Source: Arenicellales bacterium | GTDB lineage: Bacteria > Pseudomonadota > Gammaproteobacteria > Arenicellales > Poriferihabitantaceae | Length of the DNA stretch: 64,000 bases | NCBI GenBank assembly: GCA_965200715.1 | Contig: OZ241374.1 | Location: forward strand, 2,917,031 to 2,981,030 | Direction of reading: 5' to 3' | Shown: positions 1 through 64,000 of the stretch, one piece after another | How the letters are laid out: each line of letters starts with the position of its first letter | Position numbering within the stretch: position 1 is the stretch's first letter | Notes under the pieces: generated by a model | Told to the model about the DNA's origin: nothing | The model's database searches: none | What the model saw: the letters and a program-made list of their open reading frames with translations, nothing else | Program-made: the position numbers and the translations under genes

Positions 1-1146
1 GGTTTCTGCTTCAAACCCATAGAACGCCCCGACCACATCTGGGATACCATCTCGGTTTTGCCAATCACTAGCCGAATCGAAGTAATGGCCATAGAGACTA
101 AGGTCGTAGCGATAGCCGTTTCGATTCCACCAGTTGCCATCCCAGTCCGCAATCCGGTGAAAACGGGCCACTCCCGTTCCTCGATTAAAGTTAATGCTGA
201 GATCTGCGTCACCATGTACAGGTTCGTCATCAGCGTATCCAACCAAAGTACCGCTATACGATGCTCGGCCTGACAGCTCATCTAATCTCGGGGCTGCTAT
301 GTGTCCGGCATCTACCCACGGAATGACAACCGTTCCCTGGTGCAAACTGTGTACCCCAAAATGTACCCCGCCCGCATGATCCGCTACCCTTTTCATGTCG
401 GTATCCCAGGATCCCCATTCATACAGATCGTACAGTATGGACGCATCAATCAGCGGTACGCTGTCCAACTCCCCTTCTCGGTGATGGCGATAGGACATGA
501 TCGAGGTATGGACTGCGTGTGGATGCCCGCTAAGGCCGAAAGCATGAAGGAATTCATGCACCATGGTATCGATCAAAGCCCTCATGCCATGAGGGGTAGA
601 AAGATCATAATTAACCCGATCTCCAAGCGCATAGCCCCTTTCACCATTCGTCCATGCTACCCCGCCGAATTCTGGATCGTCATACGGATAAATCTCTACA
701 TGAATCACACCCTCCGGTACAAGAGACTTGGAACGCTCTACCTGATCATCCCGGTCTATCCCGGAAAACGTCCGGCGGGTTATTTGATAGGTATGCCGGT
801 ATTCCACGGGAAGGAATCGGTTGAGTATGCCGATTGCCCTCCGGATTGCCCAGACTTCCTGTTGTGTGCTATTTGAGGATACATGAACTTCGGGCAATTG
901 GTTCCAAGCATGAAACCATCCGTCTCCAGATAAGGAACAGTCCTCGTGCTCAAGCGCACAATCCTCATACATCGCTTGACGGTAATCTTGACGGGCATCC
1001 GGGCCAATGCCTTTGTGGTGTTTTCCGGTAGTGGAAACGGCAGCTTGTGGTTCGGTTTGATTTACCGGATCCAGATTGTCAGTACCGATAGAACCGCCCC
1101 CACAGCCTACAAGGGCAAGCATTAAGGCCAATAGGATCGCTTTCAA
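1..1146 (-). CDS. Zinc-metalloprotease lipoprotein (metzincin/serralysin-like) with TbpB-like C-terminal barrel; 3' end runs off the window
   Basis: The minus-strand frame stays open from TTG at 1146 to position 1, so it is absent from the ORF track (no stop in window). My translation gives KAILLALMLALVGCGGGS (lipobox), MVHEFLHAFGLSGHPHAVHTSIMSY, and IPDVVGAFYGFEAET at the window edge. Paralog of 17336..18556 and closest to the decayed copy 29830..31049. Confidence 0.75.
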   Translation of the reverse strand, partial: MKAILLALMLALVGCGGGSIGTDNLDPVNQTEPQAAVSTTGKHHKGIGPDARQDYRQAMYEDCALEHEDCSLSGDGWFHAWNQLPEVHVSSNSTQQEVWAIRRAIGILNRFLPVEYRHTYQITRRTFSGIDRDDQVERSKSLVPEGVIHVEIYPYDDPEFGGVAWTNGERGYALGDRVNYDLSTPHGMRALIDTMVHEFLHAFGLSGHPHAVHTSIMSYRHHREGELDSVPLIDASILYDLYEWGSWDTDMKRVADHAGGVHFGVHSLHQGTVVIPWVDAGHIAAPRLDELSGRASYSGTLVGYADDEPVHGDADLSINFNRGTGVARFHRIADWDGNWWNRNGYRYDLSLYGHYFDSASDWQNRDGIPDVVGAFYGFEAET

Positions 1147-1167
1147 AATTCTCTGTTTGTTGGTATA

Positions 1168-1199
1168 GAAAAAAACCGGGGCAGTTACGCCCCGGTTTG
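1168..1199 (-). terminator. Rho-independent terminator of the conserved CCGGGG-N8-CCCCGG family
   Basis: On the minus strand: ACCGGGGCGTAACTGCCCCGG followed by a T7 run, 16 nt downstream of the stop of 1215..3728. Confidence 0.8.
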
Positions 1200-1214
1200 T
1201 ATCAATATAGGTTG

Positions 1215-3728
1215 TTAGTTGTTATCCAGATTGACTCCGAAAGCTCCAACCATACGTCCCGTATTATTGTATTCGGAATGGAATATACCCGTCGCTGACT
1301 GAGGCGTACCAGCTCCGTCTTCTCCAACTGCAATATTGTTGCGAAGTTGTCCGGTCCAATCACCAGATTTAGTAGCATTGGTATCGGTGTCGTTCATTTT
1401 CCATGTGGTCATGGCACCGCTATCGGTATCTACAACTGTATCATCATCATCACCAGCATCACGAATTAAACCAGTATCGCCAATATCAGATTCTTCCAGT
1501 GCAATAGACCAGTCCCGAGATTCACCATCATCACCAACCTTGAAATTGTTAATGGTGCCTGAAATCTCGTCTTCAGTGAAGTTCGCATTCAGCGTGGCAT
1601 CGGCGATAAAGTGCCCGGCATCGTTGGTTGAGCCAGCGCGAATCGCATACTTGCCAGCTGCTCCGCCCTTGTAGGTTGCGGTACCAGTGAAAGCAGTCAA
1701 CCCAGTGGCGGCGGCGACATCAGGATCATCATTATCTTCATTATTCCTAACGGCAGTAAATGCACTGACCGTGGCTTTGCCCTCATCATCTTCATGCAAC
1801 CACCAGCCATAGACATTATATTCATTATCAGGCATTTCCGTTACTCGGTCTTCAGGTTCATTCGGCGTGAAAGTCCAAACACCACCTCCCAGCGTATAGC
1901 CTTCAGATGCTTTCGTTACACTACAACCAGTAGCATCAGCAGTCGGATTACAAGTATAGCGACCAGACACGCCGAAATAACTTCCCTGAATGAGGGGTAT
2001 ATTAGGTGCGTTTAGTGGATTAGGATCAGGCAATTTGTAGAACCTAGGCCCTGAAGTAGGGACATCGCGATCAAAGGTCGGGCTTGCGATCCTGTCCGCT
2101 TCTCCACCACTAGCAAGAGTTAATACTCCATCTGCGAAAGCGCCATCATCAGTTGCATCTAAAGTACCATCCGCATTAAACTTTCCTCCTTCCGTAGCCT
2201 TTCCTACATTCGAGTACAGCCGCGCCGTGTAGGTGCCGTTGTCATTATCAGTATCGTCAGGTACTGTCAAAGTCTGCTCGGAACCTACCCAACCGTGGAG
2301 AGGTGCTACAACAGTCTTGCTTGCCTTCAGTTCAATAGCACCAGGATCACCATCACCACCATCACCATCGGGATCAGGCCGATCGATCGTAATCAGTCCA
2401 TCGTTAGCAGTGGCACCAGTTGGTGTATCAGTATCTACAACAGTACCTTTATTGCCATCTTCTCCGATTGCGTCCCAAAGCTTCAAGGTCATGGCCAGAG
2501 CATCGGCATTCTCTTGATTATTCTGTTGGGTTTCTAGTCCTGTTATCCGAGTATCCTGCACTTCAGCCCAGCCTGACGCAGTGTCGAAGGCCGTCTGATA
2601 GGTGGATTTATCGAGAACCTGAGCAGCATTATCAAGAGCGGTTTTCAGTTCACCATGAGCCTCTAGGACGGTATTCAGTTGGGCGCGGGTTGGTGTATCT
2701 CCCGCTGCCTGTCTTGCATTAGTCAGTTTAGTATTTGCCGTATTCAACGCGTTGACCTGCGCTAACCGTGATTTCAGGGTTGCTATTTGACCGGTATCAC
2801 CATCTGCGGCAGCGCGCTGTCCCTCATACGAAGCTTTATCCGTATTGGCTACATCTGTCGCTTCGGTAATCCGAGTTTTCAGAGTGCCAAGAGCGGCTTC
2901 TACTGCTTCAATCTGCTCTTGAGTAACGGCATCCTTTGCATCAGTAGCTGCGCCTAATTTGGTAGTCAACTCTTCGCCAGCTGCCTTAAGGGCGGTTAAT
3001 TGAACAGGATTGTTAAGCTCGGCTCTTTTCGCAGCGGCGGCCATTTGATACGAACCTGCATCATCAGCGTCCTTGTCTTTTTCTTCCTGCTTAATAGCGG
3101 CATTGTTATCAGCTTCACCTTCAGCAGTGTCAACTTGCGCCAGTGTAGTCGCAGCGTTGATCGCGGTTATTGCAGCTTGAACGGCGGTATTAGAAGCAGT
3201 ATCCCGTTGTTGATCAGCGGCCATCTGAATCGCGGTTTTCCGATCAGTAGCAGCCATATCCAATCTTCCCTGTGCAGCCGTATCATCTGCCGGAATGTTC
3301 GGATTATTTTCCTTAGCCGTTCGCAGCTGAAAATCAACATCAGCGGCATCGTCTTGAGCCTTGATCACGACTATTGCAACATCAACGGCATCAGTGGTAA
3401 TCATTCCTTTCTTAGTGGTTGCCTCACCTTGCAAGGTTATATAAGCTTCCGAAGATATTGCACCTTGATCCAAACCTTTAATGACGGCATCTACTTCCAC
3501 TAAAGTTGTAGCGGCGTCAATATCAGCTGAAGCATCGGTAACGATCTTAGCGGCAGCCTCTGCAGCGGCAGCAGCAGCTTCTTCAGCGGCTTTAGCTTCG
3601 GCTTCAGCGACCGCAGCAGCAGCTCGTTCAGCCGCTTCCTCTTCGCTGATACCACTACTCCCGCCCCCGCATCCTGCGAGTGCCAGCATACCGGCTAATA
3701 GTACCGCTATGTATATTTTCTGTTTCAT
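1215..3728 (-). CDS. Surface lipoprotein, 837 aa: Ala/Glu-rich helical stalk plus TbpB-like C-terminal beta-barrel
   Basis: Lipobox MKQKIYIAVLLAGMLALAGCGGGSS. About 400 aa of A/E/T/D-rich low-complexity sequence. C-terminal GTATYKGGAAGKYA..GHFIADATLNANF..ISGTINNF..GDWTGQL..GRMVGAFGV pattern. Starts 28 nt after the porin stop, behind an AGAGGAA Shine-Dalgarno (SD) sequence. Confidence 0.85.
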   Translation of the reverse strand: MKQKIYIAVLLAGMLALAGCGGGSSGISEEEAAERAAAAVAEAEAKAAEEAAAAAAEAAAKIVTDASADIDAATTLVEVDAVIKGLDQGAISSEAYITLQGEATTKKGMITTDAVDVAIVVIKAQDDAADVDFQLRTAKENNPNIPADDTAAQGRLDMAATDRKTAIQMAADQQRDTASNTAVQAAITAINAATTLAQVDTAEGEADNNAAIKQEEKDKDADDAGSYQMAAAAKRAELNNPVQLTALKAAGEELTTKLGAATDAKDAVTQEQIEAVEAALGTLKTRITEATDVANTDKASYEGQRAAADGDTGQIATLKSRLAQVNALNTANTKLTNARQAAGDTPTRAQLNTVLEAHGELKTALDNAAQVLDKSTYQTAFDTASGWAEVQDTRITGLETQQNNQENADALAMTLKLWDAIGEDGNKGTVVDTDTPTGATANDGLITIDRPDPDGDGGDGDPGAIELKASKTVVAPLHGWVGSEQTLTVPDDTDNDNGTYTARLYSNVGKATEGGKFNADGTLDATDDGAFADGVLTLASGGEADRIASPTFDRDVPTSGPRFYKLPDPNPLNAPNIPLIQGSYFGVSGRYTCNPTADATGCSVTKASEGYTLGGGVWTFTPNEPEDRVTEMPDNEYNVYGWWLHEDDEGKATVSAFTAVRNNEDNDDPDVAAATGLTAFTGTATYKGGAAGKYAIRAGSTNDAGHFIADATLNANFTEDEISGTINNFKVGDDGESRDWSIALEESDIGDTGLIRDAGDDDDTVVDTDSGAMTTWKMNDTDTNATKSGDWTGQLRNNIAVGEDGAGTPQSATGIFHSEYNNTGRMVGAFGVNLDNN

Positions 3729-3756
3729 TGTTTATTCCTCTTAAATTAAATCGGGC

Positions 3757-4755
3757 TTAGAAGTCGTAACGAATGCCAATCCAGTGCTTGACTTGGTCGT
3801 CACTGCCGGCCACATCATTGTCGGTAGATCCGCCCTCATACCAGAGACGCAATCCACCGCCCATGTTGTGATACAGGCCAGCGGCAATCTTGCTGGGTTC
3901 GGCGGTTGATCCTTCGGTTTCCGACATGGAGTAGCCAAGCCATCCCGAAGTACTGTCGGAAAAGCTCATACCCACATAGCTAGTGACATACTCCTTATCG
4001 GGCTGGGCAACCCCAGAACTGTTTTCTGATTCATGTCTGCTCCATCCCAAAGATCCCCAGAATTGACCAAGCGAAACCTTGCCGGTAATCGCTGCGCGGT
4101 TATGCTCTAATCCATGTTTAGCAGTGGTGGCCGGAATGGACTTGAATGCTCCATTTTCGCTACCTGCCATTTCAGGCATTGCGGGGGTGACGACGATCTC
4201 AGTCTGATCGTCCACATCAAAGGCGGCTGCAACCGTCACATTATCCGTTGCGGCAACGCGGACACCAATACCGCCGCCATTACCGGACAGGTTGGCACCT
4301 TCACCGCCCTCATCACCGAGACGCAAATCTGCTTCTAAGGACAGCGGGCCGACTGAGTTGGAATACTTGATGGTATTGGGAGATCGAAAAGGAGTCGGAC
4401 TACCCACCGGCCCGACCGTGTAGGTTGGATCAAGATCAACCCCGACCGAGTTGTAGAAGGCACTCCACTGGTTACCGACATCAACCCGTCCGAAACCACC
4501 GGAAATCCCGGCCGTAGCAATCCGGGTAGAGGTGATACCACCGGCACCGTCATCGGTATTGGTAGCAAACTCGTAATGACCATGAGCGGTCAGACCGTTG
4601 CCCAGATCAGAACTGGCTTTGACTCCAAACCGAGAGCCAACGCCCTGGATGTCAGCCGTTGAGTCATTCGAGCCGCCCGTGTCCTCCAGGACAATTGCGT
4701 TGTTGATACGACCGTAAACAGTCGCCTCCGCCTGGGCTCCAAGCGGGATCATCAC
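3757..4755 (-). CDS. Gram-negative porin family beta-barrel (OmpC/PorB-like); 5' start unresolved
   Basis: EATVYGRINNAIV, GSRFGVKASSDLGNGLTAHGHYEF, NTIKYSNSVGPLSLEADLRL, alternating amphipathic strands, C-terminal IGIRYDF. The ORF-track start is a GVM-internal GTG that leaves only 8 aa before the AQA|E cleavage-like site. Confidence 0.85.
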   Translation of the reverse strand: MMIPLGAQAEATVYGRINNAIVLEDTGGSNDSTADIQGVGSRFGVKASSDLGNGLTAHGHYEFATNTDDGAGGITSTRIATAGISGGFGRVDVGNQWSAFYNSVGVDLDPTYTVGPVGSPTPFRSPNTIKYSNSVGPLSLEADLRLGDEGGEGANLSGNGGGIGVRVAATDNVTVAAAFDVDDQTEIVVTPAMPEMAGSENGAFKSIPATTAKHGLEHNRAAITGKVSLGQFWGSLGWSRHESENSSGVAQPDKEYVTSYVGMSFSDSTSGWLGYSMSETEGSTAEPSKIAAGLYHNMGGGLRLWYEGGSTDNDVAGSDDQVKHWIGIRYDF

Positions 4756-4779
4756 CGCGGCAGAAACGACCTCTGTCGC
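4750..4779. repeat. Invariant 26-nt porin 5' element (reverse orientation) with palindrome GGCAGA-AACGACC-TCTGTC
   Basis: CATCACCGCGGCAGAAACGACCTCTG is the reverse complement of CAGAGGTCGTTTCTGCCGCGGTGATG, which is found in all six porins. Confidence 0.9.
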
Positions 4780-5117
4780 TATTGGAATCTATCACGATAG
4801 CGACGAGAAAAGTCCCATAAGGATTTACGAATTGAGTTGTTTTAATGTAGAATGGACCGAAATATAGCGTAGGATTTGCGATTTCGCGTGTTTGAAAAAT
4901 GGAAAATTCCTTAGCGTATGATCCTGCCCATTTGTAGAATCGACCCCCTTTAGGATGATTGTCATATATGAACAAAAGAAGAGTTCGTACGTGAAATTTT
5001 GTTTGCTCAACCAAATCACTGAAAACCAGGGAATAACTGGATTATTATTTTTTTGGGACACAGTCCAAGCCAGTGCCTTAATTAGTTTTCTTTCTACCTT
5101 TCCTTTGGAGGATATTT

Positions 5118-5471
5118 ATGACTCAATCAACTAAAAAAACCAGTAATAAAGCCACTTTGGAATATGAAAACCTTGATTTGCCTCCAGTATATGTAGATGG
5201 TGCTCAAGGGACTTTGAGCCCAAATAAGGATGTGCTTCATGTCAGTTTTTCTGAACGAATAGCAGGCTTGCCATCACTTTCCGTTAATACAGAAATAATC
5301 GAAAGCCAAGATAACAAAACTTGTCAGGCAAATTTTGGTGATTGCTTCGGTTTAGACACAGGAAATATCCACTTAATCAGGCGTGTGGAGGCTAATTTAA
5401 TTTTCAGTCGACACTCATTGGAAGGAATAATTTCTTGGCTACAACAACAACTTAATACTTTGCCGAAATAG
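5118..5471 (+). CDS. Hypothetical protein (AT-rich island)
   Basis: 117-aa ORF with GGAGGA SD 7 nt upstream. It is followed after 11 nt by the next ORF. No domain recognised. Confidence 0.55.
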   Translation: MTQSTKKTSNKATLEYENLDLPPVYVDGAQGTLSPNKDVLHVSFSERIAGLPSLSVNTEIIESQDNKTCQANFGDCFGLDTGNIHLIRRVEANLIFSRHSLEGIISWLQQQLNTLPK

Positions 5472-5482
5472 GGGACAAGTCG

Positions 5483-6055
5483 ATGATAAATATTGAATTG
5501 AATAGCAAAATTGAAAGTTCATCGAATTCTCTGGATTCGCTTGAGATGATCATTCAACCTAATGGCAACTCTGTTTCAAATTTGAATATAGAAAAATCAT
5601 CAGAAAACTGTATTCTCGAAAATAACAGTATCAATTTTTCATTTTCCCATGATCCTGATTTTTCACCTAGGACTTCATCGTTGAATACGAATAATGAGCA
5701 AAAGGCGCTGGATGATGCACTTGCAGATATTGATTCTATCGCCAGTAAACTCCACGATTACGATGTAGAAGAACCGCCTGAGCAATCCGCTATAGACAAC
5801 GCACGGGACTTGCTTCAAAAAATTTTTAGGATTTATCCAGTTAAGTATTTTATATCTCCTACGGAAAGATGCGGCGTAGCCATCTCTCCTCCAATTCGGA
5901 AAGGAGGGGCTGTTTCGTTTGAATGTGCTCCAAGTGGAGTCGTTCATTGTTTTGCTTCTATCGATGGCAATCGCCGCCGTGCAAAATATTTTCAAACAGA
6001 TGATCTTCCTGACCCATTTATGGAGAAGGCATTGAAAGATCTTGCAAAAAAGTGA
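5483..6055 (+). CDS. Hypothetical protein (AT-rich island)
   Basis: 190-aa ORF tightly coupled to 5118..5471. No domain recognised. Confidence 0.55.
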   Translation: MINIELNSKIESSSNSLDSLEMIIQPNGNSVSNLNIEKSSENCILENNSINFSFSHDPDFSPRTSSLNTNNEQKALDDALADIDSIASKLHDYDVEEPPEQSAIDNARDLLQKIFRIYPVKYFISPTERCGVAISPPIRKGGAVSFECAPSGVVHCFASIDGNRRRAKYFQTDDLPDPFMEKALKDLAKK

Positions 6056-6198
6056 ATCGTGGATAAAGTTTGCGAAGATGAGCACGTTTGGCGCGATGTT
6101 TATCATCAAAATATAGAAAAATATTTGAAAAGAACAGAACGCCAAATAAATAGTTTAGCAAAAGCATTTTTTGGAGACAGGCAGTTTCCAAAAAAAGT

Positions 6199-6507
6199 TT
6201 GTCCAGTAATTTGTATGATCTTATTTCGCTAAAACAAGCTACAGCATTTTCAGATTCTAGAGCAGGCAAACACGATCCACCCAAAACGATCAGGGGTTGG
6301 TGGAAAATGCGAGTGGCAGATCTACATGTGAATAAAATGATAGTTGAACATGCCCCCATTCATACTGAATATTGCAATAATGATTACCATGCAGAAATTA
6401 TCTTTCCAGAAGGTCATTGTGATTCGTGGGAAGATGCTGAGGTGCAATTGCTGTGCTTTATTTCTAATGGGTCATGGCAAGATATAGAGAAAATAGATGT
6501 TTCTTAA
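6199..6507 (+). CDS. Hypothetical protein
   Basis: 102-aa ORF in an AT-rich region. No clear SD and no domain. Confidence 0.3.
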   Translation: MSSNLYDLISLKQATAFSDSRAGKHDPPKTIRGWWKMRVADLHVNKMIVEHAPIHTEYCNNDYHAEIIFPEGHCDSWEDAEVQLLCFISNGSWQDIEKIDVS

Positions 6508-7202
6508 GATTATCCACAGTTTTTCTTAATTCGCTATATTCTTGACTTCTGAATTAACGCTCAAATATTCGGTTATTATTGATTGTTATCTTACTAGAAT
6601 TTGCAAGTATATCTCGGATCTAAGCAAGGCGAATTTAATTTTCTTTGTTAGCGAGTTTTTGCTCGGATTCTAGGGTTTGTTTTCTATTTTGTGCGTGATG
6701 GAGAGGTGTTGGATAGTCACAAATTCGGGTAATCGATTGTAATTGAACGTCATTTTTCTCAATTTATGGCTACAGGTAATGCCAGCATGAGCCTGATGCC
6801 CATCGGGCGCTATCGAAAATCAGTAGGTGCAGTTCGGTTTGCTGACTCATAGCCAGCGACAGATGTCCTAGCCCGAAGTACTGATCGATTTGCAGAGTTA
6901 TTTACAGGGTATAGCCGAAGATTTTAGGCATAAGGAAACGGTGTAAATAAGCATAAGAACCAAGATTGCGGTTTGCTATTTGGATAACCCAGACATTATC
7001 TAGAAACCGTTTAAGTAATCCGGCTTTGAGCACCGATATTGCTTGATAGCAAACATGATAACGATCTGTTTGTTCTGGTCGCGAAGGAATTCGAGAAACA
7101 CCAGAAAACTAGTTGGCTTATCGTATAACACAATATAAATCATCGTGAAAATCCACCTAAGTCAGTGTCTCTCCAGCGCGGAGTTATTAACACTGTTTCC
7201 AA

Positions 7203-7814
7203 TCACTGGGTTGAATCTCTTACCACATTTTCGTGAAAACGACAAAAATGCACGGATATTTTAAACAGGAACATATAAAACCCAAACTGACTTAATGTGA
7301 AAAGATTTTGCTCGCAATCTAAACAATCAAAATAGTCAACGGGTATTGTATGTATGTCATCAAAATAGGCAATATATTCGTCAAACAACTCTCCACCTTT
7401 AGGCAAATAAAAAACTGATGTCACTTCCTGTCTTCTTATACTCTCAATTTTCGACGAAATTACGTCAACTGGTAAACACTGACTTATGAGCAATTCTCTA
7501 TATCGAGATAGACTGATTAATGGGGCGAATACAATGTTTGGCGGTCGTTCTCTTTTATTGGCGATATCCATGTCGCAAGTATTCGAAAGCAAAATTCCTT
7601 TTGTGCTGATTCTTCTTGTATCTTTGAATTGAACTATTTCGAGCGCATCCCAACCGTCGCCCTGTAGTAACTCTCCCTGATGATGAGTGGTGTAATATGA
7701 GGCACTCTCGCCTTTTTGGGAGAAATCCTCAAGTGCTCTTCTAAGTCCTTCTTTTTGGTTCTGGGTCAAATAATACGGTATATGATCTCGTAACAAGTCA
7801 ACTGATACTTCCAT
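7203..7814 (-). CDS. Hypothetical protein, third gene of an AT-rich three-gene operon
   Basis: 203-aa ORF, 10 nt downstream of 7825..8172 on the same strand. No domain recognised. Confidence 0.55.
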   Translation of the reverse strand: MEVSVDLLRDHIPYYLTQNQKEGLRRALEDFSQKGESASYYTTHHQGELLQGDGWDALEIVQFKDTRRISTKGILLSNTCDMDIANKRERPPNIVFAPLISLSRYRELLISQCLPVDVISSKIESIRRQEVTSVFYLPKGGELFDEYIAYFDDIHTIPVDYFDCLDCEQNLFTLSQFGFYMFLFKISVHFCRFHENVVRDSTQ

Positions 7815-7824
7815 GTTAATTGCT

Positions 7825-8172
7825 TTATGAGCCGTATAAATCTGATAGGTTTTCGTTCAATACTTGTTCAAATTCCTTTCCTAATGGTTTCTGCCTAGAA
7901 GATAAAGTTGCATAGAAGGTAGAAACAGCTTCAACAAAATCCTCGTCACGTTTTACTAAATGAGGATTCTTGGAAGAGTAAGTTTCTAGACTTGTAGTAG
8001 AAGAGATGCCGTCATAAGTATATGAAGACTGAGATAAATTCCATTTTAAGCCTGTGGCATTTTTTTCTGATGTATCAACAGAGCTCAGATACTGACTAGC
8101 TGTGACGCCAATCAAAAAAAGGGCATTGGCCAAAGTTGCCGAGGACTGGCGGGAAAGATATTTATACGTCAT
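7825..8172 (-). CDS. Hypothetical protein, middle gene of the operon
   Basis: 115-aa ORF that overlaps the 3' end of 8162..8920 by 11 nt. Confidence 0.5.
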   Translation of the reverse strand: MTYKYLSRQSSATLANALFLIGVTASQYLSSVDTSEKNATGLKWNLSQSSYTYDGISSTTSLETYSSKNPHLVKRDEDFVEAVSTFYATLSSRQKPLGKEFEQVLNENLSDLYGS

Positions 8173-8920
8173 ATTTTGGATTCAAGGATGCAATCGTTTC
8201 CTCTTTCAGTAAATTGAAAAATAGTCTTTTATTTTCAGCATGAATAGATTCAAGGCCCTCTGAGACATATTGGGGCCAATCATCAATATCACTAGATTCT
8301 GGCATCATAAATATAGTATCTATATCAATAATAACGCCTTCTTTTACCACATTATTATTGACTATCAATTGTGCTAACGAAAGAATATTAACAATGTTGA
8401 GAAATTCTTCATGTGAAATTTCCACTTTTAATGAAAAGTCTTGACCCTCAAGTTTGTATTGACCAATGGATATTGTTGATTCAAGTAAGTCTATGTATTT
8501 CCTTGATGCATCCATTTCCAAGAGGTCGACATACTTCAGCGAGTATCTATGGATGCTCTTTACGATTCCTGCCTCATTAATTATTCCTATTATCTGTCTT
8601 ATTTTGGATCTGAATGGACTCCAACCTTGATATGGCATATTACAGGAAACGGCCGCATTTTTGTCGCCTATCAAAACATCATATCCTTCAAGCTGGAGTT
8701 TTACCAAAAAGGCAAATTGTAGGTTTGGGTCATTTTGCCTAATTATTGTGGGTATCTCGTTTGCAGGGAGTTTCTCAATATGTTTATGACCATCTAGCTT
8801 GCTATATAAAATACCTGCCAAGACATCAGATGTTGGCATATCGCTCGAAAAGCGAATCTCAAAAAGAGATTCAATAAGCGGTTCTTTTTCAAGACTTTTA
8901 GGTAATTTTCTATCTGACAT
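8162..8920 (-). CDS. Hypothetical protein, possibly TIGR04255-family
   Basis: 252-aa ORF. The N-terminal EPLIESLFEIRF resembles the conserved start of TIGR04255-family proteins. This is from memory and unverified. Confidence 0.5.
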   Translation of the reverse strand: MSDRKLPKSLEKEPLIESLFEIRFSSDMPTSDVLAGILYSKLDGHKHIEKLPANEIPTIIRQNDPNLQFAFLVKLQLEGYDVLIGDKNAAVSCNMPYQGWSPFRSKIRQIIGIINEAGIVKSIHRYSLKYVDLLEMDASRKYIDLLESTISIGQYKLEGQDFSLKVEISHEEFLNIVNILSLAQLIVNNNVVKEGVIIDIDTIFMMPESSDIDDWPQYVSEGLESIHAENKRLFFNLLKEETIASLNPKYDV

Positions 8921-9307
8921 GTTTCAATGCTCTGCTACAAACCAGTAAGTCCTAAATGACTGAGTGCAGGTTAGATTTGTGGTCTTCAATGATAGTGTCT
9001 CCGCATTGTGGGGTTGTGACTCCATCCTGAGATCCATTCTCAATCGCAGTACCTTCCCTATCTGCCGATGGATGAATTGCATCACCGCTAAGCCAGAGTC
9101 CAATACAACCTTCAGAGGATGGAGGTCATCATCTCACTCCAATATGGTTGCTAGACCGGTAATTCCGATCATAAGCGAGAACTTCATGGAATGCAATAAC
9201 AGTCTTATCTTCAACAGGGCAATTTTATGTTTAGCCTCAAATATTCAATTATAAATAAATAACACAAAAAGCTGGACTTTTGAATTTCAGTTTGTTATGC
9301 TCTCGGC

Positions 9308-11172
9308 ATGAACAGTCCAGTTAAGCCCTCGAAATCCGATCCACCGCTGCTCAATTTGCGCCTGGTGCGATACGATGAAATGGCGCAATACGATGATTTC
9401 ATGGATCAATACCATCGTCGTGGTGCCTTGAGACGGATCGGTCACGAGCTGCACTATGTGGTGGAAGATCGGGGGCAGTGGATTGCACTGATCAGTTTTT
9501 CTCCGGCCGCGCTGAAGTGTTCGGCCCGAGATCAGTGGATTGGCTTGATCTCGCAAATCCAGAACGACCGGTTGCGGTTTATCGTGAACAATTCGCGCTT
9601 CCTGATTTTGCCCGGTCATGCTGTTCCGAATCTGGGCTCGCGGATTCTGTCGACCTGCCGCAAGCGGCTTGCGAGTGACTGGATGAGGCATTTTTCCCAA
9701 CCGTTGTTATTGCTTGAGACCTTTGTTGATACGGATTTCCACGTGGGAACGATTTATCGTGCCGATAACTGGGTGTTGGCGGGAAAGACCCGAGGCTACC
9801 GGCGGGTGCATGGTGGCTATAGTCCGACTCCGACCGAGTCGGTCAAGTTGGTATTTGTGAAACCCCTGCATGCGGATGCCCAGGTGATCTTGCGAGCCCA
9901 GCCGCTTCCGGATGTGGATCAATATCGAGTGAAGAAGATGAATTTGGCAATTGAAGACTATGGTTCCCTGTACGACTATTTCCAGGGCATGAAGGATGTT
10001 CGCAGTCGCCAGGGCAGACGGCATGAACTGGCCAGCGTATTGTCCCTGATCGCTGCGGCGATGTTAAGTGGTGCGATCGGGTATAAGGGCATCTGGATCT
10101 GGTGCGATGAGTTGTCGCAGGCCAATCGTCGGCATTTCCACTGTCGAAGATGGAGAGGCAAGCGAATCACCCCTTCCATCACCTGTATTCGCAATACCAT
10201 GATCCAGGTGAATCCCGACCGACTGCAACAGCTGGTCAACCGGTTCAGCATCCAGCATTTCGGTTTGCCTTTTGAGCCGCTTGCGATTGATGGCAAGGTG
10301 CTGTGTGGTTCGAAAGGCGAGCACCATCGTCAGACCCAGGTTATGAATGTGGTGGGGCATGATAGTGGGTTTTGCTATGCGAAAAAAAAGTAGGGACGTT
10401 GCCGGTTGAGGGATCAGACGAGGAGAAGCAGTCGAACGAGATCAAGTTTTTCGCCCCGACTCTTGAGCAGATGGATATTGCCGGAAGGACGATCACGGCG
10501 GACGCGATGAATACCCAGATTGCATCGGCCAATTACATGATCGAACGCGGGGCGGATTTTCATTTTTCGGTCAAGGGCAACCAACCCGGTCTGCTCGAGG
10601 ATATCCAGGTCTGGTATGAGCAGCAAGGTCAGTTTCAGGAGCCGGATTTCGAAGAGCCGTTGGAGAAAGATCATGGGCGCATCACGCAACGCAAGATCTG
10701 GGTAACCGATCGGTTGAATGAATAGGTTGAATTCCCACATGTACAACCGGTATTTGTGATTGAGCGAAACGTCAAGGACCCCAAGGGGGAAAATCCAGAT
10801 CGTGTCGAGATCGTGTATGGCATCACCTCGCAGCATCAGGATCAGACAACCGCAGAAGAAATTCTGAAAACCAATAGAGGACATTGGTCGGTCGAGACCG
10901 CCCATCAGGTGCTGGACAATCCGCATGCCTTTGATGAGGACGGCAGCCGCATCCGCTGTGGGCACGGTCCGGAAAACATGGCCTGCATGCGACGTCTTGC
11001 CCTGACCCTGCTGCGCTATTATCAGCAGCGCAATCGTCAACCGATCACGGAACAGATCGAACGACTCAAGTACAACCCGCGACGCGTGCTTGACTATCTC
11101 CGGCTGACTGGCAACACCCGGCCCAGAAGGCGATCACCAACCGAGTGTTGGCCGCTATCGCTGGCTACCTAA
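9308..11172 (+). pseudogene. ISAs1-family (H-repeat-like) DDE transposase with N-terminal DUF4338-like domain, disrupted
   Basis: Three ORF pieces: 9308..10393, 10372..10725 and 10756..11172. N-terminal ARDQWIG..NNSRFLILP..LLLETFVD is homologous to the N-termini of the two 782-aa transposases. AIDGKVLCGS and ITADAMNTQ..FSVKGNQPGL are ISAs1 hallmarks. There is a frameshift at an A8 run (10382-10389) and an in-frame TAG at 10726. Confidence 0.75.
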
Positions 11173-11624
11173 GACAACCGACTGATATCTGCTGATTTTC
11201 GATGGCACCCGATGGGCGCCAGGTATCCGCTCGTGTCGATCTTGCCCACAGCACCGAAATCCTGGCGAAAGGATGCTCAATTCCAACGGATTAGCCGAAT
11301 ATCCGTCTAACCAACGCTCCCTGACCACATACAAATGGAAAAACAACCTCTGAAACCGAGCAAAAACGAGCGAATAAAAAAGAATAAATTTGCCTTGTTA
11401 TCCGATCTTTAACATTTTTGCGTTATCTGATCTAGGTCAAAATCCTATTTGGTCTATCTCTGGTCCATAAATATGCCCTTTTATGGCCTTTTTAGCCCCT
11501 TTTTTACGGATTTCGAGGCCTTCTAGAAAATGTAGTGACATGTAATAAGATATGGGTATTGACAGCGCTTGTAATCCACTGCTACGATTGCCTGTTCTGA
11601 AATACTGAATAGCTCCAATCGATC

Positions 11625-13469
11625 ATGTACATTCGTCAAGCCAAGACCGGAACCAGCTCAGATGGAACGGTCCACTACAGTTTCCGACTCGTCGAGAGCG
11701 TTCGAAATGGCGCACAAGTCCGACAGCTTACCTTGTTGAATCTAGGTCGTTATTTTTCAATTGAGCGGGAGTACTGGCCGCTACTCTGCCAGCGCATTGA
11801 AGAGTTGCGTAGCGGTCAGGTGCCCATTGGATATGGAGAGATCGACCCAACACTCGAAGCGGAAGCGCACCGCATTGCCAATCTTCTCAACCAGCGTCAG
11901 GGGCAGGCGGTCCCGGAACGCGTCTCGGTCGAGTCGGGACCGGACTGGCAAACCTTAGACCTCAATTCGGTCCAGGATCATGATGTGCGGACCATTGGAG
12001 GTGAATATGCGGCGCTTCAGGCGGTGCAGGAACTGGGACTGCCCGAGCGGCTGTTGGAATTGGGATTCAACCCTCGTCAGCAGCGGGTTGCCCTGGGTTT
12101 GATCATCGCCCGCATGATTGCTCCGGCATCCGACCGGCAAACGCATCACTGGCTGAGCAATATCAGTGCCACTGGGGAGTTACTCGGTCAGGACTTTGGT
12201 GCCTTGAGCGAGATGACGTTGCATCGGGTCTCGGATAAGCTGCTGGATCATCAGCAGGGCATCGAAGAGCAGGTATTTGAGCGGGCTTGCTCGCTGTTTC
12301 AGCTGCAGCCAACCTTGGCATTCTATGACTTAACCAATACCTATTTTGAAGGTTCGGCAGAGCAGATTCCCGAAGCCCAGTTTGGGCGTTCGAAAGAAAA
12401 GCGCAGTGACTGCCGGTTGCTGACCCTTGGACTGGTGGTGGATGCCAGTGGATTTGTGATGAAATCCCGCATGTTTGCCGGTAATGTTGCCGAAGTTCAG
12501 ACTCTTGAGACGATGATGGGTCAGCTTGGTGGGAAACCGGGAGCCGTTGTGGTCATGGACCGCGGCATTGCCTCGGCTTCCAACCTGGCTTGGCTGCGTG
12601 AGCAGGGCTATCAATATGTGGTGGTGTCTCGTGAGCAGACGCGGGAATTCGATTTCGAACATGCCCAGCTTGAAACCTTGACCAATCGCGCAAACCGGGA
12701 AGTACAGTATTACCAGGAGTTGGTGGAGCATCAGGAAAACGGGGAGACTTGGCAGGAATCCTATGTGCGTTGCTACTCGGAGGCGCGAGCTGACAAGGAA
12801 CAGTCACTGCTGAGGCATCATCAAAAGAACTATGAAGAACAGCTCACGCAACTCAATCATTCACTGGGTAAGCCCAAAGCCCGCAATACCATCGCCGTGA
12901 TTCAGCAACGTCTTGGTCGTCTGCACAAATCTCATTCCCGAGTTGCCCGGCATTATCAGCTGAATCTGATCACTACCGATGACGATACCCGGGTGAGTCG
13001 GGTCGACTGGCAGTTTGACCCAAAATCCGGCACCATGATGACCCATCCCGGCGTCTATGCCTTGCGCAGTAACATCCTCAACTGGGATGGGGAGACGCTC
13101 TGGAGGACCTATCATACCCTGACCGAAGTGGAGTCGGTGTTTCGTGCTCTGAAATCCGAACTGGGCATGCGACCGGTGTATCACCAGACCACTGAGCGCT
13201 GTTGTTCCCATCTATTGATCGCGGTACTGGCGTATCAGGCGGTGTGTGTGTTACGCACCCGCATGAAGGCGCAGGGCCATCATGACAGCTGGGGCATGAT
13301 TCGTGAAACTCTCAGCACCATCTGCAGAACCACAACCACCTTCCAGCGTCGGGATGGCCGCACCCTACATTTGCGAAAAACCGCCATGCCGGATGCCATC
13401 CAGTCCACGTTCTATCAGGCAATGGGATTGAAAACCCCACCTCGTAGACTGCAAAAAACCGTCGTCTAA
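11625..13469 (+). CDS. IS1634-like (IS4 superfamily) transposase
   Basis: 614-aa ORF starting MYIRQAKTGTSSDGTVHYSFRLVES, with YDLTNTYFEG and SKEKRSDCRLLTLGLVVD, all typical of IS1634-group transposases. GC is higher than in the flanks. The IS ends were not resolved (roughly 11.4-13.6 kb). Confidence 0.85.
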   Translation: MYIRQAKTGTSSDGTVHYSFRLVESVRNGAQVRQLTLLNLGRYFSIEREYWPLLCQRIEELRSGQVPIGYGEIDPTLEAEAHRIANLLNQRQGQAVPERVSVESGPDWQTLDLNSVQDHDVRTIGGEYAALQAVQELGLPERLLELGFNPRQQRVALGLIIARMIAPASDRQTHHWLSNISATGELLGQDFGALSEMTLHRVSDKLLDHQQGIEEQVFERACSLFQLQPTLAFYDLTNTYFEGSAEQIPEAQFGRSKEKRSDCRLLTLGLVVDASGFVMKSRMFAGNVAEVQTLETMMGQLGGKPGAVVVMDRGIASASNLAWLREQGYQYVVVSREQTREFDFEHAQLETLTNRANREVQYYQELVEHQENGETWQESYVRCYSEARADKEQSLLRHHQKNYEEQLTQLNHSLGKPKARNTIAVIQQRLGRLHKSHSRVARHYQLNLITTDDDTRVSRVDWQFDPKSGTMMTHPGVYALRSNILNWDGETLWRTYHTLTEVESVFRALKSELGMRPVYHQTTERCCSHLLIAVLAYQAVCVLRTRMKAQGHHDSWGMIRETLSTICRTTTTFQRRDGRTLHLRKTAMPDAIQSTFYQAMGLKTPPRRLQKTVV

Positions 13470-13679
13470 GTCAGACTCAACCTCCATTCATCCACCGAAA
13501 ATCGGTGGATGAATGCACTTGTAGTGCCACTCGATTTTTTTAATTGCAAATTATCAATAGGTTGGAACACTACATGTTAAACTTCGGTTATCTTCAATGA
13601 TAGAACTGAAATACCTTCCGATCGGCAATCATGTGGTTGTTGAGTTTTCTACGGAGGTAATGATTTCACGGCAGAGGTC

Positions 13680-13700
13680 GTTTCTGCCGCAAGCGGGTTT
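13680..13700. repeat. Orphan copy of the palindromic element (no porin attached)
   Basis: GGCAGAGGTCGTTTCTGCCGC is identical over 21 nt to the porin-linked copies. It then continues into the X flank instead of GGTGATG. Confidence 0.85.
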
Positions 13701-13815
13701 TGAAGGGGATTAAACTAATAGATAATCGTATTGTTGCAGACCAGTCCGTGTGATACAGAGTGGGCTGCAGATGTGGAGTTCAAGAACCTGATAACTGGAT
13801 TTAGGGCTATAGGGC
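13701..13815. repeat. X flank module (about 115 nt)
   Basis: AAGCGGGTTTTGAAGGGGATTAAAC....GATGTGGAGTTCAAGAACCTGATAACTGGATTTAG. It recurs inverted at 25050-25149 and 42230-42377, and as a short stub at 33786-33830. Confidence 0.75.
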
Positions 13816-13882
13816 TAGCGAGAATTTCCGTATAAAAATAACTCAGAGGACTCAAGAACTAGTCTATTGTGCAACGTGGCAT

Positions 13883-14410
13883 TTAACACAGACTTACGTA
13901 ATTTGGCCCTAAGTATTCTTCTATCTTTTCACCTTTGAGAGGCACCTCAGTGCCAGCAATTTCTGCATGCGATATGTTTTCAGAAAGTGCAGTATCGTAC
14001 ACGGCAATTGCCCGCATTCCATGATGATTAATTTCTCGGATAGTCTTAACGGAAATCTCAATAGAACCACAGTTTTTCTTTTTGTTATTTCCCTCTACTA
14101 ATTTAGTTGCCCGTAAGTTATGAGATTGCTGTGAAGTATACCCCTTTCGATCGGTAGACATGCCGTTTGTTATTCTTTGTTCAAAAAATGTGGGCTCTAT
14201 ACAACCATCAATTGACAAATAATTCTCAGAAGTAACAACTGAAAGAAGTGTTTCATGGTCATTTACAGGGCCGGGTGAGTAATCGCTTACTGAAACAAGC
14301 TCACATTCACAGCAGGGATGCTTTTTTCCTAGATCGTTCCAAAAATTTCGGCCTAACTTATTACGATTTTGAAAAAATTCTCTACATTTTGTTTCTTTAT
14401 TCTCGGTCAT
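13883..14410 (-). CDS. Hypothetical protein (module gene 2)
   Basis: 175-aa ORF that overlaps the upstream gene's 3' end by 14 nt. AT-rich. No domain recognised. Confidence 0.55.
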   Translation of the reverse strand: MTENKETKCREFFQNRNKLGRNFWNDLGKKHPCCECELVSVSDYSPGPVNDHETLLSVVTSENYLSIDGCIEPTFFEQRITNGMSTDRKGYTSQQSHNLRATKLVEGNNKKKNCGSIEISVKTIREINHHGMRAIAVYDTALSENISHAEIAGTEVPLKGEKIEEYLGPNYVSLC

Positions 14411-14867
14411 TTTGTGCCAGGAAGTTCGAAAGTACTTTCCAAACTTGACTCGTATCAGAGTTTACTACTGTTTCAAAATCTTCTTCAATCAACTGAATTT
14501 CATCACTTTCATAGTCACAGCACATTGATAATTTTCTATTTCCATTAAAATTTATTTCTGCATATCCTGCAAAATTATACCAATACAATACAACTTCTCC
14601 ATCTGGACTGGGCGCAGCACTAGTTGGTTCTTTTCCAAAAAAGCGACTCCTAAATTTATTCAAAAAATTTAACGATTGATAAATTGCTGATGATGGAATT
14701 TCCTTTGCACCATCTCCGTCCCAATTTTTTCCATAGGAAAAAAATTCTTGAATTCGTGCGTCAATCTTAGATTTTCGACCGTGTTCATCATTTGACAATA
14801 AATACGCATCTCGCATTGCATTAGAAAGCCGATCAACGCTAGCGTTCAGTTTTGAATTATCGTTCAT
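14397..14867 (-). CDS. Hypothetical protein (module gene 1) with shared leader and N-terminus
   Basis: 156-aa ORF with GGAGG SD. The first 20 codons (MNDNSKLNASVDRLSNAMRD) and about 170 nt of leader are homologous to 42399..42625. The rest is unrelated. Confidence 0.6.
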   Translation of the reverse strand: MNDNSKLNASVDRLSNAMRDAYLLSNDEHGRKSKIDARIQEFFSYGKNWDGDGAKEIPSSAIYQSLNFLNKFRSRFFGKEPTSAAPSPDGEVVLYWYNFAGYAEINFNGNRKLSMCCDYESDEIQLIEEDFETVVNSDTSQVWKVLSNFLAQNDRE

Positions 14868-15038
14868 ATCATTACCTCCATTTGTAGTCAGTATAGCGCG
14901 TCATACTGCTGAGATTTGCATGAAGAATAACGCGATAAAATACACTAATCATTTATATATTACCATTTTTTCTGGTATTTTTCATCATAACTGAACCGTA
15001 TGAATTATAAGAAGAAATAAGATGAAAATCCTTAGCGA
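14868..15038. promoter_or_regulatory. S flank module: conserved divergent leader between 14867(-) and the porin element
   Basis: Homologous to 42399..42565 (inverted). It contains a TATACT -10-like box and a GGAGG SD for the minus-strand gene. It also has ATGAAAATCC (15022) facing the porin, but in the +1 frame relative to it. Confidence 0.55.
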
Positions 15039-15064
15039 CAGAGGTCGTTTCTGCCGCGGTGATG
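15039..15064. repeat. Invariant 26-nt porin 5' element
   Basis: CAGAGGTCGTTTCTGCCGCGGTGATG, with the left arm as GACAGA. Confidence 0.9.
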
Positions 15065-15997
15065 TTGCCTATCGGGGCACAGGCGGATGTGTCCATTTAC
15101 GGGCGCATAACGAACGGAATTAAGTACGTTGATCCGGCGGAACCTGGTGCCGATTCAACGACCGATGTCCATAGCTATGGTTCACGATTTGGCTTTAAGG
15201 CCAATTCCGATCTGGGTAACGGCATGACTGCAATTGGTCATTTCGAGTTCCAAGCCAGTACCGACAATACAGGTGCCAACGCTGACGGGCTGGGGAATAT
15301 GAAAACCCGGCTTGGATATGTCGGGGTTGAAGGCGGATTCGGGAAAGTCACAATTGGCAACCAATCCGCGGCGTTTTATAACAATGTTCACTTTGATCGC
15401 AGTTTCTGGAACGGCGGACACGGAGGCTATCCGGGTAGCCGCTCTTCCAATACGATTAAGTATTCCAATGCCGTAGGGCCGTTAAGCTTTCAAGCCGACT
15501 TAAGAGTCGATGCTGCAGATGATGGAGCATATGAAGCAAATACCGAAGGTTTAGGCAAAGGCAATGGTGGAGCTTTGGGTTTACAAGCCGCATTATCCGA
15601 CAACCTGACTTTGGGATTTGGTTTTGACACTCAAGACCAGGCAGATATGACCGATGGCACGGAAACCGATGTTTTTGGCATGTCCGGGCTAGCTACCTTT
15701 GGCCAATTTGATGTTTCGCTAGCCTATGCAAACAAAGAAGTGTCTGGTGAAGAAGATACCCAGCTCATGCAGTTATGGGCCAGTGCAAGCCTAACCGATC
15801 AAACTCTTGCGCGGGTTGGATACGGGCAGGAAGATCAGGACGAAAGCGAAGCAACGCCAAGCACTCTGACCGCAGTATTGATTCACAATCTTGGAGGCGG
15901 TTTTCGAGTTTGGTATGAAGGCAATGCCACAGATGACGATGTAGCTGATATGGATACCAAAGTAACCCATGAATTTGGCTTGCGGTTTGACTTCTAA
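15059..15997 (+). CDS. Gram-negative porin family beta-barrel; 5' start unresolved
   Basis: DVSIYGRITNGIKY, GSRFGFKANSDLGNGMTAIGHFEF, NTIKYSNAVGPLSFQADLRV, C-terminal FGLRFDF. The upstream in-frame codons run into TGA without any ATG, GTG or TTG. Confidence 0.85.
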   Translation: MMLPIGAQADVSIYGRITNGIKYVDPAEPGADSTTDVHSYGSRFGFKANSDLGNGMTAIGHFEFQASTDNTGANADGLGNMKTRLGYVGVEGGFGKVTIGNQSAAFYNNVHFDRSFWNGGHGGYPGSRSSNTIKYSNAVGPLSFQADLRVDAADDGAYEANTEGLGKGNGGALGLQAALSDNLTLGFGFDTQDQADMTDGTETDVFGMSGLATFGQFDVSLAYANKEVSGEEDTQLMQLWASASLTDQTLARVGYGQEDQDESEATPSTLTAVLIHNLGGGFRVWYEGNATDDDVADMDTKVTHEFGLRFDF

Positions 15998-16026
15998 CCC
16001 CATATTGATTTAGAGGAAATTAAACA

Positions 16027-17223
16027 ATGAAACAAAATATTTTTATAGCGGCCCTATTGGCCGGTATGCTGGCACTCGCGGGTTGTGGGGGCGGAAGTAG
16101 TTCAAACAACAGCGGCGGTAATGATGACAAGACGCCACCTCCGCCACCACCGCCAACTACCACGAAAACCGCGGGCGTTCCAAATAATCTAGTAGTCCGA
16201 GGCGGTACGGCCGGACTATCGTTTAACCTTGCTACCGGTGAACTTCGGTTTATTGAAGGTTATTGGTTTAGATGTACAGGTGGAACCTGTGCCGGATCTG
16301 TGGCCGCTGGCGCACAGGTTGGCACAGTTTCTTACACTGGAACAGGGACTCTTGAGATTCTTACAAGCAACCCAACTCTGGCGGATTCAAGTACTGGTAA
16401 TATAGATCAGCCAACCGAATCTACCGATCCATTGAGTAATGATGTATTGCTTAAAGCGCTTCGAGGCACAGGTAGAGTTGCCACTGACAATACAGTTTGG
16501 AATGTCGGAGAAGGTGCTGGAACACGGCCCACTAACGGCACCACATTGCCATTTACCCCTTTAGATGGTTCGCGAATAGATCTAACGATTAGTGCGGCCG
16601 GAAGTTCCAACGACGCTTATTTTGGTCATTGGGTAAAGAGCACGGCAGACCTTACCAGCTCAGGAGATCAAGATACTCTTGTAAATCGGAACCTTGGTGA
16701 TCGAGGAACTGTATGGGGCGGGGCAATGCCTTATGGGAAAAAGCCTGACACTTCCCTAGGAACGGCCTCTTACGATGAAGATGATGCAGTATTGCTTTAT
16801 TTCAGTGGCAACGGAAGAACATGGACGAACGCTACTGGAAACCTTACTTTTAATGCCAATTTCGAAACAGGCATGGTAGGCGGAAATATCGTTGTAGTTC
16901 CCGGAGGTGCTACTGGACTTGTAGCGGCAACCGACAACATTGATCTTATGGCTACCATGATCGGAAATGATGGTAAGTTTTCTGGCTCTGCCAGCTTTAC
17001 CAACTCTAATGTTAGGCGTGATTCTGGTAGTTGGAACGGAGGGTTTTTTGGTCCTACAACAACAGTTACTGGAACACCGCCGGCAGAAGCTCATGCACCG
17101 CCAGATTTTGTAGCGGGTGCGTTTAGTGTTTCAAGGCCAGCGATCGGAACATCTACTACAGTTAGTGCAACAGCACAAAACCAGTTGCACATTCGCGGTG
17201 CATTTGGAGCAGACGACGGATAA
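16027..17223 (+). CDS. Surface lipoprotein with TbpB-like C-terminal region
   Basis: MKQNIFIAALLAGMLALAGCGGGSS lipobox, a PPPPPPP linker, C-terminal GGFFGP..AGAFSV..IRGAFGA. Starts 29 nt after the porin stop. Confidence 0.8.
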   Translation: MKQNIFIAALLAGMLALAGCGGGSSSNNSGGNDDKTPPPPPPPTTTKTAGVPNNLVVRGGTAGLSFNLATGELRFIEGYWFRCTGGTCAGSVAAGAQVGTVSYTGTGTLEILTSNPTLADSSTGNIDQPTESTDPLSNDVLLKALRGTGRVATDNTVWNVGEGAGTRPTNGTTLPFTPLDGSRIDLTISAAGSSNDAYFGHWVKSTADLTSSGDQDTLVNRNLGDRGTVWGGAMPYGKKPDTSLGTASYDEDDAVLLYFSGNGRTWTNATGNLTFNANFETGMVGGNIVVVPGGATGLVAATDNIDLMATMIGNDGKFSGSASFTNSNVRRDSGSWNGGFFGPTTTVTGTPPAEAHAPPDFVAGAFSVSRPAIGTSTTVSATAQNQLHIRGAFGADDG

Positions 17224-17234
17224 CTAACCAACCA

Positions 17235-17262
17235 AACCGGGGCGTAACAACCCCGGTTTTTT
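17235..17262 (+). terminator. Rho-independent terminator (conserved family)
   Basis: AACCGGGGCGTAACAACCCCGG followed by T6. Confidence 0.85.
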
Positions 17263-17335
17263 CTATACCGAAACCCCAAACCCATACGGCGGATCGGTTT
17301 GATCCCGTCAAGCAACTATCCCATAAGAAGAAGAA

Positions 17336-18556
17336 ATGAAACCGAAATGCTCAATAGCGATCCTGTTGACCACAATGCTAGCCTTAACAGGTTGCGGGGG
17401 TGGCGGATCGGGCAATGCTGAGCCAGGCAATGAAGCAGCACCACTAGCAAGCGTTTCCAGTACCGGAATACACCACTACGGCATTGATTCGGATGCCCGC
17501 CGGGACTACCGGCGATCCATGTATGATGACTGCGTAGCAGAGAGAGGCCGGTCGCGCTGTTCCCTATCCGGTCGTGGATGGTTTTACCGCTGGAACCAAT
17601 TGCCGAAAGTACATATTTCCTCAAACACTACACAGGAGGGAATATGGGCAATTCGGAGGACAATCGGCATCCTCAACCGTTCTCTACCTGAGGAATACCG
17701 GCTTAGTTACGAAACAACCAACCGGACATTTTCTGGTGTGGATAGGGATGACAGGACATCCCGTGTCGAGTCTCTTGTGCCGAGGGGCGTGATTCATGCG
17801 GAGATCTACCCCTATGATGACCCAGAGTTTAGCGGATGGGCTTGGACCGATGGCGAACGGGGCTATGCCCTTGGCGATGAGACCGATCTTGACCTATCCG
17901 ATCCCTTGGACATGTCCTTTGCGGTGGAGACCATGGCACATGAGTTCCTGCATGCTCTCGGGCTGGTCGCACACCCACAGGAAATCCACACGTCCATCAT
18001 GTCCTATCGCTATCACTCTGAAGGAGAAATTGAGAGAGTGCCGCTGATTGATGTTGCCATGCTCCATGACCTATACGGCTGGGGATTCTGGGATGGGGAA
18101 ATGAAAAGGGTTACCGAGCATGAGGGTGGAGTGCATTTCGGGGTAGATAACCTGCATCGAGGGACTGCCGTCATTCCATGGGTGGATGCAAGATACCTAG
18201 CGGCTCCAAGACCGAATGAATTATCAGATAGTGCATCATACGATGGAACCTTAGTCGGATATGCTACGAATGGAACTGCCCTATATGGTGACTCAGATCT
18301 CAGCATTAACTTTAATCGAGGAACGGGAGTGGCCCGTTTTCACCGGATTACAGACTGGGATGGCAATTCTTGGAATCGAAGTGGCTATCGCTATGATCTC
18401 AGTCTATATGGCCATTACTTCGATTCGACCATAGATTCACAGGATCAAGATGGTATTCTAGATGTGGTCGGGGCGTTCTATGGGTTTGAGGCAGAAACCG
18501 CAGCAGGTACACTTCAAAGACCGGAGATTACCGCCGCTTTTGGTGCGGTTAAGTAA
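17336..18556 (+). CDS. Zinc-metalloprotease lipoprotein (metzincin/serralysin-like) with TbpB-like C-terminal barrel
   Basis: 406 aa. Lipobox LALTGCGGGGS, HEFLHALGLVAHPQEIHTSIMSY (HExxH..G...H plus an SxMSY Met-turn), C-terminal ASYDGTLVGYA..DLSINFN..GVARF..VVGAFYG..AAFGAVK. Confidence 0.85.
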   Translation: MKPKCSIAILLTTMLALTGCGGGGSGNAEPGNEAAPLASVSSTGIHHYGIDSDARRDYRRSMYDDCVAERGRSRCSLSGRGWFYRWNQLPKVHISSNTTQEGIWAIRRTIGILNRSLPEEYRLSYETTNRTFSGVDRDDRTSRVESLVPRGVIHAEIYPYDDPEFSGWAWTDGERGYALGDETDLDLSDPLDMSFAVETMAHEFLHALGLVAHPQEIHTSIMSYRYHSEGEIERVPLIDVAMLHDLYGWGFWDGEMKRVTEHEGGVHFGVDNLHRGTAVIPWVDARYLAAPRPNELSDSASYDGTLVGYATNGTALYGDSDLSINFNRGTGVARFHRITDWDGNSWNRSGYRYDLSLYGHYFDSTIDSQDQDGILDVVGAFYGFEAETAAGTLQRPEITAAFGAVK

Positions 18557-18655
18557 GGATTCGTTTTTTCCGTTTTCGACTCAGTTGTAATCCAGCTCTT
18601 CGGTTCTTTGCAACGATCCTGAAACGCTTGTTTAGCGGTTTGGAATAGGCTGGTT

Positions 18656-18817
18656 TTAACTCCCTTTTTCAATGTTTGGATAATCCAAATAGCAAACCGC
18701 AATCTTGGCCCTTATGCTGGCTTGTAGCGTTTGCGGTGATTTCTTTTCGGCTATACCCTGTAAGTAACTTTGCAAATCAATCAAGGCTTCCTTTTTCGTT
18801 TCATGCTCATCTGCCAT
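18656..18817 (-). CDS. Small hypothetical protein (53 aa), paralog of 61638..61799
   Basis: My translation: MADEHETKKEALIDLQSYLQGIAEKKSPQTLQASIRAKIAVCYLDYPNIEKGS. It falls below the ORF-track length cut-off. A partial third copy lies at about 6890-7010. Confidence 0.45.
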   Translation of the reverse strand: MADEHETKKEALIDLQSYLQGIAEKKSPQTLQASIRAKIAVCYLDYPNIEKGS

Positions 18818-18879
18818 GCTGGTTTACCTCATAGGGCGTGAAGTTCCGTTTAGCGGCGTGGTTATTGGTTAGGGTATTA

Positions 18880-19113
18880 TTATGAGGAATCAAGCCTATT
18901 TCTTATACTTTCTAGTAATCCATTTGTTTTATACATGTTTCTATTCAAATCGCAAATTAGCGTGTCAAGCAAATTGCCTATATCATCCAACTTGTGTATC
19001 AATAAAAGGGTTGGTATATCATTGTTAAGCTCAGATAACGGCACTTCGAGTTCATGATCCTTTTTTCCAAGATTTATTGTTACTTTAACTTTTTCTGGTT
19101 CCATTTTTCGCAT
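18880..19113 (-). CDS. Small hypothetical protein
   Basis: 77-aa ORF downstream of the 19162..20971 terminator. AT-rich. No domain. Confidence 0.35.
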   Translation of the reverse strand: MRKMEPEKVKVTINLGKKDHELEVPLSELNNDIPTLLLIHKLDDIGNLLDTLICDLNRNMYKTNGLLESIRNRLDSS

Positions 19114-19125
19114 CTCAAAAGGAAA

Positions 19126-19146
19126 CCGGGGGTTGTCACGCCCCGG
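19126..19146 (-). terminator. Terminator hairpin (conserved family, weak T-tract)
   Basis: CCGGGGCGTGACAACCCCCGG on the minus strand, 16 nt after the stop at 19162. Confidence 0.6.
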
Positions 19147-19161
19147 TATATTGATTGTTAA

Positions 19162-20971
19162 TTATGGTTGCTCAACGGCTCCGAATGCGCCGCGATGTCG
19201 TATGTAGGTAAATCCTTCAGGATCAGGATCGGCTGTACTATCATTTTCGGTGGCGGTATTGAGGGTTGTATCAGTGCCATTTGGCTGATAGTCAAAATCA
19301 CCGACAATCCATCGCCCTTGATGTACAAACCTTGCGTTCCAGTCACCAGAATCTTCACTTTGACCATTGTTTATATTGCCAGAGGCCATATAGTTACTGA
19401 TAGCACCTTCCTCAAAGGCTATGGTGTCAGTTGGAATCGGATCATCGTGCCTTCCTCTACTTATGCTTCCGTTAAGAGTATTGTTATCAAAATCAGCAGT
19501 CAATGTTATCTCTCCAATCCAAGGTAAATATTGAGGATCATATACAGGATTTGTGATATCTCCGTCACTTTCTGTAATACCCACAACATCACCTCTATAG
19601 CTTGCCGTTCCAGTTTTCGCACCGAGATACTCCCTTCCGGTTGCGGGTGCGGGGTCATTACCACCAATAGCCGCACCCCCCTCAATAAGTACAGGAACGG
19701 AATCGGTATTGCCAACTATTATCCCACTATCCGAAACCCAGGCCCCAAAACCCATGCGGTCATCGTCATCAAAATCGTTGGCAGCATCATCTTTTGACTT
19801 GCCATATACGGCTATGGCGTATATATTATTACCAGTGTTCTCCGCTCCTCTACCCGGTGCTACAGAAGTCTCGCTAGTTACGCTAATCCAGCCGTGAGTA
19901 TCAACTACCGTAACTTCATGACTTGCACCGCCAAGACCAGAGGATATGTCGATTGTCCATCGGCCCATAGTACCATCACCATTATCGAAAGTAGCATCAT
20001 ACTCAATCTCGGTTGTAGGTCGGTCTGCTAGCACTTCGGGCTGTTCTGGCATCCCAGGAACGTTAGCCCTTATCGCATCGAGACGGGCGGTATAACTCAA
20101 AATAGTACCATCTCCGACCAGCAATTCGTGAGCTTCGGTGTTATCCACACCATCCGCCATGAGTGCTGTTAGTAGCGCTGCATGAAATTCTTCAATATCC
20201 GTAATATCAGTAGTCATGGGAGTTGCTCCTGACTGTTCCTGAACTTCCAGCGCAGTTTTCAGATTCATAACCGCGGTGTTCAATGTCATCTGAGGTGGAA
20301 ACGCAAGCCTTATCGCAGCGAGACGCTGGACATAAGTCATACTAGCCGGAGTACCCGCATCAGCAGCAGTATCTCCGTTCAGCAGATTTTGGGCGGTAGT
20401 ATGCTCTGGGCTACTATCTACACCAGTATCCAGATTGCCTAAGAGGTTTCGTAACATTGTACGTGCAGATACAATGTCCCCAATTTCCTTAGCTGTTGGA
20501 ATTCCATCTTCACCTTCGTCCAATGCCGTCATGAGTGCTGCGGCTGCTTTTCCCAGATCCGCCGCGCTCGTTTTAGCTGGAGGCGGTGGTGGCGGTGGTG
20601 GAGGCCCACCATTACTAGCGACCACCTGATTATCCTCACCCTTTATCTTCTCGAGGCGGCCTTCATACCCATTCAATAGCATGGTGATCTGATCGGTTTT
20701 GGTATCTACTCCGTCCGCCGCATCCTCGATGGCCTTGTCAAGTTCCCCTTTCGCTGTTTCAATGTCCGCAATCTGCTCAGACGTGGGGGTTGTTGCAGCT
20801 TCGGCCTTCTTCAATGCGGTATCTAGTTTCATGACCGCATCATCCAACTTCGTTTGGGCGGCTTGCCTAACTGATTCAGTATCGTCAAGGGTGCCGCCCC
20901 CCCCCCCCTCCGCAACCTGCCAGGGCTAACATGGCCGCCAGTAGTGCGGTTATCAAAATATTCTGTTTCAT
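19162..20971 (-). CDS. Surface lipoprotein with TbpB-like C-terminus; out of frame at a poly-G tract (putative phase-OFF)
   Basis: ATG at 20971 gives MKQNILITALLAAMLALAGCGGGGG, then 12 G put the reading frame into a TGA. The 561-aa body (19162..20847) is in the frame that 11 or 14 G would restore. C-terminus GTASYRGDVVGITE..LTADFDNNTLNGSI..GDWNARF..RHRGAFGAVE. Confidence 0.8.
20897..20908. repeat. Homopolymeric tract, 12 C on plus (12 G in the gene sense)
   Basis: Counted directly: gccg + cccccccccccc + tccgc. It lies 3 codons after the lipobox Cys. Confidence 0.95.
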
Positions 20972-21047
20972 TATTGATTCCCCCTTAAAGGTTCTAGGAA
21001 TGCCCAGCTTTTCATGCTGGTTCCGGTTTCAAACTGATAGAAAAAAA

Positions 21048-21067
21048 CCGGGGTTGTTACGCCCCGG
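21048..21067 (-). terminator. Rho-independent terminator (conserved family)
   Basis: Minus strand: ACCGGGGCGTAACAACCCCGG followed by T7, 17 nt after the stop at 21084. Confidence 0.85.
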
Positions 21068-21083
21068 TTTGTGTTAAGCGTTA

Positions 21084-22439
21084 TTACTTGGTAGCTCCGA
21101 ATGCGCCGATTATTTCGGCTCGGTTGTTGGTTATATCGAATTGACCGGTTACATGGTTTGGAACTTGATCATCACCTACATCATGAAAATGAACATTACC
21201 CCAAGTTCCAGATTCTGGATCGTTATCGCCTATTTTCCATTCGGCAATGGCAGTTATACCGTCATAATTAGTTAAAGCACTTATGTTTTGTGTGCCGCCA
21301 CTACCATCAGATTCTGTAGAGGTTAATGAGATGGACCAACCCGCTTTTTCCTTGCCATCAACCATGAATTTGTCAATCGTGCCTTTTAGCGTATTCACAG
21401 TAGCATCGAAATCAGCCGTAAGCTTCGCATTGGCAGTGAAATGACCGGATTCATGCGCCTTTGGTACTTCACTGTATATGGCATACTTGCCCGCCGCTCC
21501 GCCTTCGTAGGTTGCTGTTCCGGTAGTAGCTGCTACTTCGCTAAATCTCCTTGCATCAGCATCAGCAGCAGCAGTTCCAGTAGTTCCAGAAAATACGTTT
21601 ACTTGGTATTTATCACCAGTTGCACCCGTATCAAGCCACCATCCGTAATAGGCATATACATTTTTCGGATCGGTTACTTTGCTATCTGCTGAAGTGGGGG
21701 TAAACGTCCAAGTCCCAGTCAACGCTCTTTTTTCATCGGCATGTTTTGTAATAAAGCAGGTGCTGACAGTGCCTGTACAATCATATTTGCCCGAAACACC
21801 ATAATATGACCCTTGAATAGTAAATCCACCACGTATCAAATCTGCTGCTTTGAAAGCATGCCTGCCTGAAGTGCCGGTTATACTGGGAATGACTATCCGG
21901 TCTGTTGGAGCGGCACCAGAAAAATCAAAACTAAGGACGCTACCAGCCGCAACTCCTGTTACCCCGGGGTCTTCAGTTCTTGCGGAAAAATCAGTAGGAA
22001 ATTCTGTACTAAACTTCATTCCTTCCCCTTTTGCATTGGCCCGCCAGTAGACGCGCGCTTCCTTCTTGTCCTTTTTGAAATAGCCGCCAGTCCATCCGTT
22101 GTTAGCTGATACGCTATCGGTTGTTTTGGCCAAGTCATCAGTACCTTGTTCAACCTTTGTTCCATCAAATGTAATCGTGCTAGGTGCAGGTGTACCAATC
22201 GCAGCGTGCAGTTTCTTGGCCATGGTCTCGGCATCCTTACCTTGTTCTTTGGCTAAATCATCTTGCGCTTTTTCTAGATCTTCCTTAAGTTCCTTATTCT
22301 CATCTTCAAGCTCACTAATCTTTTCTTTGTCTGGATCAGTCGGCGGATCCTGCTGCACCGTGCTGCTGCTCCCGCCCCCGCAACCTGCGAGTGCCAGCAT
22401 ACCGGCTAATAGGGCCGCTATGTATATTTTCTGTTTCAT
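21084..22439 (-). CDS. Surface lipoprotein with TbpB-like C-terminal barrel
   Basis: 451 aa. MKQKIYIAALLAGMLALAGCGGGSS, SYYGVSGKYDCTG..WTFTP..YYGWWL handle-like motif, GTATYEGGAAGKYA..GHFTANAKLTADF..LKGTIDKF..GTWGNVHF..AEIIGAFGATK. Confidence 0.85.
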   Translation of the reverse strand: MKQKIYIAALLAGMLALAGCGGGSSSTVQQDPPTDPDKEKISELEDENKELKEDLEKAQDDLAKEQGKDAETMAKKLHAAIGTPAPSTITFDGTKVEQGTDDLAKTTDSVSANNGWTGGYFKKDKKEARVYWRANAKGEGMKFSTEFPTDFSARTEDPGVTGVAAGSVLSFDFSGAAPTDRIVIPSITGTSGRHAFKAADLIRGGFTIQGSYYGVSGKYDCTGTVSTCFITKHADEKRALTGTWTFTPTSADSKVTDPKNVYAYYGWWLDTGATGDKYQVNVFSGTTGTAAADADARRFSEVAATTGTATYEGGAAGKYAIYSEVPKAHESGHFTANAKLTADFDATVNTLKGTIDKFMVDGKEKAGWSISLTSTESDGSGGTQNISALTNYDGITAIAEWKIGDNDPESGTWGNVHFHDVGDDQVPNHVTGQFDITNNRAEIIGAFGATK

Positions 22440-22468
22440 TGTTTATTTCCTCTTAAATTGAATCAGGC

Positions 22469-23383
22469 TTAGAAGATGTACCGAAGTCCGATACGGTGGA
22501 TTGCCTCGTAGCTTTCCCTGAGTGCTGCATCATCGTCATCGTCGTTGACCTGTCCTTCATACCAGATTGCTAGGCCGCCGCCCATGTTGTGGAATACACC
22601 GAATGTGGTTGCGGTTGGAGTAGCCTCTCCTCCATCGTCTTCTTGGCCGTAACCAAAATGAACGGAAGTACCATCGGCAACATCTGCACCTAACCACAAA
22701 GTGGTGTAGTCAGTATCGCTAGTAGTTTTGCCCGCCGCATCGGTTTTTTCATTGTTTGTCCATCCCAGAGCACCCCAGAATTGGCCCAGACTAACCTTTC
22801 CAGAAACACCAATCCAATCGCTATCTTTGCTTTCATGCTCGGACATTTCAGCAGCAAATCCTAGTTCAATGTTGTCCGTCAATGACGCTTTGAGGCCAAT
22901 CGCTCCACCATTGCCTGCTGGACCCTGGATATCTGTATCGCTATCGTTGGCTTTCAGGTCAACTTGCAAACTCAAAGGACCAACAGCATTTGCGTACTTT
23001 ATTGTGTTGGAATGCCTAGCTCCGGTAGTTCCACCGATTCCGCCTTCCCAGATGCTCTGATCCATGTGCAACGATCCCTTGAACGCTGCTCCCTGACTCC
23101 CGATCGTAACCTTGCCGAAGCCGCCGGAAAGCCCGACAAAACCAAGACGGGTTGTGTTCTTTCCTGTGGACTGATCGGCAGCAACCTGAATTTCAAGTTG
23201 AGCGTGCCCAACCAGACCGTTTCCAAGATCGCTATTGGCCTTGAATCCAAACCGTGAGCCAAGACTGTCTACATCAACTGTTGACTCTTTGTCACCTTCA
23301 TAGCTCTTGCTAACTAGCGCATTATGAACATGACCGTAAACCGTCAGTTCGCTTTCCGCTTGTACACCAAGCGGGATCATCAC
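22469..23383 (-). CDS. Gram-negative porin family beta-barrel; 5' start unresolved
   Basis: LTVYGHVHNALV, GSRFGFKANSDLGNGLVGHAQLE, NTIKYANAVGPLSLQVDLKA, C-terminal IGLRYIF. Confidence 0.85.
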   Translation of the reverse strand: MMIPLGVQAESELTVYGHVHNALVSKSYEGDKESTVDVDSLGSRFGFKANSDLGNGLVGHAQLEIQVAADQSTGKNTTRLGFVGLSGGFGKVTIGSQGAAFKGSLHMDQSIWEGGIGGTTGARHSNTIKYANAVGPLSLQVDLKANDSDTDIQGPAGNGGAIGLKASLTDNIELGFAAEMSEHESKDSDWIGVSGKVSLGQFWGALGWTNNEKTDAAGKTTSDTDYTTLWLGADVADGTSVHFGYGQEDDGGEATPTATTFGVFHNMGGGLAIWYEGQVNDDDDDAALRESYEAIHRIGLRYIF

Positions 23384-23387
23384 CGCG

Positions 23388-23413
23388 GCAGAAACGACCT
23401 CTGCAACTAATGA
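23388..23413. repeat. Invariant 26-nt porin 5' element (reverse orientation)
   Basis: CATCACCGCGGCAGAAACGACCTCTG. Confidence 0.9.
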
Positions 23414-23850
23414 TCTAACCCAATAACCGCGAGAAAAGTCCCATAGGATTTACGAATTGAGTTAGTGGGTGAGTGCGAGGAATTGGGAATATGTGTTCAG
23501 GCAAGCGACTTGAATGAACTTTGATCAGTGTTTGAGGAAGTAATGATATTTCGTAATAGTCGATTTAGTTGAAGATATGGAACTTGATGAATTTATAGCC
23601 ACTAAAGGCAACATTAGGTAACCAATTATTCCGTGGGAATTGAAGGTGAGGTTTAATTCAAGTGATAGAAAGTGTTTGCATAAAGAACTTCGCAACAGAC
23701 GTTACTACTTAAAATCAAAGTAACGATCGAAAGGTATAGGATAAAAGGAAGATTGACAATCTTTACCAGTTAGCTTGGCGGCACCACTCAATTTGTTATA
23801 AGAGTGCTTGAGAAAATCATGATTTTCTATTCACGTATATATGCAAAAAA

Positions 23851-24264
23851 CTAATCCTTTCTGTTTGCAATCCTTAGGATCATATTCAGTAGTGGATATA
23901 TTTCAGCTAGTTTCCACGAAGTTTCCTCCACATCTTTGCCTTTTCCCGATTTTCCGAATGCTCCAGCAAGCACAAATACGGTTATTACCGTAAATGAAAG
24001 TATCGTGGATACTGCAAGAAGAACGTTCATTCCTGTATCAAAATTCACATCCGCACAGACCAGCGTATAAACGGAAAGACCAAAACTTGCAATCATTGCT
24101 AAAGATCCCACCAAAAAACCAGACCATCTAATCCTGCTGTGATGCCGTTCAATCCCCTTTAACGTCTGCTCCCCTGATTCTTGATCAAGGTCTTCGGGAT
24201 CAGGATCAGGCAGCGGCAATTTCCCTTCTTCTTTCACGGTTCCTGAATCTTCTGATTTTTCCAC
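23851..24264 (-). CDS. Small membrane protein (2-3 predicted TM helices), candidate toxin partner of the Panacea-domain gene
   Basis: 137-aa ORF with an acidic N-terminus. Hydrophobic stretches are WSGFLVGSLAMIASFGLSVYTLV and MNVLLAVSTILSFTVITVFVLAGAF. It overlaps the 3' end of 24206..24700, so a later Met start is possible. Confidence 0.5.
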   Translation of the reverse strand: MEKSEDSGTVKEEGKLPLPDPDPEDLDQESGEQTLKGIERHHSRIRWSGFLVGSLAMIASFGLSVYTLVCADVNFDTGMNVLLAVSTILSFTVITVFVLAGAFGKSGKGKDVEETSWKLAEIYPLLNMILRIANRKD

Positions 24265-24700
24265 TGAAATGCTCTTCTATCAGTTCGTTTGGAATGATTA
24301 TGCCATGTATCCCTGGCTTATAGCATGTATGCCAAGGGCCTCCTTCAATATGCGTTAGCCTAGAAAGCCGAGCATCATTCATATTTTCATAGGTAATGTG
24401 AACCCTTCGAATTAATATGTGAACATAATCTTCTGTTTCAGGCTCATGTGGAAGTTCTATCCTTGGCAGATTGTATATTCCATGAGGCCTGAATGAAAAA
24501 TATATCGATGGAATGACAGGACCATATCTCCATGCCTGCACATAGTCATTTACAAGAGGTTCCTTATGCAAAGCCAGATTCCATCCGTGCGCCATGTATG
24601 CAAGCTTTAGAAGTCTCATAATAGAAACTTCTCGCCCCATTTCATTTGCCGTATCTATTATAACATTGGCAACATGACGACTGTCGTAGGGATTGGACAT
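24206..24700 (-). CDS. Panacea (DUF4065/SocA-like) domain protein, putative antitoxin
   Basis: SIMRLLKLAYMAHGWNLALHKEPLVNDYVQAWRYGPVIPSIY matches the KLxKLLYxAxGWxLA...AWxYGPVxPxxY core of DUF4065. I trimmed the start to MSNPYD (ATG at 24700); the ORF-track ORF extends to 24874. Confidence 0.65.
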   Translation of the reverse strand: MSNPYDSRHVANVIIDTANEMGREVSIMRLLKLAYMAHGWNLALHKEPLVNDYVQAWRYGPVIPSIYFSFRPHGIYNLPRIELPHEPETEDYVHILIRRVHITYENMNDARLSRLTHIEGGPWHTCYKPGIHGIIIPNELIEEHFSGKIRRFRNRERRREIAAA

Positions 24701-25049
24701 GATACAGTAACACTTGCGTTGCGAATCGACTTGCGTAACGAGTCTATCATATGTTATTTTCACTCGCAAACTTTTTCGCAAACAGCAAAAACGGGTGTAC
24801 GATATTTTTTTGAGAAAGTCATAATTTTTGTTGATACAGTTCCTGCCAACCTTGTAGCTCCCAAAAGTTGTCAAGGTGATTACTTTGGACAGTCTATTGC
24901 ATGCTACCCAGTTTGAGTTGGTTGCCTATGAGCGATTGCATGTGCCCTCAAGGATTCCGAATGGCACCTAAATCCCCTATGTTCTGAACTCTGAGTAGTT
25001 CATACTAATATCCACCATTCTAGGACTTGCCTTCGTACAAGACAAGTTA

Positions 25050-25149
25050 TGTCTCTTCAGTCTAAATCCTGTTATCAGGTTCTTTAGTTCCACATCTTTA
25101 CCCGGCTCTGCAATCCGATAACTTAACATCCTTCAAATCCCTCTTGTGG
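25050..25149. repeat. X flank module, inverted, abutting porin element
   Basis: The reverse complement reads CAAGAGGGATTTGAAGGATGTTAAG...GATGTGGAACTAAAGAACCTGATAACAGGATTTAG, homologous to 13701-13815. Confidence 0.7.
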
Positions 25150-26234
25150 CAGAGGTCGTTTCTGCCGCGGTGATGATCCCGCTTGGAGTTCAAGCGGATG
25201 TGACTGTTTATGGACGTATAAACAATGCAATTGAGCTTGATGATAAGGGAATGCAGCCAAACAAAGGGAAAACTGCATTGGAAGATAATGACTCAACGAC
25301 CGATGTAAGTACCATTGGATCGCGATTTGGCGTCAAAGCGAATTCCGATCTGGGCAATGGTCTGACTGCTCATGGTCATTATGAATTTGCGACCAATACC
25401 GATGACGCTGCGGGTGGAATCACGGCTACCCGTATTGCAACTGCTGGGCTTTCTGGCGGTTTCGGCAGGATTGACGTGGGCAATCAGTGGGGAGCTTTCT
25501 ACAATACGGTTGGCGTTGATATTGATCCGACCTGGTGGATTGGTCCGATTGCAGGTGCCACGCCTGGTCGCTCACCCAACACCATCAAGTATTCAAATTC
25601 GGTCGGTCCGTTGGCTTTGGAAGCGGATTTGCGATTAAGCAATTCTGCCGAAAATGTAAACGCTAAAGGCACCCCGGTGCTTTCCGGTTCGGGGGGTAGT
25701 ATTGGTGTTCGAGTTGCCGCTACTGACAATCTCACGCTTGCCGCCGCCTTTGATTTGGACGACCAGACAGATGTGGTGGTTACTCCTAAGATGGATGCAA
25801 AGTCGGGCGTTAATAAAGCGGGTACCGCACTTGCAGTCATCCCAGCAACGAAAGACGTTATGGGTCTTGAACATACACGTGCTGGCGTTTCTGGGAAGGT
25901 AACCCTTGGTCAGTTCTGGGGTGCTCTGGGATGGAGCAGCCATGAAGCCGAAAACGCAGCTGGGGTCACTCAGGCTGATAAAGAATTCGTTGCGGGCTAT
26001 GTGGGCATGAGTTTTAGCGACAGTAGTTCGGGCTGGATTGGCTATTCGCAGTCTGAAGAAGATAAGCCGAACACCCCGGAGCCAAGCAAGATTACGGCTG
26101 GCTTATATCACAACCTAGGCGGTGGTTTGCAGTTCTGGTATGAGGGTGCATCCGTAGATCCAGATGAAACGATTAATGGCCGTGAGGCAGACAACCATGT
26201 GACTCATTACATCGGCATTCGCTACGACTTCTAA
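25146..26234 (+). CDS. Gram-negative porin family beta-barrel; only a GTG start with an atypical signal peptide
   Basis: MAEVVSAAVMIPLGVQA|DVTVYGRINNAIE, GSRFGVKANSDLGNGLTAHGHYEF, NTIKYSNSVGPLALEADLRL, C-terminal IGIRYDF. There is no SD and no basic n-region. Confidence 0.85.
   Translation: MAEVVSAAVMIPLGVQADVTVYGRINNAIELDDKGMQPNKGKTALEDNDSTTDVSTIGSRFGVKANSDLGNGLTAHGHYEFATNTDDAAGGITATRIATAGLSGGFGRIDVGNQWGAFYNTVGVDIDPTWWIGPIAGATPGRSPNTIKYSNSVGPLALEADLRLSNSAENVNAKGTPVLSGSGGSIGVRVAATDNLTLAAAFDLDDQTDVVVTPKMDAKSGVNKAGTALAVIPATKDVMGLEHTRAGVSGKVTLGQFWGALGWSSHEAENAAGVTQADKEFVAGYVGMSFSDSSSGWIGYSQSEEDKPNTPEPSKITAGLYHNLGGGLQFWYEGASVDPDETINGREADNHVTHYIGIRYDF
25150..25175. repeat. Invariant 26-nt porin 5' element
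   Basis: CAGAGGTCGTTTCTGCCGCGGTGATG, preceded by GG, which gives a perfect GGCAGA/TCTGCC palindrome. Confidence 0.9.
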
Positions 26235-26260
26235 CCCGTATTGATTAAGAGGAATAAACA

Positions 26261-27769
26261 ATGAAACAGAAAATATACATAGCGGCACTATTGGCCGGTA
26301 TGCTGGCACTCGCAGGATGTGGGGGTGGAAGTAGCACAGTGGAGGTAACGCCTGCTACAGTAACGGCCGCGCAAACAGCGATAACAGCAGCCAATACTGC
26401 TGTTGATGCTCTAACCGCAACATCAGATCAAGTTGACGTTAATGCGGCAGATGGTTTGATAACAGCCGCAGAAGAAGCAATCGCAAAAGCCCCGGAAGGA
26501 GAACGAGCGACCTTAACTGCAATGCTTGCTGATTCCAATCGACAAATTGCCATTCATAATGATCGATTCACGGATGACGGCATAACCCCAGCTCAATTAG
26601 CCGAACTTTGCAAGGCTGATGGGGTCACTGTTAATGATGCTGGAGATGGTTGCATAGCAGATACAAGCATTGCAGATCAAACAAAGAAAGAAGCGGACTA
26701 TCTTGCTATTTTCAATGCCTTGAATGGACCTATTATTGGAGCGGCAACGGCCACTCAAACAAGTTTTACTAGTAGTTGGGATGGAAGTACAGCAGTTTCT
26801 TACACCGAGGCAGATGCCGAAGATCAAGATAACCACAAATCTGCATCGATTTCAATGCAGGGAGCTAAATTTAGTGAATTAACTACTGGATCAGAAGGCA
26901 ATGGAGTAGAAAGGAACAGTGATGGTGATGATGATATATTAGAGCTTACGGATGGCGCTGATAAAGATTACGTTATGTTTTCCGGGATATCAACCGGCCA
27001 ACAGGAAACGCATGAAAAGAAAAACATAGTAAAGGTTGGTGGCACTGATATGATAGCTTTTGTAGTTTCAGGATCATATCGCGGTGTTACGGGAACATAT
27101 CAATGTACTGGTGCAGACTGCACAACAAGCTTAGCCGGTGATGCTGCTGGCAATTTAGTGTTTGAAGGCACATGGCAGTTTAAAGCAACGGATGAGGACG
27201 CTCGGATAACCGATCAGGATGTTGTTACCTATGGCTGGTGGACTAATACAGCTTCTGCGCCGGGCAGTGTTCTACAAGCCGGATTATTTTCCGATAGGGA
27301 AAAAACAGGGCATGTCGATGCTCGCTACGCTGGCGGTGGTTCGGCAACCTACAAGGGTGAAGCTCTTGGTCAGTATGTGATGAGCGCGGATAATTTTGGA
27401 GCATTTACTGCGGATGCTACCCTAACCGCAGACTTCACAGGTACAAATACTTTGGAAGGTATGATAAACGGCTTTAAGGATGCTGATGGTGGAGACTTGA
27501 CGGGTTGGGAAGTTAAACTGCATAAAACCAACATAGCTGTTAATGGAACATTTTCCGGTACACAGACAGGAGCTGAAAATGCAAGGCAAGCAAGATGGAA
27601 CATCGGCGATAAAAAGGGAGCAGCAGGAAATTGGCAGGGGGCCCTATATGGCCCAGAAGGCACTAGTACTAATAAATATCCTACTCACGCCGCAGGAGAA
27701 TTTAGTGCACAGCATGGGCCTACTGGGCGCATGATCGGCGCATTTGGGGCCGAACTGGAAAGTAACTAA
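26261..27769 (+). CDS. Surface lipoprotein with TbpB-like C-terminal barrel
   Basis: 502 aa with the same lipobox. SYRGVTGTYQCTGADC..WQFKA..TYGWW, GSATYKGEALGQYV..FTADATLTADF..LEGMINGF..GNWQGALYGPEG..GRMIGAFGAE. Starts 26 nt after the porin stop. Confidence 0.85.
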   Translation: MKQKIYIAALLAGMLALAGCGGGSSTVEVTPATVTAAQTAITAANTAVDALTATSDQVDVNAADGLITAAEEAIAKAPEGERATLTAMLADSNRQIAIHNDRFTDDGITPAQLAELCKADGVTVNDAGDGCIADTSIADQTKKEADYLAIFNALNGPIIGAATATQTSFTSSWDGSTAVSYTEADAEDQDNHKSASISMQGAKFSELTTGSEGNGVERNSDGDDDILELTDGADKDYVMFSGISTGQQETHEKKNIVKVGGTDMIAFVVSGSYRGVTGTYQCTGADCTTSLAGDAAGNLVFEGTWQFKATDEDARITDQDVVTYGWWTNTASAPGSVLQAGLFSDREKTGHVDARYAGGGSATYKGEALGQYVMSADNFGAFTADATLTADFTGTNTLEGMINGFKDADGGDLTGWEVKLHKTNIAVNGTFSGTQTGAENARQARWNIGDKKGAAGNWQGALYGPEGTSTNKYPTHAAGEFSAQHGPTGRMIGAFGAELESN

Positions 27770-27782
27770 TAAACCAACATAA

Positions 27783-27808
27783 ACCGGGGCGTAACAACCC
27801 CGGTTTTT
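27783..27808 (+). terminator. Rho-independent terminator (conserved family)
   Basis: ACCGGGGCGTAACAACCCCGG followed by T6. Confidence 0.85.
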
Positions 27809-27889
27809 TCTATCTGTTGGGAACGGTAACCCGCATGGAAAGCTGGCCATTCCCAGATCATGAACTAGAACCTGTAAGAGGGAATCAAC

Positions 27890-29709
27890 AATGAAACAGA
27901 ACATTTTACTATCCGCCCTGTTGTCGACCATGCTGGTGATTGCAGGTTGCGGTGGAGGCAGCTCCTCGGATGGCGGTAAGATTGAAGATGGGCGGTAAGA
28001 CCCTGAGTGAAATCTACCAGTCTGCAATCACCGATGGGGAGGAACACACGTTTGATATGGTATTGTCCGCATCGGTTCTTCAGAATCAAGATTCTGACAA
28101 TCCTTCAACTTCGATTCCTGAAAACAACGAATTATCAGTTTCACAAATCGTGAGGAATGAGGATGGTGGTTATGATGTCACCTACCGCATTGATGATTCT
28201 TCTGAGACTGTAACTTTCTTGCCTAGTGATTGTAACAATCAAGATGAAGAATGCGTTTTATCGAATGAAGAAGGTCAACGAGAATTTGATATTTGGGCAA
28301 TGCCTAGTACGGAAGAAGGTACAGGTCAACTCGGCCCCGCCGCAAATCTTGTCTATCATAATATCAAACATTTTCAAGTTCATGGAACAACTTCTAGCGA
28401 TGAAAGAATTCTTCACAAGCAAATATTTGTCTTTGGCGTAACGACTCCAGAGTCAAATCAACCCAAAACGGGAACGGGAACCTACTACGGTTGGTTTTTC
28501 GGTTATGCGAATCGAATGACAGAGGCAGGTAATGCCTTCCGGCAACGAATTATGGCAGACATGCAGTTGGTAGCGAATTTTGACATGAACACCATCAATG
28601 GGGATTTGACTGGGGTTGAAGGAACACCACCAGGAGGAAATAACAATTCATGGGAAGATTGGCAGGAGGAAAGTCGTTTTGAAATCACCGGTACTGGAGT
28701 GAATTCAGCGGGGCAGTTCACGGCTACCGTAACCGGGATGGATGCTTCTACTGCGGATGACGTTGAAAGTGTACGGGGATTCATGGGTCAACTCACAGCG
28801 CAATTATTTGGCCCGAATGCCGAGGAAATTGGCGGGGTATTGAGTGCATCTCGTGATTTGGACGGTGATGATAATGACCTTGCTTTGTATGGTTATGTTT
28901 CGAGTACCAAATTCGGCCCTGCCAAGATACTTAGTTCCGAAGGTGTATCCGTTGGAGTCAAAAGAAATTTTGAGGAGAGTAAGACCGAACTACAGGAACA
29001 AGGCGAGGTCAAAATTATGAGAGATGCCGGTGATAGTGGTTGGGTGCTCACTACTGATGCTCGTACAGTCGAATTCGAAGACGAAGATTACCGGTATGGA
29101 GAGGGAAATTATTTTCGAGCTAGTGCTGCAGATGACGCGCAAGATGGCGATTATTTTTGGACGAATACTAATGGTTTTTTCGTTACCCCTGACTATGATT
29201 ACTTCGACATCAAGGGCTGGGCAAATAATCATGACAATCCAGGGATTTGGGTAAACAGTTTTATCATTCATGGTGATCGGACACCCATCTCATCCCTGCC
29301 TTTTTCAACCGCGACCTATCATGGGCGGATGCACGGTCGAGAGTTTCCATCTGATGATGCAATTAGTTGGATATCCGAAGCAAGGCGTTATCAAGGTGAT
29401 TTGACTCTGACCGCAGATTTTGCAAATACGAGTGTGATGGGTGAGATAACGAATCTAGAAACTCGAGTAGGAAATAGCGGTAGTTATAGTGACATTCAAG
29501 GAGGTGCTCGTTTCAATGCATCGATCACTGGTCACAATTTCACGGCTGATGATTTTAGTGGAACAGGGGATATATCGAATCTACAAAATGGCAATGTCTA
29601 CGGTTCGTTTTTTGGTCCTACAGCCCAGGAAGCCGGTGGGGTTTTTGATGCGGACCTTGGAAGCGACGTTGTCGTTGGTTATTTCGGTGCAACTCAGGAG
29701 AATGAATAG
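27890..29709 (+). pseudogene. Bilobed TbpB-like surface lipoprotein, frameshifted just after the lipobox
   Basis: ATG at 27890 gives MKQNILLSALLSTMLVIAGCGGGSSSDGGKIEDGR, then TAA at 27995. The 589-aa body (ORF 27940..29709) is in another frame. There are two barrel-like lobes, each ending in a FGP..AEE.GG motif (QLFGPNAEEIGGVL and SFFGPTAQEAGGVF..VVGYFGA). Confidence 0.8.
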
Positions 29710-29771
29710 ATTGATCAGTCATCGTGAATTCCATCTTTGGTAGATTCGGTGCAGCACGATGACCAATCCAA

Positions 29772-29797
29772 CCGGGGTGTAACAACCTCGGTTTTTT
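29772..29797 (+). terminator. Terminator hairpin (conserved family, one stem mismatch)
   Basis: CCGGGGTGTAACAACCTCGG followed by T6. Confidence 0.7.
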
Positions 29798-29829
29798 ATT
29801 TCAAATACAATAAATTCAGTCAAAAGAAA

Positions 29830-31049
29830 ATGGAACAGAAACACACAATAGTGATCCTATTAGTCTTAATGCTTACCCTTGTAGGCTGTGGGGGCGGTTC
29901 TATCGGTATTGACAGCTCTATCCGGTGAACCAAACCGGACGCGAGCAAGGCGCGGTTTCATGGTCTGAGGCACACCACAAAGGCATTGGTCCTGATGCCC
30001 GTCAAGATTACCGTCAAGCGATGTATGAGGATTGCACGCTTGACCGTGAGGACTGTTCCTTATCTGGAGATGGATGGTTTCATGCTTGGAACCAATTACC
30101 CGAAGTTCATGTATCCTCAAATAGCACACAACAGGAAGTCTGGGCAATCCGGAGGGCAATCGGCATACTCAACCGATCCCTTCCCGTGGAATATCGGCAT
30201 ACCTATCAAATAACCCGCCGAACCTTTTCCGGCGTGGGTAGGGATGATCAGGTAGAGCGTTCCAAGTCTCTTGTACCGGAGGGTGTGATTCATGTAGAGA
30301 TTTATCCGTATGACGATCCAGAATCCGGCGGGGTAGCATGGACGAATGGTGAAAGGGGTTATGCGCTTGGAGATCGGGTCAATTATGATCTTTCTACCCC
30401 TCATGGCATGAGGGCTTTGATCGATACCATGGTGCATGAATTCCTTCATGCTTTCGGCCTTAGCGGGCATCCACACGCAGTGCATACCTCGATCATGTCT
30501 TATCGTCATCACAGGGAAGGAGAGCTAGACAACGTACCCCTGTATTGATGTGGCCATGCTCTATGACCTCTATGAATGGGGCTATTGGGATACCGACATG
30601 AAAAGGGTAGCAGATCATGCGGGCGGGGTACATTTTGGAGTACACAGTTTGCACCAGGGAACGGCCGTCATTCCGTGGGTAGATGCCGGACACATAGCAC
30701 CCCGAGATTGGATGAGCTGTCAGGCCGAGCATCGTATAGCGGCACCCTGATTGGATATGCTGATGACGAACCTGTACATGGTGACGCAGATCTCAGCATT
30801 AACTTTAATCGAGGAACGGGAGAGGCCCGTTTTCACCGGATTGCGGACTGGGATGGCAATTCTTGGAATCGAAGTGGCTATCGCTATGATCTCGGCTTAT
30901 ATGGCCATTACTTCGATTCGACTATAGATTCACAGGATCAAGATGGTATTCCAGATGTGGTCGGGGCGTTCTATGGGTTTGAGGCGGAAACCGCAGCCGG
31001 TACACTTCAGAGGCCGGAGATTACCGCCGCTTTCGGTGCGGTTAAGTAA
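29830..31049 (+). pseudogene. Zinc-metalloprotease lipoprotein paralog, multiply frameshifted
   Basis: Pieces at 29830..29928 (MEQKHTIVILLVLMLTLVGCGGGS), 29925..30548 (HEFLHAFGLSGHPHAVHTSIMSY), 30550..30750 and 30576..31049 (..AAFGAVK) lie in different frames. Collinear with <1..1146. Confidence 0.85.
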
Positions 31050-31185
31050 GGATTCGTTTTTTCAGTTTTCAGCTTAGTTGTAATTCAGTTTTTCAGTTCT
31101 TCGCAACGATCCTGAAACACCTTTTTAGCAGCTTATAACAAATTGGTTTCAACGCTGATTACCCTTCCAAGCAGATAGAAAAAAA

Positions 31186-31205
31186 CCGGGGTTGTTACGC
31201 CCCGG
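31186..31205 (-). terminator. Rho-independent terminator (conserved family)
   Basis: Minus strand: CCGGGGCGTAACAACCCCGG followed by T7, downstream of the stop at 31227. It could also serve the convergent plus-strand gene. Confidence 0.8.
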
Positions 31206-31226
31206 TTTGTATAGTTTGGTTATTGG

Positions 31227-32750
31227 TTATGGTGCAGCAGTATGATCCGCGCCGAAAGCTCCGGCCATCCTGCCATTTAAGCCCAAATGCGCGTTAAACG
31301 TCCCGGTCACAATATCCGGTACGCCATCAGTTTCAGATCCTTCATTCCACATATTACCCGACCATGAACCGGCAGCCGTGCCATCTGCTTCTCCGACCTT
31401 CCATGTGGTAGTGCCAAGAGTAGTTGCACCAATTACTCCAGTACCGTTTATCGTCGCTTTATTCAAATCCACCAACCAGTCTCCGTCAATGTCCGCGCCT
31501 TTACCATCCTTGAAGTTGCTCACCGTGCCGGAGATCATATCAGTCACGACAGGGGTAGCAGTGCTATCCCCAAACTTAGCCGTGAGTTCTACGCTCGCGG
31601 TGAAGTGTCCAGCTTCGTTCCTTCCGCCGGTACTACTGGACAAGGCATACTTGCCAGCTGCTCCACCTCGGTAGGTTGCACTGCCGGATTCTAGTCTAGT
31701 ATTGAGAGAAGATGGTACAGCCGCAGCCGCACTCCTACGGTTTATATCGAATACTCCAACGATCCAGTTATCATCATCATCCTTATTCAGCCACCACCCG
31801 TAGGAGGCAAGCGGAGTAGCTTCGCCCATGGTAATCCGGTCATCTGGGTTGTTGGGAGCGAAACGCCATGCAGCATTTGTCTCAAACGTTTGTTTGTTTT
31901 CGCCTGCGTGATTTACCCTGCAAGCCGCACCCTCGGCACCACTACAATAAAACGTTCCTCGGACTCCATGATAGGAACCAGCTTCGGAAATATATGCAGC
32001 AGTAGAACCAGTAGGCTTTGTATAGTCCCTGCTTCCTGCGGTCTGGGTAAAGCTGTCAATGTTTATGGTAGCGACCTCACTGGCAGCAAAGGTAATCCCT
32101 GAACGACCTATATTGTAGTCGTCATTGTCTAATAAAATAAGGGTGTACCTATGTGTATGCCGCATAGATTCATCAGTTTCTTCAGGGTTAGGAGCGCCAA
32201 CTTTATCTGTTTCTGTCGAAGCGAACATCAGCCCTTCCGTTCCCGGACTCACCTTCGTATAGACATGGGCTTCGCGGTTGACTTTCTTGTCAGTTCCTGT
32301 GGTAGTGGTGTACTGAGCACCGGTCCAGCCCTCGAGAGCAGAAACGGTAGCATCGGTTTTTTCCAAGTCAATATCTGGAGATGTTGCAATTCTCAAATCA
32401 CCATTACTTTGGAAGGTAACATCAGTTCTATCCAAACCGTTCGTTCCATTACCAAATCCATTCGTAGGACTAAGTGCAGCGTGCAGACTTGCGGCATCAG
32501 CCTTTGCATCCGTTGCTTTGTCTTCCTCTGCTATCTTTTCTCCCTCATCAGCTCTTATCTGTTCTTCGGTGAGGCATTTCCCTCCACTATAAATGGTCGC
32601 ATCATCGCAATCGGCTTGACTGAGTGGCGGATCGTTTTTATCGTCACCTCCACCACCTCCGTCACCTGAACCGGAAGAACTCCCGCCCCCGCATCCTGCG
32701 AGTGCCAGCATACCGGCTAATAGGGCCGCTATGTATATTTTCTGTTTCAT
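31227..32750 (-). CDS. Surface lipoprotein with TbpB-like C-terminal barrel
   Basis: 507 aa with the same lipobox. SYHGVRGTFYCSGAEG..WRFAPN..SYGWWL, GSATYRGGAAGKYA..GHFTASVELTAKF..ISGTVSNF..GSWSGNMW..GRMAGAFGAD. Confidence 0.85.
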   Translation of the reverse strand: MKQKIYIAALLAGMLALAGCGGGSSSGSGDGGGGGDDKNDPPLSQADCDDATIYSGGKCLTEEQIRADEGEKIAEEDKATDAKADAASLHAALSPTNGFGNGTNGLDRTDVTFQSNGDLRIATSPDIDLEKTDATVSALEGWTGAQYTTTTGTDKKVNREAHVYTKVSPGTEGLMFASTETDKVGAPNPEETDESMRHTHRYTLILLDNDDYNIGRSGITFAASEVATINIDSFTQTAGSRDYTKPTGSTAAYISEAGSYHGVRGTFYCSGAEGAACRVNHAGENKQTFETNAAWRFAPNNPDDRITMGEATPLASYGWWLNKDDDDNWIVGVFDINRRSAAAAVPSSLNTRLESGSATYRGGAAGKYALSSSTGGRNEAGHFTASVELTAKFGDSTATPVVTDMISGTVSNFKDGKGADIDGDWLVDLNKATINGTGVIGATTLGTTTWKVGEADGTAAGSWSGNMWNEGSETDGVPDIVTGTFNAHLGLNGRMAGAFGADHTAAP

Positions 32751-32781
32751 TGTTTATTCCTCTTAAATATTGAGATCAGCC

Positions 32782-33789
32782 TTAGAAGTCGTAACGGATA
32801 CCGATGAAGTGCTTAACATGATCATCTGTACCGGCTTTATCTTTATCCTCGGATCCGCCCTCATACCAGAAAATCAGTCCTCCACCCATATTGTGATACA
32901 GGCCCGCGGCAATCTTGCTCGGCTCGGCCATATCATTTTCGGTTTCGGCGGTTGAGTAGCCAATCCAACCCGAAGTGCTATCCGAAAAGCTCATGCCTAC
33001 ATAGCCTGCAACATGTTCCTGGTCGGGCTGGGCAACTCCAGAGCTGTTTTCCGATTCATGTCTGCTCCATCCGAGTGCTCCCCAGAACTGGCCAAACGAA
33101 ACCTTGCCGGTAATCGCAGCACGGTTGTGTTCGAGACCATTCTCTTCTTTTCCATCTTCTTTCACTGATCCATCCAGATTCCAGGTCGGTTGAGTGGTGT
33201 ATTTGATGTCGGTCTGATCGTCGACATCAAAAGCCGCCGCAACCGTAACATTGTCAGTTGCATTAACTCGGATGCCAATGCCACCGCCGTTGCCGGATAG
33301 GCTCGTGCCTTCACCACCCTCATCACCAAAACGCAAGTCTGCTTCTAAGGACAGCGGGCCGACTGAATTCGAGTACTTGATGGTATTAGGAGATCGGAAC
33401 GGAGTCGGACTACCCACTGGCCCGATGGTATAGGTCGGATCAAGGTCTACCCCGACCGAGTTATAAAAGGCACTCCACTGATTACCGACATCAACCCGAC
33501 CAAAACCACCGGAAACCCCGGCGGTTGCAATCCGGGTTGAAAGGACTCCGTCCGCACCGTCATCGGTATTGGTCGCAAACTCGTAATGGCCATGAGCGGT
33601 CAAGCCATTGCCAAGATCCGATTCTCCCTTAATACCAAAACGCGATCCAACGGTGCCGATGTCGGCTGTTGAGTCATTCATACCGCCCTTATCTTCCAGA
33701 ACGATCGCATTATTAACACGACCGTAAACAGTCGCCTCCGCCTGTACTCCAAGCGGCAACATCACCGCGGCAGAAACGACCTCTGCCAC
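32782..33789 (-). CDS. Gram-negative porin family beta-barrel; only a GTG start with an atypical signal peptide
   Basis: MAEVVSAAVMLPLGVQA|EATVYGRVNNAIV, GSRFGIKGESDLGNGLTAHGHYEF, C-terminal IGIRYDF. Confidence 0.85.
   Translation of the reverse strand: MAEVVSAAVMLPLGVQAEATVYGRVNNAIVLEDKGGMNDSTADIGTVGSRFGIKGESDLGNGLTAHGHYEFATNTDDGADGVLSTRIATAGVSGGFGRVDVGNQWSAFYNSVGVDLDPTYTIGPVGSPTPFRSPNTIKYSNSVGPLSLEADLRFGDEGGEGTSLSGNGGGIGIRVNATDNVTVAAAFDVDDQTDIKYTTQPTWNLDGSVKEDGKEENGLEHNRAAITGKVSFGQFWGALGWSRHESENSSGVAQPDQEHVAGYVGMSFSDSTSGWIGYSTAETENDMAEPSKIAAGLYHNMGGGLIFWYEGGSEDKDKAGTDDHVKHFIGIRYDF
33760..33785. repeat. Invariant 26-nt porin 5' element (reverse orientation)
   Basis: CATCACCGCGGCAGAAACGACCTCTG followed by CC, which gives a perfect palindrome. 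Confidence 0.9.
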
Positions 33790-33862
33790 AAGAGGGCTTT
33801 GATAAGGATTAAGCTATCGGATACTTCTATTCACTGGTAGATTAACTTTCAACCGCTTACCC

Positions 33863-34120
33863 TGTTATTTTCCGCAATAAGTCAGAACTCGATTCTCAGA
33901 TTAAATTGAAAGGAATGGGACAGTTTGTCCCGGATTGTGCTGGATAGTTTTGGTTTCTTTTTCCAAGTAGTCATGGTATCCCCATTTGCCGCACTGAAAA
34001 CTGACTGCTTGGAAAAAATAAGCAGCTCAGTCCAGTTTATACCAGAATAGAGGAAAAATCATACTGAATGAATTCGAACCAAAACCACTACTTTCTCTCA
34101 AAATAGTGTGGGAAATAACA
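33863..34120. mobile_element. MITE-like internal-deletion derivative of the TG..CA transposon (left end fused to right end)
   Basis: 33863-33985 matches the left end at 44059-44185. About 33998-34120 matches the right end at 54306-54433. It starts TGTTATTTTCCGC and ends GTGGGAAATAACA. ACCC(T) is present on both flanks (33859-33863 and 34121-34125). Confidence 0.75.
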
Positions 34121-34382
34121 ACCCTCGCAAATTGTGATGGTTGTGGTTCAGCGTCATTTCTTTATACAACACTTGTACTTCCCTAATCCTGAAAGAAAAA
34201 CATGAGAGCACCCCAATGTTCTTATGTGGTATGGATTTGGAGGGGCTAGCGTTTCACCTAATAGATGACCTCATTTCTGGCATCGAAACCCACTGTAAAT
34301 AATACTTTACAAATATACAAAGAACTCGATTTAAGGATTAGGGTACTTTCATTATGTGCGGTATTACCGTACACTATAGGCT

Positions 34383-34673
34383 ATGATTATTCGCTCTATA
34401 CGCCATCGGGGATTAAAATTGCTGTTTGAAAAGAATTCCACACGGTTGTTAAGACAGGACCAGGTAGTACGGTTGCGAACTGTTTTATTCTCGCTGGAAA
34501 TCGCGGAAAGCATTGAGGATTTCAACAACAATGCCATGCCAGGATGGCGGGTTCACCGGCTGTCAGGAGAACGCCATAATGAATGGAGTATAGCCATATC
34601 GAAGAACTGGCGCATTACCTTTAAAGAATGTGACAATGCAATTGAGCAGTTAAATTTGGAGGACTACCACTGA
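34383..34673 (+). CDS. higB: HigB-like (RelE/ParE superfamily) toxin
   Basis: 96 aa: IRSIRHRGLKLLFE....HRLSGERHNEWSIAISKNWRITF, the typical killer-protein HigB layout. Its stop overlaps the next start (ATGA). Confidence 0.75.
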   Translation: MIIRSIRHRGLKLLFEKNSTRLLRQDQVVRLRTVLFSLEIAESIEDFNNNAMPGWRVHRLSGERHNEWSIAISKNWRITFKECDNAIEQLNLEDYH

Positions 34674-34978
34674 TGACAAAAAGCGGAATCAAAATGGGAA
34701 TGATGCCCCCGCAACCCGGAGAAGTCATTCGGACTGAAATCCTCGAGGAACTTGGATTGAGCGTTTCAGAGGCGGCCCGGATTCTTGGTGTCCGACGTGC
34801 GACGCTGTCGGATTTAGTAAACGGCAATTCCTCTTTATCACCAGAAATGGCGTTACGGATTGAAAAGGCATTCGGACCCAGCATGGACTATCTACTCAAG
34901 ATGCAGGCAATGCATGATGCAGGACAGATGCGGAAGCGCTCCAGCGAGGTGGACATTCAGCGTTATCAGCCGAAATAA
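34673..34978 (+). CDS. higA: HigA-like XRE-family HTH antitoxin
   Basis: PGEVIRTEILEELGLSVSEAARILGVRRATLSDLVNGNSSLSPEMALRIEKAFG is the canonical HigA/VapI HTH. Confidence 0.8.
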   Translation: MTKSGIKMGMMPPQPGEVIRTEILEELGLSVSEAARILGVRRATLSDLVNGNSSLSPEMALRIEKAFGPSMDYLLKMQAMHDAGQMRKRSSEVDIQRYQPK

Positions 34979-35689
34979 CCGTATAGCATGTCTATTGGCT
35001 TCGACAGGGAAATCTCATTTGACAACACCCACACTGCTCCCACATACCCATTCACATGTAATTGTCGAGTCTAAGTGTTGTCCAATGACAAATGGGCCTG
35101 CCTGAACGAAAGGCATAATTCCAGTGTGAAATTAACCTGCTGAGGTCAACACTAGCAGTCGGAAAAACCGACTCAAAGTAGAATTGTCAGATTAAACGAC
35201 TTTTGCGTTTCCTTGATGGCTCTTGATATGACGAAATTTCATGAAACAAGACAACTGACAATTCAGGAGGTTTCTTGCTCTATCTTCCCATAATGGATAT
35301 AACCCATTATCCATACCGAATCGGACATAGGGTTGGCGAAAAAATAAAATATCATTTTGACGCGTAATAGTGTCATTATTTTTTCGATTCTCGGTTTCTT
35401 CTAACCGGTTTTCGGGTTTATACCGGTTATTCTCCTTCAAAATCGCAAGAACAGATCAGGGAATCTCCTATAATTGATCGGTGATTTCCTGCATTTGATT
35501 CTTATTATGACATTATAATATTTACTCCAGATTATTTCTATTCGATGTTTCATCGAATACAGTGGTTTCTTCTTATTCATCATATGAGGAAACAATGATA
35601 TGCAAATCATTCTGGATCAATTCCAGGAATACCCATATAGTCCTTCGATTACTACGCGTCAAGTTCAGACTAACCGCGATCCTATGTGA

Positions 35690-35998
35690 ACTCAGCCCTC
35701 AAACCGAGACTCCTACCCGTCTACTTGAGCGGGTAGCAGAACCCGGCTCAATGGGAATCTCTCAAGCCCAAATCCAATCCGCTACCATCGCCTCCATCTC
35801 CACTACTTCGAAAGCCGAAATACCATCCGTCCGAGAGCCGACTCCAATTACCGATTGGACCAATCCGGTGCGGACAATAGGGATACCATGACTACTTGGA
35901 AAAAGAAACCAAAACTATCCAGCACAATCTGGGACAAACTGTCCCATTCCTTTCAATTTAATCTGGGAATCGAGTTCTGACTTATTGCGGAAAATAAC
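35690..35998. repeat. Solo inverted copy of the transposon left end (about 310 nt)
   Basis: Reverse complement of 44059-44365, including the CTACCCG..CGGGTAG hairpin. It ends ..CGGAAAATAACA at 35998. Confidence 0.8.
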
Positions 35999-36336
35999 AC
36001 CAGATACAATATAACTCCCATCATTTTCGAAAGTCGAAATATTTACTCGTAGGAGATTGTATAACAGGCGAGATTGCAATATTGTGGAACTGACCTGAGA
36101 ATGACCGTCTGGTCTAAAATGAAGTTGCTTTACTGTTCAGTGGACGTGCTACCCAAAGACATTGGCATGATTTTTCTCGCGATATACTGGAATTTTCTTT
36201 AAAACTCATATATCATGCTATAATTCTATAAGGATACAGTTAGTTATATATTCAATAATTAGTTTTTCTTACTCTAAAAGGCCTTATTTAGTGTCGTATA
36301 TTTGCGCTTAGATGGTATCATTACAGGAGCAGAATT

Positions 36337-36750
36337 ATGGTTCTTAACACCTTGGAAAGCAGGATCAAGTACAGGTTGAGTCGTAGCAGGAACCTAGTGT
36401 TCACGCCCATGGACTTTCTGGACTTGTCAGACCGCGATCAGACAGGCCGTGTTCTACGAAAACTGGTCGCCGAGCAATCACTTGTCAGAATTGCCCGTGG
36501 TTTGTATGCAAAGACCAGGAAATCCTCAGTGACTGGAAAAACTATCCCAGCCCTTCCCTTACCGGTTCTGGCAAGGGAAGGGCTGGCCAAGTTGGGGGCG
36601 CATGTTGTGCCTTCACGTGCCGAGCAGGAATACAACTCTGGCAATACGACACAGGTTCCAACAGGACGTGTAATCGCCATCAGGGGAAAGCGTGTTTCTC
36701 GTAGGATCGGCTTCAATGACAATTACATTGTGCTGGAACGTGCTCCTTGA
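36337..36750 (+). CDS. AbiEi-like (DUF6088) type IV antitoxin
   Basis: 137 aa. LVFTPMDFLDLSDRDQTGRVLRKLVAEQSLVRIARGLYAK matches the AbiEi N-terminal wHTH pattern. Confidence 0.65.
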   Translation: MVLNTLESRIKYRLSRSRNLVFTPMDFLDLSDRDQTGRVLRKLVAEQSLVRIARGLYAKTRKSSVTGKTIPALPLPVLAREGLAKLGAHVVPSRAEQEYNSGNTTQVPTGRVIAIRGKRVSRRIGFNDNYIVLERAP

Positions 36751-37641
36751 CAATGAATTGATCAGCGATGTAGCGTCTGAGCTTAATGTTAACGCATCGT
36801 TCGTAGAGAAAGACTACTACACGGTCAAGGTCGTCCGTGCGATTGCCGGTTACTCACATGATTTGATTACACCTGTATTTTGTGGTGGCACAAGCCTTTC
36901 CAAGGGATATGATATCCTGAAGAGGTTTTCGGAAGACATAGACTTTCGCGCACAATTCAGAGATAGCATCAAGCCAGGCAAGGGCATGCTCAGGACATTC
37001 CGGCATGAAATATGTGATCTGGTTGATCAATAGAGGGAATTACGCTTGACAAGGAGAAGATACGAAAAGGAGGAAGCCATTTCAAAGTTCCATTAACGTA
37101 CCAGCATATCGTAGAAATTTCACCGGTGTTACGTCCGCACCTGCAACTAGACTTCACTTATACACAAGCCCGCTGCGTACCCGAAGAGCGTTCCATATCA
37201 TCCTTTATGGAACAGTTTTCAAGTAATGGTTCCGAGACTCGTATTTTATGTCTGCATCCGGTGGAAACGGCTGCAGATAAATTCTGCGCACTTCTCTGGA
37301 GGGTGAACAAGAGAAACCGGAAGGATGCGAAGGATTATCCTGCCTTGATCAGGCATCTTCACGATCTGCATGATTTAAGGGGTCATATCGGTTCTATGCA
37401 AAAGGAATTCAATGAATTGGTGAATACCTCATTTGCAGCTGATCAGGATACGGCAAGACGCCGAGTCAATATGACACTGTCTGAAACAATTGGGAAGATG
37501 CTTGACAGTTTGAACAGGGATGAACTGTACAAGATGGAATATGATCATTTTGTATTAAGAATGTCTTATGCCAACCAGAAAGATACGACAAGCTTCCGTG
37601 ACGCAATTGATTTCCTTGGCAGTCTGGCAGAAAAATTCTGA
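36716..37641 (+). pseudogene. AbiEii/AbiGii-family nucleotidyltransferase toxin, single frameshift
   Basis: FVEKDYYTVKVVRAIAG..VFCGGTSLSKGYDILKRFSEDIDFR is the DUF1814 core. The frame changes at about 37030-37036 (..LVDQ* then GITLDKEKI.. in the next frame). Confidence 0.7.
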
Positions 37642-37967
37642 CGGACGATCTCCTGGTTTTCCCTATTTCATTGGTATTTTAGTTATTTATTAAACCCTCA
37701 GAAATCTTGGGTTGCCGGCCCGTTTGGACGGCGGACCCTATGGTCACCTCTTGGTAACCACAGTATTTTTTGGAGGTGCCGTTGCAACTTTGGATCTCTC
37801 AGAGTCAAAACCATCGATATCCTTAACCAAAGATTAGTTCTTGTTGTTCCGTCTTCAGCATAGCTAGCCCGTCTTTCGCAAGTGGGCCATTATTGAAAAA
37901 TCAAGTCATTGATTTTATTCAATAGCACCCTCATAGGTCGGCAACACAACCTATCATTTTTGGGAGC

Positions 37968-39752
37968 CTAGAGAGATCCGATCTGAAACCGAGGTCGCGG
38001 TTGATCGGGTAATGTCAGACCCAGTTGATACAGCAATAGCTGATGATCCTGATTGGGTTGTGTATACCGAGACATCACCAAACATCGTCCATCGGAGGTT
38101 GGCAGATGCACGTCCACCAGTTGCATCGAGGCAAACTTCTCCAGGATCTCCCGAGGGGTGAGCCCCGAAGCTTGTCGTTTGGCCAGATTCTTCAAGGTCA
38201 CATGCAGACAGTAGGCGATGAAGGACAGGAAGATATGTGCCTCAATGCGTTGTTCGGTCTGGTGATAGATCGGACGAATCGAGAGACTATGCTTGAGTTC
38301 CTTAAAGGCCTGCTCCACTTCGGAGAGTTGCATGTATTGTTTCCACAACTCGGCCGGATCAGTATCGGTGAGATTGGAACGTAACAGATAACGCCCTTCA
38401 CGGCGCATAGTTTGTCGCAGTTTTTCCCGTCGCAAGTGGAACGTGAACGATCCCGGTTGCTGGCCATCCTCCGGGGCAACCTCAATCTCGACTAGATGCC
38501 AGGCCCGTCCGGCTTCTTGCTGGGCTGCACCCAACTTGCGTTGCAGTTGATCCCGGCTGTTGCTTTGTTGCTGCAGCTCATGCAGACGTTTCCAGAGCTT
38601 TTTCAAACGTCTGCGACGCATGCTACGCTCCTTGAGAATCCGCCCTTCGCTGCGCACCAGGATGTACACTTCCTCTCCTCCCTCTTGCTGATGTAGCTTG
38701 ACCTGGAGCGAATCCCGAACCGACTGCCAGGGTCGGTTGAGAAAGGATTGCTCCAGCTTGCTTAGCCGTCCCTTGGGGGTACCAACCAGATAGCGCACAC
38801 CCGACGGATCAGCACGCATGGCTTCCAGGGTTTCTTCGGTCGGGATTCCACGGTCCATCACCCAGACCCGCTCCGAACGGCCATACTGCGCCTCAATCTT
38901 GCGCACGAAATCCAGCAATGTGGTCTTGTCCGAGGTGTTTCCCGGCATCACTTCATAGGCAACTGGAAACCCATCCGGCGTCACGATCAGGGCAATTACC
39001 ACCTGCACACAGTCCGAACGTTTATCCCGACTGTAACCAAACTGGCGTTTGCCAGCAAACGGCGCATCACTCTCGAAATAGGTACTGGTCAGATCGTATA
39101 GCAAGACCTCATAGCGGGCACCAAACAAGGTGCCCCAGCGTTCTTTCAAAAACGCAAAAAAGTCACGACGGTGCGGCTCCAGACGGTCCAGTACCCGGTA
39201 AAACCTATCCTTCGGAATCACGGGGTCCAGACCCAGTAGATCCCCCATCGCACAGTTCTCATACCAGCGCCGATACAGTCGCCACTCACTGCCCGGATCA
39301 ATCAGACGATAGCAGGCCTGTACCTTCAGAATATCCAGCCAACCGGTGCCCTGACGACTCGCCGGCAACCGTTCCTTCCAGAACTCGTCCAGACCCAGAT
39401 ACTTCCAGATCGTCAGTGCCAGCCAGCAGGCCCCCCATTGGCGTGGACGATGCAACTCCATCGCATCCACACAAATCTGAATACTCTCAAAGGGCAACTC
39501 CGGTGCTTCCCGGTCATCCGGAAACAGAGCCACCTGCCGTGACTCTGCTTCCCCCGTGATCACCTCAATGGCCCGAGTCCAGGCCGCCTTCTGGCTGTTG
39601 TTGATCTCACCAAGATACAGAACCTGACGCTGTACGGTACGGGTTGGAGACAACCGAATCGATTCCATAATACTGAAATAACGGTAGTGAACTCCGTCCT
39701 TGTAGCGACTTTTTTCTCGAATGTACATCGCCAAATCTTCGCCTTTGTGCAC
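37968..39752 (-). CDS. IS1634-like (IS4 superfamily) transposase
   Basis: 594 aa. YIREKSRYKDGVHYRYFSIMES, YDLTSTYFES, SRDKRSDCVQVVIALIVTPDG. Short inverted AAGTCATTGATTTT motifs at about 37903 and about 39808 may mark the ends. Confidence 0.85.
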   Translation of the reverse strand: MHKGEDLAMYIREKSRYKDGVHYRYFSIMESIRLSPTRTVQRQVLYLGEINNSQKAAWTRAIEVITGEAESRQVALFPDDREAPELPFESIQICVDAMELHRPRQWGACWLALTIWKYLGLDEFWKERLPASRQGTGWLDILKVQACYRLIDPGSEWRLYRRWYENCAMGDLLGLDPVIPKDRFYRVLDRLEPHRRDFFAFLKERWGTLFGARYEVLLYDLTSTYFESDAPFAGKRQFGYSRDKRSDCVQVVIALIVTPDGFPVAYEVMPGNTSDKTTLLDFVRKIEAQYGRSERVWVMDRGIPTEETLEAMRADPSGVRYLVGTPKGRLSKLEQSFLNRPWQSVRDSLQVKLHQQEGGEEVYILVRSEGRILKERSMRRRRLKKLWKRLHELQQQSNSRDQLQRKLGAAQQEAGRAWHLVEIEVAPEDGQQPGSFTFHLRREKLRQTMRREGRYLLRSNLTDTDPAELWKQYMQLSEVEQAFKELKHSLSIRPIYHQTEQRIEAHIFLSFIAYCLHVTLKNLAKRQASGLTPREILEKFASMQLVDVHLPTSDGRCLVMSRYTQPNQDHQLLLYQLGLTLPDQPRPRFQIGSL

Positions 39753-39982
39753 CCCATTTTCAAGTCAAAAGTCGGCAACACAACCGGTTTTCAGGCCCCC
39801 AAGAACGAAAAATCAATGACTTATAGACAGATTTGCGCCAAAATTAGTCGAAATTTATCAGTTTTTCAGACGAGTTGCGAAGGTCGGGTTAGTTCGTCCT
39901 TGACGCCCTTGAAAGACCCGGCTCGAATCGAAGGTGGAATTGTAGTGTTATCTTTCACATTAATAAACCAGAACGCAATTCC

Positions 39983-40038
39983 CAGATTATTTTGAATTGA
40001 ATGGGACAGTTTGTCCCGGATTGTGCTGGATAGTTTTT
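39983..40038. repeat. Fragment of the transposon left-end repeat
   Basis: ..AATGGGACAGTTTGTCCCGGATTGTGCTGGATAGTTTT matches 44105-44150. Confidence 0.7.
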
Positions 40039-40192
40039 GTATAACTGCTCACACAATATGTGATAAGCAGTTATTGCAAATCATCACCTTTATTTTCTTT
40101 CATAAGTTAACCTTGATCCGCTTTTATTTTGGTCATGACCCGGCTGATCACTTGGCTCGGGAGGCATTGAACCGGCTACGTTATCGGTAGCC

Positions 40193-41533
40193 TCACATTT
40201 CGTCACTGCTTCTAACAGAATCCAATAAAGGATCAGAGTTCTCTACAATTCCACCCTGGTCAAGCAGGTAGGTGCGGAAGGATGGAATCGGACAAACAAA
40301 CCGGTCAACGGACTCTTCGTGCAAGGCTCCCCTGTGAACGAGATGGTCGAAGAAAGAGTCGGCATCCATCCCAGCAGGAAAGCGGTATTTTCGGTGGTCC
40401 ACATCATGTAGCTCACCCATGAGGCACTTGATTTTAGAACGACTCTGACAGCGGTCCAGTCCGGACATCACCCTGTCGATGAGGTTTATAGCATCCCTCA
40501 TCTCTGCTGAAAACTGATGACCATAGTAACCGTCCCTTCCGGTCCTGATTTCGGTACCTATTTCTTCCCATTCCACTTTGACGAGATCACCGCCTGTCCT
40601 CAGGGCTTCCCTGCCAAGGGCCTTGAGAACGATGTGCAGGTGACGGGGCCAGCCATCGCAGGATCCGGCTAGCCGTTTGACTTCATCCTCGAAACCGGTA
40701 ATGACGATCCCGAAATGAGCGCAGGACTTGGTTATGAAATTCCAGGCCTCATGATCTGAAAAGCAACCGATGTTATGGACCTGCCCAGCCGGAATGCGGG
40801 TCAGGTCCATCCTGCCAGCAGAGAATTCGGTGTCGCTGAGTCCGGCCAGCACTAGTACGATCGGCAAACTGCATCCGTCATGGAGGCTCTGAAACAGCTT
40901 GGAGAGCGGATCTTCTGGAACACGGTCAAACCGCTGTGCCTCATCGATGGCAAGGACAATCGGCCGAAAGAATCTGCCGTGCTGTTTGGCCCATGCGCCA
41001 AAAGTATTCCAGTCTGCATCTGGTTCCGCATGTTTAACATCGGTCTCCCTCCTACGGACGAAACGGAACAGACCAAGGCCAAATCCGGCTTCTCCTCCAG
41101 TGTTTCTGCTGATTCTGGCCATAAACTCACGAGATCCTGAAGGATGCATCTTCTCGGCCAGTGGCCTGAGAATGTCCACGGGTCCACGGATGTCGCCGGA
41201 CTTAAACGTCACCACCATCGGAACAGGGACACCCTCCCGACATAAACTCTCAGGATTCTGTGCGATCTCGTTCAGGATCGAGCTCTTGCCAGCTCCGGGT
41301 GCACCCTGCACAATACGTGTCGCCTTCTCCATACCATGCAAGCCAGAACCCGTACCTTTCCAAACCTGCTCAGCCGCCAGAGCAATGTCCCCAAGCACTT
41401 CCTCCCTTCCAACAAACACCGGAGGCGGTGCGCCCTCCGTCTGCACGAGAAAAGATTCCAGTTCTCTCTTCTGGTCATCATTCATCAATACTACTCTCCG
41501 CACTACATTCATTCTCGGTGTAGTCTGAAACAC
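40193..41533 (-). CDS. Orphan P-loop NTPase (AAA_16/ORC-like ATPase layout)
   Basis: 446 aa. FVGREEVLGDI, then Walker A GAPGAGKSS, then Walker B-like VLAIDEAQ. Flanked by IS and repeat debris on both sides. Confidence 0.6.
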   Translation of the reverse strand: MFQTTPRMNVVRRVVLMNDDQKRELESFLVQTEGAPPPVFVGREEVLGDIALAAEQVWKGTGSGLHGMEKATRIVQGAPGAGKSSILNEIAQNPESLCREGVPVPMVVTFKSGDIRGPVDILRPLAEKMHPSGSREFMARISRNTGGEAGFGLGLFRFVRRRETDVKHAEPDADWNTFGAWAKQHGRFFRPIVLAIDEAQRFDRVPEDPLSKLFQSLHDGCSLPIVLVLAGLSDTEFSAGRMDLTRIPAGQVHNIGCFSDHEAWNFITKSCAHFGIVITGFEDEVKRLAGSCDGWPRHLHIVLKALGREALRTGGDLVKVEWEEIGTEIRTGRDGYYGHQFSAEMRDAINLIDRVMSGLDRCQSRSKIKCLMGELHDVDHRKYRFPAGMDADSFFDHLVHRGALHEESVDRFVCPIPSFRTYLLDQGGIVENSDPLLDSVRSSDEM

Positions 41534-42229
41534 GGGACCGATCCTGTTTCCCAGACGGGGATGACTGTTGACAGAAACATGGGCCCGCCTTCATGAGCCG
41601 AGGTCTCAAGTCTGCATTTCGGTTGTGAAAAATCTACTTGACAGTTACCAGGTACAATCAAAAACTGGATAGCCGGACAATGCAATGCCTTATACCCTAT
41701 ACCACCTCCCGGTACCGATTCCTGTAACAGCATTACTGTTTTTCCCAGTCTATTTCAAAAAGAAGTAGTGGTTTTGCGCCAACCCCAAGTCAATTTAGAG
41801 TCATATTTTCCCAAAAAAGCTTCAAGATGATTCAACATTTTTGGTATTTTAACTAGGGTAACACGAAGTTGATTGATATAAGAATTTTCAGTTCTCCTGC
41901 TGATATTGCGAATATCACAATGGGCAGGATTTTGTTTGTGATTTTTTGATAATCTCAAACATTGTGATCCTGTCATTATTCTTACGAGCACGGATATCTC
42001 CACAATTCAATTGAATATGCTTTTTCTTTCTTAACTGTATCACTGTTGGCCTTCTCTACTTGCCGTGTGGCTATTTTATTGGGCTTATTGTATTGCTTTT
42101 TCAAGATGCAGTAAAACCATGGTTGAGTGAAGAGTATCGCTCTAATGGGATTTCCTTGCGACAATGTCGCAAACCCAACTTGGGTATATCTCGATCACGC
42201 TGTTGCTTTTTTCGGTAAGCCATAAGAGA

Positions 42230-42377
42230 AATGACCGATTCGTGAAGTGGCATACTTAAGCCGAAATCCTGTAATGAGGTTCTTTTGCTCCGCATCTGTA
42301 ATCCACTCTATATCACACAGACTGTTCTGCAACAATACAACTATCTATTAGTTTAATCCCCTTCAAAACCTTCTTGT
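42230..42377. repeat. X flank module, inverted
   Basis: The reverse complement reads CAAGAAGGTTTTGAAGGGGATTAAACTAATAGATAGTTGTATTGTTGCAGAACAGTCTGTGTGA...GATGCGGAGCAAAAGAACCTCATTACAGGATTT, close to 13701-13815. Confidence 0.75.
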
Positions 42378-42398
42378 GGCAGAGACTACCTCCGTCGC
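42378..42398. repeat. Degenerate copy of the palindromic element joining X and S flanks
   Basis: GGCAGAGACTACCTCCGTCGC compared with GGCAGAAACGACCTCTGTCGC at 4759-4779. Confidence 0.65.
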
Positions 42399-42565
42399 CA
42401 AGGATTTTCATCATATTCCTCCTTATAATTTTATGGTTCAGTTATGATGCAAAATACGCGAAAAAAATGGTAATATATAAACAGTTCAAGTGTCTTATCG
42501 CGCTATTCGTCATGCAAGCCCCAGCAGTATGGTGCACTATACTGACTACAAATGGCGGTAACGAT
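42399..42565. promoter_or_regulatory. S flank module (conserved leader with -10-like TATACT and SD)
   Basis: Homologous to the reverse complement of 14868-15038. TATACT at 42538-42543, GGCGGTAA SD-like sequence, ATG at 42566. On the other strand AAGGAGGAATATGATGAAAATCC faces the element. Confidence 0.55.
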
Positions 42566-42727
42566 ATGAACAAATATTCAAAACTGAGCGGTAGCGTTGA
42601 TCGGCTTACTAATGCAATGCGAGATGTGTATTATGCCGAAGTGGTTGAAGGAGCTGTTGAACCCATAGGAAATGAGATCACAACTCTTCGTGACGAATTG
42701 AAGGAAATACGAACTATCATATACTGA
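42566..42727 (+). CDS. Small hypothetical protein sharing its N-terminus with 14397..14867
   Basis: MNKYSKLSGSVDRLTNAMRDVYYAE.., 53 aa. I trimmed the start from ORF 42374..42727 to the SD-preceded ATG. Confidence 0.5.
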   Translation: MNKYSKLSGSVDRLTNAMRDVYYAEVVEGAVEPIGNEITTLRDELKEIRTIIY

Positions 42728-42735
42728 TAACCAAA

Positions 42736-43290
42736 ATGTTATTTCTAAAAGATAACTGGTTTCTTATAAGTATTTTTTTAACCCTTGTGTTAGTGCTTAT
42801 TAAAGGTAGGGCTTGGATTGGATCTACTAACATCAGTATCGATTTCTTGAAAAAAGGACTAGCAGAAGTTCAAAAAAGTCTTGAGGTGATGCAAGACGAT
42901 ATAAAAAAAATACTTGGAAGATTGCCTGAGCAAAAAACGACGCAATCATCCAATCCCATAAAATTGACTTATTTTGGAAGGGATGTTTCTGAACATGTGC
43001 ATGCGGACGTTTGGGTAACAGAGAATTACGCGCAAGTATTTGACAGAGCAAAAGGCAAAGAAGAGTTTGAGATATTTGAAATCTGCAAAGAGCATGTAAA
43101 TCTTTGTTTTACAGAAATTGCCGAATTTGCCCGCACTGTGAAGTCTACCTCATACAATTATGGCATTGAAGATGATCAAGTCTTGATAGTATATCAAATT
43201 GAATTGAGAGACTATGTTATTGGCAAGCTAAATAACGAGTACACCCATGACCACCTTCAAACAAGCCCAGAAAGTTCCGAAGCGACTTAA
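42736..43290 (+). CDS. Hypothetical protein with an N-terminal TM helix
   Basis: 184-aa ORF, 8 nt after the previous stop. N-terminal WFLISIFLTLVLVLI. No domain recognised. Confidence 0.5.
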   Translation: MLFLKDNWFLISIFLTLVLVLIKGRAWIGSTNISIDFLKKGLAEVQKSLEVMQDDIKKILGRLPEQKTTQSSNPIKLTYFGRDVSEHVHADVWVTENYAQVFDRAKGKEEFEIFEICKEHVNLCFTEIAEFARTVKSTSYNYGIEDDQVLIVYQIELRDYVIGKLNNEYTHDHLQTSPESSEAT

Positions 43291-43379
43291 GCAGTTTATC
43301 CGGGAGTATCAACGAAACTATGAAAGACCAAGATAAGATGAACAATCTTATCCAGTCGATGGCTCAGGATAGATCGTGA

Positions 43380-44058
43380 TCAGTTTGGGGAACATCCGCT
43401 CCTCCGGGGCGTGGCGTGAATTAAACCGCTACTCGAACGCTTGCTATATTTGTCCAGATACCTGCCAGACACATGTACGTGTGAGCCCCTGATAGACAGT
43501 TTCAACCGAGACCAAAGCCCTTCTAGTGTATTGATGTAGACATCATTGTCTACATACTCTCTTTTTCTGTGATTAACGGTCTTATGGCCATAACCCATTT
43601 TGTTAAGCTTGTTATAGGCCTTCACTCATCGAGAAAGAATGGTCGTTACTTTCCGGATATTCTTCTACATCTCTGGCTTTAACGCCCTACCCTTGGCATT
43701 GGGAACAATCTTGGTGATCACATCACTACCGAGCTCCAACATTCCAATAAGTTGTCAGTTTTTCAGTCGTGTTTCATAACCATTGTTAGCCAGAGCATGG
43801 TAACCTAGATATCTTTGGTTTGAGAGTCCCTGTCTACTCAACATAATAGGATTACGATTTCGCACCCAGTCCAGCTAGGTTCATGATGCACTCGAATCTC
43901 ACTCACGCCCTTTCCCGCCGATCTGAAATCTTCGAAATTTAGCAAGCCATCAAATCAACTACTGCAACTGGCAAAAATCATAGACTTGATGCATGGGTAT
44001 TTCAGTTAATCACTCATCCAAGCGAGACAGTGGTGGACTGAGCTCAACCTGATACTGG
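43380..44058 (-). pseudogene. IS1595-family (ISXO2-like) transposase, decayed C-terminal two-thirds
   Basis: ORF 43380..43625 contains GYGHKTVNHRKREYVDNDVYINTLEGLWSRLK. Upstream, my translation gives IGMLELGSDVITKIVPNAKGRALKPE, interrupted by stops. Confidence 0.55.
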
Positions 44059-44350
44059 TGTTATTTTCCGCAATAAGTCAGAACTCGATTCTCAGATTAA
44101 ATTGAAAGGAATGGGACAGTTTGTCCCGGATTGTGCTGGATAGTTTTGGTTTCTTTTTCCAAGTAGTCATGGTATCCCCATTATCCGCACCGGATTGGTC
44201 CAATCGGTAATTGGAGTCGGCTCTCGGACGGATGGTATTTCGGCTTTCGAAGTAGTGGAGATGGAGGCGATGGTAGCGGATTGGATTTGGGCTTGAGAGA
44301 TTCCCATTGAGCCGGGTTCTGCTACCCGCTCAAGTCGTCGGGTAGGAGTC

Positions 44351-45196
44351 TCAGCCTGCAGTTGAGGTTTTCTGTTGGCTCGGGTTTCGGAGCAGGTCGT
44401 TCCAGTCTTTGGCATTTCCGGGCAGCAGTCTCGAGACTCGAGGATCGGTTTTTAGTGCCTGATAGGCCAGTTGTGCAGGTGGGTCGGCATCGTAGCCACA
44501 CACGATGGTGTTCAGATTCAGGCGATTGAGCCATTCCGGTACGCGATGAGCGAGTCCGGCGGTTGAGACAATCAACTGCTGCTGGGGTGCGATCGGCAGG
44601 CAAGCGACCGACAGTGCATCGATTGCGGATTCGACCAGCAATACCGAGTCGCATTGTGCGGGGTTGCGGGTCGGATCGGTGCTGATCCAGAAGCTACCGA
44701 GTGGTTTACGGGTGCCTTTGGTGAGTCCTTTGAAGGGGTATTGGGGATGGGTGCCGACGAGTTCGGCGCCGATGGCCTGCTGGTGTGCATTGCGCATACA
44801 GAATACCGCATTATTGCGTGAGTCGGCCTCAATCAGTTGTTGACGATGGTACTGTTCAATCAGGTTCGGATGCAGTTTGCGATGCTGACACAGGTAGTGT
44901 TGTACGGTGGACCAGTTTGTTTGGGGTATTGGCATGACCTCGGCGAGTGGTTGCAGCCATTGTAGGGCCTGCTGGAAGGTGCACATGTGGTCATGCATAA
45001 CCAGATCGATGGCACCGCCGCCCCCGCACTGCATGAGGTGATCATAGAACTTACTGCCGTTGATACTAATGATACTGGATGCTTTTTTCCATTTGGCCGG
45101 ATCCCGGGGTGAGCGCTGATAGCCCAGCGCTGTGGCCACCTCGGGTAGCGGTAATTCACGCAGTTGACGGATTTGTGCGGGGGATCGGCGTTTCAT
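44351..45196 (-). CDS. DUF3991/Toprim-domain protein (primase-like)
   Basis: 281 aa. INGSKFYDHLMQCGGGGAIDLVMH.. then LLVESAIDALS..VCGYDAD, a Toprim-like acidic motif. Its ATG overlaps the upstream stop (ATGA). Confidence 0.55.
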   Translation of the reverse strand: MKRRSPAQIRQLRELPLPEVATALGYQRSPRDPAKWKKASSIISINGSKFYDHLMQCGGGGAIDLVMHDHMCTFQQALQWLQPLAEVMPIPQTNWSTVQHYLCQHRKLHPNLIEQYHRQQLIEADSRNNAVFCMRNAHQQAIGAELVGTHPQYPFKGLTKGTRKPLGSFWISTDPTRNPAQCDSVLLVESAIDALSVACLPIAPQQQLIVSTAGLAHRVPEWLNRLNLNTIVCGYDADPPAQLAYQALKTDPRVSRLLPGNAKDWNDLLRNPSQQKTSTAG

Positions 45197-45996
45197 GACT
45201 GGATATCCAGGATGGCGTTTTGCACATCTTCGAGTTGCACCTGGTCGTGATGTTCAATGGCCGCGGCCGACAGGGCCAGATGGGCAATGCGGTCGATGCG
45301 TCGGGGCACTCCGTTGCTGGCCTGGGCGATGGCTTCGATGGCATTGGCCGGGAATAGCGGAATCTCGGCACCGGCCAGTCGCAGACGATGTTCCAGATAG
45401 CGCGGGATTTCCTCAGCTTCGAGACTGCCGATATGACAACGTGCGGTAATGCGCTGGCGGAGCGACTCGAACACATTCATCTCGAGTCGGGCGCGCAATT
45501 CGGTCTGTCCGACCAGGATCAGGCAGAGGCGATATTCCGAATCCATTTGGAAGTTGGTGATCAGGCGCATTTCCTCCAGCGCTTCGGTGCGCAGATAATG
45601 CGCTTCATCGATGACCAGGATGGACAGCTGACGGGCTTCCCGGTGTTGCACCGAGAACTCTTCGCGGAGCGACAGGAAGGCCTGGGCCCGGTGGCGTGCT
45701 GGCGGCACTCCGAAGGCCTGGGCGATGACCTGATACAAATCGAGAATGCTGCCGGTGGTGAGCGACACATAGCGGGGACGATACTCGCCCGAATGCAAAC
45801 CGGCAAACAGCTGACGGCAGACCGTTGACTTACCACAGCCCGGCTCGCCGGTCAACAGGCCAATCCCACCACGGGCTTGCCTCAGTTGACCCAAGCGCAT
45901 CAGGGCTTCCTGCTGACTCTGGCTTTGGAACAGTTGATCCGGGGGCAGGCTGGGTTCAAACGGATAGCGGTTCAAGGCAAAATGGTGCTTATACAT
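45193..45996 (-). CDS. ExeA/TniB-like AAA+ ATPase (transposition helper)
   Basis: MYKHHFALNRYPFEPSLPPDQLF...LLTGEPGCGKST (Walker A) ..LSILVIDEAHYL (Walker B). I trimmed the start to the ATG at 45996, which overlaps the transposase stop. Confidence 0.75.
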   Translation of the reverse strand: MYKHHFALNRYPFEPSLPPDQLFQSQSQQEALMRLGQLRQARGGIGLLTGEPGCGKSTVCRQLFAGLHSGEYRPRYVSLTTGSILDLYQVIAQAFGVPPARHRAQAFLSLREEFSVQHREARQLSILVIDEAHYLRTEALEEMRLITNFQMDSEYRLCLILVGQTELRARLEMNVFESLRQRITARCHIGSLEAEEIPRYLEHRLRLAGAEIPLFPANAIEAIAQASNGVPRRIDRIAHLALSAAAIEHHDQVQLEDVQNAILDIQS

Positions 45997-46785
45997 GGTC
46001 CGGCTCCGTATCGAGTGGGTCTTCGAGTTTGCGAAAGGCAATCGACTGGGTCGGCTGCTGACGCTTGATACGGGTATTGGCTGCCAGATCGACCACGGTG
46101 GCCTGGCCAACCGGTTTGCCCCGGTAGACCACTTGCCGAGGACGTTCGGGCGGTGCCGATGGATCAAACCGCACGGTGACGGTTTCCCCGACCAATACGG
46201 CCTCCACTTCATAGATCACATTTTCGATCTGGATCGTGCGGTCTTTCTTGACCTTGCGCTCGACTTCAAACTGGAACAGATCGCTCAGATCACTCTCGGC
46301 AACCCGGATCTCGGTGCTACACTGCGCCCATTTGTCAAACGGGGTCAGACCCCCGAGTCCATGATGCGGGGTGCGGTGATACTCGCCTTCAACCCAGGCT
46401 CGGAAATGCCGATTCAAGGCCTCGAGACTCTGCAAGTGGCATGCATCGATGCCGCGCAGCACCTGCTGTCGGACCCGCTGCAGATAGCGTTCTATTTTGC
46501 CCTTCCCCGCAGGCTGATAAGGCTTCGCAAACAGGATTGCGGTGCCCAGTTTGGCACACACCAGATCCAGCTGGCGAGAGCGAAAGGTCGACCCGTTATC
46601 GACATACAAGCGCTGCGGAATGCCGCGTCTCTCGACCGCCTGACGGAACACCGTCAGGAAGTCCCGGGCGGTTTCGGAAAAGGCAAACTGGGCATACGGC
46701 ACCACTCGCGTCGCATCATCGATGATCGCCAGTAAATAGGTCTTGCGTAACGTACCTTGCTCGGTTCGGACTTTCATGGCATGCA
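45989..46785 (-). pseudogene. DDE (rve/Mu-like) transposase, C-terminal fragment separated by the RIT insertion
   Basis: ..YLLAIIDDATRVV..LYVDNGSTFRS..KPYQPAGKGKIERY is an rve catalytic core. It continues the frame of 50573..51082 once the insertion is removed. Confidence 0.8.
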
Positions 46786-46882
46786 ATAATGCCGAGTTAA
46801 TAGTAATGCCGAGTAATGAGGAACGAAGCCTTGATTGAAGTGGGTTGAAGCCTATTTTTACTCGGCATTACTGTTGATCTGA

Positions 46883-47872
46883 TTACCCCCCAAGGACTGC
46901 CATTAGTCCGTCCTTGACGCCCTTGAAAGACCCGGCTCGAATCGAAGGCGGAATCGTTGTATGCATGATCTGCAGTTTTTCAGCCGGAGTCGCATTCAGA
47001 TACGCTTCGGTCGATTTGATGCTCGCATGACCCAGCCACAAAGACACCTTACGAATGTCACCTGTCGCATGCAATATCGCCATTGCTGAGGAATGCCGAA
47101 GGCAATGTGGGGTAATGTGCTTGTCGGCCAGCGAGGGAACGAGTTTGCTCGCCTCGGCAACATATTTGCCGAGCAGGTAGGAAACGCCATCGGTACTCAG
47201 TGCGCGACCTCGAGCACTGACAAATAACCAACGGCACTCGAGGGTCGGTCGCACGGCCAACCAGCTACCCAGTGCATCGATGGTCTCGTTCCAAAGTGGT
47301 AGTTCCCGTTCACGCCGACCCTTGCCCATGACCCGTACGCTGCGAAATTCGGGACCGACTAAGCTTTCCAGCGTCATCGAGGTTAACTCGGAAACCCGAA
47401 GCCCAGCGGCATAACACAAGTGGAACATCGCCCGGTCGCGAACGCCGCCGGGTTGTTTGATGTTCGGGGCATCCAGAATCGCTTGCACCTCGTGGGCCTC
47501 CAGCCAATCAATCAGTGGCCTTTCGGTGCGCCTTTGCACAATCGCTTGCACTTGTCTTGCCTGTTCCAGGCAGGTCGGTTCGCGATATTCAAGATAATGG
47601 AAGAATGACTTGACCGATGCCAGTCGAACGTTGCAGGTACTGCGACGGCAGTTTTGCACATGTTCCAGTGAATTCAACCAATCGTACACCAGTGCAGCAC
47701 TGAGTTGTTCGATCTTCAGTTGGCAAGGACGGATACGGTGCTGTTTTGCTGCAAAGCGAACGAGTAGCCGGAAACTGTCGGTATAGCTTTGCACGGTGTG
47801 CTGACTGCAACCCCGCTCATTGGGCAGATGCTGTTGCAGAAAATCGCTCAACAAGGTGGCCAGCTTAGTCAT
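46883..47872 (-). CDS. Tyrosine recombinase (RIT third gene)
   Basis: 329 aa. ..RAMFHLCYAAGLRVSEL.., HCLRHSSAMAIL, LGHASIKSTEAYL (R..HxxR..Y pattern). Confidence 0.85.
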   Translation of the reverse strand: MTKLATLLSDFLQQHLPNERGCSQHTVQSYTDSFRLLVRFAAKQHRIRPCQLKIEQLSAALVYDWLNSLEHVQNCRRSTCNVRLASVKSFFHYLEYREPTCLEQARQVQAIVQRRTERPLIDWLEAHEVQAILDAPNIKQPGGVRDRAMFHLCYAAGLRVSELTSMTLESLVGPEFRSVRVMGKGRRERELPLWNETIDALGSWLAVRPTLECRWLFVSARGRALSTDGVSYLLGKYVAEASKLVPSLADKHITPHCLRHSSAMAILHATGDIRKVSLWLGHASIKSTEAYLNATPAEKLQIMHTTIPPSIRAGSFKGVKDGLMAVLGG

Positions 47873-48785
47873 GGTAACCTCCGAGTCGATTGAAGTGATC
47901 CTGTTCCGTTTGAGCGGCGATCCGGTTCAGCAGTACCGGTGTCGATTGCAGATACCAATAGGTGCTTGCCACCCCGTTGTGTCCCAACGTCGTAGCAAGT
48001 GCCAGAATGTGGCGATTGACGTCGGCACCGGCAGGCAGGTTTTCCAGCGATCGGACGACAAATGAATGGCGCAACGAGTGCAACGTCGGCCGATAACCGG
48101 CCCGTTCATCACGAATTCCCGTGTCTATGGTCAGTCGTCGGAACATGGCTATTGCCTGGGCCGCGCTCGGAGGGCGACCGGAAGCGAGAATGAATAGATG
48201 TTGGTCGGTGCTACCGAGCTGGTTCCGAACCGCAATGTATCGGTTCAGTTGATCGACGGTAGTCGGGGCAAGCACGACGATCCGAGATTTCTTGAATTTG
48301 GTTTCCCGAATGAACAGACCGTCGGGAGCAACATCGTCAAGCGTCAGTCGGATGGCTTCGCCAAGGCGCATTCCGGTAACCGCGACCAGACCGAACAGAC
48401 AATACCAGGTTAACCGAGTGATGGTAGCCGCCGGCGAAATACCGAGGGCCGCCGACAACACGGTTCGAATCTGCTCGACCGACATCAGGTGCGGTGCGGG
48501 TCGAGTGTTCGGGTATGGCCCGAATGCGTCCGCGGGCGGCACTGCATGCCGCGAATCCTCAGCGTGTAGCCAAAGCGCAAAGGAATGCGCGACTCGCAGT
48601 CGCCGCACCCGAGCATAGCGGGAAATCCCTTGCGATGCCCACTCCAACAGAGTGTGTGAGCAGATAAACTCGTCGTTGACTGCAAATCGCACAAACGATC
48701 GGAGGATTTTCGCATGACCTTCGAACCGGTAGCCCAGTTGCTGCTTGGTCTCGACATATCGTCGCACATGATCAGCCAGCTTCAT
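47865..48785 (-). CDS. Tyrosine recombinase (RIT second gene)
   Basis: GMRLGEAIRL, HSLRHSFVVRSL, LGHNGVASTYWYL. I trimmed the start to the ATG at 48785; the ORF track extends to 48848. Confidence 0.8.
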   Translation of the reverse strand: MKLADHVRRYVETKQQLGYRFEGHAKILRSFVRFAVNDEFICSHTLLEWASQGISRYARVRRLRVAHSFALWLHAEDSRHAVPPADAFGPYPNTRPAPHLMSVEQIRTVLSAALGISPAATITRLTWYCLFGLVAVTGMRLGEAIRLTLDDVAPDGLFIRETKFKKSRIVVLAPTTVDQLNRYIAVRNQLGSTDQHLFILASGRPPSAAQAIAMFRRLTIDTGIRDERAGYRPTLHSLRHSFVVRSLENLPAGADVNRHILALATTLGHNGVASTYWYLQSTPVLLNRIAAQTEQDHFNRLGGYHD

Positions 48786-50367
48786 TGCACTCCTCCCCGA
48801 TCCACGCTTGAGCGACTTCCTGCAACATGGTCGTATCGGTTTTCGCATAGATCATGGTGGTTTGAACACTCCTGTGTCGAAGTAACGATGCGATCACCTC
48901 TAACGAAGCACCGGATCGGAGCAGTGTCGTCGCCTGACTATGTCGAAACACATGAGCGCCGCGGTTACCAACAGTCTCGATCCCTGCACGGTCCAGAGCA
49001 CGGTGCGCAATCGAAGTCACGGTGCCCGGATGGCCAAGTGGCCGATACGGCGCACGTGCGGTGTAAAATAACGCTTGTGTAGCTAGGTTCGACTGGTCTT
49101 GCAGCGGGCGCGAGTGGCGGATGTAGTGGCTGATTGCGTCGCCCACATCCTGAGGAAGCGGTAGCACGGTCCAGCACGGTGATTTGCCTAACACACGAAT
49201 CTCGGCCCGATCCCAGTCGATATCGCCGATGCGCAAGGCAACAATATCGCCCGCACGAAGTCCCAACCGTGCAAGCAACAATAATACGGCCCGATTGCGG
49301 ATCCCCACGCGATGGTCCTTACAGGTTGCAATCGCACGTTCGACGTCGTCAGCACTGATGTACTGAGGCAAGGATGCGAGCCGCCACTGTGGGATGGTCG
49401 GCACGGCAGCGAGTAGCGCCGGAGATACGCGGTCTTCGAATACCAAAAAGCGCAGATACATCCGCGTCGCGATTGCGAGTCGCCGGATATAAGGCAAGGA
49501 ACGCCCGCTGGTTAGCCCACCGTTGAATACCTGATGAATCATGGCCGCGTTGTAGGCCTGCGGATTGTCTCCAATTTCCGATTGCAACAAACGTATCAGC
49601 AATCGGTAGCGACGAATCGTCTTTGCCGTGATACCACGATAATGCTCAAGCCAGTTGGCAAAACGCTCCATCTCTTCGGTCATCATGGGCTCATGGTGTG
49701 GTGGCTGCCACCCGCTCACTTCACCAATCTCGATGAGATAATTCACAAAACCAGACACTTCCTTGAGCGAGGCAGGAGTGCAATAACGCCTCCTGAAGCC
49801 ATGGAACATGCCCGGAATGGAACAGACCAGCTGTCTTTCACGAAACTGTTCCAGGGTCTGTTCGGTCAGTTCCGTGAGACGAATTCTTGACCAGTGCAAC
49901 CAGATAATCAGGCTGGACGACGCAGTATGGTAGGGTCGAATAGTCAACTCGGAATAACCACTGGCGCGCAGTCCATCAAGGTATTGGTCGAGTAGCTGGA
50001 AATTGTGCTGCAGGTCGTCTGGCACCGGAACCCGATTGGTGCGTTCAAGGAAGCAGATGAAACGGATTAGGTTCGGTGCAGAACGCCGTTTTCGCCATTG
50101 AGAAAATCCGACGGGTGCCGGAACGCTCGTGATGCATCGGCAGTCATGTTGCAAAAAACGCTCAATGACCGTTGCGTCAATCTGCTCAAGTGCCATGCCG
50201 GACAGTTCAAGCCAGGTGAGAAAATGGCGGATCAGCGGCCTGCTATTCTGTATGCTTGACTTGGCAACCTGCATGGTTTTGAAGTCGTCGGCAAACTCGT
50301 CAATGATCGCATTGAAGTCATCCCGCAACATTGGGGCAACGGGCTGACAATGATGGCTTTTAGACAT
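48772..50367 (-). CDS. Tyrosine recombinase, large (RIT first gene)
   Basis: GLRAGDIVALRIGDID, HVFRHSQATTLL, LRHRSVQTTMIYAK. I trimmed the start to the SD-preceded ATG at 50367. Confidence 0.8.
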   Translation of the reverse strand: MSKSHHCQPVAPMLRDDFNAIIDEFADDFKTMQVAKSSIQNSRPLIRHFLTWLELSGMALEQIDATVIERFLQHDCRCITSVPAPVGFSQWRKRRSAPNLIRFICFLERTNRVPVPDDLQHNFQLLDQYLDGLRASGYSELTIRPYHTASSSLIIWLHWSRIRLTELTEQTLEQFRERQLVCSIPGMFHGFRRRYCTPASLKEVSGFVNYLIEIGEVSGWQPPHHEPMMTEEMERFANWLEHYRGITAKTIRRYRLLIRLLQSEIGDNPQAYNAAMIHQVFNGGLTSGRSLPYIRRLAIATRMYLRFLVFEDRVSPALLAAVPTIPQWRLASLPQYISADDVERAIATCKDHRVGIRNRAVLLLLARLGLRAGDIVALRIGDIDWDRAEIRVLGKSPCWTVLPLPQDVGDAISHYIRHSRPLQDQSNLATQALFYTARAPYRPLGHPGTVTSIAHRALDRAGIETVGNRGAHVFRHSQATTLLRSGASLEVIASLLRHRSVQTTMIYAKTDTTMLQEVAQAWIGEECNEAG

Positions 50368-50572
50368 AAGATATTCTCCGAAATAACCAAGAATATAGCC
50401 TGCCTGTCCGCCGATGTCGAAACGGCATAGCACCAGACAATGGCGAAGAATATGGCCAACAGTAATGCCGAGTAAAAATAGGCTTCAACCCACTTCAATC
50501 AAGGCTTCGTTCCTCATTACTCGGCATTACTATTAACTCGGCATTACTGCATTAATGCCGAGCTCGACATTA

Positions 50573-51082
50573 ATGCAGGACGTCAGCCTGCCATAAGGAA
50601 TTCGATCGCTCATAGGCGAAGCGTCGGCGATCGTGCACCAGCGACTGCTCCGGCGAGACCAGCAGGCCTTCCTGTTCGAACAACCGGTGAATCGTGGTGC
50701 GCGGCAAGGGCACCGCCGCATCGACCCGACCGGATGCATGAGCCTGCTGGATCACCATGCGGGTACTCCAATGCGGATGCTCCTGCTTGAGCGACAGCAA
50801 GATCTCTATCACCTCCGAGTCGAGCTTACGCGGACGCTTGCGGTCCGAGCGGCGTTTCGGCTTGAGCGCCTCAAAACCACCGGCTTTATATTTGACCAGC
50901 CAGTCATACACCGTGCCGGCACCGAGCCGACTCCGGGTCGAGTACGGAATGCGGTACTCCTGCTCGGCAATCTTGCGGATTTCACGCGACACAGACCCGG
51001 CTGGCTCATGCACCAACGGGGCGATGATTCCGAACCGAAATAAGGCAATTTCATGCGCTTTGTCGTGGGCTTGGTCAGACAT
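50573..51082 (-). pseudogene. DDE transposase, N-terminal HTH fragment ending at the RIT junction
   Basis: ..ALFRFGIIAPLV..RTIHRLF..LWQADVLH, then the element-derived stop. WQAD is the start of the catalytic domain. Confidence 0.8.
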
Positions 51083-51177
51083 GATGTTCTCTCCAGTAAA
51101 AACACCGATTGTGCGCCGGATCCCCCCAAATCTCGACTACCATCGAGTGTTGGCAGGCCAAACCCGCTCCTGTCCCA

Positions 51178-51732
51178 TTACGGAGGAAGGTGAAATCCAA
51201 GCGGAATCGACAGCTGCGGCAGCTGCGCTTGACCAAGTTTGCGCAACTCGCACAACACCGCTTCCGATGACAACCACTCGCGGACCTCCACCACCTTGGG
51301 CGGCGTCAGACTGAGCACCAGCAATAATCCCGATAAGGCCGATAAGCACTGATGAACCCGAGTGACTCGACGCTTCAAGGTCCGCCACAGATGCTCCGGA
51401 TGCGGATGGTTCGGGTAGAGAATACGCACCGCCTCCATCAACGACGAGGCCGTCTCGGCTAGCGCAACCTGACGCTCCAGCTCCGCTAACGTACCGCGAT
51501 AGCAACTGGCCAGGAAAATCGGCAGGGCGCTGAAGGTCTTCTGACACCGCTGACAGTACCAGCGAGCGATCTTGATCCCATGCGGATACTTGCGGGTATA
51601 GGTACCATGCTTCTGGGCCCCACATTCCTGACACGATAACCCTTGGCAACACGGCGGCGGCGGTGCCTTTTTCCAACCGGCTGTGCTAACATATTCCTCA
51701 GCGGTTAAATTGGTTATATGTGGATATTGCAT
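51178..51732 (-). CDS. Cys-rich zinc-ribbon-like protein of the transposon
   Basis: MQYPHITNL..CCQGLSCQECG...RWYCQRCQKTF. I trimmed it to the ATG at 51732 because the first 17 codons of ORF 51178..51783 run into the end of the Tn5-like IS. Confidence 0.45.
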   Translation of the reverse strand: MQYPHITNLTAEEYVSTAGWKKAPPPPCCQGLSCQECGAQKHGTYTRKYPHGIKIARWYCQRCQKTFSALPIFLASCYRGTLAELERQVALAETASSLMEAVRILYPNHPHPEHLWRTLKRRVTRVHQCLSALSGLLLVLSLTPPKVVEVREWLSSEAVLCELRKLGQAQLPQLSIPLGFHLPP

Positions 51733-51768
51733 TTGACCGCTCACGGCCCGGCGGTGATGACGCGCGGG

Positions 51769-54185
51769 CTGCCTATTAGCCACAAGTTTTGTCTGGACGT
51801 AAATTCGGATATAGGTATTCCGGATCCAAGCGCTTGAACAGTTCGTAAGCTCGGCCGTAGGCGCCGAGTTCGATATATCCGGTCCAGATCACTTTGTGAC
51901 CGGGCGGTGGGTCGTTTTTCCGGGCCAGATAGCCGCCGAGCATGGCCATGGTCAATACCGCTCGACCCAAATTCGAAGGCGCAGGGCGTTTGCGGTCGAG
52001 GGCAACCAATTCCAGCATGCGGATTTCCAAATGGGAGAATAACACCTCGGCCGGCAACTCCGGCGTGTCCCGTCCCAACAGCACCATCGCATGCAGGCGC
52101 CAGGCAATCACCGCCTTGATCGCAATCGCCCGTTCCAGTCGATCGGCCGTTTGCAGATTCAGGAATTCGGCCTTGCATCCGGATTTCAGGATCCGGTGCC
52201 AGTCCTCAATCCGCCAGCGCAAGCGGTAGTACTCCAGTAGCTGCTCGGCAGCCTCAGCATGCTCGACCGGTAGCGTGGTCAGCAGAAACCATTCCAGCGG
52301 ATCACTGCCATCACGGGGAACCGAGGTCTCCTGTACATGCACCAGGTTCAAGGGCACGCTGGTCGAGCGGGAAGAGCAAGGGTTGGCCAAGATCGTCACT
52401 GCCTGCCAACGCAATTCGCACTCCGCCAGTCGGGCTTCCCGGAACGCTTTCTCCCGCTGTCCCCGGGCCGACCGGCGGGCCGAACTCCGCATCACCTCAA
52501 TTTCCACTCGGGCCTGGGCTGGAGCCTGACGGACCTGGTCAAATAGACGGGCACCCTGCGCACCCAGCACTCGATTATGTCTCGCCCGAAACAGCAAATC
52601 CACATGCTCCAACTGCCGGCATTGTTGGAAGATCTCGTAGGCATCTCCTTCCCGGTCCATGACCGCAATGCAGGACACATCCGGCACCCGTTGTGCCGCT
52701 TGAGCGCTGTCCTGTACACCCCGAATCCAACGCTGGGTCTTGCTCTTTGCATCTTCTCCCGATGGCTCTTTTGGAGACTTTGGAGCATCAAACTCCAGAT
52801 GCATCACCCCCAACGGCACGCCACTCGTCGACACCGCCAGAGTACTGTGCAGATGCAACCCCAGACTGCCTTCGCTAGACTGGTTCTTGCCAATCAGACC
52901 CAGACCTTCACAGGCACCGTGTGTGGCAAAGTTCAGATCCGTTCCGTCTTGGATCAGCAACACCGAAGACTGGTTCGCAATCCGCTCAATGGTCCGCTCA
53001 CGATGCACCGCCAGAATGTTCTCAACCGACACCTCCGACTCGGCCGGATGTTCGATCATCCGGTAAAAACCGGCCACACTCGCCGCGTCCCCTTTGGCCG
53101 CCGCCGGAAACGAATCCATTGGCGATTCCGCCATCCTATGGGCACTCTTGACCAGTCGTTTACTCAATCGTTTATCTCCCAGCGGCGCACCGCCAAATTC
53201 CTGTTCGCTCCAACTCCACCGATCCAAACCCGCGGCCACATCCCGTTTGACGACCTCGGGTGGGCACACCCCCAAAGCCGCTCGCCAGTCGGCGCTCAGT
53301 GGACGACACCAGATGGCCCGTTTCGGCACCCCTTGTCCGGCGGGCGAGAAACGCCCCCGACCGGCCGTTTCACCGACTTTGGTCCAGCCCGCTGCGAGCA
53401 GCGAATGCCCGGTGTGCTGCTGCGCATGCACAAAGGTCTCGACCAGCACCGGACGATAGCCGTAGTGTCGCATAAAATCCTCTCCGAGTCTGCCCACAGT
53501 CTGGGCTAATGCCCACGAGGCGAGATTTTGACAATGCACCTCGGGACGAATCAGAAAGCGGCTGAGATTGGTCACCAAATGCCGCGGCGGATGCCCGGTC
53601 TCCCAACCAATCCACTGATCCCGGGCCTTCAGTAGATAGGCCGAGGCGGAAAATCCCAACCCACCCAGCCAGCCATGCTCCGAACCGATCAGATAGCGCA
53701 TCTGGGCTCCGGCTTGAAACACACTCCCCATCGGGTGTTCCCGGGCCATCAGTTCGTTGAAGATGCGATGCTGGTGATCATCGCAGACCCGAGACACATG
53801 TAACCCCACAATCCGATCCACCCGATCGGGCACCTCGACCGGACTCGGCACGGCCTCCTCCAGCCGTTTCGGATGACCACGAGCCCCGCTACCGGTTGGA
53901 CTGACCGGCAACGAGATCTTGCCCGCCGTCTCGAGTTTCGCCAAGGCTGCACTACAACTGCTGATCCGGGGCAATCCACCGGCATCCTGAAAATCAAACT
54001 GCTCGCACAGGGCCAGGGCTACTTGTCGACGGCTGGTACAGGTCTCTGACTCCAATAGCGCCGAGAGCCAAGACAATCTCTCTGGCTGTAACAGGGTTTC
54101 GCGAATGGGGGTCAGTGCGTCCATGCACCGGAATATAGCCCTTCCGATAAGTTATGTCAAGAGATTATTTGTGTAGAAGAGGCAG
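51769..54185. mobile_element. Tn5/IS50-like IS (IS4 family) with DUF4338-transposase fusion
   Basis: Left end CTGCCTATTAGCCACAAGTTTTGTCTGGAC. The reverse complement of the right end is CTGCCTCTTCTACACAAATAATCTCTTGAC. Flanked by the direct repeat CGCGCGGG (51761-51768 and 54186-54193). Confidence 0.8.
51776..54124 (-). CDS. Tn5-like DDE transposase with N-terminal DUF4338-like domain
   Basis: 782 aa. N-terminal ARDQWIGW..NLSRFLIRP..VLVETFV. C-terminal YYRLRWRIEDWHRILKSGC is the Tn5 YREK-region signature. Confidence 0.85.
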   Translation of the reverse strand: MDALTPIRETLLQPERLSWLSALLESETCTSRRQVALALCEQFDFQDAGGLPRISSCSAALAKLETAGKISLPVSPTGSGARGHPKRLEEAVPSPVEVPDRVDRIVGLHVSRVCDDHQHRIFNELMAREHPMGSVFQAGAQMRYLIGSEHGWLGGLGFSASAYLLKARDQWIGWETGHPPRHLVTNLSRFLIRPEVHCQNLASWALAQTVGRLGEDFMRHYGYRPVLVETFVHAQQHTGHSLLAAGWTKVGETAGRGRFSPAGQGVPKRAIWCRPLSADWRAALGVCPPEVVKRDVAAGLDRWSWSEQEFGGAPLGDKRLSKRLVKSAHRMAESPMDSFPAAAKGDAASVAGFYRMIEHPAESEVSVENILAVHRERTIERIANQSSVLLIQDGTDLNFATHGACEGLGLIGKNQSSEGSLGLHLHSTLAVSTSGVPLGVMHLEFDAPKSPKEPSGEDAKSKTQRWIRGVQDSAQAAQRVPDVSCIAVMDREGDAYEIFQQCRQLEHVDLLFRARHNRVLGAQGARLFDQVRQAPAQARVEIEVMRSSARRSARGQREKAFREARLAECELRWQAVTILANPCSSRSTSVPLNLVHVQETSVPRDGSDPLEWFLLTTLPVEHAEAAEQLLEYYRLRWRIEDWHRILKSGCKAEFLNLQTADRLERAIAIKAVIAWRLHAMVLLGRDTPELPAEVLFSHLEIRMLELVALDRKRPAPSNLGRAVLTMAMLGGYLARKNDPPPGHKVIWTGYIELGAYGRAYELFKRLDPEYLYPNLRPDKTCG

Positions 54186-54433
54186 CGCGCGGGCCACTCT
54201 CTTTCTTCTGAATGGGTGCTCTGTACCTGCCTACACCCGTGCACTCAACGCGCCGTTGAACCGCAACCAACGGGTATATACGATCTGGATGATTAAATCA
54301 TAACTACTGAAAACTGACTGCTTGGAAAAAAGAAGCAACTCAGTCCAGTTTATACCAGAATACAGGAAAAATCATACTGAATGAATTCGAACCAAAAACA
54401 CTACTTTCTCTCAAAATAGTGTGGGAAATAACA

Positions 54434-54601
54434 GCGGGTGTTCAGGAGACAGCTCCTGTCGTGGCCGCAGTGCGGGCACACGAAGCCGTCCGGCCAGCGC
54501 AGCCGGAACAGTGCGTCATGGCACTTGTCCTCGTCTCCGTAATGTTCGAGAAATTCGTTGAGACTGAGGCCTTTCTGGAACTGGACAGGATTTCGCTTCA
54601 T
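54434..54601 (-). pseudogene. IS1595-family transposase, N-terminal zinc-ribbon fragment cut by the transposon right end
   Basis: MKRNPVQFQKGLSLNEFLEHYGDEDKCHDALFRLRWPDGFVCPHCGHDRSCLLNTR. The reading frame then enters the transposon end at 54433. Confidence 0.75.
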
Positions 54602-54881
54602 GGATATACTCCTTTTTAATCAAGTGGTTGCATCTGTCCCATTGTAGCACAAAACCTGCTTATGATTAGTGGTAATTAGGAAATAATTTGTTAGTTTAGG
54701 TCTGATTTTGTCCTTGTAGTCAGTTTCACGATGTGGGTACGATCGAGTAGTTCCATTTCGGAATCTGACTATCCCAGACTAGGTTGAGTGCTTGCTTCTG
54801 CACATCGCTAATGGCAATGCCTTTTTCAGCGAGTAAATAATGGCCATCCGAAAACATAATTCCCTGCAAACTCTATTGTAG

Positions 54882-54907
54882 CAGAGGTCGTTTCTGCCGC
54901 GGTGATG
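54882..54907. repeat. Invariant 26-nt porin 5' element
   Basis: CAGAGGTCGTTTCTGCCGCGGTGATG. Confidence 0.9.
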
Positions 54908-55921
54908 TTGCCCATCGGGGCACAAGCGGATGATGGGCTGACCGTCTACGGAAGTATCCGAAATGCGATCGATTTTGTCGATCCAGCGGATCCGGCGGCG
55001 GATTCCACAACCGATATTTCAGCTGTTGGTTCCCGTCTGGGATTCAAAGGCAGTGCTGATCTCGGTAATGGTTTGACCGCACGCGGTCATTACGAGTTCG
55101 GACTAAATACCGATCGGAAGGGTGCCGATCTCAATCACCGGCTTGCTACGGTCGGCGTTTCCGGCGGTTTCGGTAGTATTGATATCGGCAACCAGTGGAG
55201 TGCTTTCTACAACACAACCGGCGTGGACATGGATCCCACTCCGAGATATGGCGGTATTCCCGGAACGCCCTACCGAGCTTCCAACACCATTAAGTATGCC
55301 AATTCAGTTGGCCCCTTGACGGTTGAGGCGGATTTGCGTTTGAACGGCGGTGGCGATGAAGCAGGCACCGATAGCCTGGCCGGTGATGGCGGCGGTCTTG
55401 GAGTTCGGGTTGCGGTTGCCGAAGGGCTTACCCTTGCGGCGGCTTATGACACCGAAGACCGGTCGGATAATCTGAGACATGTGTATACGGCAGCGGTGGC
55501 CGCTCAGCCGGCTAACAATGTGGCCCCGGCAGTTACAGCCAAGGGCGCAGTTACTGGAAGAGGCCCTGAGACCGATCGGGTTGGGGTTTCTGGCAAACTG
55601 GAACTCGGACAGTTCTGGGGAACTCTCGCTTGGAGTTCCAAGAATGTGACCGGAACGGCAACCGATCGATCGGAAAAGGAAACCGAATACACGCAACTAT
55701 TTATCGGTGCAAGCCTGACCGATAACACTTCGGCATGGGTTGGTTACGGACAGAGTGAAACGGAAAGAGAAAAAGAAGAACCAAGCGTTGTGAATGTGGG
55801 ACTTAGCCACAGTCTCGGCGGCGGCATGAGCCTTTTCTACGAGGGTAGGTCTGAGGATACAGATAAGGCTAACCAAGATTCGAAAATTGGGCATTATGTC
55901 GCACTTCGGTTTGATTTCTAA
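54902..55921 (+). CDS. Gram-negative porin family beta-barrel; 5' start unresolved
   Basis: LTVYGSIRNAIDF, GSRLGFKGSADLGNGLTARGHYEF, NTIKYANSVGPLTVEADLRL, C-terminal VALRFDF. Confidence 0.85.
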   Translation: MMLPIGAQADDGLTVYGSIRNAIDFVDPADPAADSTTDISAVGSRLGFKGSADLGNGLTARGHYEFGLNTDRKGADLNHRLATVGVSGGFGSIDIGNQWSAFYNTTGVDMDPTPRYGGIPGTPYRASNTIKYANSVGPLTVEADLRLNGGGDEAGTDSLAGDGGGLGVRVAVAEGLTLAAAYDTEDRSDNLRHVYTAAVAAQPANNVAPAVTAKGAVTGRGPETDRVGVSGKLELGQFWGTLAWSSKNVTGTATDRSEKETEYTQLFIGASLTDNTSAWVGYGQSETEREKEEPSVVNVGLSHSLGGGMSLFYEGRSEDTDKANQDSKIGHYVALRFDF

Positions 55922-56058
55922 CCGATATTGATTTAGAGGAAATAAACAATGAAACAGAAAATATACATAGCGGCCCTATTAGCCGGTATGCTGGCACTCG
56001 CAGGTTGTGGGGGTGGGGGTAGCTCTGGTGGAGGTGGTAATCCTCCGGGGGGCGGACC

Positions 56059-58651
56059 CTGCCCATTAGCCATAAATAGTGTCACAGCAAAGGGGTAGAA
56101 ATTCTATGATTTTTCCGGATTTTGGACAAAATCCGTAGCAAAAACACCACAAACAAGATTGAATTGAACGGCAATATCGGACTCATTCGGTAATCATGCG
56201 AGACACTTCACTGCCGATGCCGAGGGCTTTGGCCCGTTCAATCACTTGCGCATTGCCGTACAGATAACTGTATCCTTCCCACATGATCTGACTGCCGGCA
56301 GGGGCATCATTCGGCCGGTTGAGGTAGCCACCCATCATGGCCAGGATATTGACCGCCTGTCCGAGATTCTCCGGTAACTTTTGATTCCGGAAACGGGCAA
56401 AGTCCCGAATCACCGCCAGTTCGACTTCGGAAAACAGCACCGATGGGTCCAGTCCCGGAGTCTCTCGACCCAATAGGGTTAGGGTCGCAAGCCGCCAGGC
56501 AACCACAGCGCGCAAGGCGATGGCACGTTTCAAACGTTCTGCGGTGCGGTGCGCCAGTAATTCCACATCACAACCACTTTTCAGGATGCGATGCCAATCC
56601 TCGATGCGCCATCGCAGCTTGTAATACTGAATCACGTCAAGGGCCTGTTGGGTATTCGAAATCGGTAAACTGGTATACAGCAACCACTCCAGGCGCTCGG
56701 CATCACCATCCGGTTCCTCACTCTCCCGAATATGCACCACATGCAATACCACCGGCTGATCCCCCAATTCCTGCTTGCGCTTCTTGGGAATGGGGATCGT
56801 AACCTCCATCCAGCGCAACTCGCAATCGGCAACCCGGGCTTCGTGTCCGAGGACCGCTTTCTGAGTACCGGTGGCACGACGTGCCGATTGTTTCGGCACC
56901 CAAATCTGTAGCCGATGACGCACCGGCTGAGAACGCATCTGGGCAAACAAGGAACCCCCAACAATCCGCCGGTTATGTTTGGCACGCACCAGTAGATCGA
57001 GATGATCCTTCCGTTTGCGGTGCTCATCAAACACCTTGATATCATCCCCCTCCCGATCCATGGTGGCAATCAAGGTAACCTGCTCCAGATCACGGGCCAG
57101 TTCCGCACTGTCTTTGAGGCCTTCAATCCAACGCAATGTCTTCGGCTGCTCTTCCTGATGTCCCCGGTCGATCTGCAGGGCGGCAACCCCAAGCGGGAGT
57201 CCGTCACCCGAAACTACGTAGGTACTGTGCAAATGCAGCCCCAGCGTGCCTTCACTATGCTTGTTCTTGCCAATTCGACCCAAACCTTCACAGCCTGGAT
57301 GGCTGGCAAAATTCAAATCACTGCCATCCTGGATAATCAGGGCAACCGACTGCGCCTGCATGCGTTGTCGGGTGCGCTCCCGATGCCCGGCCAGGATGGT
57401 CTGCGCATTGATCGCCTCTTCATCCGGATGTTCAATTAATCGGTAATAGCCTGAAATCATCGCACTGTCTCCTCGTGTTGCAGTAAAAAATGTGTGCGAG
57501 GGCATGCCGGTCATGACCTCAATAATCCGGATCAGTCGCTGCACCCGCCGAGCATCCCCAAGCTGAGCTCCGGCAAACTCCTGCTCCGCCCAGTTGCGCG
57601 AATCAATGCCCTCCCAGGCGTTCAAAGGCTTGACCTTGCGAATCCCCAACTCGGCACGCCAGGCCGAACCTAATGGTTTCACATAGATGGCCTTTTTCGG
57701 CACCGGACGGCCGCTTCGATCCCGACCATACGTCTCACCAATGTGCTCCCAACCACAAGCCCGATAACTGATTCCAGAATACTCGGGGGAAACGTAGGTC
57801 TCGATCAGAACCGGACGAATACCATACTTCAGATGATAATCCGAAACCACCCGACGAGACAAGAATCCGAGCGACTTGGAGGCCAGATTCGCACACCGAA
57901 TGTGCGGACGAATCAGAAACCGGGCCATGCCGATGATACGCTGAAGGTTGGTCCTCCGTTCGGCTTGTGACCAGCCAATATACTCCTCTCTTGGACGTTG
58001 TACCAGGGTGGCGGAAGCGATCAGGAATCCACCCAGTACTCCGTGTTCCGAACGAATCAGATAGCGAATCTGCCAACCGGCCCCCCGAGCACTGCCGAGC
58101 GGATGTTCCAGGGTCATTAAGGATCGCCATTGCCGCCGTTCTAAATCGGTGCGGACCGGAACCACTTCTAGTTGCTCGATCGCATCCACTCGCGAGGGGA
58201 CTCCCAGAGCGGGCGCAACCGGCTCATTCGCCGGATTGATCTGCTTCGCAACCGGTTCCAGGGGTGGTGGTAGCGAAATCCGGCCTTGCCGATCAAGTTG
58301 GGTCAATGCAGCCAGACAGCTGTGACCGCGCACCTGACCTTTGGCATCGAGAAAATCAAACTGTTCACAGACTTCCCGGCTAATCGCCCATCGGGTAGCC
58401 GGATCCTGTTCGGTGATGATTTGCCGCACTCGCTGCAGATTCTCGGGTTCGAGCAGAGTCGCCTTGATCGGGATGGGTTGATACATGGTAGAATCGGTGT
58501 CTATTGAATCGGAATGGCGATCATCCCTCATTCGGTCCGATTTGTCAATACCGGTAAAGAAAAAAAATCAAAAAATATTTGCCGGTCAGACCGTCAATTT
58601 TATCGAACCGATTCTCCCTTTGCTGTGACGCTATTTATGGCTAATAGGCAG
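56059..58651. mobile_element. Tn5/IS50-like IS (IS4 family) with DUF4338-transposase fusion
   Basis: About 36-bp imperfect terminal inverted repeats: CTGCCCATTAGCCATAAATAGTGTCACAGCAAAGGG, and the reverse complement of the right end CTGCCTATTAGCCATAAATAGCGTCACAGCAAAGGG. An 8-9-bp target duplication (G)GGCGGACC sits at 56050-56058 and 58651-58659. Confidence 0.9.
56183..58531 (-). CDS. Tn5-like DDE transposase with N-terminal DUF4338-like domain
   Basis: 782 aa. EEYIGW..MARFLIRP..VLIETYV at the N-terminus. YYKLRWRIEDWHRILKSGC at the C-terminus. A moderately diverged paralog of 51776..54124. Confidence 0.85.
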   Translation of the reverse strand: MRDDRHSDSIDTDSTMYQPIPIKATLLEPENLQRVRQIITEQDPATRWAISREVCEQFDFLDAKGQVRGHSCLAALTQLDRQGRISLPPPLEPVAKQINPANEPVAPALGVPSRVDAIEQLEVVPVRTDLERRQWRSLMTLEHPLGSARGAGWQIRYLIRSEHGVLGGFLIASATLVQRPREEYIGWSQAERRTNLQRIIGMARFLIRPHIRCANLASKSLGFLSRRVVSDYHLKYGIRPVLIETYVSPEYSGISYRACGWEHIGETYGRDRSGRPVPKKAIYVKPLGSAWRAELGIRKVKPLNAWEGIDSRNWAEQEFAGAQLGDARRVQRLIRIIEVMTGMPSHTFFTATRGDSAMISGYYRLIEHPDEEAINAQTILAGHRERTRQRMQAQSVALIIQDGSDLNFASHPGCEGLGRIGKNKHSEGTLGLHLHSTYVVSGDGLPLGVAALQIDRGHQEEQPKTLRWIEGLKDSAELARDLEQVTLIATMDREGDDIKVFDEHRKRKDHLDLLVRAKHNRRIVGGSLFAQMRSQPVRHRLQIWVPKQSARRATGTQKAVLGHEARVADCELRWMEVTIPIPKKRKQELGDQPVVLHVVHIRESEEPDGDAERLEWLLYTSLPISNTQQALDVIQYYKLRWRIEDWHRILKSGCDVELLAHRTAERLKRAIALRAVVAWRLATLTLLGRETPGLDPSVLFSEVELAVIRDFARFRNQKLPENLGQAVNILAMMGGYLNRPNDAPAGSQIMWEGYSYLYGNAQVIERAKALGIGSEVSRMITE

Positions 58652-59685
58652 GGCGGACCAGGTGATGAGCTAAGCGAGGAAGAGATCGCATTTCTCAAGG
58701 ATAACTGCGATGCGGAGTTCAACGAGACAACCAACAAGTGCGAACCAAAACCGATGCAAGCCGCAGGGCCAAGCGTTCAGGAAGTTTATGATGAGTTGAG
58801 CGCTGATATCATTCGTCCCAAGGAACAGATGAATTTTGATGACGCAGACAAAAAGGCTTCCGAGAAGTTCGATGTTAAGGGGACTGATGATTTCTTTACC
58901 GGTGGCTATGCACTTGAAATGAGCGGGGACAATGAAGGCAAGCTGGCAATTAACACTAAAGCTAAACGGGAGAAAGCAAAAGCCTCTGTTTTTGGAGGGG
59001 TAGAAGAGAAAAAGCACGACACTGCCAACGGAAAGTTCACCACCGACGGCACCTTTGACGGAGCTGAAGGTACTTTTGAATGTATGGGTACTAATGAAAC
59101 CTGTATTTCACAGGATGGAGAGCCAAAGGGTGATATGTGGACATTCACGCCGGATGATCCAGATGCAAAAGAAACCATAACCGCTGAATGGGGCTGGTGG
59201 TGGAGCTACGATGCCGATGCCGATGACAAAAAACTAACCGGTCAGGTATTTCGCGACAGTGGTGATTTTAGTCCGTCCAGTGCACTTAATCTGTTAGGAG
59301 AGGGAACGGCAACTTACACGGGTGATGCACTAGGTTTGTATTCCATTCCGGGAGAGGCTGGAAACTTCACCGCAACCGCAACCCTAACAGCAACATTTGG
59401 AGGAGATGAAAACCCAAAACTGAAGGGCATGATTGACAACTTTTCCAATAATTCGGACTGGAAGGTAGAGCTGAAGGAACTTACTGCTGCTGATCCTGCT
59501 GGGTCTTTTACTAAAAGCGATTTTGCAGAAGTTGGCACCTGGGAGGAAGTTAGTTGGAGTGCTGACATGTACAACGGAACTGCAGCTAAAAAGCCGGATA
59601 CGATTCTGGGTGATTTCAAGGCAACCGCTCAGGGAAGTGTTGTGGTAGGAGCATTTGGAGCTCAGGAATAACCAACCAATACCAA

Positions 59686-59708
59686 CCGGGGCCGTAAAAC
59701 CGCCCCGG
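59686..59708 (+). terminator. Terminator hairpin (conserved family variant)
   Basis: CCGGGGCCGTAAAACCGCCCCGG followed by TTTTC. Confidence 0.7.
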
Positions 59709-59790
59709 TTTTCTTTATGCCTAGAACCGTAACAATGCAGATTGAGGGCATGAAAATCTTTGACCACTAAGAGATAGAGTTAATTAGACA

Positions 59791-61236
59791 ATGAAACACA
59801 ATATTTTACTATCCGCCCTGCTTGCGGCCATGCTGGTCATTGCAGGTTCCGGAGGGGGCGGAAGTAGCGGCCCCCCAATAACCGGAACGACCATGGCGCA
59901 ACTGGATAAGGCGGTCATGGAACTGGAGGCCGCAGTAGCTGCCGGAAATATAGATACCCCTACCCAGGCGTTGATTGACGCTATCGATAGGGAGATCAGG
60001 GAACTCCAGACGGCTATCGATAATGCGGCGGACGGGGTAGTTACCACTGCTGCTACTACGGCATTAAATACTGCCATGACTACTCGCGGAACAATAAATA
60101 CAAGGTTTGCCGCACTTCCAGATCCGACTGAAGTAGATGCCGGTCAGTTAGCTATGGCGGTCATGGAACTGGAGGCCGCAGTAATGGCCGGAAATATAGA
60201 TACCCCTACCCAGGCGTTGATTGACGCTATCGATAGGGAGATCAGGGAGCTCCAGGCGGCTATCGATAATGCGGCCGAAGGGGTAGATACCACTGCTGCT
60301 GCTAGGGCATTAACTACTGCCAGGACTACTCGCGGAACAATAAATACAAGGTTTGATAATCTTCCAGATCCGAACGCAATGCTAGCAAACCGACCTACAA
60401 CCGAGATTGAGTATGATGCTACTGCTAATGATGGTAATGGCCGATGGACAATCGACATATCCTCTGGTCTTGGCGGTGCAAGTCATGAAGTTACGGTAGG
60501 TCTTACTCACGGCTGGATTAGCGTAACTAGCGATACTCCTTTAGTAACAAAAACGGGTGCAGCGACAGAAATCGATGAGATATACGCCATAGCCGTATAT
60601 GGCAAGTCAAAAGATGATGATGCCAACGATTTTGATGACGAAGACCGCATGGGTTTTGGAGCCTGGGTTTCGAATAGTGGGATAGTGGTTGGCAATACCA
60701 GTTCCGTTCCTCCGCTCATTGACGGGGTTGCGGCTAGTGGTGATGACCCCGCAACCGGAAGGGTGTATCTCGATGCGAAATTAGCAGGAACAACAGGAAC
60801 GGCAACCTATACCGGTGATGTTGCGGGTATTACAGAAAGTGACGGAGATATCGGAAACAATGTATATGATCCTCAATATGTACCTTGGATTGGAGCGGTA
60901 GAATTGACGGCCAACTTAGCTAACAATACTCTTGATGGGAGCATAACTGGAAAAGTCGGTAATCCGATTCCAACTGACATAGCCTTTGAGGGAGGTGTTA
61001 TCAGTAACTATATGGCCTCTGGCAATATAAACAATGGTCAAGGTGAAGATTCTGGTGACTGGAACGCAAGGTTTGTACATCAAGGGCGATGGATTGTCGG
61101 TGATTTTGACTATCAGCCAAATGGCACTGATACAACCTTCAATCTCAAAACCGAAGCTGATAGTACAGCCGATCCTGATCCTGCAGGATTTACCTACATA
61201 CGACATCGCGGCGCATTTGGTGCCGTTGAGGAATAG
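59791..61236 (+). CDS. TbpB-like surface protein paralog of 19162..20971 with lipobox Cys replaced by Ser
   Basis: MKHNILLSALLAAMLVIAGSGGGGSS (TCC where the paralogs have TGC). An internal 82-aa tandem duplication. C-terminus GTATYTGDVAGITE..LTANLANNTLDGSI..GDWNARF..RHRGAFGAVE. Confidence 0.8.
   Translation: MKHNILLSALLAAMLVIAGSGGGGSSGPPITGTTMAQLDKAVMELEAAVAAGNIDTPTQALIDAIDREIRELQTAIDNAADGVVTTAATTALNTAMTTRGTINTRFAALPDPTEVDAGQLAMAVMELEAAVMAGNIDTPTQALIDAIDREIRELQAAIDNAAEGVDTTAAARALTTARTTRGTINTRFDNLPDPNAMLANRPTTEIEYDATANDGNGRWTIDISSGLGGASHEVTVGLTHGWISVTSDTPLVTKTGAATEIDEIYAIAVYGKSKDDDANDFDDEDRMGFGAWVSNSGIVVGNTSSVPPLIDGVAASGDDPATGRVYLDAKLAGTTGTATYTGDVAGITESDGDIGNNVYDPQYVPWIGAVELTANLANNTLDGSITGKVGNPIPTDIAFEGGVISNYMASGNINNGQGEDSGDWNARFVHQGRWIVGDFDYQPNGTDTTFNLKTEADSTADPDPAGFTYIRHRGAFGAVEE
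59911..60372. repeat. Tandem direct repeat, 2 x about 216 nt with a 246-nt period, inside the CDS
   Basis: GCGGTCATGGAACTGGAGGCCGCAGTA...CCAGATCCG occurs at 59911-60126 and again at 60157-60372 with a handful of substitutions. Confidence 0.9.
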
Positions 61237-61253
61237 TATTAACAATCAATATA

Positions 61254-61280
61254 CCGGGGCGTAACAACCCCCGGTTTTTT
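61254..61280 (+). terminator. Rho-independent terminator (conserved family)
   Basis: CCGGGGCGTAACAACCCCCGG followed by T6. Confidence 0.85.
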
Positions 61281-61296
61281 CTATCGAGGTGAAACA

Positions 61297-61581
61297 ATGG
61301 AAGATAACAGCATAAAAAGCGAAATAGATGCTTTAAGAAGCAAGTTCAATATGATGTGGCATGATTTGAAGGGTATAGGAACTGAAGTAAGCGAACTACG
61401 AAGTGATGTAAATGAACTTAAAGCCGACATGAAAAAGGTTAAATCTGACATTGCAGAAATAAAGGAAATGCACAAAGCGTCAGCCAAAACGCTTGAGGCG
61501 CACTTTTCTACTGGAAGGCCAGAAGTAATAGCAAACCTTCAAGAATCTAAAAATACCCAAACCAATAACAACCCAGATTGA
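61297..61581 (+). CDS. Small coiled-coil hypothetical protein
   Basis: 94-aa ORF with heptad-like EIDALRSKF..VSELRSDVNELKADMKKVKSDIAEIKE. GAGGTGAAACA SD-like sequence upstream. Confidence 0.45.
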   Translation: MEDNSIKSEIDALRSKFNMMWHDLKGIGTEVSELRSDVNELKADMKKVKSDIAEIKEMHKASAKTLEAHFSTGRPEVIANLQESKNTQTNNNPD

Positions 61582-61637
61582 CGCTGATTGATTCCGCGCC
61601 GCTAAACGGAACTTCACGCCCTATGAGACAAAGCAAC

Positions 61638-61799
61638 ATGGAAGATGAGCATGAAACGAAAAAGGAAGCACTGATCGATTTGCAGAGTTACTTACAGGAC
61701 ATAGCCGAAAAGAAATTACCGCAAACGCTACAAGCCAGCATAAGGGCCAAGATTGCGGTTTGCTATTTGGATTATCCAAACATTGAAAAAGGGAGTTAA
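61638..61799 (+). CDS. Small hypothetical protein, paralog of 18656..18817
   Basis: MEDEHETKKEALIDLQSYLQDIAEKKLPQTLQASIRAKIAVCYLDYPNIEKGS. I trimmed the start from ORF 61578..61799. Confidence 0.45.
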   Translation: MEDEHETKKEALIDLQSYLQDIAEKKLPQTLQASIRAKIAVCYLDYPNIEKGS

Positions 61800-61890
61800 A
61801 ACCAGCCTATTCCAAACCGCTAAACAAGCGTTTCAGGATCGTTGCAAAGAACTGGATTACAACTGAATAGAAAACTGAAAAAATGAATCC

Positions 61891-63111
61891 TTACTTAACC
61901 GCACCGAAAGCGGCGGTAATCTCTGGTCTTTGGAGTGTACCGGCTGCGGTTTCTGCTTCAAACCCATAGAACGCCCCGACCACATCCGGGATCCCGTCCC
62001 GATCCTGTGAATCTATGGTCGAATCGAAGTAATGGCCATATAAGTCGAGATCATAGCGATAGCCACTCCGATTCCAAGAATTGCCATCCCAGTCCGCAAT
62101 CCGGTGAAAACGGGCTACTCCCGTTCCTTGATTAAAGTTAATGCTGAGATCTGCGTCACCATATAGGGCAGTTCCATTCGTAGCATATCCGACTAAGGTT
62201 CCATCGTATGATGCACTGCCTGATAGTTCATTCGGTCTTGGAGCCGCTAGGTATGTTGCATCCACCCACGGAATGACGGCAGTCCCTCGATGCAGGTTGT
62301 CTACCCCGAAATGCACTCCACCCTCATGCTCGGTAACCCTTTTCATTTCCCCATCCCAGAATCCCCAGCCGTAGAGGTCATGGAGCATGGCCACATCAAT
62401 CAGCGGCACTCTCTCAATTTCTCCTTTCAGATAGTAGCGATAGGACATGATGGACGTGTGGATTTCCTGTGGGTGTGCGACCAGCCCGAGAGCGTGCAGA
62501 AATTCATGTACCATGGTCTCCACCGCAAAGGACATGTCCAAGGGATCGGATAGGTCAAGATCGGTCTCATCGCCAAGGGCATAGCCCCGTTCGCCATCGG
62601 TCCAAGCCCATCCGCTAAACTCTGGGTCATCATAGGGGTAGATCTCCGCATGAATCACGCCCCTCGGTACAAGAGACTCGACACGGGATGTCCAGTCATC
62701 CCTATCCACACCAGAAAATGTCCGGTTGGTTGTTTCGTAGCCAAGCCGGTATTCCTCAGGTAGGGAACGGTTGAGGATGCCGAGTGTTCTCCGAATTGCC
62801 CATGTTCCCGCCTGTGCAGTATTTGAAGAAATATGTACTTTCGGCAATTGGTTCCAGCGATAAAACCATCCACGACCGGATAGGGAACAGCGTGACCGAC
62901 CACTCTCTGTTACGCAGTCATCATACATGGCTCGCCGGTAGTCCTGGCGGGCATCCGAATCAATGCCGTAGTGGTGTATTCCGGTACTAGAAACGCCTGC
63001 CAGCGGTGCTGCTTCATTGCCTGGTTCTGCATTGCCCGTTCCACCGCCTCCGCAGCCTACAAGGGTTAGCATTGTGGCCAACAGGATCGCTATTGAGCAT
63101 TTCGGTTTCAT
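61891..63111 (-). CDS. Zinc-metalloprotease lipoprotein (metzincin/serralysin-like) with TbpB-like C-terminal barrel
   Basis: 406 aa, about 94 percent identical by eye to 17336..18556. Lipobox LTLVGCGGGGT, HEFLHALGLVAHPQEIHTSIMSY, ..AAFGAVK. Confidence 0.85.
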   Translation of the reverse strand: MKPKCSIAILLATMLTLVGCGGGGTGNAEPGNEAAPLAGVSSTGIHHYGIDSDARQDYRRAMYDDCVTESGRSRCSLSGRGWFYRWNQLPKVHISSNTAQAGTWAIRRTLGILNRSLPEEYRLGYETTNRTFSGVDRDDWTSRVESLVPRGVIHAEIYPYDDPEFSGWAWTDGERGYALGDETDLDLSDPLDMSFAVETMVHEFLHALGLVAHPQEIHTSIMSYRYYLKGEIERVPLIDVAMLHDLYGWGFWDGEMKRVTEHEGGVHFGVDNLHRGTAVIPWVDATYLAAPRPNELSGSASYDGTLVGYATNGTALYGDADLSINFNQGTGVARFHRIADWDGNSWNRSGYRYDLDLYGHYFDSTIDSQDRDGIPDVVGAFYGFEAETAAGTLQRPEITAAFGAVK

Positions 63112-63526
63112 TGTCGCGATCAGTGCTTCGTCATGGAAAGGCGTGAAGTTCCGTTTAGCGGCGTGGTTACGGGTTCAAGATGCTATGTTGTTTATTAAAA
63201 TATGGGTTGTGTTCATCGTTGTATATTGGCTCTAACTCTTCAATCAATTCTTTTTCAATTTTTTTCTACGTTTAGAAGAGACGCTACAAGAGACCGAAAC
63301 AACCCTAAATTGGCTCAATAAATCACTAACTTTTTCATAGCAAATAGGAGCTATTTTTTCAACTTTCATGATATTTAGCCTAAGTGAACTACCTAAATCA
63401 TTTACTTGAACCTCTATCCTTTCGGCCATATCTCCGCTTTCTCCTACGTATACGACCTCGTTATTATGGAAAAATGCATCGTATATTTTTTTGTAGATTT
63501 ATCCATTGGCATCTACCTTAAAAAAA

Positions 63527-63546
63527 CCGGGGTTGTTACGCCCCGG
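63527..63546 (-). terminator. Rho-independent terminator (conserved family)
   Basis: Minus strand: CCGGGGCGTAACAACCCCGG followed by T7, downstream of the partial gene's stop at 63612. Confidence 0.8.
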
Positions 63547-63611
63547 TATATTGATTAGGGCAATCAGGGCAACCGAGGCCGCCCCTTTGATTGCAATTTT
63601 AAGAGATCCGA

Positions 63612-64000
63612 TTAGTTCTGCTTGGTACAGTTACCACCGCGACATTCAGTACCAAATGCACCGGTTGCGTGTCCATCATCAAATGAATCTTGGAACGTGC
63701 CAACTAAACCATACGGCGCATAACCATGTCCGTTTGACTGTCTTGTTGCGGCAACCTGACCTTGGAATTGGCCATGGAAACTGGCATCGGTGTTGGTAAC
63801 ACTTCCATTATCCTCAATTGATAGTGGTTTGGCAGCAGTGCCTGCATTAACTGTCCAGTCTCCAGGGCCATCGCCAGCACCAGTACCCGCTATCCTTGCA
63901 AAATTGCTAATCGTTCCATAAACAGTATCGCTAGTAGTGCCAAATTTCGCCGTGAAATTTGCATTGGCAGTAAACTCACCGTATCCAGTTGGAACATTAT
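63612..64000 (-). CDS. C-terminal part of another TbpB-like surface lipoprotein; 5' end off-window
   Basis: Not in the ORF track because no start lies in the window. My translation of the minus strand: ..GEFTANANFTAKFG..VYGTISNFARIAG..GDWTVNAG..FHGQFQGQVA..GLVGTFQDSFDDGHATGAFGTECRGGNCTKQN, then the stop. Confidence 0.7.
   Translation of the reverse strand, partial: NVPTGYGEFTANANFTAKFGTTSDTVYGTISNFARIAGTGAGDGPGDWTVNAGTAAKPLSIEDNGSVTNTDASFHGQFQGQVAATRQSNGHGYAPYGLVGTFQDSFDDGHATGAFGTECRGGNCTKQN

What the first reader, a model, noticed from the sequence alone, without database searches (positions are those of the whole stretch)
4750..15064. Head-to-head porin pairs bracket every accessory island, each bounded by inverted copies of the 26-nt element
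The six porins form three divergent pairs: 4755(-)/15059(+), 23383(-)/25146(+) and 33789(-)/54902(+). All non-cassette DNA in the window lies between the 5' elements of a pair.
- Island 1, 4780-15038: AT-rich orphan genes, the ISAs1-like pseudogene, an IS1634-like element and a 2-gene module.
- Island 2, 23414-25149: the Panacea-domain pair.
- Island 3, 33786-54881: HigBA, AbiE, IS elements, the ATPase and the nested transposon.

The convergent 3' ends of the cassettes meet almost directly (18557-18880, 31050-31226, 61800-61890). Each island is therefore flanked by perfect inverted 26-bp repeats. Two readings fit. The element could be an integration hot spot. Alternatively, the islands could be invertible or exchangeable segments that decide which porin cassette receives an upstream module.
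Basis: partly seen in the sequence, partly recalled or inferred. Interest (0 to 1): 0.7.

Follow-up and report, generated by a model that had tools for sequence, protein, structure and literature searches.

The report
Switchable archive of silent porin operons
This stretch of a sponge-symbiont genome stores at least six outer-membrane porin operons that have no start codon, and each begins at an identical 26-base recombination site, which probably lets the cell swap which porin is joined to a single expression site elsewhere and so change its surface.

Summary
There are six perfect copies of CAGAGGTCGTTTCTGCCGCGGTGATG, in three head-to-head pairs around three accessory islands.

- **Location.** The element is not upstream DNA. 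It lies in frame inside the signal-peptide coding region of each Porin_4 gene.
- **Silent cassettes.** All six porins (36-80% identical to each other) lack a start codon and the MKKSL n-region.
- **Site anatomy.** The site has a variable left arm (GGCAGA), a 7-bp spacer (GGTCGTT) and an invariant right arm (TCTGCCGCGGTGATG). This is the asymmetric layout of shufflon sfx sites.
- **Expression site.** Relatives (Candidatus Poriferihabitans, Arenicellales) carry an expression site with promoter, ATG and MKKSLVA, the same spacer and the same right arm. One was found in the single complete genome checked. The window has none.
- **Spacer covariation.** A second species keeps both arms, but its spacer is changed in the silent sites and the expression site alike.
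- **Exchange at the element.** In other assemblies, islands 98-99.8% identical to those here abut different porins. Porins 97-100% identical to those here abut different flanks. The switch falls at the element.

Best reading: a multi-site inversion system for varying porins and surface lipoproteins. The islands are passenger DNA. No recombinase was identified. Homologous recombination at the short tract remains a rival.

The parts
4750..4775 (-). Recombination site 1, in the por1 signal-peptide coding region (left arm GACAGA, spacer GGTCGTT, right arm TCTGCCGCGGTGATG)
13672..13690 (+). Partial seventh site. FlankA left arm, spacer and 8 nt of the right arm, followed by an inverted U4-like flank instead of a porin.
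15039..15064 (+). Recombination site 2 (por2). The flank at 15022-15038, ATGAAAATCCTTAGCGA, is a decayed, frame-shifted relic of the expression-site start ATGAAAAAATCCTTAGTGG.
23378..23403 (-). Recombination site 3 (por3)
25150..25175 (+). Recombination site 4 (por4)
33760..33785 (-). Recombination site 5 (por5)
54882..54907 (+). Recombination site 6 (por6)
42376..42398 (-). Diverged site relative with U-type flanks on both sides (GCGACGGA|GGTAGTC|TCTGCCAC). Its spacer differs at 2 of 7 positions, so it is probably inactive.
   Evidence: repeats I15 and I20
1..4749 (-). Silent cassette 1: por1 (3757-4755), an 837-aa lipoprotein (1215-3728) and a lipoprotein related to the 406-aa lipoprotein at 17336-18556, which starts near 1170 on the minus strand and runs off the left edge of the window
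15065..18556 (+). Silent cassette 2: por2 and two lipoprotein genes (16027-17223, weak sub-threshold TbpB-like match; 17336-18556)
19162..23377 (-). Silent cassette 3: por3, a 451-aa lipoprotein, and a lipoprotein gene starting at 20972 that a G12 tract puts out of frame
25176..31049 (+). Silent cassette 4: por4 and three lipoprotein genes. The gene at 27891-29709 has a TbpB_B_D/FHBP_C domain. The genes starting at 27891 and 29830 are frame-shifted.
31227..33759 (-). Silent cassette 5: por5 and a 507-aa lipoprotein
54908..61236 (+). Silent cassette 6: por6, a lipoprotein gene (starts 55949) interrupted by a Tn5-like IS (about 56072-58640), and a 481-aa lipoprotein with a weak, sub-threshold TbpB-like match
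61891..64000 (-). 3' part of a further minus-strand cassette that runs off the window (406-aa lipoprotein, 94% identical in DNA to 17335-18600)
   Evidence: I1
4776..13671 (.). Island 1 proper: AT-rich orphan genes including a TIGR04255-family protein, an ISAs1-like pseudogene and an IS1634-like element. Passenger DNA between head-to-head sites.
   Evidence: 98-99.8% identical in L003, L006, L007 and L008
13691..15038 (.). Mini-island or module of two orphan genes on the minus strand, bounded by direct copies of the site
23404..25149 (.). Island 2: a SocA/Panacea-domain gene with a 137-aa partner
33786..54881 (.). Island 3: HTH_3 gene (HigA-like), DUF6088 with split AbiEii, an IS, an AAA ATPase, a two-gene module, a TniA/TniB-like transposon interrupted by a recombinase trio (46781-50552), and a Tn5-like IS

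Best explanation
The window is part of a large surface-variation locus of a sponge-symbiont gammaproteobacterium close to Candidatus Poriferihabitans.

**Cassettes.** Each cassette is an operon-sized unit: a porin gene cut off at about codon 7 of its signal peptide, followed by one to three lipoprotein genes, one of which has a clear TbpB/fHbp-type barrel domain and three more weak matches. No cassette has a promoter or start codon, so all six are inferred to be silent.

**Site.** Each cassette begins with an asymmetric recombination site. It has a variable left arm (consensus GGCAGA), a 7-bp spacer (GGTCGTT) and an invariant right arm (TCTGCCGCGGTGATG).

**Expression site.** An expression site elsewhere in the chromosome (one was found in the single complete relative genome checked) supplies the promoter, the ribosome-binding site and ATG-MKKSLVA. 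It has its own left arm (GGCTGC) and the same spacer and right arm.

**Mechanism (inferred).** A site-specific recombinase exchanges strands in the spacer between sites in inverted orientation. It is most likely a tyrosine recombinase working as Rci does in a shufflon, and it is not encoded in this window. Each exchange inverts the DNA in between, fuses a different porin operon in frame to the expression site, and silences the previous one. Exchanges between two silent sites shuffle the archive.

**Islands.** The alternating - + - + orientation needed for inversion forces the head-to-head and tail-to-tail layout. The head-to-head gaps are untranscribed passenger DNA in which toxin-antitoxin genes, a few weak defence-like matches, IS elements and transposons have accumulated. 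These gaps are carried along and flipped.

**Shown:** the sites, the missing starts, the expression site in relatives, spacer covariation, and partner exchange at the element.

**Inferred:** the recombinase class, inversion as the elementary step, and the function (evasion of phage or of host recognition).
For: 1. There are six exact 26-mers against 0 expected. They sit in porins that are only 36-80% identical to each other. Invariance has sharp edges: variation starts at the base before and the base after the element.
2. All six reading frames are closed by a stop 15-48 nt upstream, and none has an ATG. Only por4 and por5 have a GTG, which would give MAEVVSAAVM with no basic n-region and no Shine-Dalgarno sequence. 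A sigma-70 scan covering four of the six flanks (por2-por5) finds no promoter aimed at those porins.
3. The expression site is absent from the window. In relatives it reads AT-rich promoter, TTGAGGAAA, then ATGAAAAAATCCTTAGTGGCTGCGGTCGTTTCTGCCGCGGTGATG, giving MKKSLVAAVVSAAVMLPLGAQA (L002). The same promoter occurs in L004, L005, L010 and L011. The MKKSLVA-coding 20-mer occurs once in the 3.37-Mb chromosome OZ244855.1. That chromosome also carries at least four N-terminally truncated porin paralogues.
4. GGCAGA-N7-TCTGCC matches 7 times against 0.11 expected and folds as a 7-8-bp stem with a 7-nt loop. In species 2 the arms are unchanged and the spacer is GGCAGTG in the silent sites and the expression site alike. 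In one genome of that species the expression and silent sites share only 15 identical bases.
5. Partner exchange was seen at three unique, kilobase-long flanks.
   - U1 (island 1, 98.4% identical) is joined to por3 (99.4%) in three assemblies. The clean switch falls inside a 37-nt interval that contains the element.
   - FlankA is joined to por6, to two other porins or to the module in different assemblies.
   - U5 is joined to por5 here and to another porin in L003, beside island DNA that is 99.4% identical.
   - Homology to the por1 and por2 orthologues starts exactly at the first base of the element.
6. In all six islands whose two ends could be seen, the bracket stays head to head. These are three in the window, plus L006/L007, L013 and the island in ctg8886.
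7. In ctg8886 a 9.8-kb block running from the expression site to a silent site appears on both sides of a roughly 5-kb island, inverted and 99.8% identical. This is what an assembler produces when an island is present in both orientations.
8. The layout of variable left arm, 7-bp core and conserved right arm matches R64 sfx sites, where that asymmetry restricts Rci to inversions (PMC11852207).
Against: - No dedicated recombinase is encoded in the window. The only tyrosine recombinases are a trio inside a nested transposon, and their inverted repeats (TAATGCCGAGTAA motifs) are unrelated to the site.
- The one candidate found in a conspecific array is P0127, a Xer-like recombinase. It has no detectable orthologue in the second species, although that species shares the site arms.
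- The expression site of this particular genome was not seen.
- No reads were available, so switching within one population is inferred only from differences between assemblies and from one odd contig.
- The 17 nt just 3' of the element assort independently of both the flank and the porin body. A crossover confined to the spacer does not explain this.
- Other homology breakpoints fall at the roughly 85-nt conserved lipoprotein signal sequences (window 3661, 20899 and 56016). Homologous recombination therefore also reshapes the cassettes.
- The direct-repeat partial site at 13672 does not fit a system that makes inversions only.
Confidence: 0.65

Rival explanations
1. General (RecA-dependent) homologous recombination or gene conversion acts between paralogous cassettes. 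The 26-nt tract is simply the longest stretch of perfect identity, kept uniform by repeated conversion. No dedicated recombinase is involved.
For: - No recombinase is linked to the array in the window.
- A second class of breakpoints falls at the 83-90-nt conserved lipoprotein signal sequences (D1/D2).
- The 17 nt after the element form a mosaic that looks like short-patch conversion.
Against: - The identity tract is only 26 nt here. Between the expression and silent sites of species 2 it is only 15-18 nt. To my knowledge this is at or below the minimum length for efficient RecA-mediated exchange.
- Invariance has sharp edges rather than a gradient.
- The tract has dyad-symmetric arms around a 7-bp spacer.
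- The arms are conserved between species while the spacer changes in step in the expression and silent sites.
- Exchange between two silent sites is reciprocal in type, which does not fit one-way conversion into an expression site.
Confidence: 0.2
2. The element is mainly an attachment site at which mobile modules integrate. The islands are its products, and the porins are incidental targets.
For: - The 1.37-kb module at 13691-15038 is bounded by direct copies of the site. It is absent from the flankA junction in L003, L006, L007 and L014.
- All eight islands examined across two species lie at porin 5' ends.
Against: - Islands 1 and 3 are near-identical in other strains while their porin partner changes. 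That is exchange, not insertion.
- No island carries an integrase with matching sites. The islands are mixtures of IS elements and transposons with their own termini.
- The module configuration occurs at 89% identity in another genome, so it is old and stable.
- The partial site is equally well explained as a scar from the loss of a convergent cassette pair.
- This reading does not explain why every porin lacks its start, or why an expression site shares the spacer.
Confidence: 0.08
3. The 26 nt are conserved only for signal-peptide or translation function, and the synteny differences between assemblies are unrelated rearrangements or assembly errors.
For: - The element encodes part of the hydrophobic core of the signal peptide.
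- Some of the related contigs are low-coverage assemblies (6-16x).
Against: - Neighbouring signal-peptide codons vary freely, including synonymous changes.
- The genes lack start codons, so selection on a signal peptide could not act on them.
- At the three unique flanks, and in the por1 and por2 orthologues, the change of partner falls at the element, in short-read and long-read assemblies from five other samples and one NCBI MAG.
Confidence: 0.03

Closest known systems
Dichelobacter nodosus Omp1 multiple site-specific inversion system (Moses et al. 1995, as summarised in PMC4196234)
   Same: [quoted passage not shown] Site-specific inversion has been proposed as the source of its antigenic variation.
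   Different: - That system has four linked genes in a small locus. This one has at least six operon-sized cassettes (porin plus lipoproteins) spread over more than 64 kb, with kilobase-scale accessory islands between them.
- From memory, not checked here, the Omp1 crossover sites were likened to those of Din-family serine invertases.
- The site here has a 7-bp spacer and a tyrosine-recombinase-like layout.
Mycoplasma Vpma / Vsp / Vsa loci (Xer1, Mbr and HvsR tyrosine recombinases)
   Same: - A family of surface-protein genes shares one promoter.
- All genes carry identical short recombination sites at their 5' ends.
- A tyrosine recombinase inverts DNA so that a different gene lies behind the unique promoter, and the sites are unchanged by recombination (PMC2268961).
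   Different: - In the vpma and vsp loci the sites lie in the 5' untranslated region. Here the site is inside the coding sequence, so the switch creates an in-frame protein fusion.
- In Mycoplasma the recombinase gene adjoins the locus. No recombinase was found here.
- Those loci are about 10 kb with no large islands.
R64-type shufflon (Rci acting on sfx sites)
   Same: - The site is asymmetric: a variable left arm, a 7-bp core, and conservation confined to the core and right arm.
- Many sites occur in both orientations.
- Recombination inside coding sequence swaps the variable part of a protein onto a constant N-terminal part (PMC11852207).
   Different: - The shufflon varies the C-terminus of the PilV adhesin on a plasmid, within about 2 kb.
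- Here whole chromosomal operons are swapped onto 7 codons of a signal peptide.
- No Rci-family gene was seen, and similarity of the site sequence to sfx was not tested.
Silent-cassette gene-conversion systems (Neisseria pilE/pilS, Borrelia vlsE, Anaplasma msp2), from my own knowledge
   Same: An archive of promoterless, 5'-truncated copies, with one expression site.
   Different: - Those systems copy segments one way into the expression site through longer homology.
- Here whole cassettes change partners reciprocally, including between silent sites.
- The exchange occurs at a 15-26-nt site with recombinase-site anatomy.

Membership tests
Multi-site inversion (shufflon-like) surface-variation system | Several paralogous surface-protein genes or cassettes in one locus | tested here: met
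   Six Porin_4 genes, each followed by lipoprotein genes. The porins are 36-80% identical to each other.
Multi-site inversion (shufflon-like) surface-variation system | An identical short crossover site at the 5' end of every copy, present in both orientations | tested here: met
   Six exact 26-mers in the order - + - + - +. The same site occurs in nine related loci.
Multi-site inversion (shufflon-like) surface-variation system | One expression site with promoter and 5' end, all other copies silent | tested here: inconclusive
   All six copies lack a start codon and the n-region. An expression site with the same spacer exists in relatives and occurs once in OZ244855.1. It is not in this window, and the rest of this genome could not be read.
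Multi-site inversion (shufflon-like) surface-variation system | The same flank is joined to different copies, with the breakpoint in the site | tested here: met
   The U1, flankA and U5 flanks each have two to five partners across assemblies. One switch is mapped to a 37-nt interval containing the element.
Multi-site inversion (shufflon-like) surface-variation system | Inversion isomers within one clonal population | not testable with these tools
   No reads were available. The only indirect hints are the palindromic contig ctg8886 and short-read contigs that end just past the element.
Multi-site inversion (shufflon-like) surface-variation system | A dedicated site-specific recombinase | tested here: inconclusive
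   The window has none apart from a transposon-borne recombinase trio with unrelated repeats. P0127 lies 2.1 kb from a silent site in a conspecific contig, but it is not conserved in species 2.
R64-type shufflon (Rci / sfx) | Asymmetric site: variable left arm, 7-bp core, conserved right arm | tested here: met
   Left arms are GGCAGA, GACAGA, TGCAGA, AGCAGA or GGCTGC. The core GGTCGTT and the right arm TCTGCCGCGGTGATG are invariant. The sfx definition is taken from PMC11852207.
R64-type shufflon (Rci / sfx) | An Rci-family recombinase with the extra C-terminal domain, encoded next to the segments | tested here: not met
   No such gene lies in the window or in the 10-kb flanks of the related loci.
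Hin/Gin/Din serine-invertase system | A 26-bp site made of two 12-bp half-sites around a 2-bp crossover, and a resolvase-domain invertase gene | tested here: not met
   The dyad is 6-8-bp arms around a 7-nt centre of odd length. No Resolvase-domain protein appeared among the 64 ORFs of 100 aa or more that were scanned, namely all large cassette and island ORFs plus the main shadow ORFs.
Integron | An IntI integrase with attI and a Pc promoter, and cassettes each ending in a folded attC | tested here: not met
   There is no integron integrase (every match is far below the cut-off). The cassettes are multi-gene operons in alternating orientation, not a one-directional array.
Gene-conversion silent-cassette system (pilS / vls type) | One-way transfer from silent donors into the expression site through extended homology | tested here: not met
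   Exchange of flanks between two silent sites is observed. Identity shared between the expression and silent sites can be as short as 15 nt.

The most novel reading that the evidence does not exclude
The site belongs to a previously undescribed recombinase system that does two jobs. It switches whole porin and surface-lipoprotein operons onto a single expression site. It also captures, excises and moves small gene modules and islands carrying toxin-antitoxin genes and possible defence genes. This would tie variation of phage-receptor or host-recognition surfaces to turnover of accessory islands in an obligate sponge symbiont. The flank families conserved across species would be accessory binding sites for this machinery.
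Probability: 0.2. Interest if true: 0.8.

Novelty: new variant of a known kind. Interest (0 to 1): 0.62.

Why it matters
- **New host context.** Programmed surface variation by DNA inversion is known mainly from pathogens and plasmids. I found no paper describing it in sponge symbionts.
- **Size of the investment.** At least 64 kb, about 2% of a roughly 3-Mb genome, is devoted to switchable porin and surface-lipoprotein operons. This implies strong, fluctuating selection on the cell surface, for example from phage or from recognition and phagocytosis by the sponge.
- **Testable with existing data.** Long reads already in public archives could be used to count junction isomers.
- **Annotation.** It explains why gene callers report many porins with truncated N-termini in these MAGs.
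- **Assembly.** It warns that synteny around such loci is unstable and that assemblies break at them.
- **Tool potential.** The site is a compact sfx-like sequence that tolerates being translated, which may interest people building recombinase tools.

Tried and rejected
- **Exact-match scans.** The 26-mer gave 0 hits in genome contigs. The 22-nt core and an arm-N7-arm pattern each gave 0 hits in JGI metagenomes. The close relatives are all in ENA or NCBI assemblies that could be reached only through protein look-ups.
- **Failed look-ups.** Look-ups of a window lipoprotein and of P0029, P0056 and P0033 found nothing on record. The 2.99-Mb conspecific genome therefore could not be read, and neither its expression site nor its full set of sites could be counted.
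- **ATG at 15022.** I first read this as a phase-variable start (A4 tract) or as a separate 32-aa ORF. It is better explained as a decayed copy of the expression-site start with two A's missing.
- **Recombinase trio (46883-50433).** Rejected as the porin recombinase. It is bounded by its own 119-nt inverted repeats, which are unrelated to the site, and it interrupts a transposase gene.
- **Island orphan proteins.** Pfam, NCBIfam and PADLOC scans found no recombinase. The only matches were TIGR04255, two weak defence-like hits and one weak DUF6431 hit.
- **P0127.** This Xer-like recombinase from a conspecific island was considered, but it is not conserved in the second species.
- **RNA genes.** There is no tRNA and no Rfam family in the window, so the islands are not tRNA-targeted elements.
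- **Shared module family.** The small two-gene modules at different island ends show no protein similarity to one another.
- **U6-type flank.** This roughly 50-nt flank occurs at several loci with different upstream DNA. I did not count its different partners as evidence of exchange.

Full report
**Observation**

The 26-mer CAGAGGTCGTTTCTGCCGCGGTGATG occurs exactly six times, against 0 in shuffled sequence. The copies lie at 4750-4775(-), 15039-15064(+), 23378-23403(-), 25150-25175(+), 33760-33785(-) and 54882-54907(+). Each copy sits at the 5' end of a gene that scores above the Pfam gathering threshold for Porin_4.

The six porins form three head-to-head pairs.
- Island 1 has AT-rich orphan genes including a TIGR04255-family protein, an ISAs1-like pseudogene and an IS1634-like element.
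- Island 2 has a SocA/Panacea pair.
- Island 3 has an HTH_3 gene beside which a relative carries HigB, DUF6088 with a split AbiEii, an IS, an AAA ATPase, and a TniA/TniB-like transposon interrupted by three tandem tyrosine recombinases.

Island G+C (0.35-0.44, or 0.55-0.61) differs from that of the cassettes, about 0.48-0.52.

Two details need correcting. A Tn5-like IS with its own inverted repeats lies inside the first lipoprotein gene of the por6 cassette, so not all non-cassette DNA lies between 5' elements. Island 1 also holds a seventh, partial site at 13672-13690.

**What the element is**

The element is coding sequence, not upstream DNA. In every copy it lies in frame and encodes ..(A/T)-E-V-V-S-A-A-V-M.., followed by (L/I)P(L/I)G(A/V)QA and the mature porin.

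The porins are only 36-80% identical in protein. Yet the 26 nt are invariant, and variation begins at the very next base on each side.

None of the six genes has a start:
- The porin frame is closed by a stop codon 15-48 nt upstream of the element.
- No in-frame ATG is present.
- Only por4 and por5 have a GTG. It would give MAEVVSAAVM, which has no basic n-region and no Shine-Dalgarno sequence.
- A simple sigma-70 scan covering four of the six flanks (por2-por5) finds no promoter pointing into those porins.
- The ATG at 15022 is one base out of frame. Its context, ATGAAAA--TCCTTAGCGACAGAG, is a decayed copy of the true start described below.

**The expression site**

Homologues from related metagenome assemblies fall into two classes. 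Many have the same truncated N-termini. A few begin MKKSLVAA(A/V)VSAAVM.

Contig L002 (ENA ERZ25067984) shows the full arrangement. An AT-rich promoter region and TTGAGGAAAAACTA precede ATGAAAAAATCCTTAGTGGCTGCGGTCGTTTCTGCCGCGGTGATG. This encodes a normal Sec signal peptide, MKKSLVAAVVSAAVMLPLGAQA. It shares the last 22 nt of the element with the silent copies.

The same promoter and start occur in L004, L005 and L011, and in L010. L010 is OZ244855.1, a 3.37-Mb chromosome labelled Candidatus Poriferihabitans sp. (Arenicellales). In that chromosome the MKKSLVA-coding 20-mer occurs once. At least four porin paralogues on the same contig have truncated N-termini.

Neither the start nor the promoter motif is in the window. 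The six cassettes here are therefore best read as a silent archive.

**Anatomy of the site**

The element contains GGCAGA-N7-TCTGCC, which matches 7 times against 0.11 expected. It folds as a 7-8-bp stem around a 7-nt loop.

| Part | Sequence | Behaviour |
|---|---|---|
| Left arm | GGCAGA, GACAGA, TGCAGA or AGCAGA in silent sites; GGCTGC in the expression site | Varies and stays with the upstream flank |
| Spacer | GGTCGTT | Invariant |
| Right arm | TCTGCCGCGGTGATG | Invariant and stays with the porin |

In a second species (L004, L005, L010, L011) both arms are unchanged. The spacer is GGCAGTG in the silent sites and the expression site alike. In contig ctg8886 the expression and silent sites share only 15 identical bases.

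Conserved arms with a spacer that changes in step in all partner sites of a genome is the pattern expected of a tyrosine-recombinase overlap region. A variable left arm, a 7-bp core and a conserved right arm is the published description of shufflon sfx sites. There the asymmetry is thought to restrict Rci to inversions (PMC11852207).

**Evidence that exchange happens at the site**

- In L006 (ERZ23500216), L007 (NCBI GCA_026709805.1) and L008 (ERZ27276890), the left end of island 1 is 98.4% identical to window 9214-4776. There it is joined to por3 (99.4% identical to 23403-20899), not to por1.
- A three-way alignment places that switch in a 37-nt interval containing the element, with no indel.
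- The right-hand flank of island 1 (flankA, 13588-13671) is joined to the start of por6 in L006 and to por6 in L014. It is joined to another porin in L007 and to yet another in L003. In the window it is joined to the partial site.
- The por5-side flank of island 3 is joined to a different porin in L003. The adjoining 9.9 kb of island is 99.4% identical.
- Orthologues of por1 (98.7%, L012) and por2 (96.8%, L001) carry other flanks, and their homology to the window starts exactly at the first base of the element.
- A por3-like porin (83%) sits at the expression site in L002.
- In all six islands whose two ends are visible, the bracket remains head to head, as inversions would preserve.
- In ctg8886 (194x coverage) a 9.8-kb block from the expression site to the next silent site appears on both sides of a roughly 5-kb island, inverted and 99.8% identical. 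An assembler would produce this by walking through an island that is present in both orientations.

I did not count the partners of the U6-type flank. That roughly 50-nt sequence is repeated at loci with different upstream DNA.

**Mechanism proposed**

A site-specific recombinase, probably a tyrosine recombinase acting as Rci does, exchanges strands in the 7-bp spacer between sites in inverted orientation. An exchange between the expression site and a silent site inverts the DNA in between. It fuses a new porin operon in frame to MKKSLVA and the promoter, and silences the previous one. Exchanges between two silent sites shuffle the archive.

The alternating orientation needed for inversion makes the head-to-head and tail-to-tail layout inevitable. 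The head-to-head gaps are untranscribed and dispensable, so IS elements, toxin-antitoxin genes, a few weak defence-like matches and transposons accumulate there and are carried along.

The cassettes also carry lipoprotein genes. One has a clear TbpB_B_D/FHBP_C domain and three more give weak, sub-threshold TbpB- or HpuA-like matches. A switch would therefore change several surface antigens at once. Whether genes beyond the first hairpin terminator are co-transcribed is not known.

The selective agent, phage or recognition by the sponge host, is my speculation.

**What does not fit, or is open**

1. No recombinase was identified.
   - The trio at 46883-50433 has its own unrelated inverted repeats and interrupts a transposase gene.
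   - No resolvase or other recombinase domain appeared among the 64 ORFs of 100 aa or more that were scanned.
   - P0127 is a Xer-like recombinase that lies 2.1 kb from a silent site in a conspecific contig, and an identical copy is on the 2.99-Mb genome. No orthologue was detected in the second species.
2. The 17 nt after the element assort independently of both flank and porin body. Other homology breaks fall at the roughly 85-nt conserved lipoprotein signal sequences (D1/D2). Homologous recombination or short-patch conversion therefore also acts here. It remains the main rival explanation for the element itself, at 0.2.
3. The partial site at 13672 has an inverted U-type flank on its right. 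It lies in direct orientation to the por2 site, so it bounds a 1.37-kb two-gene module. The same configuration occurs at 89% identity in L013. A diverged, unsplit version lies at 42376-42398. It could instead be a scar from loss of a convergent cassette pair.
4. Within-population switching could not be tested, because no reads were available.

**Comparison with known systems**

The logic matches three known kinds of system:
- multi-site inversion antigenic variation in Mycoplasma, with one promoter, identical 5' sites and the Xer1 recombinase (PMC2268961);
- the inversion model for the Dichelobacter nodosus Omp1 outer-membrane protein family (PMC4196234 citing Moses 1995);
- the R64 shufflon (PMC11852207).

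It differs in four ways. The cassettes are whole operons. The site lies inside a signal peptide, so the product is an in-frame fusion. The array spans more than 64 kb with large passenger islands. No linked recombinase is evident.

I found no paper describing this system in sponge symbionts. I file it as a new variant of a known kind.

**Verdict**

| Question | Answer |
|---|---|
| Observation | Confirmed |
Exchange at the element is real, but the islands are passengers, not regulatory modules. |
| Confidence in a site-specific multi-inversion switch | 0.65 |
| Interest | 0.62 |

Noticed in passing
window 20897-20908: A run of 12 G (in gene orientation) lies immediately after the lipobox cysteine of the lipoprotein gene that starts at 20972(-), and puts the gene out of frame. 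L006 has G7 at the same place. It could be a slipped-strand phase-variation tract or a homopolymer sequencing error.
   Followed up: partly
window 27891-27995 and 29830-31049: Two more lipoprotein genes in the por4 cassette are frame-shifted shortly after their lipobox. AbiEii in island 3 is also split (36692-37641). This could be decay of silent copies or long-read errors.
   Followed up: partly
window 3657-3746, 20900-20989, 22368-22457, 32679-32768, 16019-16101, 26253-26335, 55941-56023: The lipoprotein genes share 83-90-nt conserved signal-sequence regions (up to 98% identical). High-identity homology to related contigs ends within a few bases of the inner end of these repeats (window 3661 against L012, 20899 against L006, 56016 against L013). 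They form a second class of recombination joints that makes the cassettes mosaic.
   Followed up: partly
17 nt 3' of each element, e.g. window 15065-15081 and 54908-54924: The segment just after the element comes in several versions (ttgcccatcggggcaca, atcccgcttggag.., attccgcttggagcaca, ttgccgcttggagcaca). These assort independently of the upstream flank and the porin body across assemblies.
   Followed up: partly
window 46781-50552: Three tandem tyrosine recombinase genes are bounded by 119-nt inverted repeats built from TAATGCCGAGTAA motifs. The unit is inserted into the rve transposase gene of a TniA/TniB-like transposon (fragments at 45989-46786 and 50570-51082). It looks like a 'recombinase in trio' element nested in a transposon.
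   Followed up: partly
window 9308-10393, 51776-54124, 56183-58531: Three transposase genes (one ISAs1-like, two Tn5-like) carry an N-terminal domain that matches the Druantia DruA family in Pfam.
   Followed up: no
window 17234-17266, 27781-27813, 21044-21077, 31182-31215, 63523-63556 and others: Nearly the same hairpin, AAACCGGGGCGTAACAACCCCGGTTTTTT, follows almost every lipoprotein gene on both strands. It is a repeated, terminator-like element inside and between cassettes.
   Followed up: no
window 18603-18861 and 61594-61852: A 259-nt sequence (95% identical, inverted) recurs at two convergent cassette junctions, and also in L002, L003 and L013. Its nature is unknown.
   Followed up: no
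window 4776-4850 and 23404-23470; L011 about 19457-19495: The upstream flanks fall into families that are conserved even between species: a U1/U3 type with a CTATCGTGATAG palindrome, a flankA type (aatgatttcNcGGCAGA), and a U4/U5/U6 type that resembles the expression-site 5' UTR with the Shine-Dalgarno sequence and ATG deleted. They may be accessory binding sites or relics of duplicated expression sites.
   Followed up: partly
L004/L005 (ENA ERZ25070844 ctg8886, contig positions about 81.5-91.2 kb and 96.4-106.2 kb): A 9.8-kb block from the expression site to the next silent site is present twice, inverted and 99.8% identical, on either side of a roughly 5-kb island, and the contig ends inside the second copy. 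This is likely an assembly signature of an island present in both orientations.
   Followed up: partly
L013 18401-19387: A 328-aa Xer-like tyrosine recombinase (P0127) lies next to ArdC and DUF6429 genes, 2.1 kb from a silent porin site in a conspecific contig. An identical copy is on the 2.99-Mb genome. No orthologue was seen in the second species.
   Followed up: partly
window 33863-33994, 35868-35999, 44059-44190; 35706-36003 and 44055-44352: Island 3 contains several copies of a 130-300-nt repeat (96-98% identical, in both orientations). They are probably IS or MITE ends.
   Followed up: no

Follow-up and report, generated by a model that had tools for sequence, protein, structure and literature searches.

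The R64 shufflon consists of segments that carry two convergent alternative coding ends and are bounded by short sfx sites with a 7-bp spacer; conservation of these sites extends to the spacer and one arm, and the second arm varies. The system fuses a constant 5′ part to a variable 3′ part, and the recombinase Rci, which is encoded beside the shufflon, recombines inverted sites only. In the vsa, vpma, and vsp systems of Mycoplasma, which switch surface lipoprotein genes, one expression site holds the promoter and the 5′ end, and the many silent genes start at a short recombination site located in their 5′ region. Antigenic variation by RecA-dependent recombination or gene conversion is likewise known, for example for sap of Campylobacter fetus. 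A multiple site-specific inversion model has reportedly been put forward for Omp1 of Dichelobacter nodosus. The susC/susD shufflons of Bacteroides exchange an N-terminal part that includes the signal peptide by inversions between repeats of 22–49 nt, with several haplotypes reached stepwise (bioRxiv 10.1101/2025.06.24.661302). From Bacteroides, the comparison loci were BT1040-1046 and BT2260-2268 of B. thetaiotaomicron and those with Tsr0667-type tyrosine recombinases of B. fragilis. For Omp1 of D. nodosus, linked variant genes and a proposed switching by site-specific inversion are described (Moses et al. 1995, Mol Microbiol 17:183, as cited in PMC4196234).

The window, that is, the whole 64,000-nucleotide stretch of DNA that was analyzed, probably represents a shufflon-like porin-switching array in which a short element, E, serves as crossover site for a multisegment system. 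Judging from assembled sequences, upstream flanks and porin operons appear to be swapped at E among closely related strains of a gammaproteobacterium that lives in association with sponges. Seven copies of the element (GGCAGA-GGTCGTT-TCTGCC(GC)) are present in the window, compared with 0.00 expected by chance, and one further copy (E*) is degenerate. It is a palindrome of 19–21 bp with a 6-7-6 arm-spacer-arm organization, and its hairpin is modest (−7.6 kcal/mol). A 21-mer search that allowed up to three mismatches located the following copies.

4757..4777, minus strand: E at porin P1 (3757-4755); leader flank Y1, which joins P3 instead in contigs L072–L074
13670..13690, plus strand: orphan E (GGCAGA-GGTCGTT-TCTGCC-GC), exact match; junction of leader flank L and X
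15037..15057, plus strand: porin-linked E (GACAGAGGTCGTTTCTGCCGC), in direct orientation relative to the orphan E
23385..23405, minus strand: E at porin P3 (22469-23383); leader flank Y2
25148..25168, plus strand: E at porin P4 (25146-26234); inverted X as upstream flank, 25112-25147
33767..33787, minus strand: E at porin P5 (32782-33789); inverted X as upstream flank, 33788-33825
54880..54900, plus strand: E at porin P6 (54902-55921); diverged inverted X upstream, 54842-54879

At successive leader–porin junctions, the orientation of E alternates (−, +, −, +, −, +). The element falls within the stretch of codons that specifies the hydrophobic core of the porins' signal peptide (..AEVVSAAVM..). 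All six porins of the window are intact and end in F, and their proteins are 36–80% identical, but an in-frame start with the MKK n-region is missing from every one of them, whereas full-length relatives begin with MKKSLVAA(A/V)VSAAVM. The E core, CAGA-GGTCGTT-TCTG, is embedded in a block of 26 nt (CAGAGGTCGTTTCTGCCGCGGTGATG) that encodes part of the signal peptide and is identical in all six porins; pairwise identity around it is 32% just upstream and 46–77% just downstream. Even between porins that are 36–45% identical, the synonymous sites of this block are invariant. The palindrome is partly dictated by the codons for A-E/A-x-V-S-A. Its CAGA arm is also retained across otherwise unrelated flanks, and the orphan copy is a perfect match despite its noncoding context. 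For MAEVVSAAVM.. and MKKSLVAAVVSAAVM.., the X-linked GTG starts are presumed to be nonfunctional.

A complete (ON) leader is absent from the window. One is present on a related contig from another sample (L075), with the sequence ATGAAAAAATCCTTAGTGGCTGC|GGTCGTTTCTGCCGCGGTGATG, and ON leader DNA occurs both there and in L056–L058; it has the spacer and the right arm in common with E, and its left arm is imperfect. The spacer is uniform within a lineage, the ON leader included, and reads GGTCGTT in the lineage of the window versus GGCAGTG in the ERZ25070844/OZ244855 lineage. This uniformity within each lineage indicates concerted evolution, as expected for partner sites. The site E, its invariance, the porins that lack a start, and the exchanges localized to E between strains 98–100% identical on both sides are shown by the comparisons. 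The lack of an ON leader in the window counts against the shufflon reading, and a single expression site is a supposition drawn from the contig of the other sample. The many porins called as "N-terminally truncated" in these MAGs are probably silent cassettes and not annotation errors or pseudogenes.

In the genome part of the contig collection, 54 of 55 matches to an 18-mer were chance or unrelated, such as a Nostoc repeat and a zinc-finger-like motif on the reverse strand, and L055 alone was relevant; in the metagenome part, all nine matches to a 19-mer were chance. Exact-protein look-ups returned no match for P2 and P4 (each from an internal ATG), the 184-aa ORF, the Panacea ORF, or P0061. 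The window as a whole contains no Rfam family and no tRNA.

The copies of E, together with E*, divide the window into a chain of segments.

to 4756: segment A, ends in P1
4778-13669: segment B, Y1 to L
13691-15036: segment C, X to S; this is the module previously reported
15058-23384: segment D, P2 and P3 face each other
23406-25147: E-segment, Y2 to X
25169-33766: segment F, P4 and P5 face each other
33788-42377: segment G, X to X
42399-54879: segment H, S to X
from 54901: segment I, begins with P6
9215..13587: IS-type insertion in segment B, with a DruA/DDE_Tnp_1_assoc ORF and a 614-aa DDE transposase

Segments with convergent porin–lipoprotein operons alternate with leader segments that bear toxin–antitoxin (TA) and defense-like genes, and the same architecture is found in the relatives L071, L057, and L078. 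The IS-type insertion at 9215-13587, which is absent from L055, L072, and L073, is no part of the shuffling system.

Segment C with its two flanking elements (13670-15057) had been singled out in a sequence-only reading as a 1.36-kb two-gene module bounded by direct copies of the palindrome. Its surroundings are arranged as follows.

13588..13669, plus strand: leader flank L, 100% identical in L072/L073, where E and a porin follow
13691..13815, plus strand: X, whose ~38-nt core occupies 13691-13727; located in this case on the porin side of E
13883..14410, minus strand: gB, cargo ORF of 175 aa (198 aa in L059); no family matches
14397..14867, minus strand: gA, cargo ORF of 156 aa; identical protein on L059–L061
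14801..15036, plus strand: S block, comprising the leader-like flank 14868-15036 plus the first 22 gA codons
15059..15997, plus strand: porin P2 (Porin_4 by Pfam), intact, no in-frame start or n-region; TbpB-like lipoprotein genes downstream

The content given for the module (X, two ORFs, and S) agrees with the sequence and the ORF list. The pair of elements is real and directly oriented as claimed, although the orphan copy lies at 13670-13690 and not, by a slip of 10 nt, at 13680-13700; the porin-linked copy, formerly placed at 15039-15058, lies at 15037-15057. That reading overlooked the location of E in the signal-peptide codons of start-less porins and the mosaic organization of the entire window. 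The two copies are direct because the X end of the module is joined to another leader (L) and not to a porin. Flank L, which is partly conserved in L055, ends in GGAGGTAATGATTTCAC, and its ATG is out of the porin frame.

Searches of Pfam, PADLOC, PHROGs, and NCBIfam yielded no match for gB, and for gA, which carries a conserved WDGDGAKEIP...SPDGE domain, the lone family match was a weak one to the defense-candidate family PDC-M32A; no recognizable recombinase is encoded in the module, the results of these searches being negative or marginal. In relatives, gA and gB homologs are part of an ordinary leader segment flanked by two divergent porins. The S block, a transplanted fragment that cuts into gA, is 83–90% identical to 42397-42632 and carries a decayed porin leader (ATGAAAATCCTTAGC). 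By comparison with the ON leader of L075/L056, it has A4 instead of the A6 of the functional leader, which places it out of frame. Use of S as a functional leader through frameshifting was considered and rejected, since every one of the five S copies seen, including those of L059–L061, has a fixed A4 and no frameshift stimulator is evident. Hairpins occur at both ends of the module and X does not pair with E. A promoter and terminator scan of 13400-15200 remained below shuffle expectation.

Contigs from other samples match the window at 98–100% identity to the left and to the right of E, yet have different partners there, which bears out the earlier proposal that the element is a genuine recombination point. 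Flank Y1 is joined to P1 in the window but to P3 in L072, L073, and L074, in which window 9214-4778 (98.4%) is connected to window 23384-20899 (99.4%); the switch falls inside a shared stretch of 37 nt that contains E and recurs in three independent assemblies. Flank L is joined to X in the window versus two different porins in L072/L073 (a P6-type 5′ sequence in L072; the other partner is Pz), and S leads to P2 in the window versus P3′ in L059/L060. The module with both E copies forms a unit that is 99% identical in three other samples, and it is found in two contexts, L|module|P2 (window) and L2|module|P3′ (L059/L060). The matching "empty" left flanks, joined at E straight to a porin, are L|porin (L072/L073) and L2|porin, wherein L2, the partner of the module in L059, adjoins porin P39 in L076. 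For junctions involving X, the crossover interval is 19 nt or less (positions 3–21 of E). Contig L061 runs exactly from E to E and ends where alternative continuations diverge, and the ends of L060, L061, L072, and L073 lie at E or within 40 nt of it, which hints at heterogeneity. Note that the alternative arrangements all come from different samples or strains (92–99.9% identity, with flanks 92–100% identical), none from a single clone. Among the contigs, neither a 99%-identical S-E-X junction nor an exact empty L|P2 site is present.

A permuted junction of S and X across a degenerate element had been noticed near 42 kb and interpreted as the product expected from circularization of the module. 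The junction is real, at 42261-42565, and comprises these parts.

42261..42377, minus strand: X copy, 85% identical to 13696-13805, inverted
42378..42396, minus strand: degenerate element E*, minus strand GACGGAGGTAGTCTCTGCC, 3 of 19 positions mismatched; between S and X
42397..42632, minus strand: second S block, with S at 42397-42565 83% identical to the first S

Homology of the second S does not stop at its end but reaches 42632, taking in the initial 22 codons of the adjoining gene, and S is fused here to a different small gene (42566-42727), after which comes 42736-43290. Because identity is only 83–85%, the element is decayed, and the cargo is different, the junction is judged to be old. 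On this comparison it appears to be a fixed relic and not a recent copy of a circle junction.

According to an nhmmer profile, the ~38-nt core of X is situated exclusively beside elements (13690 plus, 25147 minus, 33788 plus, 42377 minus, and 54879 minus). Inverted X upstream of porins, previously noted at 25146 and 33789, is thus present at both and also at a third porin, the three being P4, P5, and P6. Alignment upheld the accompanying caveat that the orientation of the spacer relative to X differs between these junctions and the module: with respect to the spacer, X can be found to the left or to the right of E, which strictly conservative, spacer-directed recombination does not allow.

We favor a model in which each porin–lipoprotein operon begins at E and has no start codon or n-region of its own. 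Recombination at E would exchange the upstream partner, which may be a nonexpressing flank (X, Y, L, or S) or a complete leader, presumably elsewhere in the genome, that would contribute the promoter, RBS, and ATG-AAA-AAA (MKKSLVAAVV..). Porin/TbpB-like lipoprotein operons would thereby be switched on or off, and the leader-linked porin would be the only one made. The exchanges presumably depend on a dedicated site-specific recombinase whose gene lies outside the window, and the L|X and S|X junctions may stem from occasional recombination in the wrong orientation across the palindromic arms. A direct-repeat module is atypical of shufflons that only invert, which counts against the shufflon reading.

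The search for a recombinase within the window, which covered ~60 ORFs with Pfam, gave no invertase or other plausible recombinase adjoining the E sites. The only site-specific recombinase genes present are a RIT trio inside a transposon, and this trio is unlikely to act on E because its own inverted repeats carry AATGCCGAGT and no E-like motif. A truncated integrase near the ON porin in L057 was set aside, as it sits in an island that L056 and L058 lack. The half-sites align around no central dinucleotide, and on this reasoning from the sequence a serine-recombinase site with a 2-bp center was rejected. An IS200/IS605-type element was likewise rejected: there are hairpins at both ends, but gA and gB have no Y1_Tnp (TnpA) or OrfB match. 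An integron cassette array does not fit either, given that E is a 6-7-6 palindrome versus 57–141 bp for attC and that the orientation of the cargo varies; the window holds no gene for an IntI-type integrase with attI and a Pc promoter.

An alternative that we consider unlikely holds that segment C (X-gB-gA-S plus one E) is itself mobile and excises as an S-E-X circle, whose conservative integration into any leader-E-porin site would leave direct copies of E as attL and attR, silence the porin, and add cargo. The direct copies on either side of the module are as this model requires, and so are the near-identical module in two contexts, the empty L|porin and L2|porin sites, the S-E*-X junction at 42261-42565, a contig (L061) that spans exactly E to E, and the spacer orientations in L-E-X...S-E-P, every one of which is compatible with conservative integration. 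However, conservative inversions between inverted copies of E yield the same differences without any circle, so that the earlier designation of the two copies as attL and attR of a circularizing cassette, which agrees with the unit in two contexts and with the empty sites, is possible but unneeded. The S-E*-X junction is moreover old (83–85%, with E decayed) and has different cargo, and there is no recombinase in or beside the module. The position of gA/gB homologs in an ordinary segment between divergent porins in relatives, the transplanted S fragment cutting into gA, and the lack among the contigs of a recent S-E-X junction or an exact empty L|P2 site also weigh against it. A broader version, which we regard as doubtful, would make the X...S/Y segments a new kind of gene cassette, in which small defense or TA modules insert by site-specific recombination into a 19-bp palindrome within porin signal-peptide codons and excise as S-E-X circles. 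If this were true, one event would silence a phage-receptor porin and install a defense gene pair, and a recombinase tolerant of either palindrome orientation would account for X on both sides.

It is also rather improbable that RecA-dependent recombination or gene conversion between porin 5′ ends, with no dedicated recombinase, generates the exchanges while conversion homogenizes the 26-nt block. The leader–porin exchanges do map to a shared block of 26–37 nt, and no recombinase was found nearby. Nevertheless, the block is very short for RecA, and the X junctions share 19–21 nt with their partners or, in the opposite orientation, only the 6-bp arms. A sharp island of 26 nt at 100% identity with one unrelated side would be hard to maintain, given that conversion needs homology on two sides; silent-cassette conversion of the pilE/pilS, msp2, or sap type, which calls for tens to hundreds of bp of conserved homology at the cassette borders, was rejected on these grounds, because only 26 nt are invariant and the upstream side is unrelated (32%). 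The lipoprotein signal sequences offer longer and better homologies (83–90 nt), yet every leader exchange occurs at E, and the CAGA arm is kept in unrelated flanks. That the combinations are ancient, fixed paralogous rearrangements or metagenome-assembly artifacts, and the palindrome a by-product of signal-peptide codons, is very improbable. The palindrome does follow the codons in part, the left arm of the ON leader is imperfect, the 42-kb junction is old, and the variants all derive from metagenome assemblies. Chimeric junctions with 98–100% identical flanks on both sides contradict this explanation, however, of which the sequence-only reading had named the ancient, fixed rearrangements as the outcome that would overturn its proposal. 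Furthermore, Y1|P3 is found in three independent assemblies, in one of which (k141) the 37-nt repeat cannot create the join, the orphan E is perfectly conserved in a noncoding context, and the synonymous sites of the block are invariant between porins 36–45% identical.

If confirmed, the shufflon-like reading would mean that an uncultured Arenicellales bacterium, which is associated with sponges and related to Candidatus Poriferihabitans, has a large array in which porins and TbpB-like surface lipoproteins are switched by recombination; a literature search found no paper mentioning Poriferihabitans. The crossover site would be built into signal-peptide codons, the 64 kb would hold six or more silent operons, and TA and defense-like gene sets would lie within the exchangeable segments between porins. 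Such an array would provide a testable case of a host-restricted symbiont that varies its outer surface (phage receptors and host-recognition targets), and it raises the mechanistic question of how, at a palindromic site with an asymmetric spacer, one and the same flank can occur to the left or to the right of that spacer.

Compared with the systems outlined at the outset, the window resembles the Bacteroides susC/susD loci in that outer-membrane protein genes exchange their N-terminal part at short repeats. Those loci include a tyrosine recombinase gene and two or three alternative genes, whereas the window has at least six porin operons in 64 kb and no recombinase nearby; its crossover block is 19–26 nt and palindromic, defense and TA segments are interleaved, and both the phylum and the protein family (Porin_4) are different. 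Integron cassettes (IntI, attI × attC) likewise combine small cargo, often TA or defense genes, with short palindromic sites and a predicted circular junction. In contrast to them, the window lacks IntI, attI, and Pc, E measures 19–21 bp versus 57–141 bp for attC, the cargo genes are oppositely oriented and preceded by upstream regions of their own, and the sites lie inside coding sequence. The Mycoplasma systems have an adjacent dedicated Xer-like recombinase and vary lipoproteins of wall-less bacteria, whereas the window carries operons of porins followed by lipoproteins. D. nodosus Omp1 is similar in that a gammaproteobacterium has several linked variants of the gene that encodes a major outer-membrane protein, but its four genes form one compact locus, for which no cargo segments or direct-repeat modules are described. 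With the R64 shufflon, the window shares convergent alternatives bounded by short sites with a 7-bp spacer, and it differs in that both arms are conserved in silent sites, direct-repeat configurations occur, and the constant part is limited to the leader and n-region.

A search for the 21-mer GGCAGAGGTCGTTTCTGCCGC, allowing up to three mismatches, recovered seven copies of the palindromic element E in the window, against 0.00 expected:

4757 (-), 13670 (+), 15037 (+), 23385 (-), 25148 (+), 33767 (-), 54880 (+): copies of E

The sequence-only reading had placed the orphan copy at 13680–13700, and its position is corrected here to 13670–13690; the direct orientation it assigned to this copy and the porin-linked copy (15037–15057) is right, both being on the plus strand. 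The 5′ ends of Porin_4 ORFs hold six of the seven copies, where E in the porin frame encodes (A/T)EVVSAAVM(L/I)P(L/I)G(A/V)QA, which in a signal peptide is the hydrophobic core plus the cleavage site. A 26-nt block, CAGAGGTCGTTTCTGCCGCGGTGATG, is invariant across all six porins, and mean pairwise identity on its upstream side is 32% over 60 nt, and on the downstream side it drops to 77%, then 46%. Because the shared block has no synonymous changes over more than eight codons, and because the orphan copy is perfect although its context is non-coding, the copies show a constraint at the DNA level. The variant of the 7-nt spacer is constant inside each lineage, the complete porin leader included, and differs from lineage to lineage, as expected if sites need matching to recombine.

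Cutting the window at each E yields segments whose layout is the same in relatives and, by our analysis, is that of a shufflon:

Segment A, ending in porin P1
4778–13669: segment B, from flank Y1 to flank L
13691–15036: segment C (the module), from flank X to flank S
15058–23384: segment D, porins P2 and P3 facing one another
23406–25147: the E-segment, from flank Y2 to X
25169–33766: segment F, porins P4 and P5 facing one another
33788–42377: segment G, X to X
42399–54879: segment H, S to X
From 54901: segment I, porin P6 first

Porin segments contain two convergent operons, each with a porin and a TbpB-like lipoprotein. The leader segments hold small sets of TA or defence-like genes (an operon of the TIGR04255 family, SocA/Panacea, HigBA, a split AbiE and the gA/gB ORFs), to which IS, transposon and RIT insertions were added later. 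Along the leader–porin junctions, E orientation runs -,+,-,+,-,+. The conserved three-gene operon at 7203–8920 (252, 115 and 203 aa), whose family matches are TIGR04255 and PHROGs 5464, 5728 and 4575, is 96–98% identical in L055 and L072–L074 (contigs from other samples or genomes, as are all L-numbered sequences) and may be a defence system carried by leader segment B.

Comparison among strains revealed that the partners joined at E differ. Three independent assemblies (L072, L073 and L074) consist of window 9214–4778 (98.4%) plus window 23384–20899 (99.4%), and a three-way alignment shows them leaving the 4757 locus for the 23385 locus within a shared 37 nt containing E; Y1 is therefore linked to P3 in these contigs versus P1 in the window. 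A flank 100% identical to 13588–13690, L, lies at the other end of L072 and L073, where it runs at E straight into a porin, whose 5′ end is P6-type in L072 and different in L073, whereas in the window L meets X. L059, L060 and L061 all carry the module (window 13656–15087) at 99% identity; in L059 and L060 the S–E junction is followed by another porin, 87% identical to P3, and the left E is preceded by flank L2, which in L076 meets a further porin at E. In the sister lineage, L077 and L078 share a leader segment and differ in the porin at each end of it, and one porin has upstream flanks that differ from within E onward (L056 versus L057).

E position 2 (G or A) goes with the left flank. Because partners at X-involving junctions share only positions 3–21, crossover there is confined to 19 nt or fewer, an interval that matches the palindrome. 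Several contigs stop at E or no more than 40 nt from it, with L061 ending at the exact point where alternative continuations diverge (..GGTGATG, then T or A), which is the behavior of assembly graphs at a variable junction. Note that every variant arrangement is a difference between samples or strains. When genome and metagenome-contig collections were scanned with the element, nearly all matches were due to chance; the only informative one from the genome scan was L055 (OZ244855.1, Candidatus Poriferihabitans sp., Arenicellales), 96% identical to window 7795–9214. The L055 match assigns the window to a sponge-associated gammaproteobacterium.

The sequence-only reading described the module as X, two ORFs and S between E copies, with a permuted S/X junction near 42 kb, and both arrangements are present:

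13691 to ~13815: X, between direct E copies
13883–14410, minus: ORF gB, overlapping gA
14397–14867, minus: ORF gA, overlapping gB
14868–15036: S, between direct E copies
42261–42377: inverted X at the permuted junction, 85% identical
42378–42396, minus: decayed element E*, GACGGAGGTAGTCTCTGCC, 3/19 mismatches
42397–42565: second S, 83% identical

A profile search found the X core solely beside elements (13690+, 25147-, 33788+, 42377- and 54879-). X is on the leader side at the E copies 25148, 33767 and 54880 and in L057 and L071, and on the porin side at 13670 (and in L059), at 42398 and in L055, with its distance to the arm unchanged. That reading also cautioned, correctly, that spacer orientation relative to X is reversed between X–porin junctions and the orphan copy; spacer-directed conservative recombination cannot interconvert leader-side and porin-side X. 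Leader–X junctions share one spacer orientation, but the independent cases number only about three, too few for significance.

Segment C is of the leader/cargo kind. Homologues of gA and gB in the sister lineage reside in an ordinary segment that has X on one end and a 'gatttccc' leader on the other and is flanked by two divergent porins. In the window lineage, the native 75-aa N-terminus of gA is replaced by an S block (S plus 22 codons), and the same block continues into another gene at 42566, where homology of the second S covers the first 22 codons. Each block (14801–15036 and 42397–42632) takes in the first 22 codons of its gene, MN.xSKLxxSVDRLxNAMRDxY, the two genes being otherwise unrelated, and gA homologues in relatives have another N-terminus of ~75 aa; for both reasons, the S block is a transplant into coding sequence. 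The X end of the module joins leader L rather than a porin in the window lineage, and the two module E copies are consequently direct. Family searches gave no function for gA/gB, gA having only a weak PDC-M32A match.

The six window porin ORFs are intact (304–362 aa, with the usual C-terminal Phe; 36–80% identical as proteins), and all six lack an in-frame start that is accompanied by an n-region. S has ATGAAAATCCTTAGC in the wrong frame for the porin and L has GGAGGTAATG in the third frame; X-type flanks have a stop in frame, their best start being a GTG without a Shine–Dalgarno sequence, and Y-type flanks have no start. In a protein search, full-length relatives start MKKSLVAA(A/V)VSAAVM.PVGAQA, and the N-termini of many close relatives are called truncated (MMPVGAQA, MAVSAAVM, MAEVVSAAVM). 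L075 provides the complete leader DNA of the window's own lineage, ...ttgaggaaaaacta ATGAAAAAATCCTTAGTGGCTGC GGTCGTTTCTGCCGCGGTGATG, and L056–L058 of the sister lineage have the same leader with spacer GGCAGTG; a search of the window for the complete leader found none. Because the leader on these contigs has A6 where S has A4 (5/5 S copies seen), S is, judging from this sequence, a decayed copy of the complete porin leader.

The best-supported reading overall is site-specific switching at E. We consider it probable that a recombinase encoded elsewhere acts at E and switches the porin–lipoprotein operon joined to a single complete leader. Inversion of a porin segment would make the other of its two porins face a given leader. 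The perfect-palindrome arms may permit occasional exchange between E sites synapsed in the 'wrong' orientation, which would leave a heteroduplex spacer segregating to either orientation and would convert the leader-side X arrangement to the porin-side one.

Excision and integration of a circle, with the module's E copies as attL and attR, would account for the module's different contexts, but the same contexts follow from conservative inversions in which X behaves as a porin-side end, and we regard a cassette origin of the module as unlikely. Three observations speak against a currently active cassette: the S-E*-X junction near 42 kb is an old one that has decayed, no recombinase gene lies in the module, and neither a 99%-identical circle junction nor an exact empty site was found among the contigs. 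RecA-dependent exchange at a short conserved block is disfavored and somewhat less plausible still, given a crossover interval of at most 19 nt, one-sided identity and leader exchanges that avoid longer homologies such as lipoprotein signal sequences. Fixed ancient paralogy or an assembly artefact is very improbable, being contradicted by the recurrence in L072–L074 of junctions with near-identical flanks. Rfam and tRNA scans of the window and a promoter scan of 13400–15200 were negative, and exact-protein look-ups of five query proteins gave no match.

Further repeats and mobile elements were observed:

16019–16101, 26253–26335, 55941–56023 and others: lipoprotein signal repeats (families D1/D2)
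46883–47872, 47865–48848, 48772–50433: three tandem tyrosine-recombinase genes of a 'recombinase in trio' (RIT) element
ctg10140 313294–329920 (L078) and 1–16466 (L079): duplicated leader/porin segments

The 13 copies of the lipoprotein signal-peptide region (MKQKIYIAALLAGMLALAGCGGG) form an 83–90-nt repeat, 60–98% identical, which is longer than E and could be a second recombination layer among lipoprotein genes; L072 departs from the window at one copy. In a TbpB/HpuA-like lipoprotein gene (minus, ~20975 to 19162), a G12 homopolymer (20897–20908) directly follows the codon for the lipobox Cys. With G12 the frame ends after GGGGGRHP, and a tract of G11 or G14 would connect it to ORF 19162–20847; L072 has G7, then divergence. 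This tract is a candidate slipped-strand phase-variation switch.

The RIT element (46781–50552) is bounded by 119-nt inverted repeats carrying repeated AATGCCGAGT motifs, which are unrelated to E, and a second RIT-end fragment lies at 39889–39946. It sits in an rve/Mu-type transposase gene (45989–46786; HTH part 50570–51082) and disrupts a Tn552/Tn7-like transposition module (44351–46786) of a Toprim/DUF3991 protein, a TniB-like AAA_22 ATPase and the rve transposase. Two 782-aa transposases (51776–54124 and 56183–58531) carry Tn5-type DNA-binding, DDE and dimerisation domains as well as an N-terminal DruA-like domain, 9308–10393 is a 361-aa DruA plus DDE_Tnp_1_assoc ORF, and a homologue interrupts a porin in L056. 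The 3.2-Mb ctg10140 of ena:ERZ25070844 contains a leader segment and its neighboring porin segment twice, one at the contig end, with one 3.2-kb stretch 100% identical yet inverted; this may be structural heterogeneity left in the assembly.

Tested as an integron or as an IS200/IS605 element, the E system fits neither. Its closest analogues include the R64 Rci/sfx shufflon and the Mycoplasma vsa/vpma systems. Also among them are the susC/susD shufflons of Bacteroides, where tyrosine recombinases acting at 22–49-nt repeats relocate N-terminal regions including signal peptides (bioRxiv 10.1101/2025.06.24.661302), and Dichelobacter nodosus Omp1, for which multiple-inversion control was proposed according to a citation in PMC4196234. 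The E system differs from these in protein family, host and scale, in its palindromic 19–26-nt site within signal-peptide codons and lack of a linked recombinase, in its interleaved defence/TA segments, and in having one flank, X, on both sides of the site and a direct-repeat module.

What the first reader, a model, noticed from the sequence alone, without database searches (positions are those of the whole stretch)
15059..18556. Iterated porin, TbpB-like surface lipoprotein and metzincin-lipoprotein cassettes: a possible porin-coupled surface-lipoprotein system
The same gene order recurs seven times:
- 4755 to 1 (-)
- 15059 to 18556 (+)
- 23383 to 19162 (-)
- 25146 to 31049 (+)
- 33789 to 31227 (-)
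- 54902 to 61236 (+)
- a partial cassette entering at 64000 (-)

Each lipoprotein gene starts 26-30 nt after a porin-family gene, behind its own SD sequence. Each ends in a roughly 150-aa region whose motif spacing matches the 8-stranded barrels of TbpB, HpuA and fHbp (GTATYxGxAxGxY, F.A.A.L.A.F, L.G.I..F, G.W.G, GAFGA). In known systems such lipoproteins pair with TonB-dependent receptors and need Slam (DUF560) for surface display. Neither partner is present anywhere in these 64 kb. The invariant neighbour is instead a general-porin-type barrel. A dedicated porin and surface-lipoprotein pairing, multiplied into a large paralog family, is not something I recognise as described.
Basis: partly seen in the sequence, partly recalled or inferred. 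Interest (0 to 1): 0.8.

Follow-up and report, generated by a model that had tools for sequence, protein, structure and literature searches.

The report
Silent porin–lipoprotein cassettes for surface switching
The repeated porin-plus-lipoprotein gene sets are real, but every porin copy here lacks its start and begins at the same 26-base sequence at which copies are swapped between closely related strains, so the region is most likely a store of silent cassettes that a sponge-associated bacterium recombines behind one expression site to change its surface.

Summary
Seven porin, TbpB-like lipoprotein and (in four cassettes) metzincin-lipoprotein cassettes lie in alternating orientation.

All six porin genes in the window lack a start codon and the first 8 codons of the signal peptide. 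Each begins at an invariant 26-nt block, CAGAGGTCGTTTCTGCCGCGGTGATG. A seventh, orphan 19-nt copy lies at 13672-13690.

The only complete 5' end (SD, ATG, MKKSLVAA) fused to the same core is on another contig of this species, L010, not in the window.

In eight other assemblies whose flanks match the window at 97.5-100% identity, or closely resemble one of its flanks, four flanks are joined to different partners. In the junctions aligned base by base, the crossover lies inside the block.

This is a recombination-driven, shufflon-like variation system. It resembles Dichelobacter Omp1, Bacteroides SusC/SusD and Mycoplasma vsa. Its unit is a porin plus a surface lipoprotein. The recombinase was not found, and switching within one population is not shown.

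The lipoproteins do carry TbpB/fHbp/NHBA-type 8-stranded barrels. In distant genomes, homologous porin-lipoprotein pairs sit next to Slam genes. The system is therefore probably Slam-dependent, not Slam-free.

Verdict: a new variant of a known kind; interest 0.62.

The parts
15039..15064 (+). Recombination block S2 (CAGAGGTCGTTTCTGCCGCGGTGATG) at the 5' end of porin body B2, which is the cassette of the finding
   Evidence: It is one of six exact copies, with 0 expected by chance. Homology among the copies starts abruptly here. The left flank F2 is joined to a different porin body in L007 and L008.
14990..15038 (+). Flank F2: a decayed, out-of-frame remnant of a gene start (aagATGAAAATCCTTAGCGA). 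It is not a working start.
   Evidence: ATG-A4-TCC puts the ATG out of frame, with an in-frame TGA. The same A4 run is present in three other assemblies, L007-L009. It has no similarity to the conserved upstream region of the expression site.
15039..15997 (+). Porin body B2 (Porin_4), silent: it lacks the start codon and the first 8 codons of the signal peptide
   Evidence: Pfam Porin_4 E 1.2e-29. In-frame stop upstream.
16027..17223 (+). Class-A surface lipoprotein of cassette C2 (lipobox LAGC, Gly/Ser/Pro linker, C-terminal TbpB-like barrel)
   Evidence: TbpB_B_D E 8.9e-06, 26.7 bits against a cut-off of 26, on the C-terminal 190 aa. C-terminal motifs are shared with all paralogs.
17237..17261 (+). 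Conserved intrinsic-terminator hairpin CCGGGGCGTAACAACCCCGG + T-run, which ends the porin and lipoprotein-A unit
   Evidence: Eight copies lie after lipoprotein genes: 1171-, 17237+, 21043-, 27784+, 29772+, 31181-, 61254+, 63522-.
17336..18556 (+). Metzincin-motif lipoprotein with a C-terminal Slam-type barrel
   Evidence: HEFLHALGLVAHP and SIMSY. H202, E203, H206, G209 and H213 are invariant in the 51 aligned sequences. AF2 pLDDT 83. The C-domain matches NHBA 6cuj_A, E 1.6e-07, TMt 0.70.
4750..4775 (-). Recombination block S1 at porin body B1 (3757-4775, -), followed by lipoprotein 1215-3728 (-) and a metzincin lipoprotein from about 1149 to <1 (-)
   Evidence: Flank F1 is joined to body B3 in L004-L006, with the crossover inside the block. 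B1 is joined to an F6-like flank in L016.
13672..13690 (+). Orphan 19-nt copy of the block (CAGAGGTCGTTTCTGCCGC) with no porin to its right
   Evidence: Its left flank F8 is joined to porin bodies in L004, L005 and L023. Its right side is joined to another flank in L007 and L008.
23378..23403 (-). Recombination block S3 at porin body B3 (22469-23403, -), followed by lipoprotein 21084-22439 (-) and class-B lipoprotein 19162 to about 20970 (-), which has a G12 tract
25150..25175 (+). Recombination block S4 at porin body B4 (25150-26234), followed by lipoproteins 26261-27769 and 27940-29709 and the metzincin pseudogene at about 29830-31049
33760..33785 (-). Recombination block S5 at porin body B5 (32782-33785, -), followed by lipoprotein 31227-32750 (-)
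   Evidence: Flank F5 is joined to a different body in L023.
54882..54907 (+). Recombination block S6 at porin body B6 (54882-55921). Its lipoprotein A (55949 to about 56180 plus 58514-59671) is split by an IS at 56183-58531. Class-B lipoprotein follows at 59791-61236.
   Evidence: The start of body B6 is joined to flank F8 in L004.
61891..64000 (-). Partial cassette C7: lipoprotein C-terminus 63612-64000, terminator 63522-63546, small ORF, metzincin lipoprotein 61891-63111
15950..16095 (+). Second conserved DNA block (porin 3' end, SD AAGAGGAA, lipoprotein signal peptide), about 90 nt nearly identical in all six cassettes. It is a second exchange point.
   Evidence: Alignment A7. Homology breaks here in L016 against the window and in L003 against L002.

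Best explanation
The window holds part of a large array of silent cassettes for a recombination-driven surface-variation system. The host is a sponge-associated gammaproteobacterium related to Candidatus Poriferihabitans.

**The cassette unit**
- A porin body lacking the first 8 codons, a TbpB-like surface lipoprotein 26-31 nt downstream, and a conserved terminator.
- One or two further lipoprotein genes, including a metzincin type, often follow.

**The expression site**
- There is a single type of expression site. It lies outside the window and was seen on contig L010.
- It supplies the upstream region, the SD (GAGGA) and ATG AAA AAA TCC TTA GTG GCT GCG (MKKSLVAA).
- It is fused to the same core, GGTCGTTTCTGCCGC.

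**The switch**
- Recombination within this 15-26-bp core places a different cassette behind the expression site.
- The core has a 6-7-6 dyad, GGCAGA|GGTCGTT|TCTGCC, in most silent copies.
- Recombination most likely proceeds by inversions between oppositely oriented copies.
- The cell then exports a new porin together with a new surface lipoprotein. The other cassettes stay silent because they have no start and no usable signal peptide.
- A second conserved block of about 90 nt at the porin-lipoprotein junction lets porin and lipoprotein modules reassort.

**Shown**
- Truncated starts and the invariant block.
- The expression-site sequence.
- Exchange of partners at the block between assemblies.
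- The barrel fold of the lipoproteins.

**Inferred**
- A dedicated site-specific recombinase acts, and exchange is by inversion rather than conversion.
- Only the copy linked to the expression site is expressed.
- Slam encoded elsewhere displays the lipoproteins.
- The benefit is escape from phages or from host recognition.
For: **1. Truncated starts**
- All six porin reading frames have in-frame stops 5-10 codons upstream of the conserved ...EVVSAAVM.
- The listed starts give 'signal peptides' of only 9-17 residues without a positive N-region.

**2. Invariant block**
- A 26-nt block is 100% identical in 6 of 6 copies.
- Mean pairwise identity is 23-44% immediately upstream and at most 76% in any 30-nt window of the coding region.
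- A seventh, 19-nt copy stands alone.

**3. Expression site**
- L010 carries GAGGA-N7-ATGAAAAAATCCTTAGTGGCTGCG|GTCGTTTCTGCCGCGGTGATG.
- About 200 nt upstream of it is conserved with the Ca. Poriferihabitans expression site in L002.
- That sequence is absent from the window.

**4. Homologs**
- Among the 120 best porin homologs, 8 start MKKSL/MKKHL and 54 are 5'-truncated.
- In the 3.2-Mb genome, one full-length porin (P0005) and two truncated ones (P0007, P0027) are listed.

**5. Partner exchange.** Flanks are 97.5-100% identical to the window.
- F1 is joined to B1 in the window and to B3 in L004-L006.
- F2 is joined to B2 in the window and to another body in L007 and L008.
- F8 is joined to the orphan segment in the window, to B6 in L004, to another body in L005, and to a 406-aa porin in L023.
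- F5 is joined to B5 in the window and to P0044 in L023.
- B1 is joined to an F6-like flank in L016.
- Alignments put the crossover inside the block.

**6. Site anatomy**
- Within a genome all copies share the 7-bp centre.
- Between species the centre differs (GGTCGTT against GGCAGTG), while the arms CAGA and TCTGCCGCGGTGATG are the same.
- CAGAG is invariant in every silent flank examined, although it is non-coding there.

**7. Layout and coding state**
- Cassettes alternate in orientation: head-to-head flanks and tail-to-tail bodies.
- All six silent porin bodies are intact ORFs of 304-362 codons despite deep divergence.

**8. Precedents**
- Omp1 of Dichelobacter nodosus (PMC4196234).
- SusC/SusD shufflons driven by Tsr0667 (PMC4747536; PMC9881135).
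Against: - No invertase or other plausible dedicated recombinase lies next to the cassettes. The only tyrosine recombinases are a three-gene trio at 46883-50433, which looks like a separate mobile element inserted in a transposase gene.
- All rearrangements were seen between assemblies from different samples or contigs, not within one clonal population. The rate of switching is unknown.
- In sample ERZ25070844, three contigs carry the same porin at the expression site. Switching is therefore not so fast that every strain differs.
- Exchange at the second, about 90-nt block looks more like ordinary homologous recombination or conversion.
- Several downstream genes in the cassettes are broken, which shows some decay.
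- The expression site was found on a 4.6-kb contig from another sample. It was assigned to this species by its identical 22-nt core, not by genome-wide identity.
Confidence: 0.72

Rival explanations
1. Same silent-cassette logic, but exchange is by general (RecA-type) homologous recombination or gene conversion at short conserved sequences. Models are Campylobacter fetus sapA and Neisseria pilE/pilS. No dedicated site-specific recombinase is involved.
For: - No recombinase was found near the cassettes.
- Each porin body is bracketed by two conserved blocks, 26-37 nt at the 5' end and about 90 nt at the 3' end. These could serve as homology arms.
- Exchanges at the 3' block are seen.
Against: - The orphan site shares only 19 nt with the others, yet it has changed partners. 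That is short for homology-driven exchange (my own knowledge of minimal homology lengths).
- Silent flanks exchange partners reciprocally, and no body is duplicated in the window.
- CAGAG stays invariant in the non-coding silent flanks of three genomes, while the expression site keeps CTGCG.
- The central 7 bp co-vary within a genome.
- Orientation alternates strictly.
Confidence: 0.18
2. One reading: a multiplied family of independently expressed porin plus surface-lipoprotein operons. Each functions at the same time as a dedicated porin-coupled lipoprotein system.
For: - Porin-lipoprotein adjacency is conserved.
- In distant genomes (L014, L015) each porin does have its own full signal peptide, and several pairs coexist.
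- Two copies in the window (25146, 33789) have an in-frame GTG giving MAEVVSAAVM....
Against: - In this window no copy has an SD plus a start with a positively charged N-region.
- Two copies have no start codon before VM.
- Upstream sequences are unrelated to the conserved expression-site leader.
- Partner exchange at an invariant block is not expected for ordinary paralogs.
Confidence: 0.05
3. A decaying paralog family in a symbiont genome rich in IS elements. The missing starts are pseudogenisation, and the rearrangements are IS- or repeat-driven accidents.
For: - There are many IS elements and broken genes in the window.
- Several cassette lipoproteins are frameshifted or disrupted.
Against: - Six of six porins are cut at exactly the same nucleotide.
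- All six bodies remain open for 304-362 codons.
- The same architecture is seen in Ca. Poriferihabitans genomes.
- The aligned breakpoints fall in the block, not at IS ends.
Confidence: 0.05

Closest known systems
Omp1 multiple site-specific inversion system of Dichelobacter nodosus (Moses et al. 1995, as cited in PMC4196234)
   Same: - Variant copies of a major outer-membrane protein gene are linked.
- Site-specific inversions are proposed to give antigenic variation.
- From my own recollection of the 1995 paper, which I did not read here: one promoter and 5' coding end serves the copies through short crossover sites inside the 5' coding region.
   Different: - Four genes there, against at least 7 cassettes in 64 kb here.
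- The unit here is an operon of a porin plus a Slam-type surface lipoprotein, with further lipoproteins.
- The site sequence here is unrelated to Hin/Din-type sites as I recall them.
- The recombinase here is unknown.
SusC/SusD shufflon-type multiple inversions in Bacteroides fragilis (recombinase Tsr0667; PMC4747536, PMC9881135)
   Same: The switched unit is an outer-membrane barrel together with its surface lipoprotein. Several silent alternatives are exchanged by DNA inversion.
   Different: - There the barrel is a TonB-dependent SusC and the lipoprotein a SusD. The host is a Bacteroidota species and a known tyrosine recombinase acts.
- Here the barrel is a general porin (Porin_4) and the lipoprotein has a TbpB-like barrel. 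The host is a gammaproteobacterial sponge symbiont.
- 'Porin' does not occur in the systematic inversion survey PMC9881135.
Mycoplasma pulmonis vsa and M. bovis vsp lipoprotein inversion systems (own knowledge; M. bovis is cited in PMC5903667)
   Same: A single expression site carries the promoter and signal-peptide start. Silent genes lack the 5' end. Short sites inside the coding region mediate inversions.
   Different: Those systems switch single lipoprotein genes in wall-less bacteria, and a recombinase gene lies adjacent. Here a two-gene outer-membrane module is switched and no adjacent recombinase was seen.
Slam (DUF560/SlipAM, type XI secretion) dependent surface lipoproteins: TbpB, LbpB, HpuA, fHbp, NHBA-like, PmSLP, HphA (PMC5449769; bioRxiv 10.1101/2020.01.20.912956)
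   Same: - Lipobox, flexible linker and variable N-terminal domain.
- C-terminal 8-stranded barrel.
- Slam genes lie next to homologous loci in L014 and L015.
   Different: - The conserved neighbour is a general porin instead of a TonB-dependent receptor.
- No Slam lies within the 64 kb.
- One class carries a metzincin-motif domain.
R64 shufflon (Rci recombinase with asymmetric sfx sites; PMC11852207)
   Same: Many short sites in alternating orientation. There is a conserved core with one conserved arm and one variable arm. Segments are permuted by inversions only.
   Different: The R64 shufflon swaps the 3' ends of one pilV gene on a plasmid. Here 5'-truncated whole operons spread over tens of kb of chromosome are swapped.

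Membership tests
Shufflon-type / multiple-inversion antigenic variation system | One expression site carrying the promoter, the start codon and the 5' coding end | tested here: met
   L010 carries SD-ATG-MKKSLVAA fused to the core. Its leader is conserved with L002. It is not in the window. That there is only one per genome is inferred from the homolog lists.
Shufflon-type / multiple-inversion antigenic variation system | Several silent alternatives that lack the 5' end | tested here: met
   Six of six porins in the window are cut at the same nucleotide and have upstream in-frame stops.
Shufflon-type / multiple-inversion antigenic variation system | A short conserved recombination site at each junction, present in both orientations | tested here: met
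   There are seven copies, 4 on + and 3 on -, with 0 expected by chance. The site has a 6-7-6 dyad.
Shufflon-type / multiple-inversion antigenic variation system | Exchange of partners with breakpoints inside the site | tested here: met
   Four flanks have at least two different partners across nine assemblies. The crossover lies within the block in alignments A2 and A3.
Shufflon-type / multiple-inversion antigenic variation system | A dedicated site-specific recombinase | tested here: not met
   No invertase was found among the window ORFs scanned. The tyrosine-recombinase trio at 46883-50433 looks like an independent mobile element. The rest of the genome could not be searched.
Shufflon-type / multiple-inversion antigenic variation system | Reversible inversion within a clonal population | not testable with these tools
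   This needs raw reads. Only differences between assemblies were available.
Slam-dependent surface lipoproteins (TbpB_B_D cargo) | N-terminal lipobox | tested here: met
   LAGC or L(T/V)GC followed by a Gly/Ser-rich linker in class-A and metzincin genes. It is broken in some class-B genes.
Slam-dependent surface lipoproteins (TbpB_B_D cargo) | [quoted passage not shown] | tested here: met
   Pfam TbpB_B_D hits 8 of 11 C-termini. AF2 gives 8 terminal strands at pLDDT 86 and 83. Foldseek hits are TbpB 4qq1_A at 3.5e-05 and NHBA 6cuj_A at 1.6e-07 with TMt 0.70.
Slam-dependent surface lipoproteins (TbpB_B_D cargo) | A Slam (PF04575) gene in the neighbourhood or the genome | tested here: inconclusive
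   None is evident in the 64 kb. One is present beside homologous porin-lipoprotein pairs in L014 and L015.
Slam-dependent surface lipoproteins (TbpB_B_D cargo) | Slam-dependent surface display | not testable with these tools
   This needs an experiment.
General porins (Pfam Porin_4 / Porin_1) | Profile match over the whole barrel | tested here: met
   Porin_4 E 1.2e-29, 4.5e-26 and 4.2e-23 for the three porins submitted.
General porins (Pfam Porin_4 / Porin_1) | A complete Sec signal peptide | tested here: not met
   It is absent from all six copies in the window. It is present only in expression-site copies elsewhere.
Metzincin metalloproteases | HExxHxxGxxH zinc motif plus a Met-turn | tested here: met
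   HEFLHALGLVAHP, with invariant H202, E203, H206, G209 and H213, and then SIMSY. That this matches the serralysin-type signature is my own knowledge.
Metzincin metalloproteases | Recognisable metzincin fold or profile | tested here: inconclusive
   No Pfam hit. The PDB profile search gives only a snake-venom metalloproteinase at E 0.17. The Foldseek list is dominated by the C-terminal barrel. The secondary structure of residues 90-250 (strands plus an active-site helix at 190-207) is compatible.
pilE/pilS-type gene conversion | Unidirectional copying from unchanged silent loci into the expression locus | tested here: inconclusive
   Silent flanks themselves change partners and no body is duplicated in the window. 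This fits reciprocal exchange better, but conversion at the 3' block is not excluded.

The most novel reading that the evidence does not exclude
An active chromosomal 'mega-shufflon', driven by an unidentified recombinase acting on a 15-19-bp core, swaps a complete outer-membrane module behind one expression site. The module is a general porin plus its Slam-displayed, TbpB-like surface lipoprotein. I found no earlier description of programmed surface variation in a sponge symbiont. The locus would also point to an undescribed, widely conserved porin, surface lipoprotein and Slam triad, in which a TonB-independent porin takes the place that TbpA-type receptors hold in the known systems.
Probability: 0.4. 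Interest if true: 0.8.

Novelty: new variant of a known kind. Interest (0 to 1): 0.62.

Why it matters
**Symbiosis.** If the cassettes are switched in living populations, this is a programmed surface-variation system in an animal symbiont that cannot be cultured.
- It gives a concrete, testable handle on how sponge symbionts cope with phages or with host recognition.
- Metagenomic long reads that already exist could show the switching directly.

**Slam field.** The locus extends the known range of Slam-type surface lipoproteins.
- Their conserved partner here, and in distant Proteobacteria, is a general porin rather than a TonB-dependent receptor.
- One class carries a protease-like domain.

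**Recombination tools.** The recombination site is short and well defined, and its enzyme is unknown. That may interest people who look for new recombinase tools.

**Annotation.** Gene callers report these porins as ordinary genes with wrong starts, so the silent state is invisible in current annotations.

Tried and rejected
**Searches that found nothing useful**
- Exact look-ups of window proteins (61891-63111; 15059-15997) and of P0008 and P0127, which are listed from the 2.99-Mb contig that is probably the source genome. All returned nothing. I therefore could not extend the window or find the expression site, Slam or a recombinase in the same genome.
- The 22-mer of the site in GTDB genomes: no match. 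A degenerate version found only Ca. Poriferihabitans OZ244855.1.
- Two scans of JGI metagenomes. The first gave nothing. The second gave six chance matches with no porin attached.
- Searches for a recombinase in the window. They found only IS transposases, a Mu-like transposase split by a three-recombinase element, and toxin-antitoxin or abortive-infection genes.
- Literature searches for 'Poriferihabitans' and for sponge symbiont porin antigenic variation. Neither returned a paper.

**Ideas tested and dropped**
- F2 (ATG-A4-TCC upstream of the finding's porin) as the expression site with a sequencing error. The same A4 occurs in three other assemblies, and the upstream leader is unrelated to the true expression site.
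- Differences among L001, L002 and L003 upstream of the expression site as inversions at the site. The breakpoints lie about 850 nt upstream and look like an island insertion.

**Checks that stayed weak**
- The simple sigma-70 scan found no promoter in the L010 leader. The promoter there is therefore inferred only from conservation.
- The metzincin fold could not be confirmed by Pfam or by a PDB profile.

Full report
**1. Observation**

The ORF lists and six-frame reads confirm seven cassettes in alternating orientation. Each starts with a porin gene. The three porins submitted to Pfam are Porin_4, E 1e-29 to 4e-23. A lipoprotein gene follows 26-31 nt later, behind AAGAGGAA.

Contents vary between cassettes:
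- A second lipoprotein is present in C3, C4 and C6.
- A metzincin-motif lipoprotein is present in C1, C2, C4 and C7.
- C6 is interrupted by a Tn5-like IS (56183-58531).
- Several downstream genes are frameshifted.

Every lipoprotein ends in a region of about 170 aa with shared motifs (GTATYxG ... LTAxF ... GAFGA).

**2. The lipoproteins are TbpB-like**

- Eight of eleven C-termini match Pfam TbpB_B_D (best 1.9e-13).
- A profile of them finds factor H binding protein in the PDB at E about 1e-3.
- An AlphaFold model of 21084-22439 (122-sequence alignment, pLDDT 86) has a long helix, a beta 'handle' and exactly eight terminal strands. Foldseek puts TbpB 4qq1_A first (E 3.5e-05), with NHBA and HpuA following.
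- The metzincin lipoprotein 17336-18556 (pLDDT 83) has a C-domain that superposes on the NHBA barrel (6cuj_A, E 1.6e-07, TMt 0.70, rmsd 3.3). TbpB, fHbp, HphA and PmSLP follow.
- Its N-domain carries HEFLHALGLVAHP and SIMSY, with the zinc-motif residues invariant across the 51 aligned sequences. No profile confirms the fold.

**3.

- In all six copies the reading frame meets a stop 5-10 codons upstream of ...(A/T)EVVSAAVM(I/L)P(L/I)G(A/V)QA.
- A DNA alignment shows unrelated sequence upstream and then an invariant block, CAGAGGTCGTTTCTGCCGCGGTGATG.
- The block occurs six times exactly, with none expected by chance.
- Mean pairwise identity is 100% in the block, 23-44% just upstream, and at most 76% in any 30-nt window of the coding region.
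- A seventh copy of only 19 nt, at 13672-13690, has no porin behind it.
- The four copies on + and three on - alternate, except that the orphan copy and S2 are both on +. The layout is head-to-head flanks and tail-to-tail cassette pairs.

**4. The missing start exists elsewhere**

- Close homologs fall into two kinds. Eight proteins start MKKSL/MKKHL-VAA(A/V)VSAAVM. Fifty-four start inside or after this peptide.
- Contig L010 was assigned to the window's species because it shares the 22-nt core. It reads aaattGAGGAaaaactaATGAAAAAATCCTTAGTGGCTGCG|GTCGTTTCTGCCGCGGTGATG.
- About 200 nt upstream of it is conserved with the corresponding site in a 3.2-Mb contig of the Ca. Poriferihabitans group (L002).
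- Neither the leader nor the start is in the window.
- The flank upstream of the finding's own porin (aagATGAAAATCCTTAGCGA) is a decayed remnant. The ATG is out of frame, and the same A4 run is found in three other assemblies.

**5. Partners are exchanged at the block**

The other assemblies have flanks 97.5-100% identical to the window. They join those flanks to different partners.

| Flank | Partner in the window | Partner elsewhere |
|---|---|---|
| F1 (4776-9214) | B1 | B3 in L004, L005, L006 |
| F2 | B2 | another body in L007, L008; L009 ends exactly at the block |
| F8 (13588-13671) | the orphan segment | B6 in L004; another body in L005; a 406-aa porin in L023 |
| F5 | B5 | P0044 in L023 |
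| F6-like | B6 (F6 itself) | B1 in L016 |

- For F1, the three-way alignment A2 switches template inside CAGAGG...CCGCTTGG.
- The right side of the orphan site has another left flank in L007 and L008.
- In L023 the F8/F1 and F5 flank segments are separated by a single cassette pair. In the window they are separated by four cassettes and two flank segments.
- The orphan site shares only 19 nt with the others, and the expression site only 22 nt. The region common to all is therefore 15 nt, GGTCGTTTCTGCCGC.

**6. Anatomy of the site**

- Most silent copies read GGCAGA|GGTCGTT|TCTGCC, a 6-7-6 dyad.
- In Ca. Poriferihabitans (L002, L011-L013, OZ244855.1) the arms are the same but the centre is GGCAGTG. 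All copies within a genome share their centre.
- CAGAG is invariant in every silent flank examined, although it is non-coding there. The expression sites of both species have CTGCG instead.
- Conserved arms with a centre that co-varies within a genome is the pattern I know from site-specific recombinase core sites. This is an argument from general knowledge, not a test.

**7. The unit that is switched**

- A conserved hairpin terminator, CCGGGGCGTAACAACCCCGG plus a T-run, follows each class-A lipoprotein. Eight copies occur in all.
- Porin plus lipoprotein A is therefore the probable transcription unit. The later genes have their own signal peptides and ride along.
- The roughly 90 nt spanning the porin stop, the SD and the lipoprotein signal peptide are nearly identical in all cassettes.
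- Homology breaks there in L016 against the window and in L003 against L002. Porin and lipoprotein modules therefore also reassort.

**8. Slam**

- No Slam is evident in the window.
- Distant homologs of the class-A lipoprotein lie in two larger genomes (contigs of 4.7 and 5.4 Mb). There they again follow Porin_4 genes, which have full signal peptides in L014, and they sit beside PF04575 SlipAM genes.
- In L014 a Slam gene is followed by a metzincin lipoprotein.
- The porin-lipoprotein pairing is therefore old and conserved, and Slam is part of it.
- The two Slam surveys I read mention TonB-dependent receptors as partners and no porin partner.

**9. Comparison with known systems**

- The logic matches Dichelobacter nodosus Omp1 (PMC4196234).
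- It matches the Tsr0667-driven SusC/SusD shufflons of Bacteroides fragilis (PMC4747536; PMC9881135).
- It also matches, from my own knowledge, Mycoplasma vsa/vsp and the R64 shufflon.
- The differences are the cargo (a general porin plus a Slam-type lipoprotein), the size of the array, the host, and the unknown enzyme.
- The window's tyrosine recombinases form a trio inserted in a Mu-like transposase gene and are probably a separate element.

**10. Limits**

- I could not reach the rest of the source genome.
- The number of expression sites, the Slam gene and the recombinase therefore remain open.
- All rearrangements are between assemblies, not within a clone.
- Inversion, as opposed to conversion, is inferred from the alternating orientation, the reciprocal exchange of silent flanks and the absence of duplicated bodies.

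**11. Verdict**

The barrels and the pairing hold, but the Slam-free reading does not, and the silent state was missed.
- Best explanation: a silent-cassette array of a recombination-driven porin plus surface-lipoprotein variation system (confidence 0.72).
- It is a new variant of a known kind. Interest 0.62.

Noticed in passing
window 20905-20960 (-), start of class-B lipoprotein 19162-20847: A run of 12 G follows directly after the lipobox Cys codon (GGTTGCGGAG12C). It puts the signal peptide out of frame with the body, and G11 would restore the frame. This looks like a slipped-strand on/off tract, but it could also be a homopolymer error from long-read sequencing.
   Followed up: partly
window 13672-15038: A 1.35-kb segment carries two small genes of unknown function (13883-14410 and 14397-14867, both on -). 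It is bounded by two copies of the recombination core in direct orientation, so it could excise as a circle. Homologs of the two genes (81% DNA identity) also lie in a flank segment of L002.
   Followed up: partly
window 45989-51082: Three tandem tyrosine recombinase genes (46883-47872, 47865-48848, 48772-50433, all on -) sit between the N-terminal (50570-51082, HTH_32) and C-terminal (45989-46786, rve/Mu-transposase) parts of a transposase gene. A TniB-like ATPase and a DUF3991/Toprim gene lie next to them. This looks like a recombinase-trio element inserted into a Mu/Tn7-like transposon.
   Followed up: partly
window 51776-54124 (-), 56183-58531 (-), 9308-10393 (+): Two 782-aa Tn5-like transposases carry an N-terminal DruA-like domain (PF14236). 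A third ORF combines DruA with DDE_Tnp_1_assoc. One copy has split the lipoprotein gene of cassette C6.
   Followed up: partly
window 9215-13587: This stretch is absent from L004, L005 and L023, where window positions 9214 and 13588 are adjacent. It holds the DruA/DDE_Tnp_1_assoc ORF (9308-10393) and a DDE_Tnp_1 transposase gene (11625-13469).
   Followed up: partly
window 24206-24874 (-), 34673-34978 (+), 36337-37641 (+): The flank segments between cassettes carry toxin-antitoxin or abortive-infection genes: SocA/Panacea antitoxin, an HTH_3 protein, DUF6088, and an AbiEii toxin split into two ORFs. The flanks in L002 and L023 likewise hold defence-type genes (GmrSD, MqsA, HigB).
   Followed up: no
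window 1171-1195 (-), 17237 (+), 21043 (-), 27784 (+), 29772 (+), 31181 (-), 61254 (+), 63522 (-): The same terminator hairpin, CCGGGGCGTAACAACCCCGG plus a T-run, is repeated eight times after lipoprotein genes. It is almost identical at the DNA level although the genes themselves are divergent.
   Followed up: partly
L014 12928-16247; L015 9815-11164 and 12739-13995: In two distant, larger genomes, porin-lipoprotein pairs lie next to Slam (PF04575) genes. In L014 a Slam gene is followed by a 596-aa metzincin lipoprotein ending in AAFGATR. This is a porin, surface lipoprotein and Slam cluster that I did not find described.
   Followed up: partly
window 59791-61236 (+) and 29830-31049 (+): The class-B lipoprotein of C6 has Ser in place of the lipobox Cys (VIAGSGGGG). 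The metzincin gene of C4 has several frameshifts. Silent cassettes thus accumulate defects in their downstream genes while the porin bodies stay intact.
   Followed up: partly
window 63111-63520 (-): A small ORF (about 60 aa, MAERIEVQVNDLGSS...KRRKKLKKN) lies between the terminator of the C7 lipoprotein and the metzincin gene. It has no counterpart in the other cassettes.
   Followed up: no
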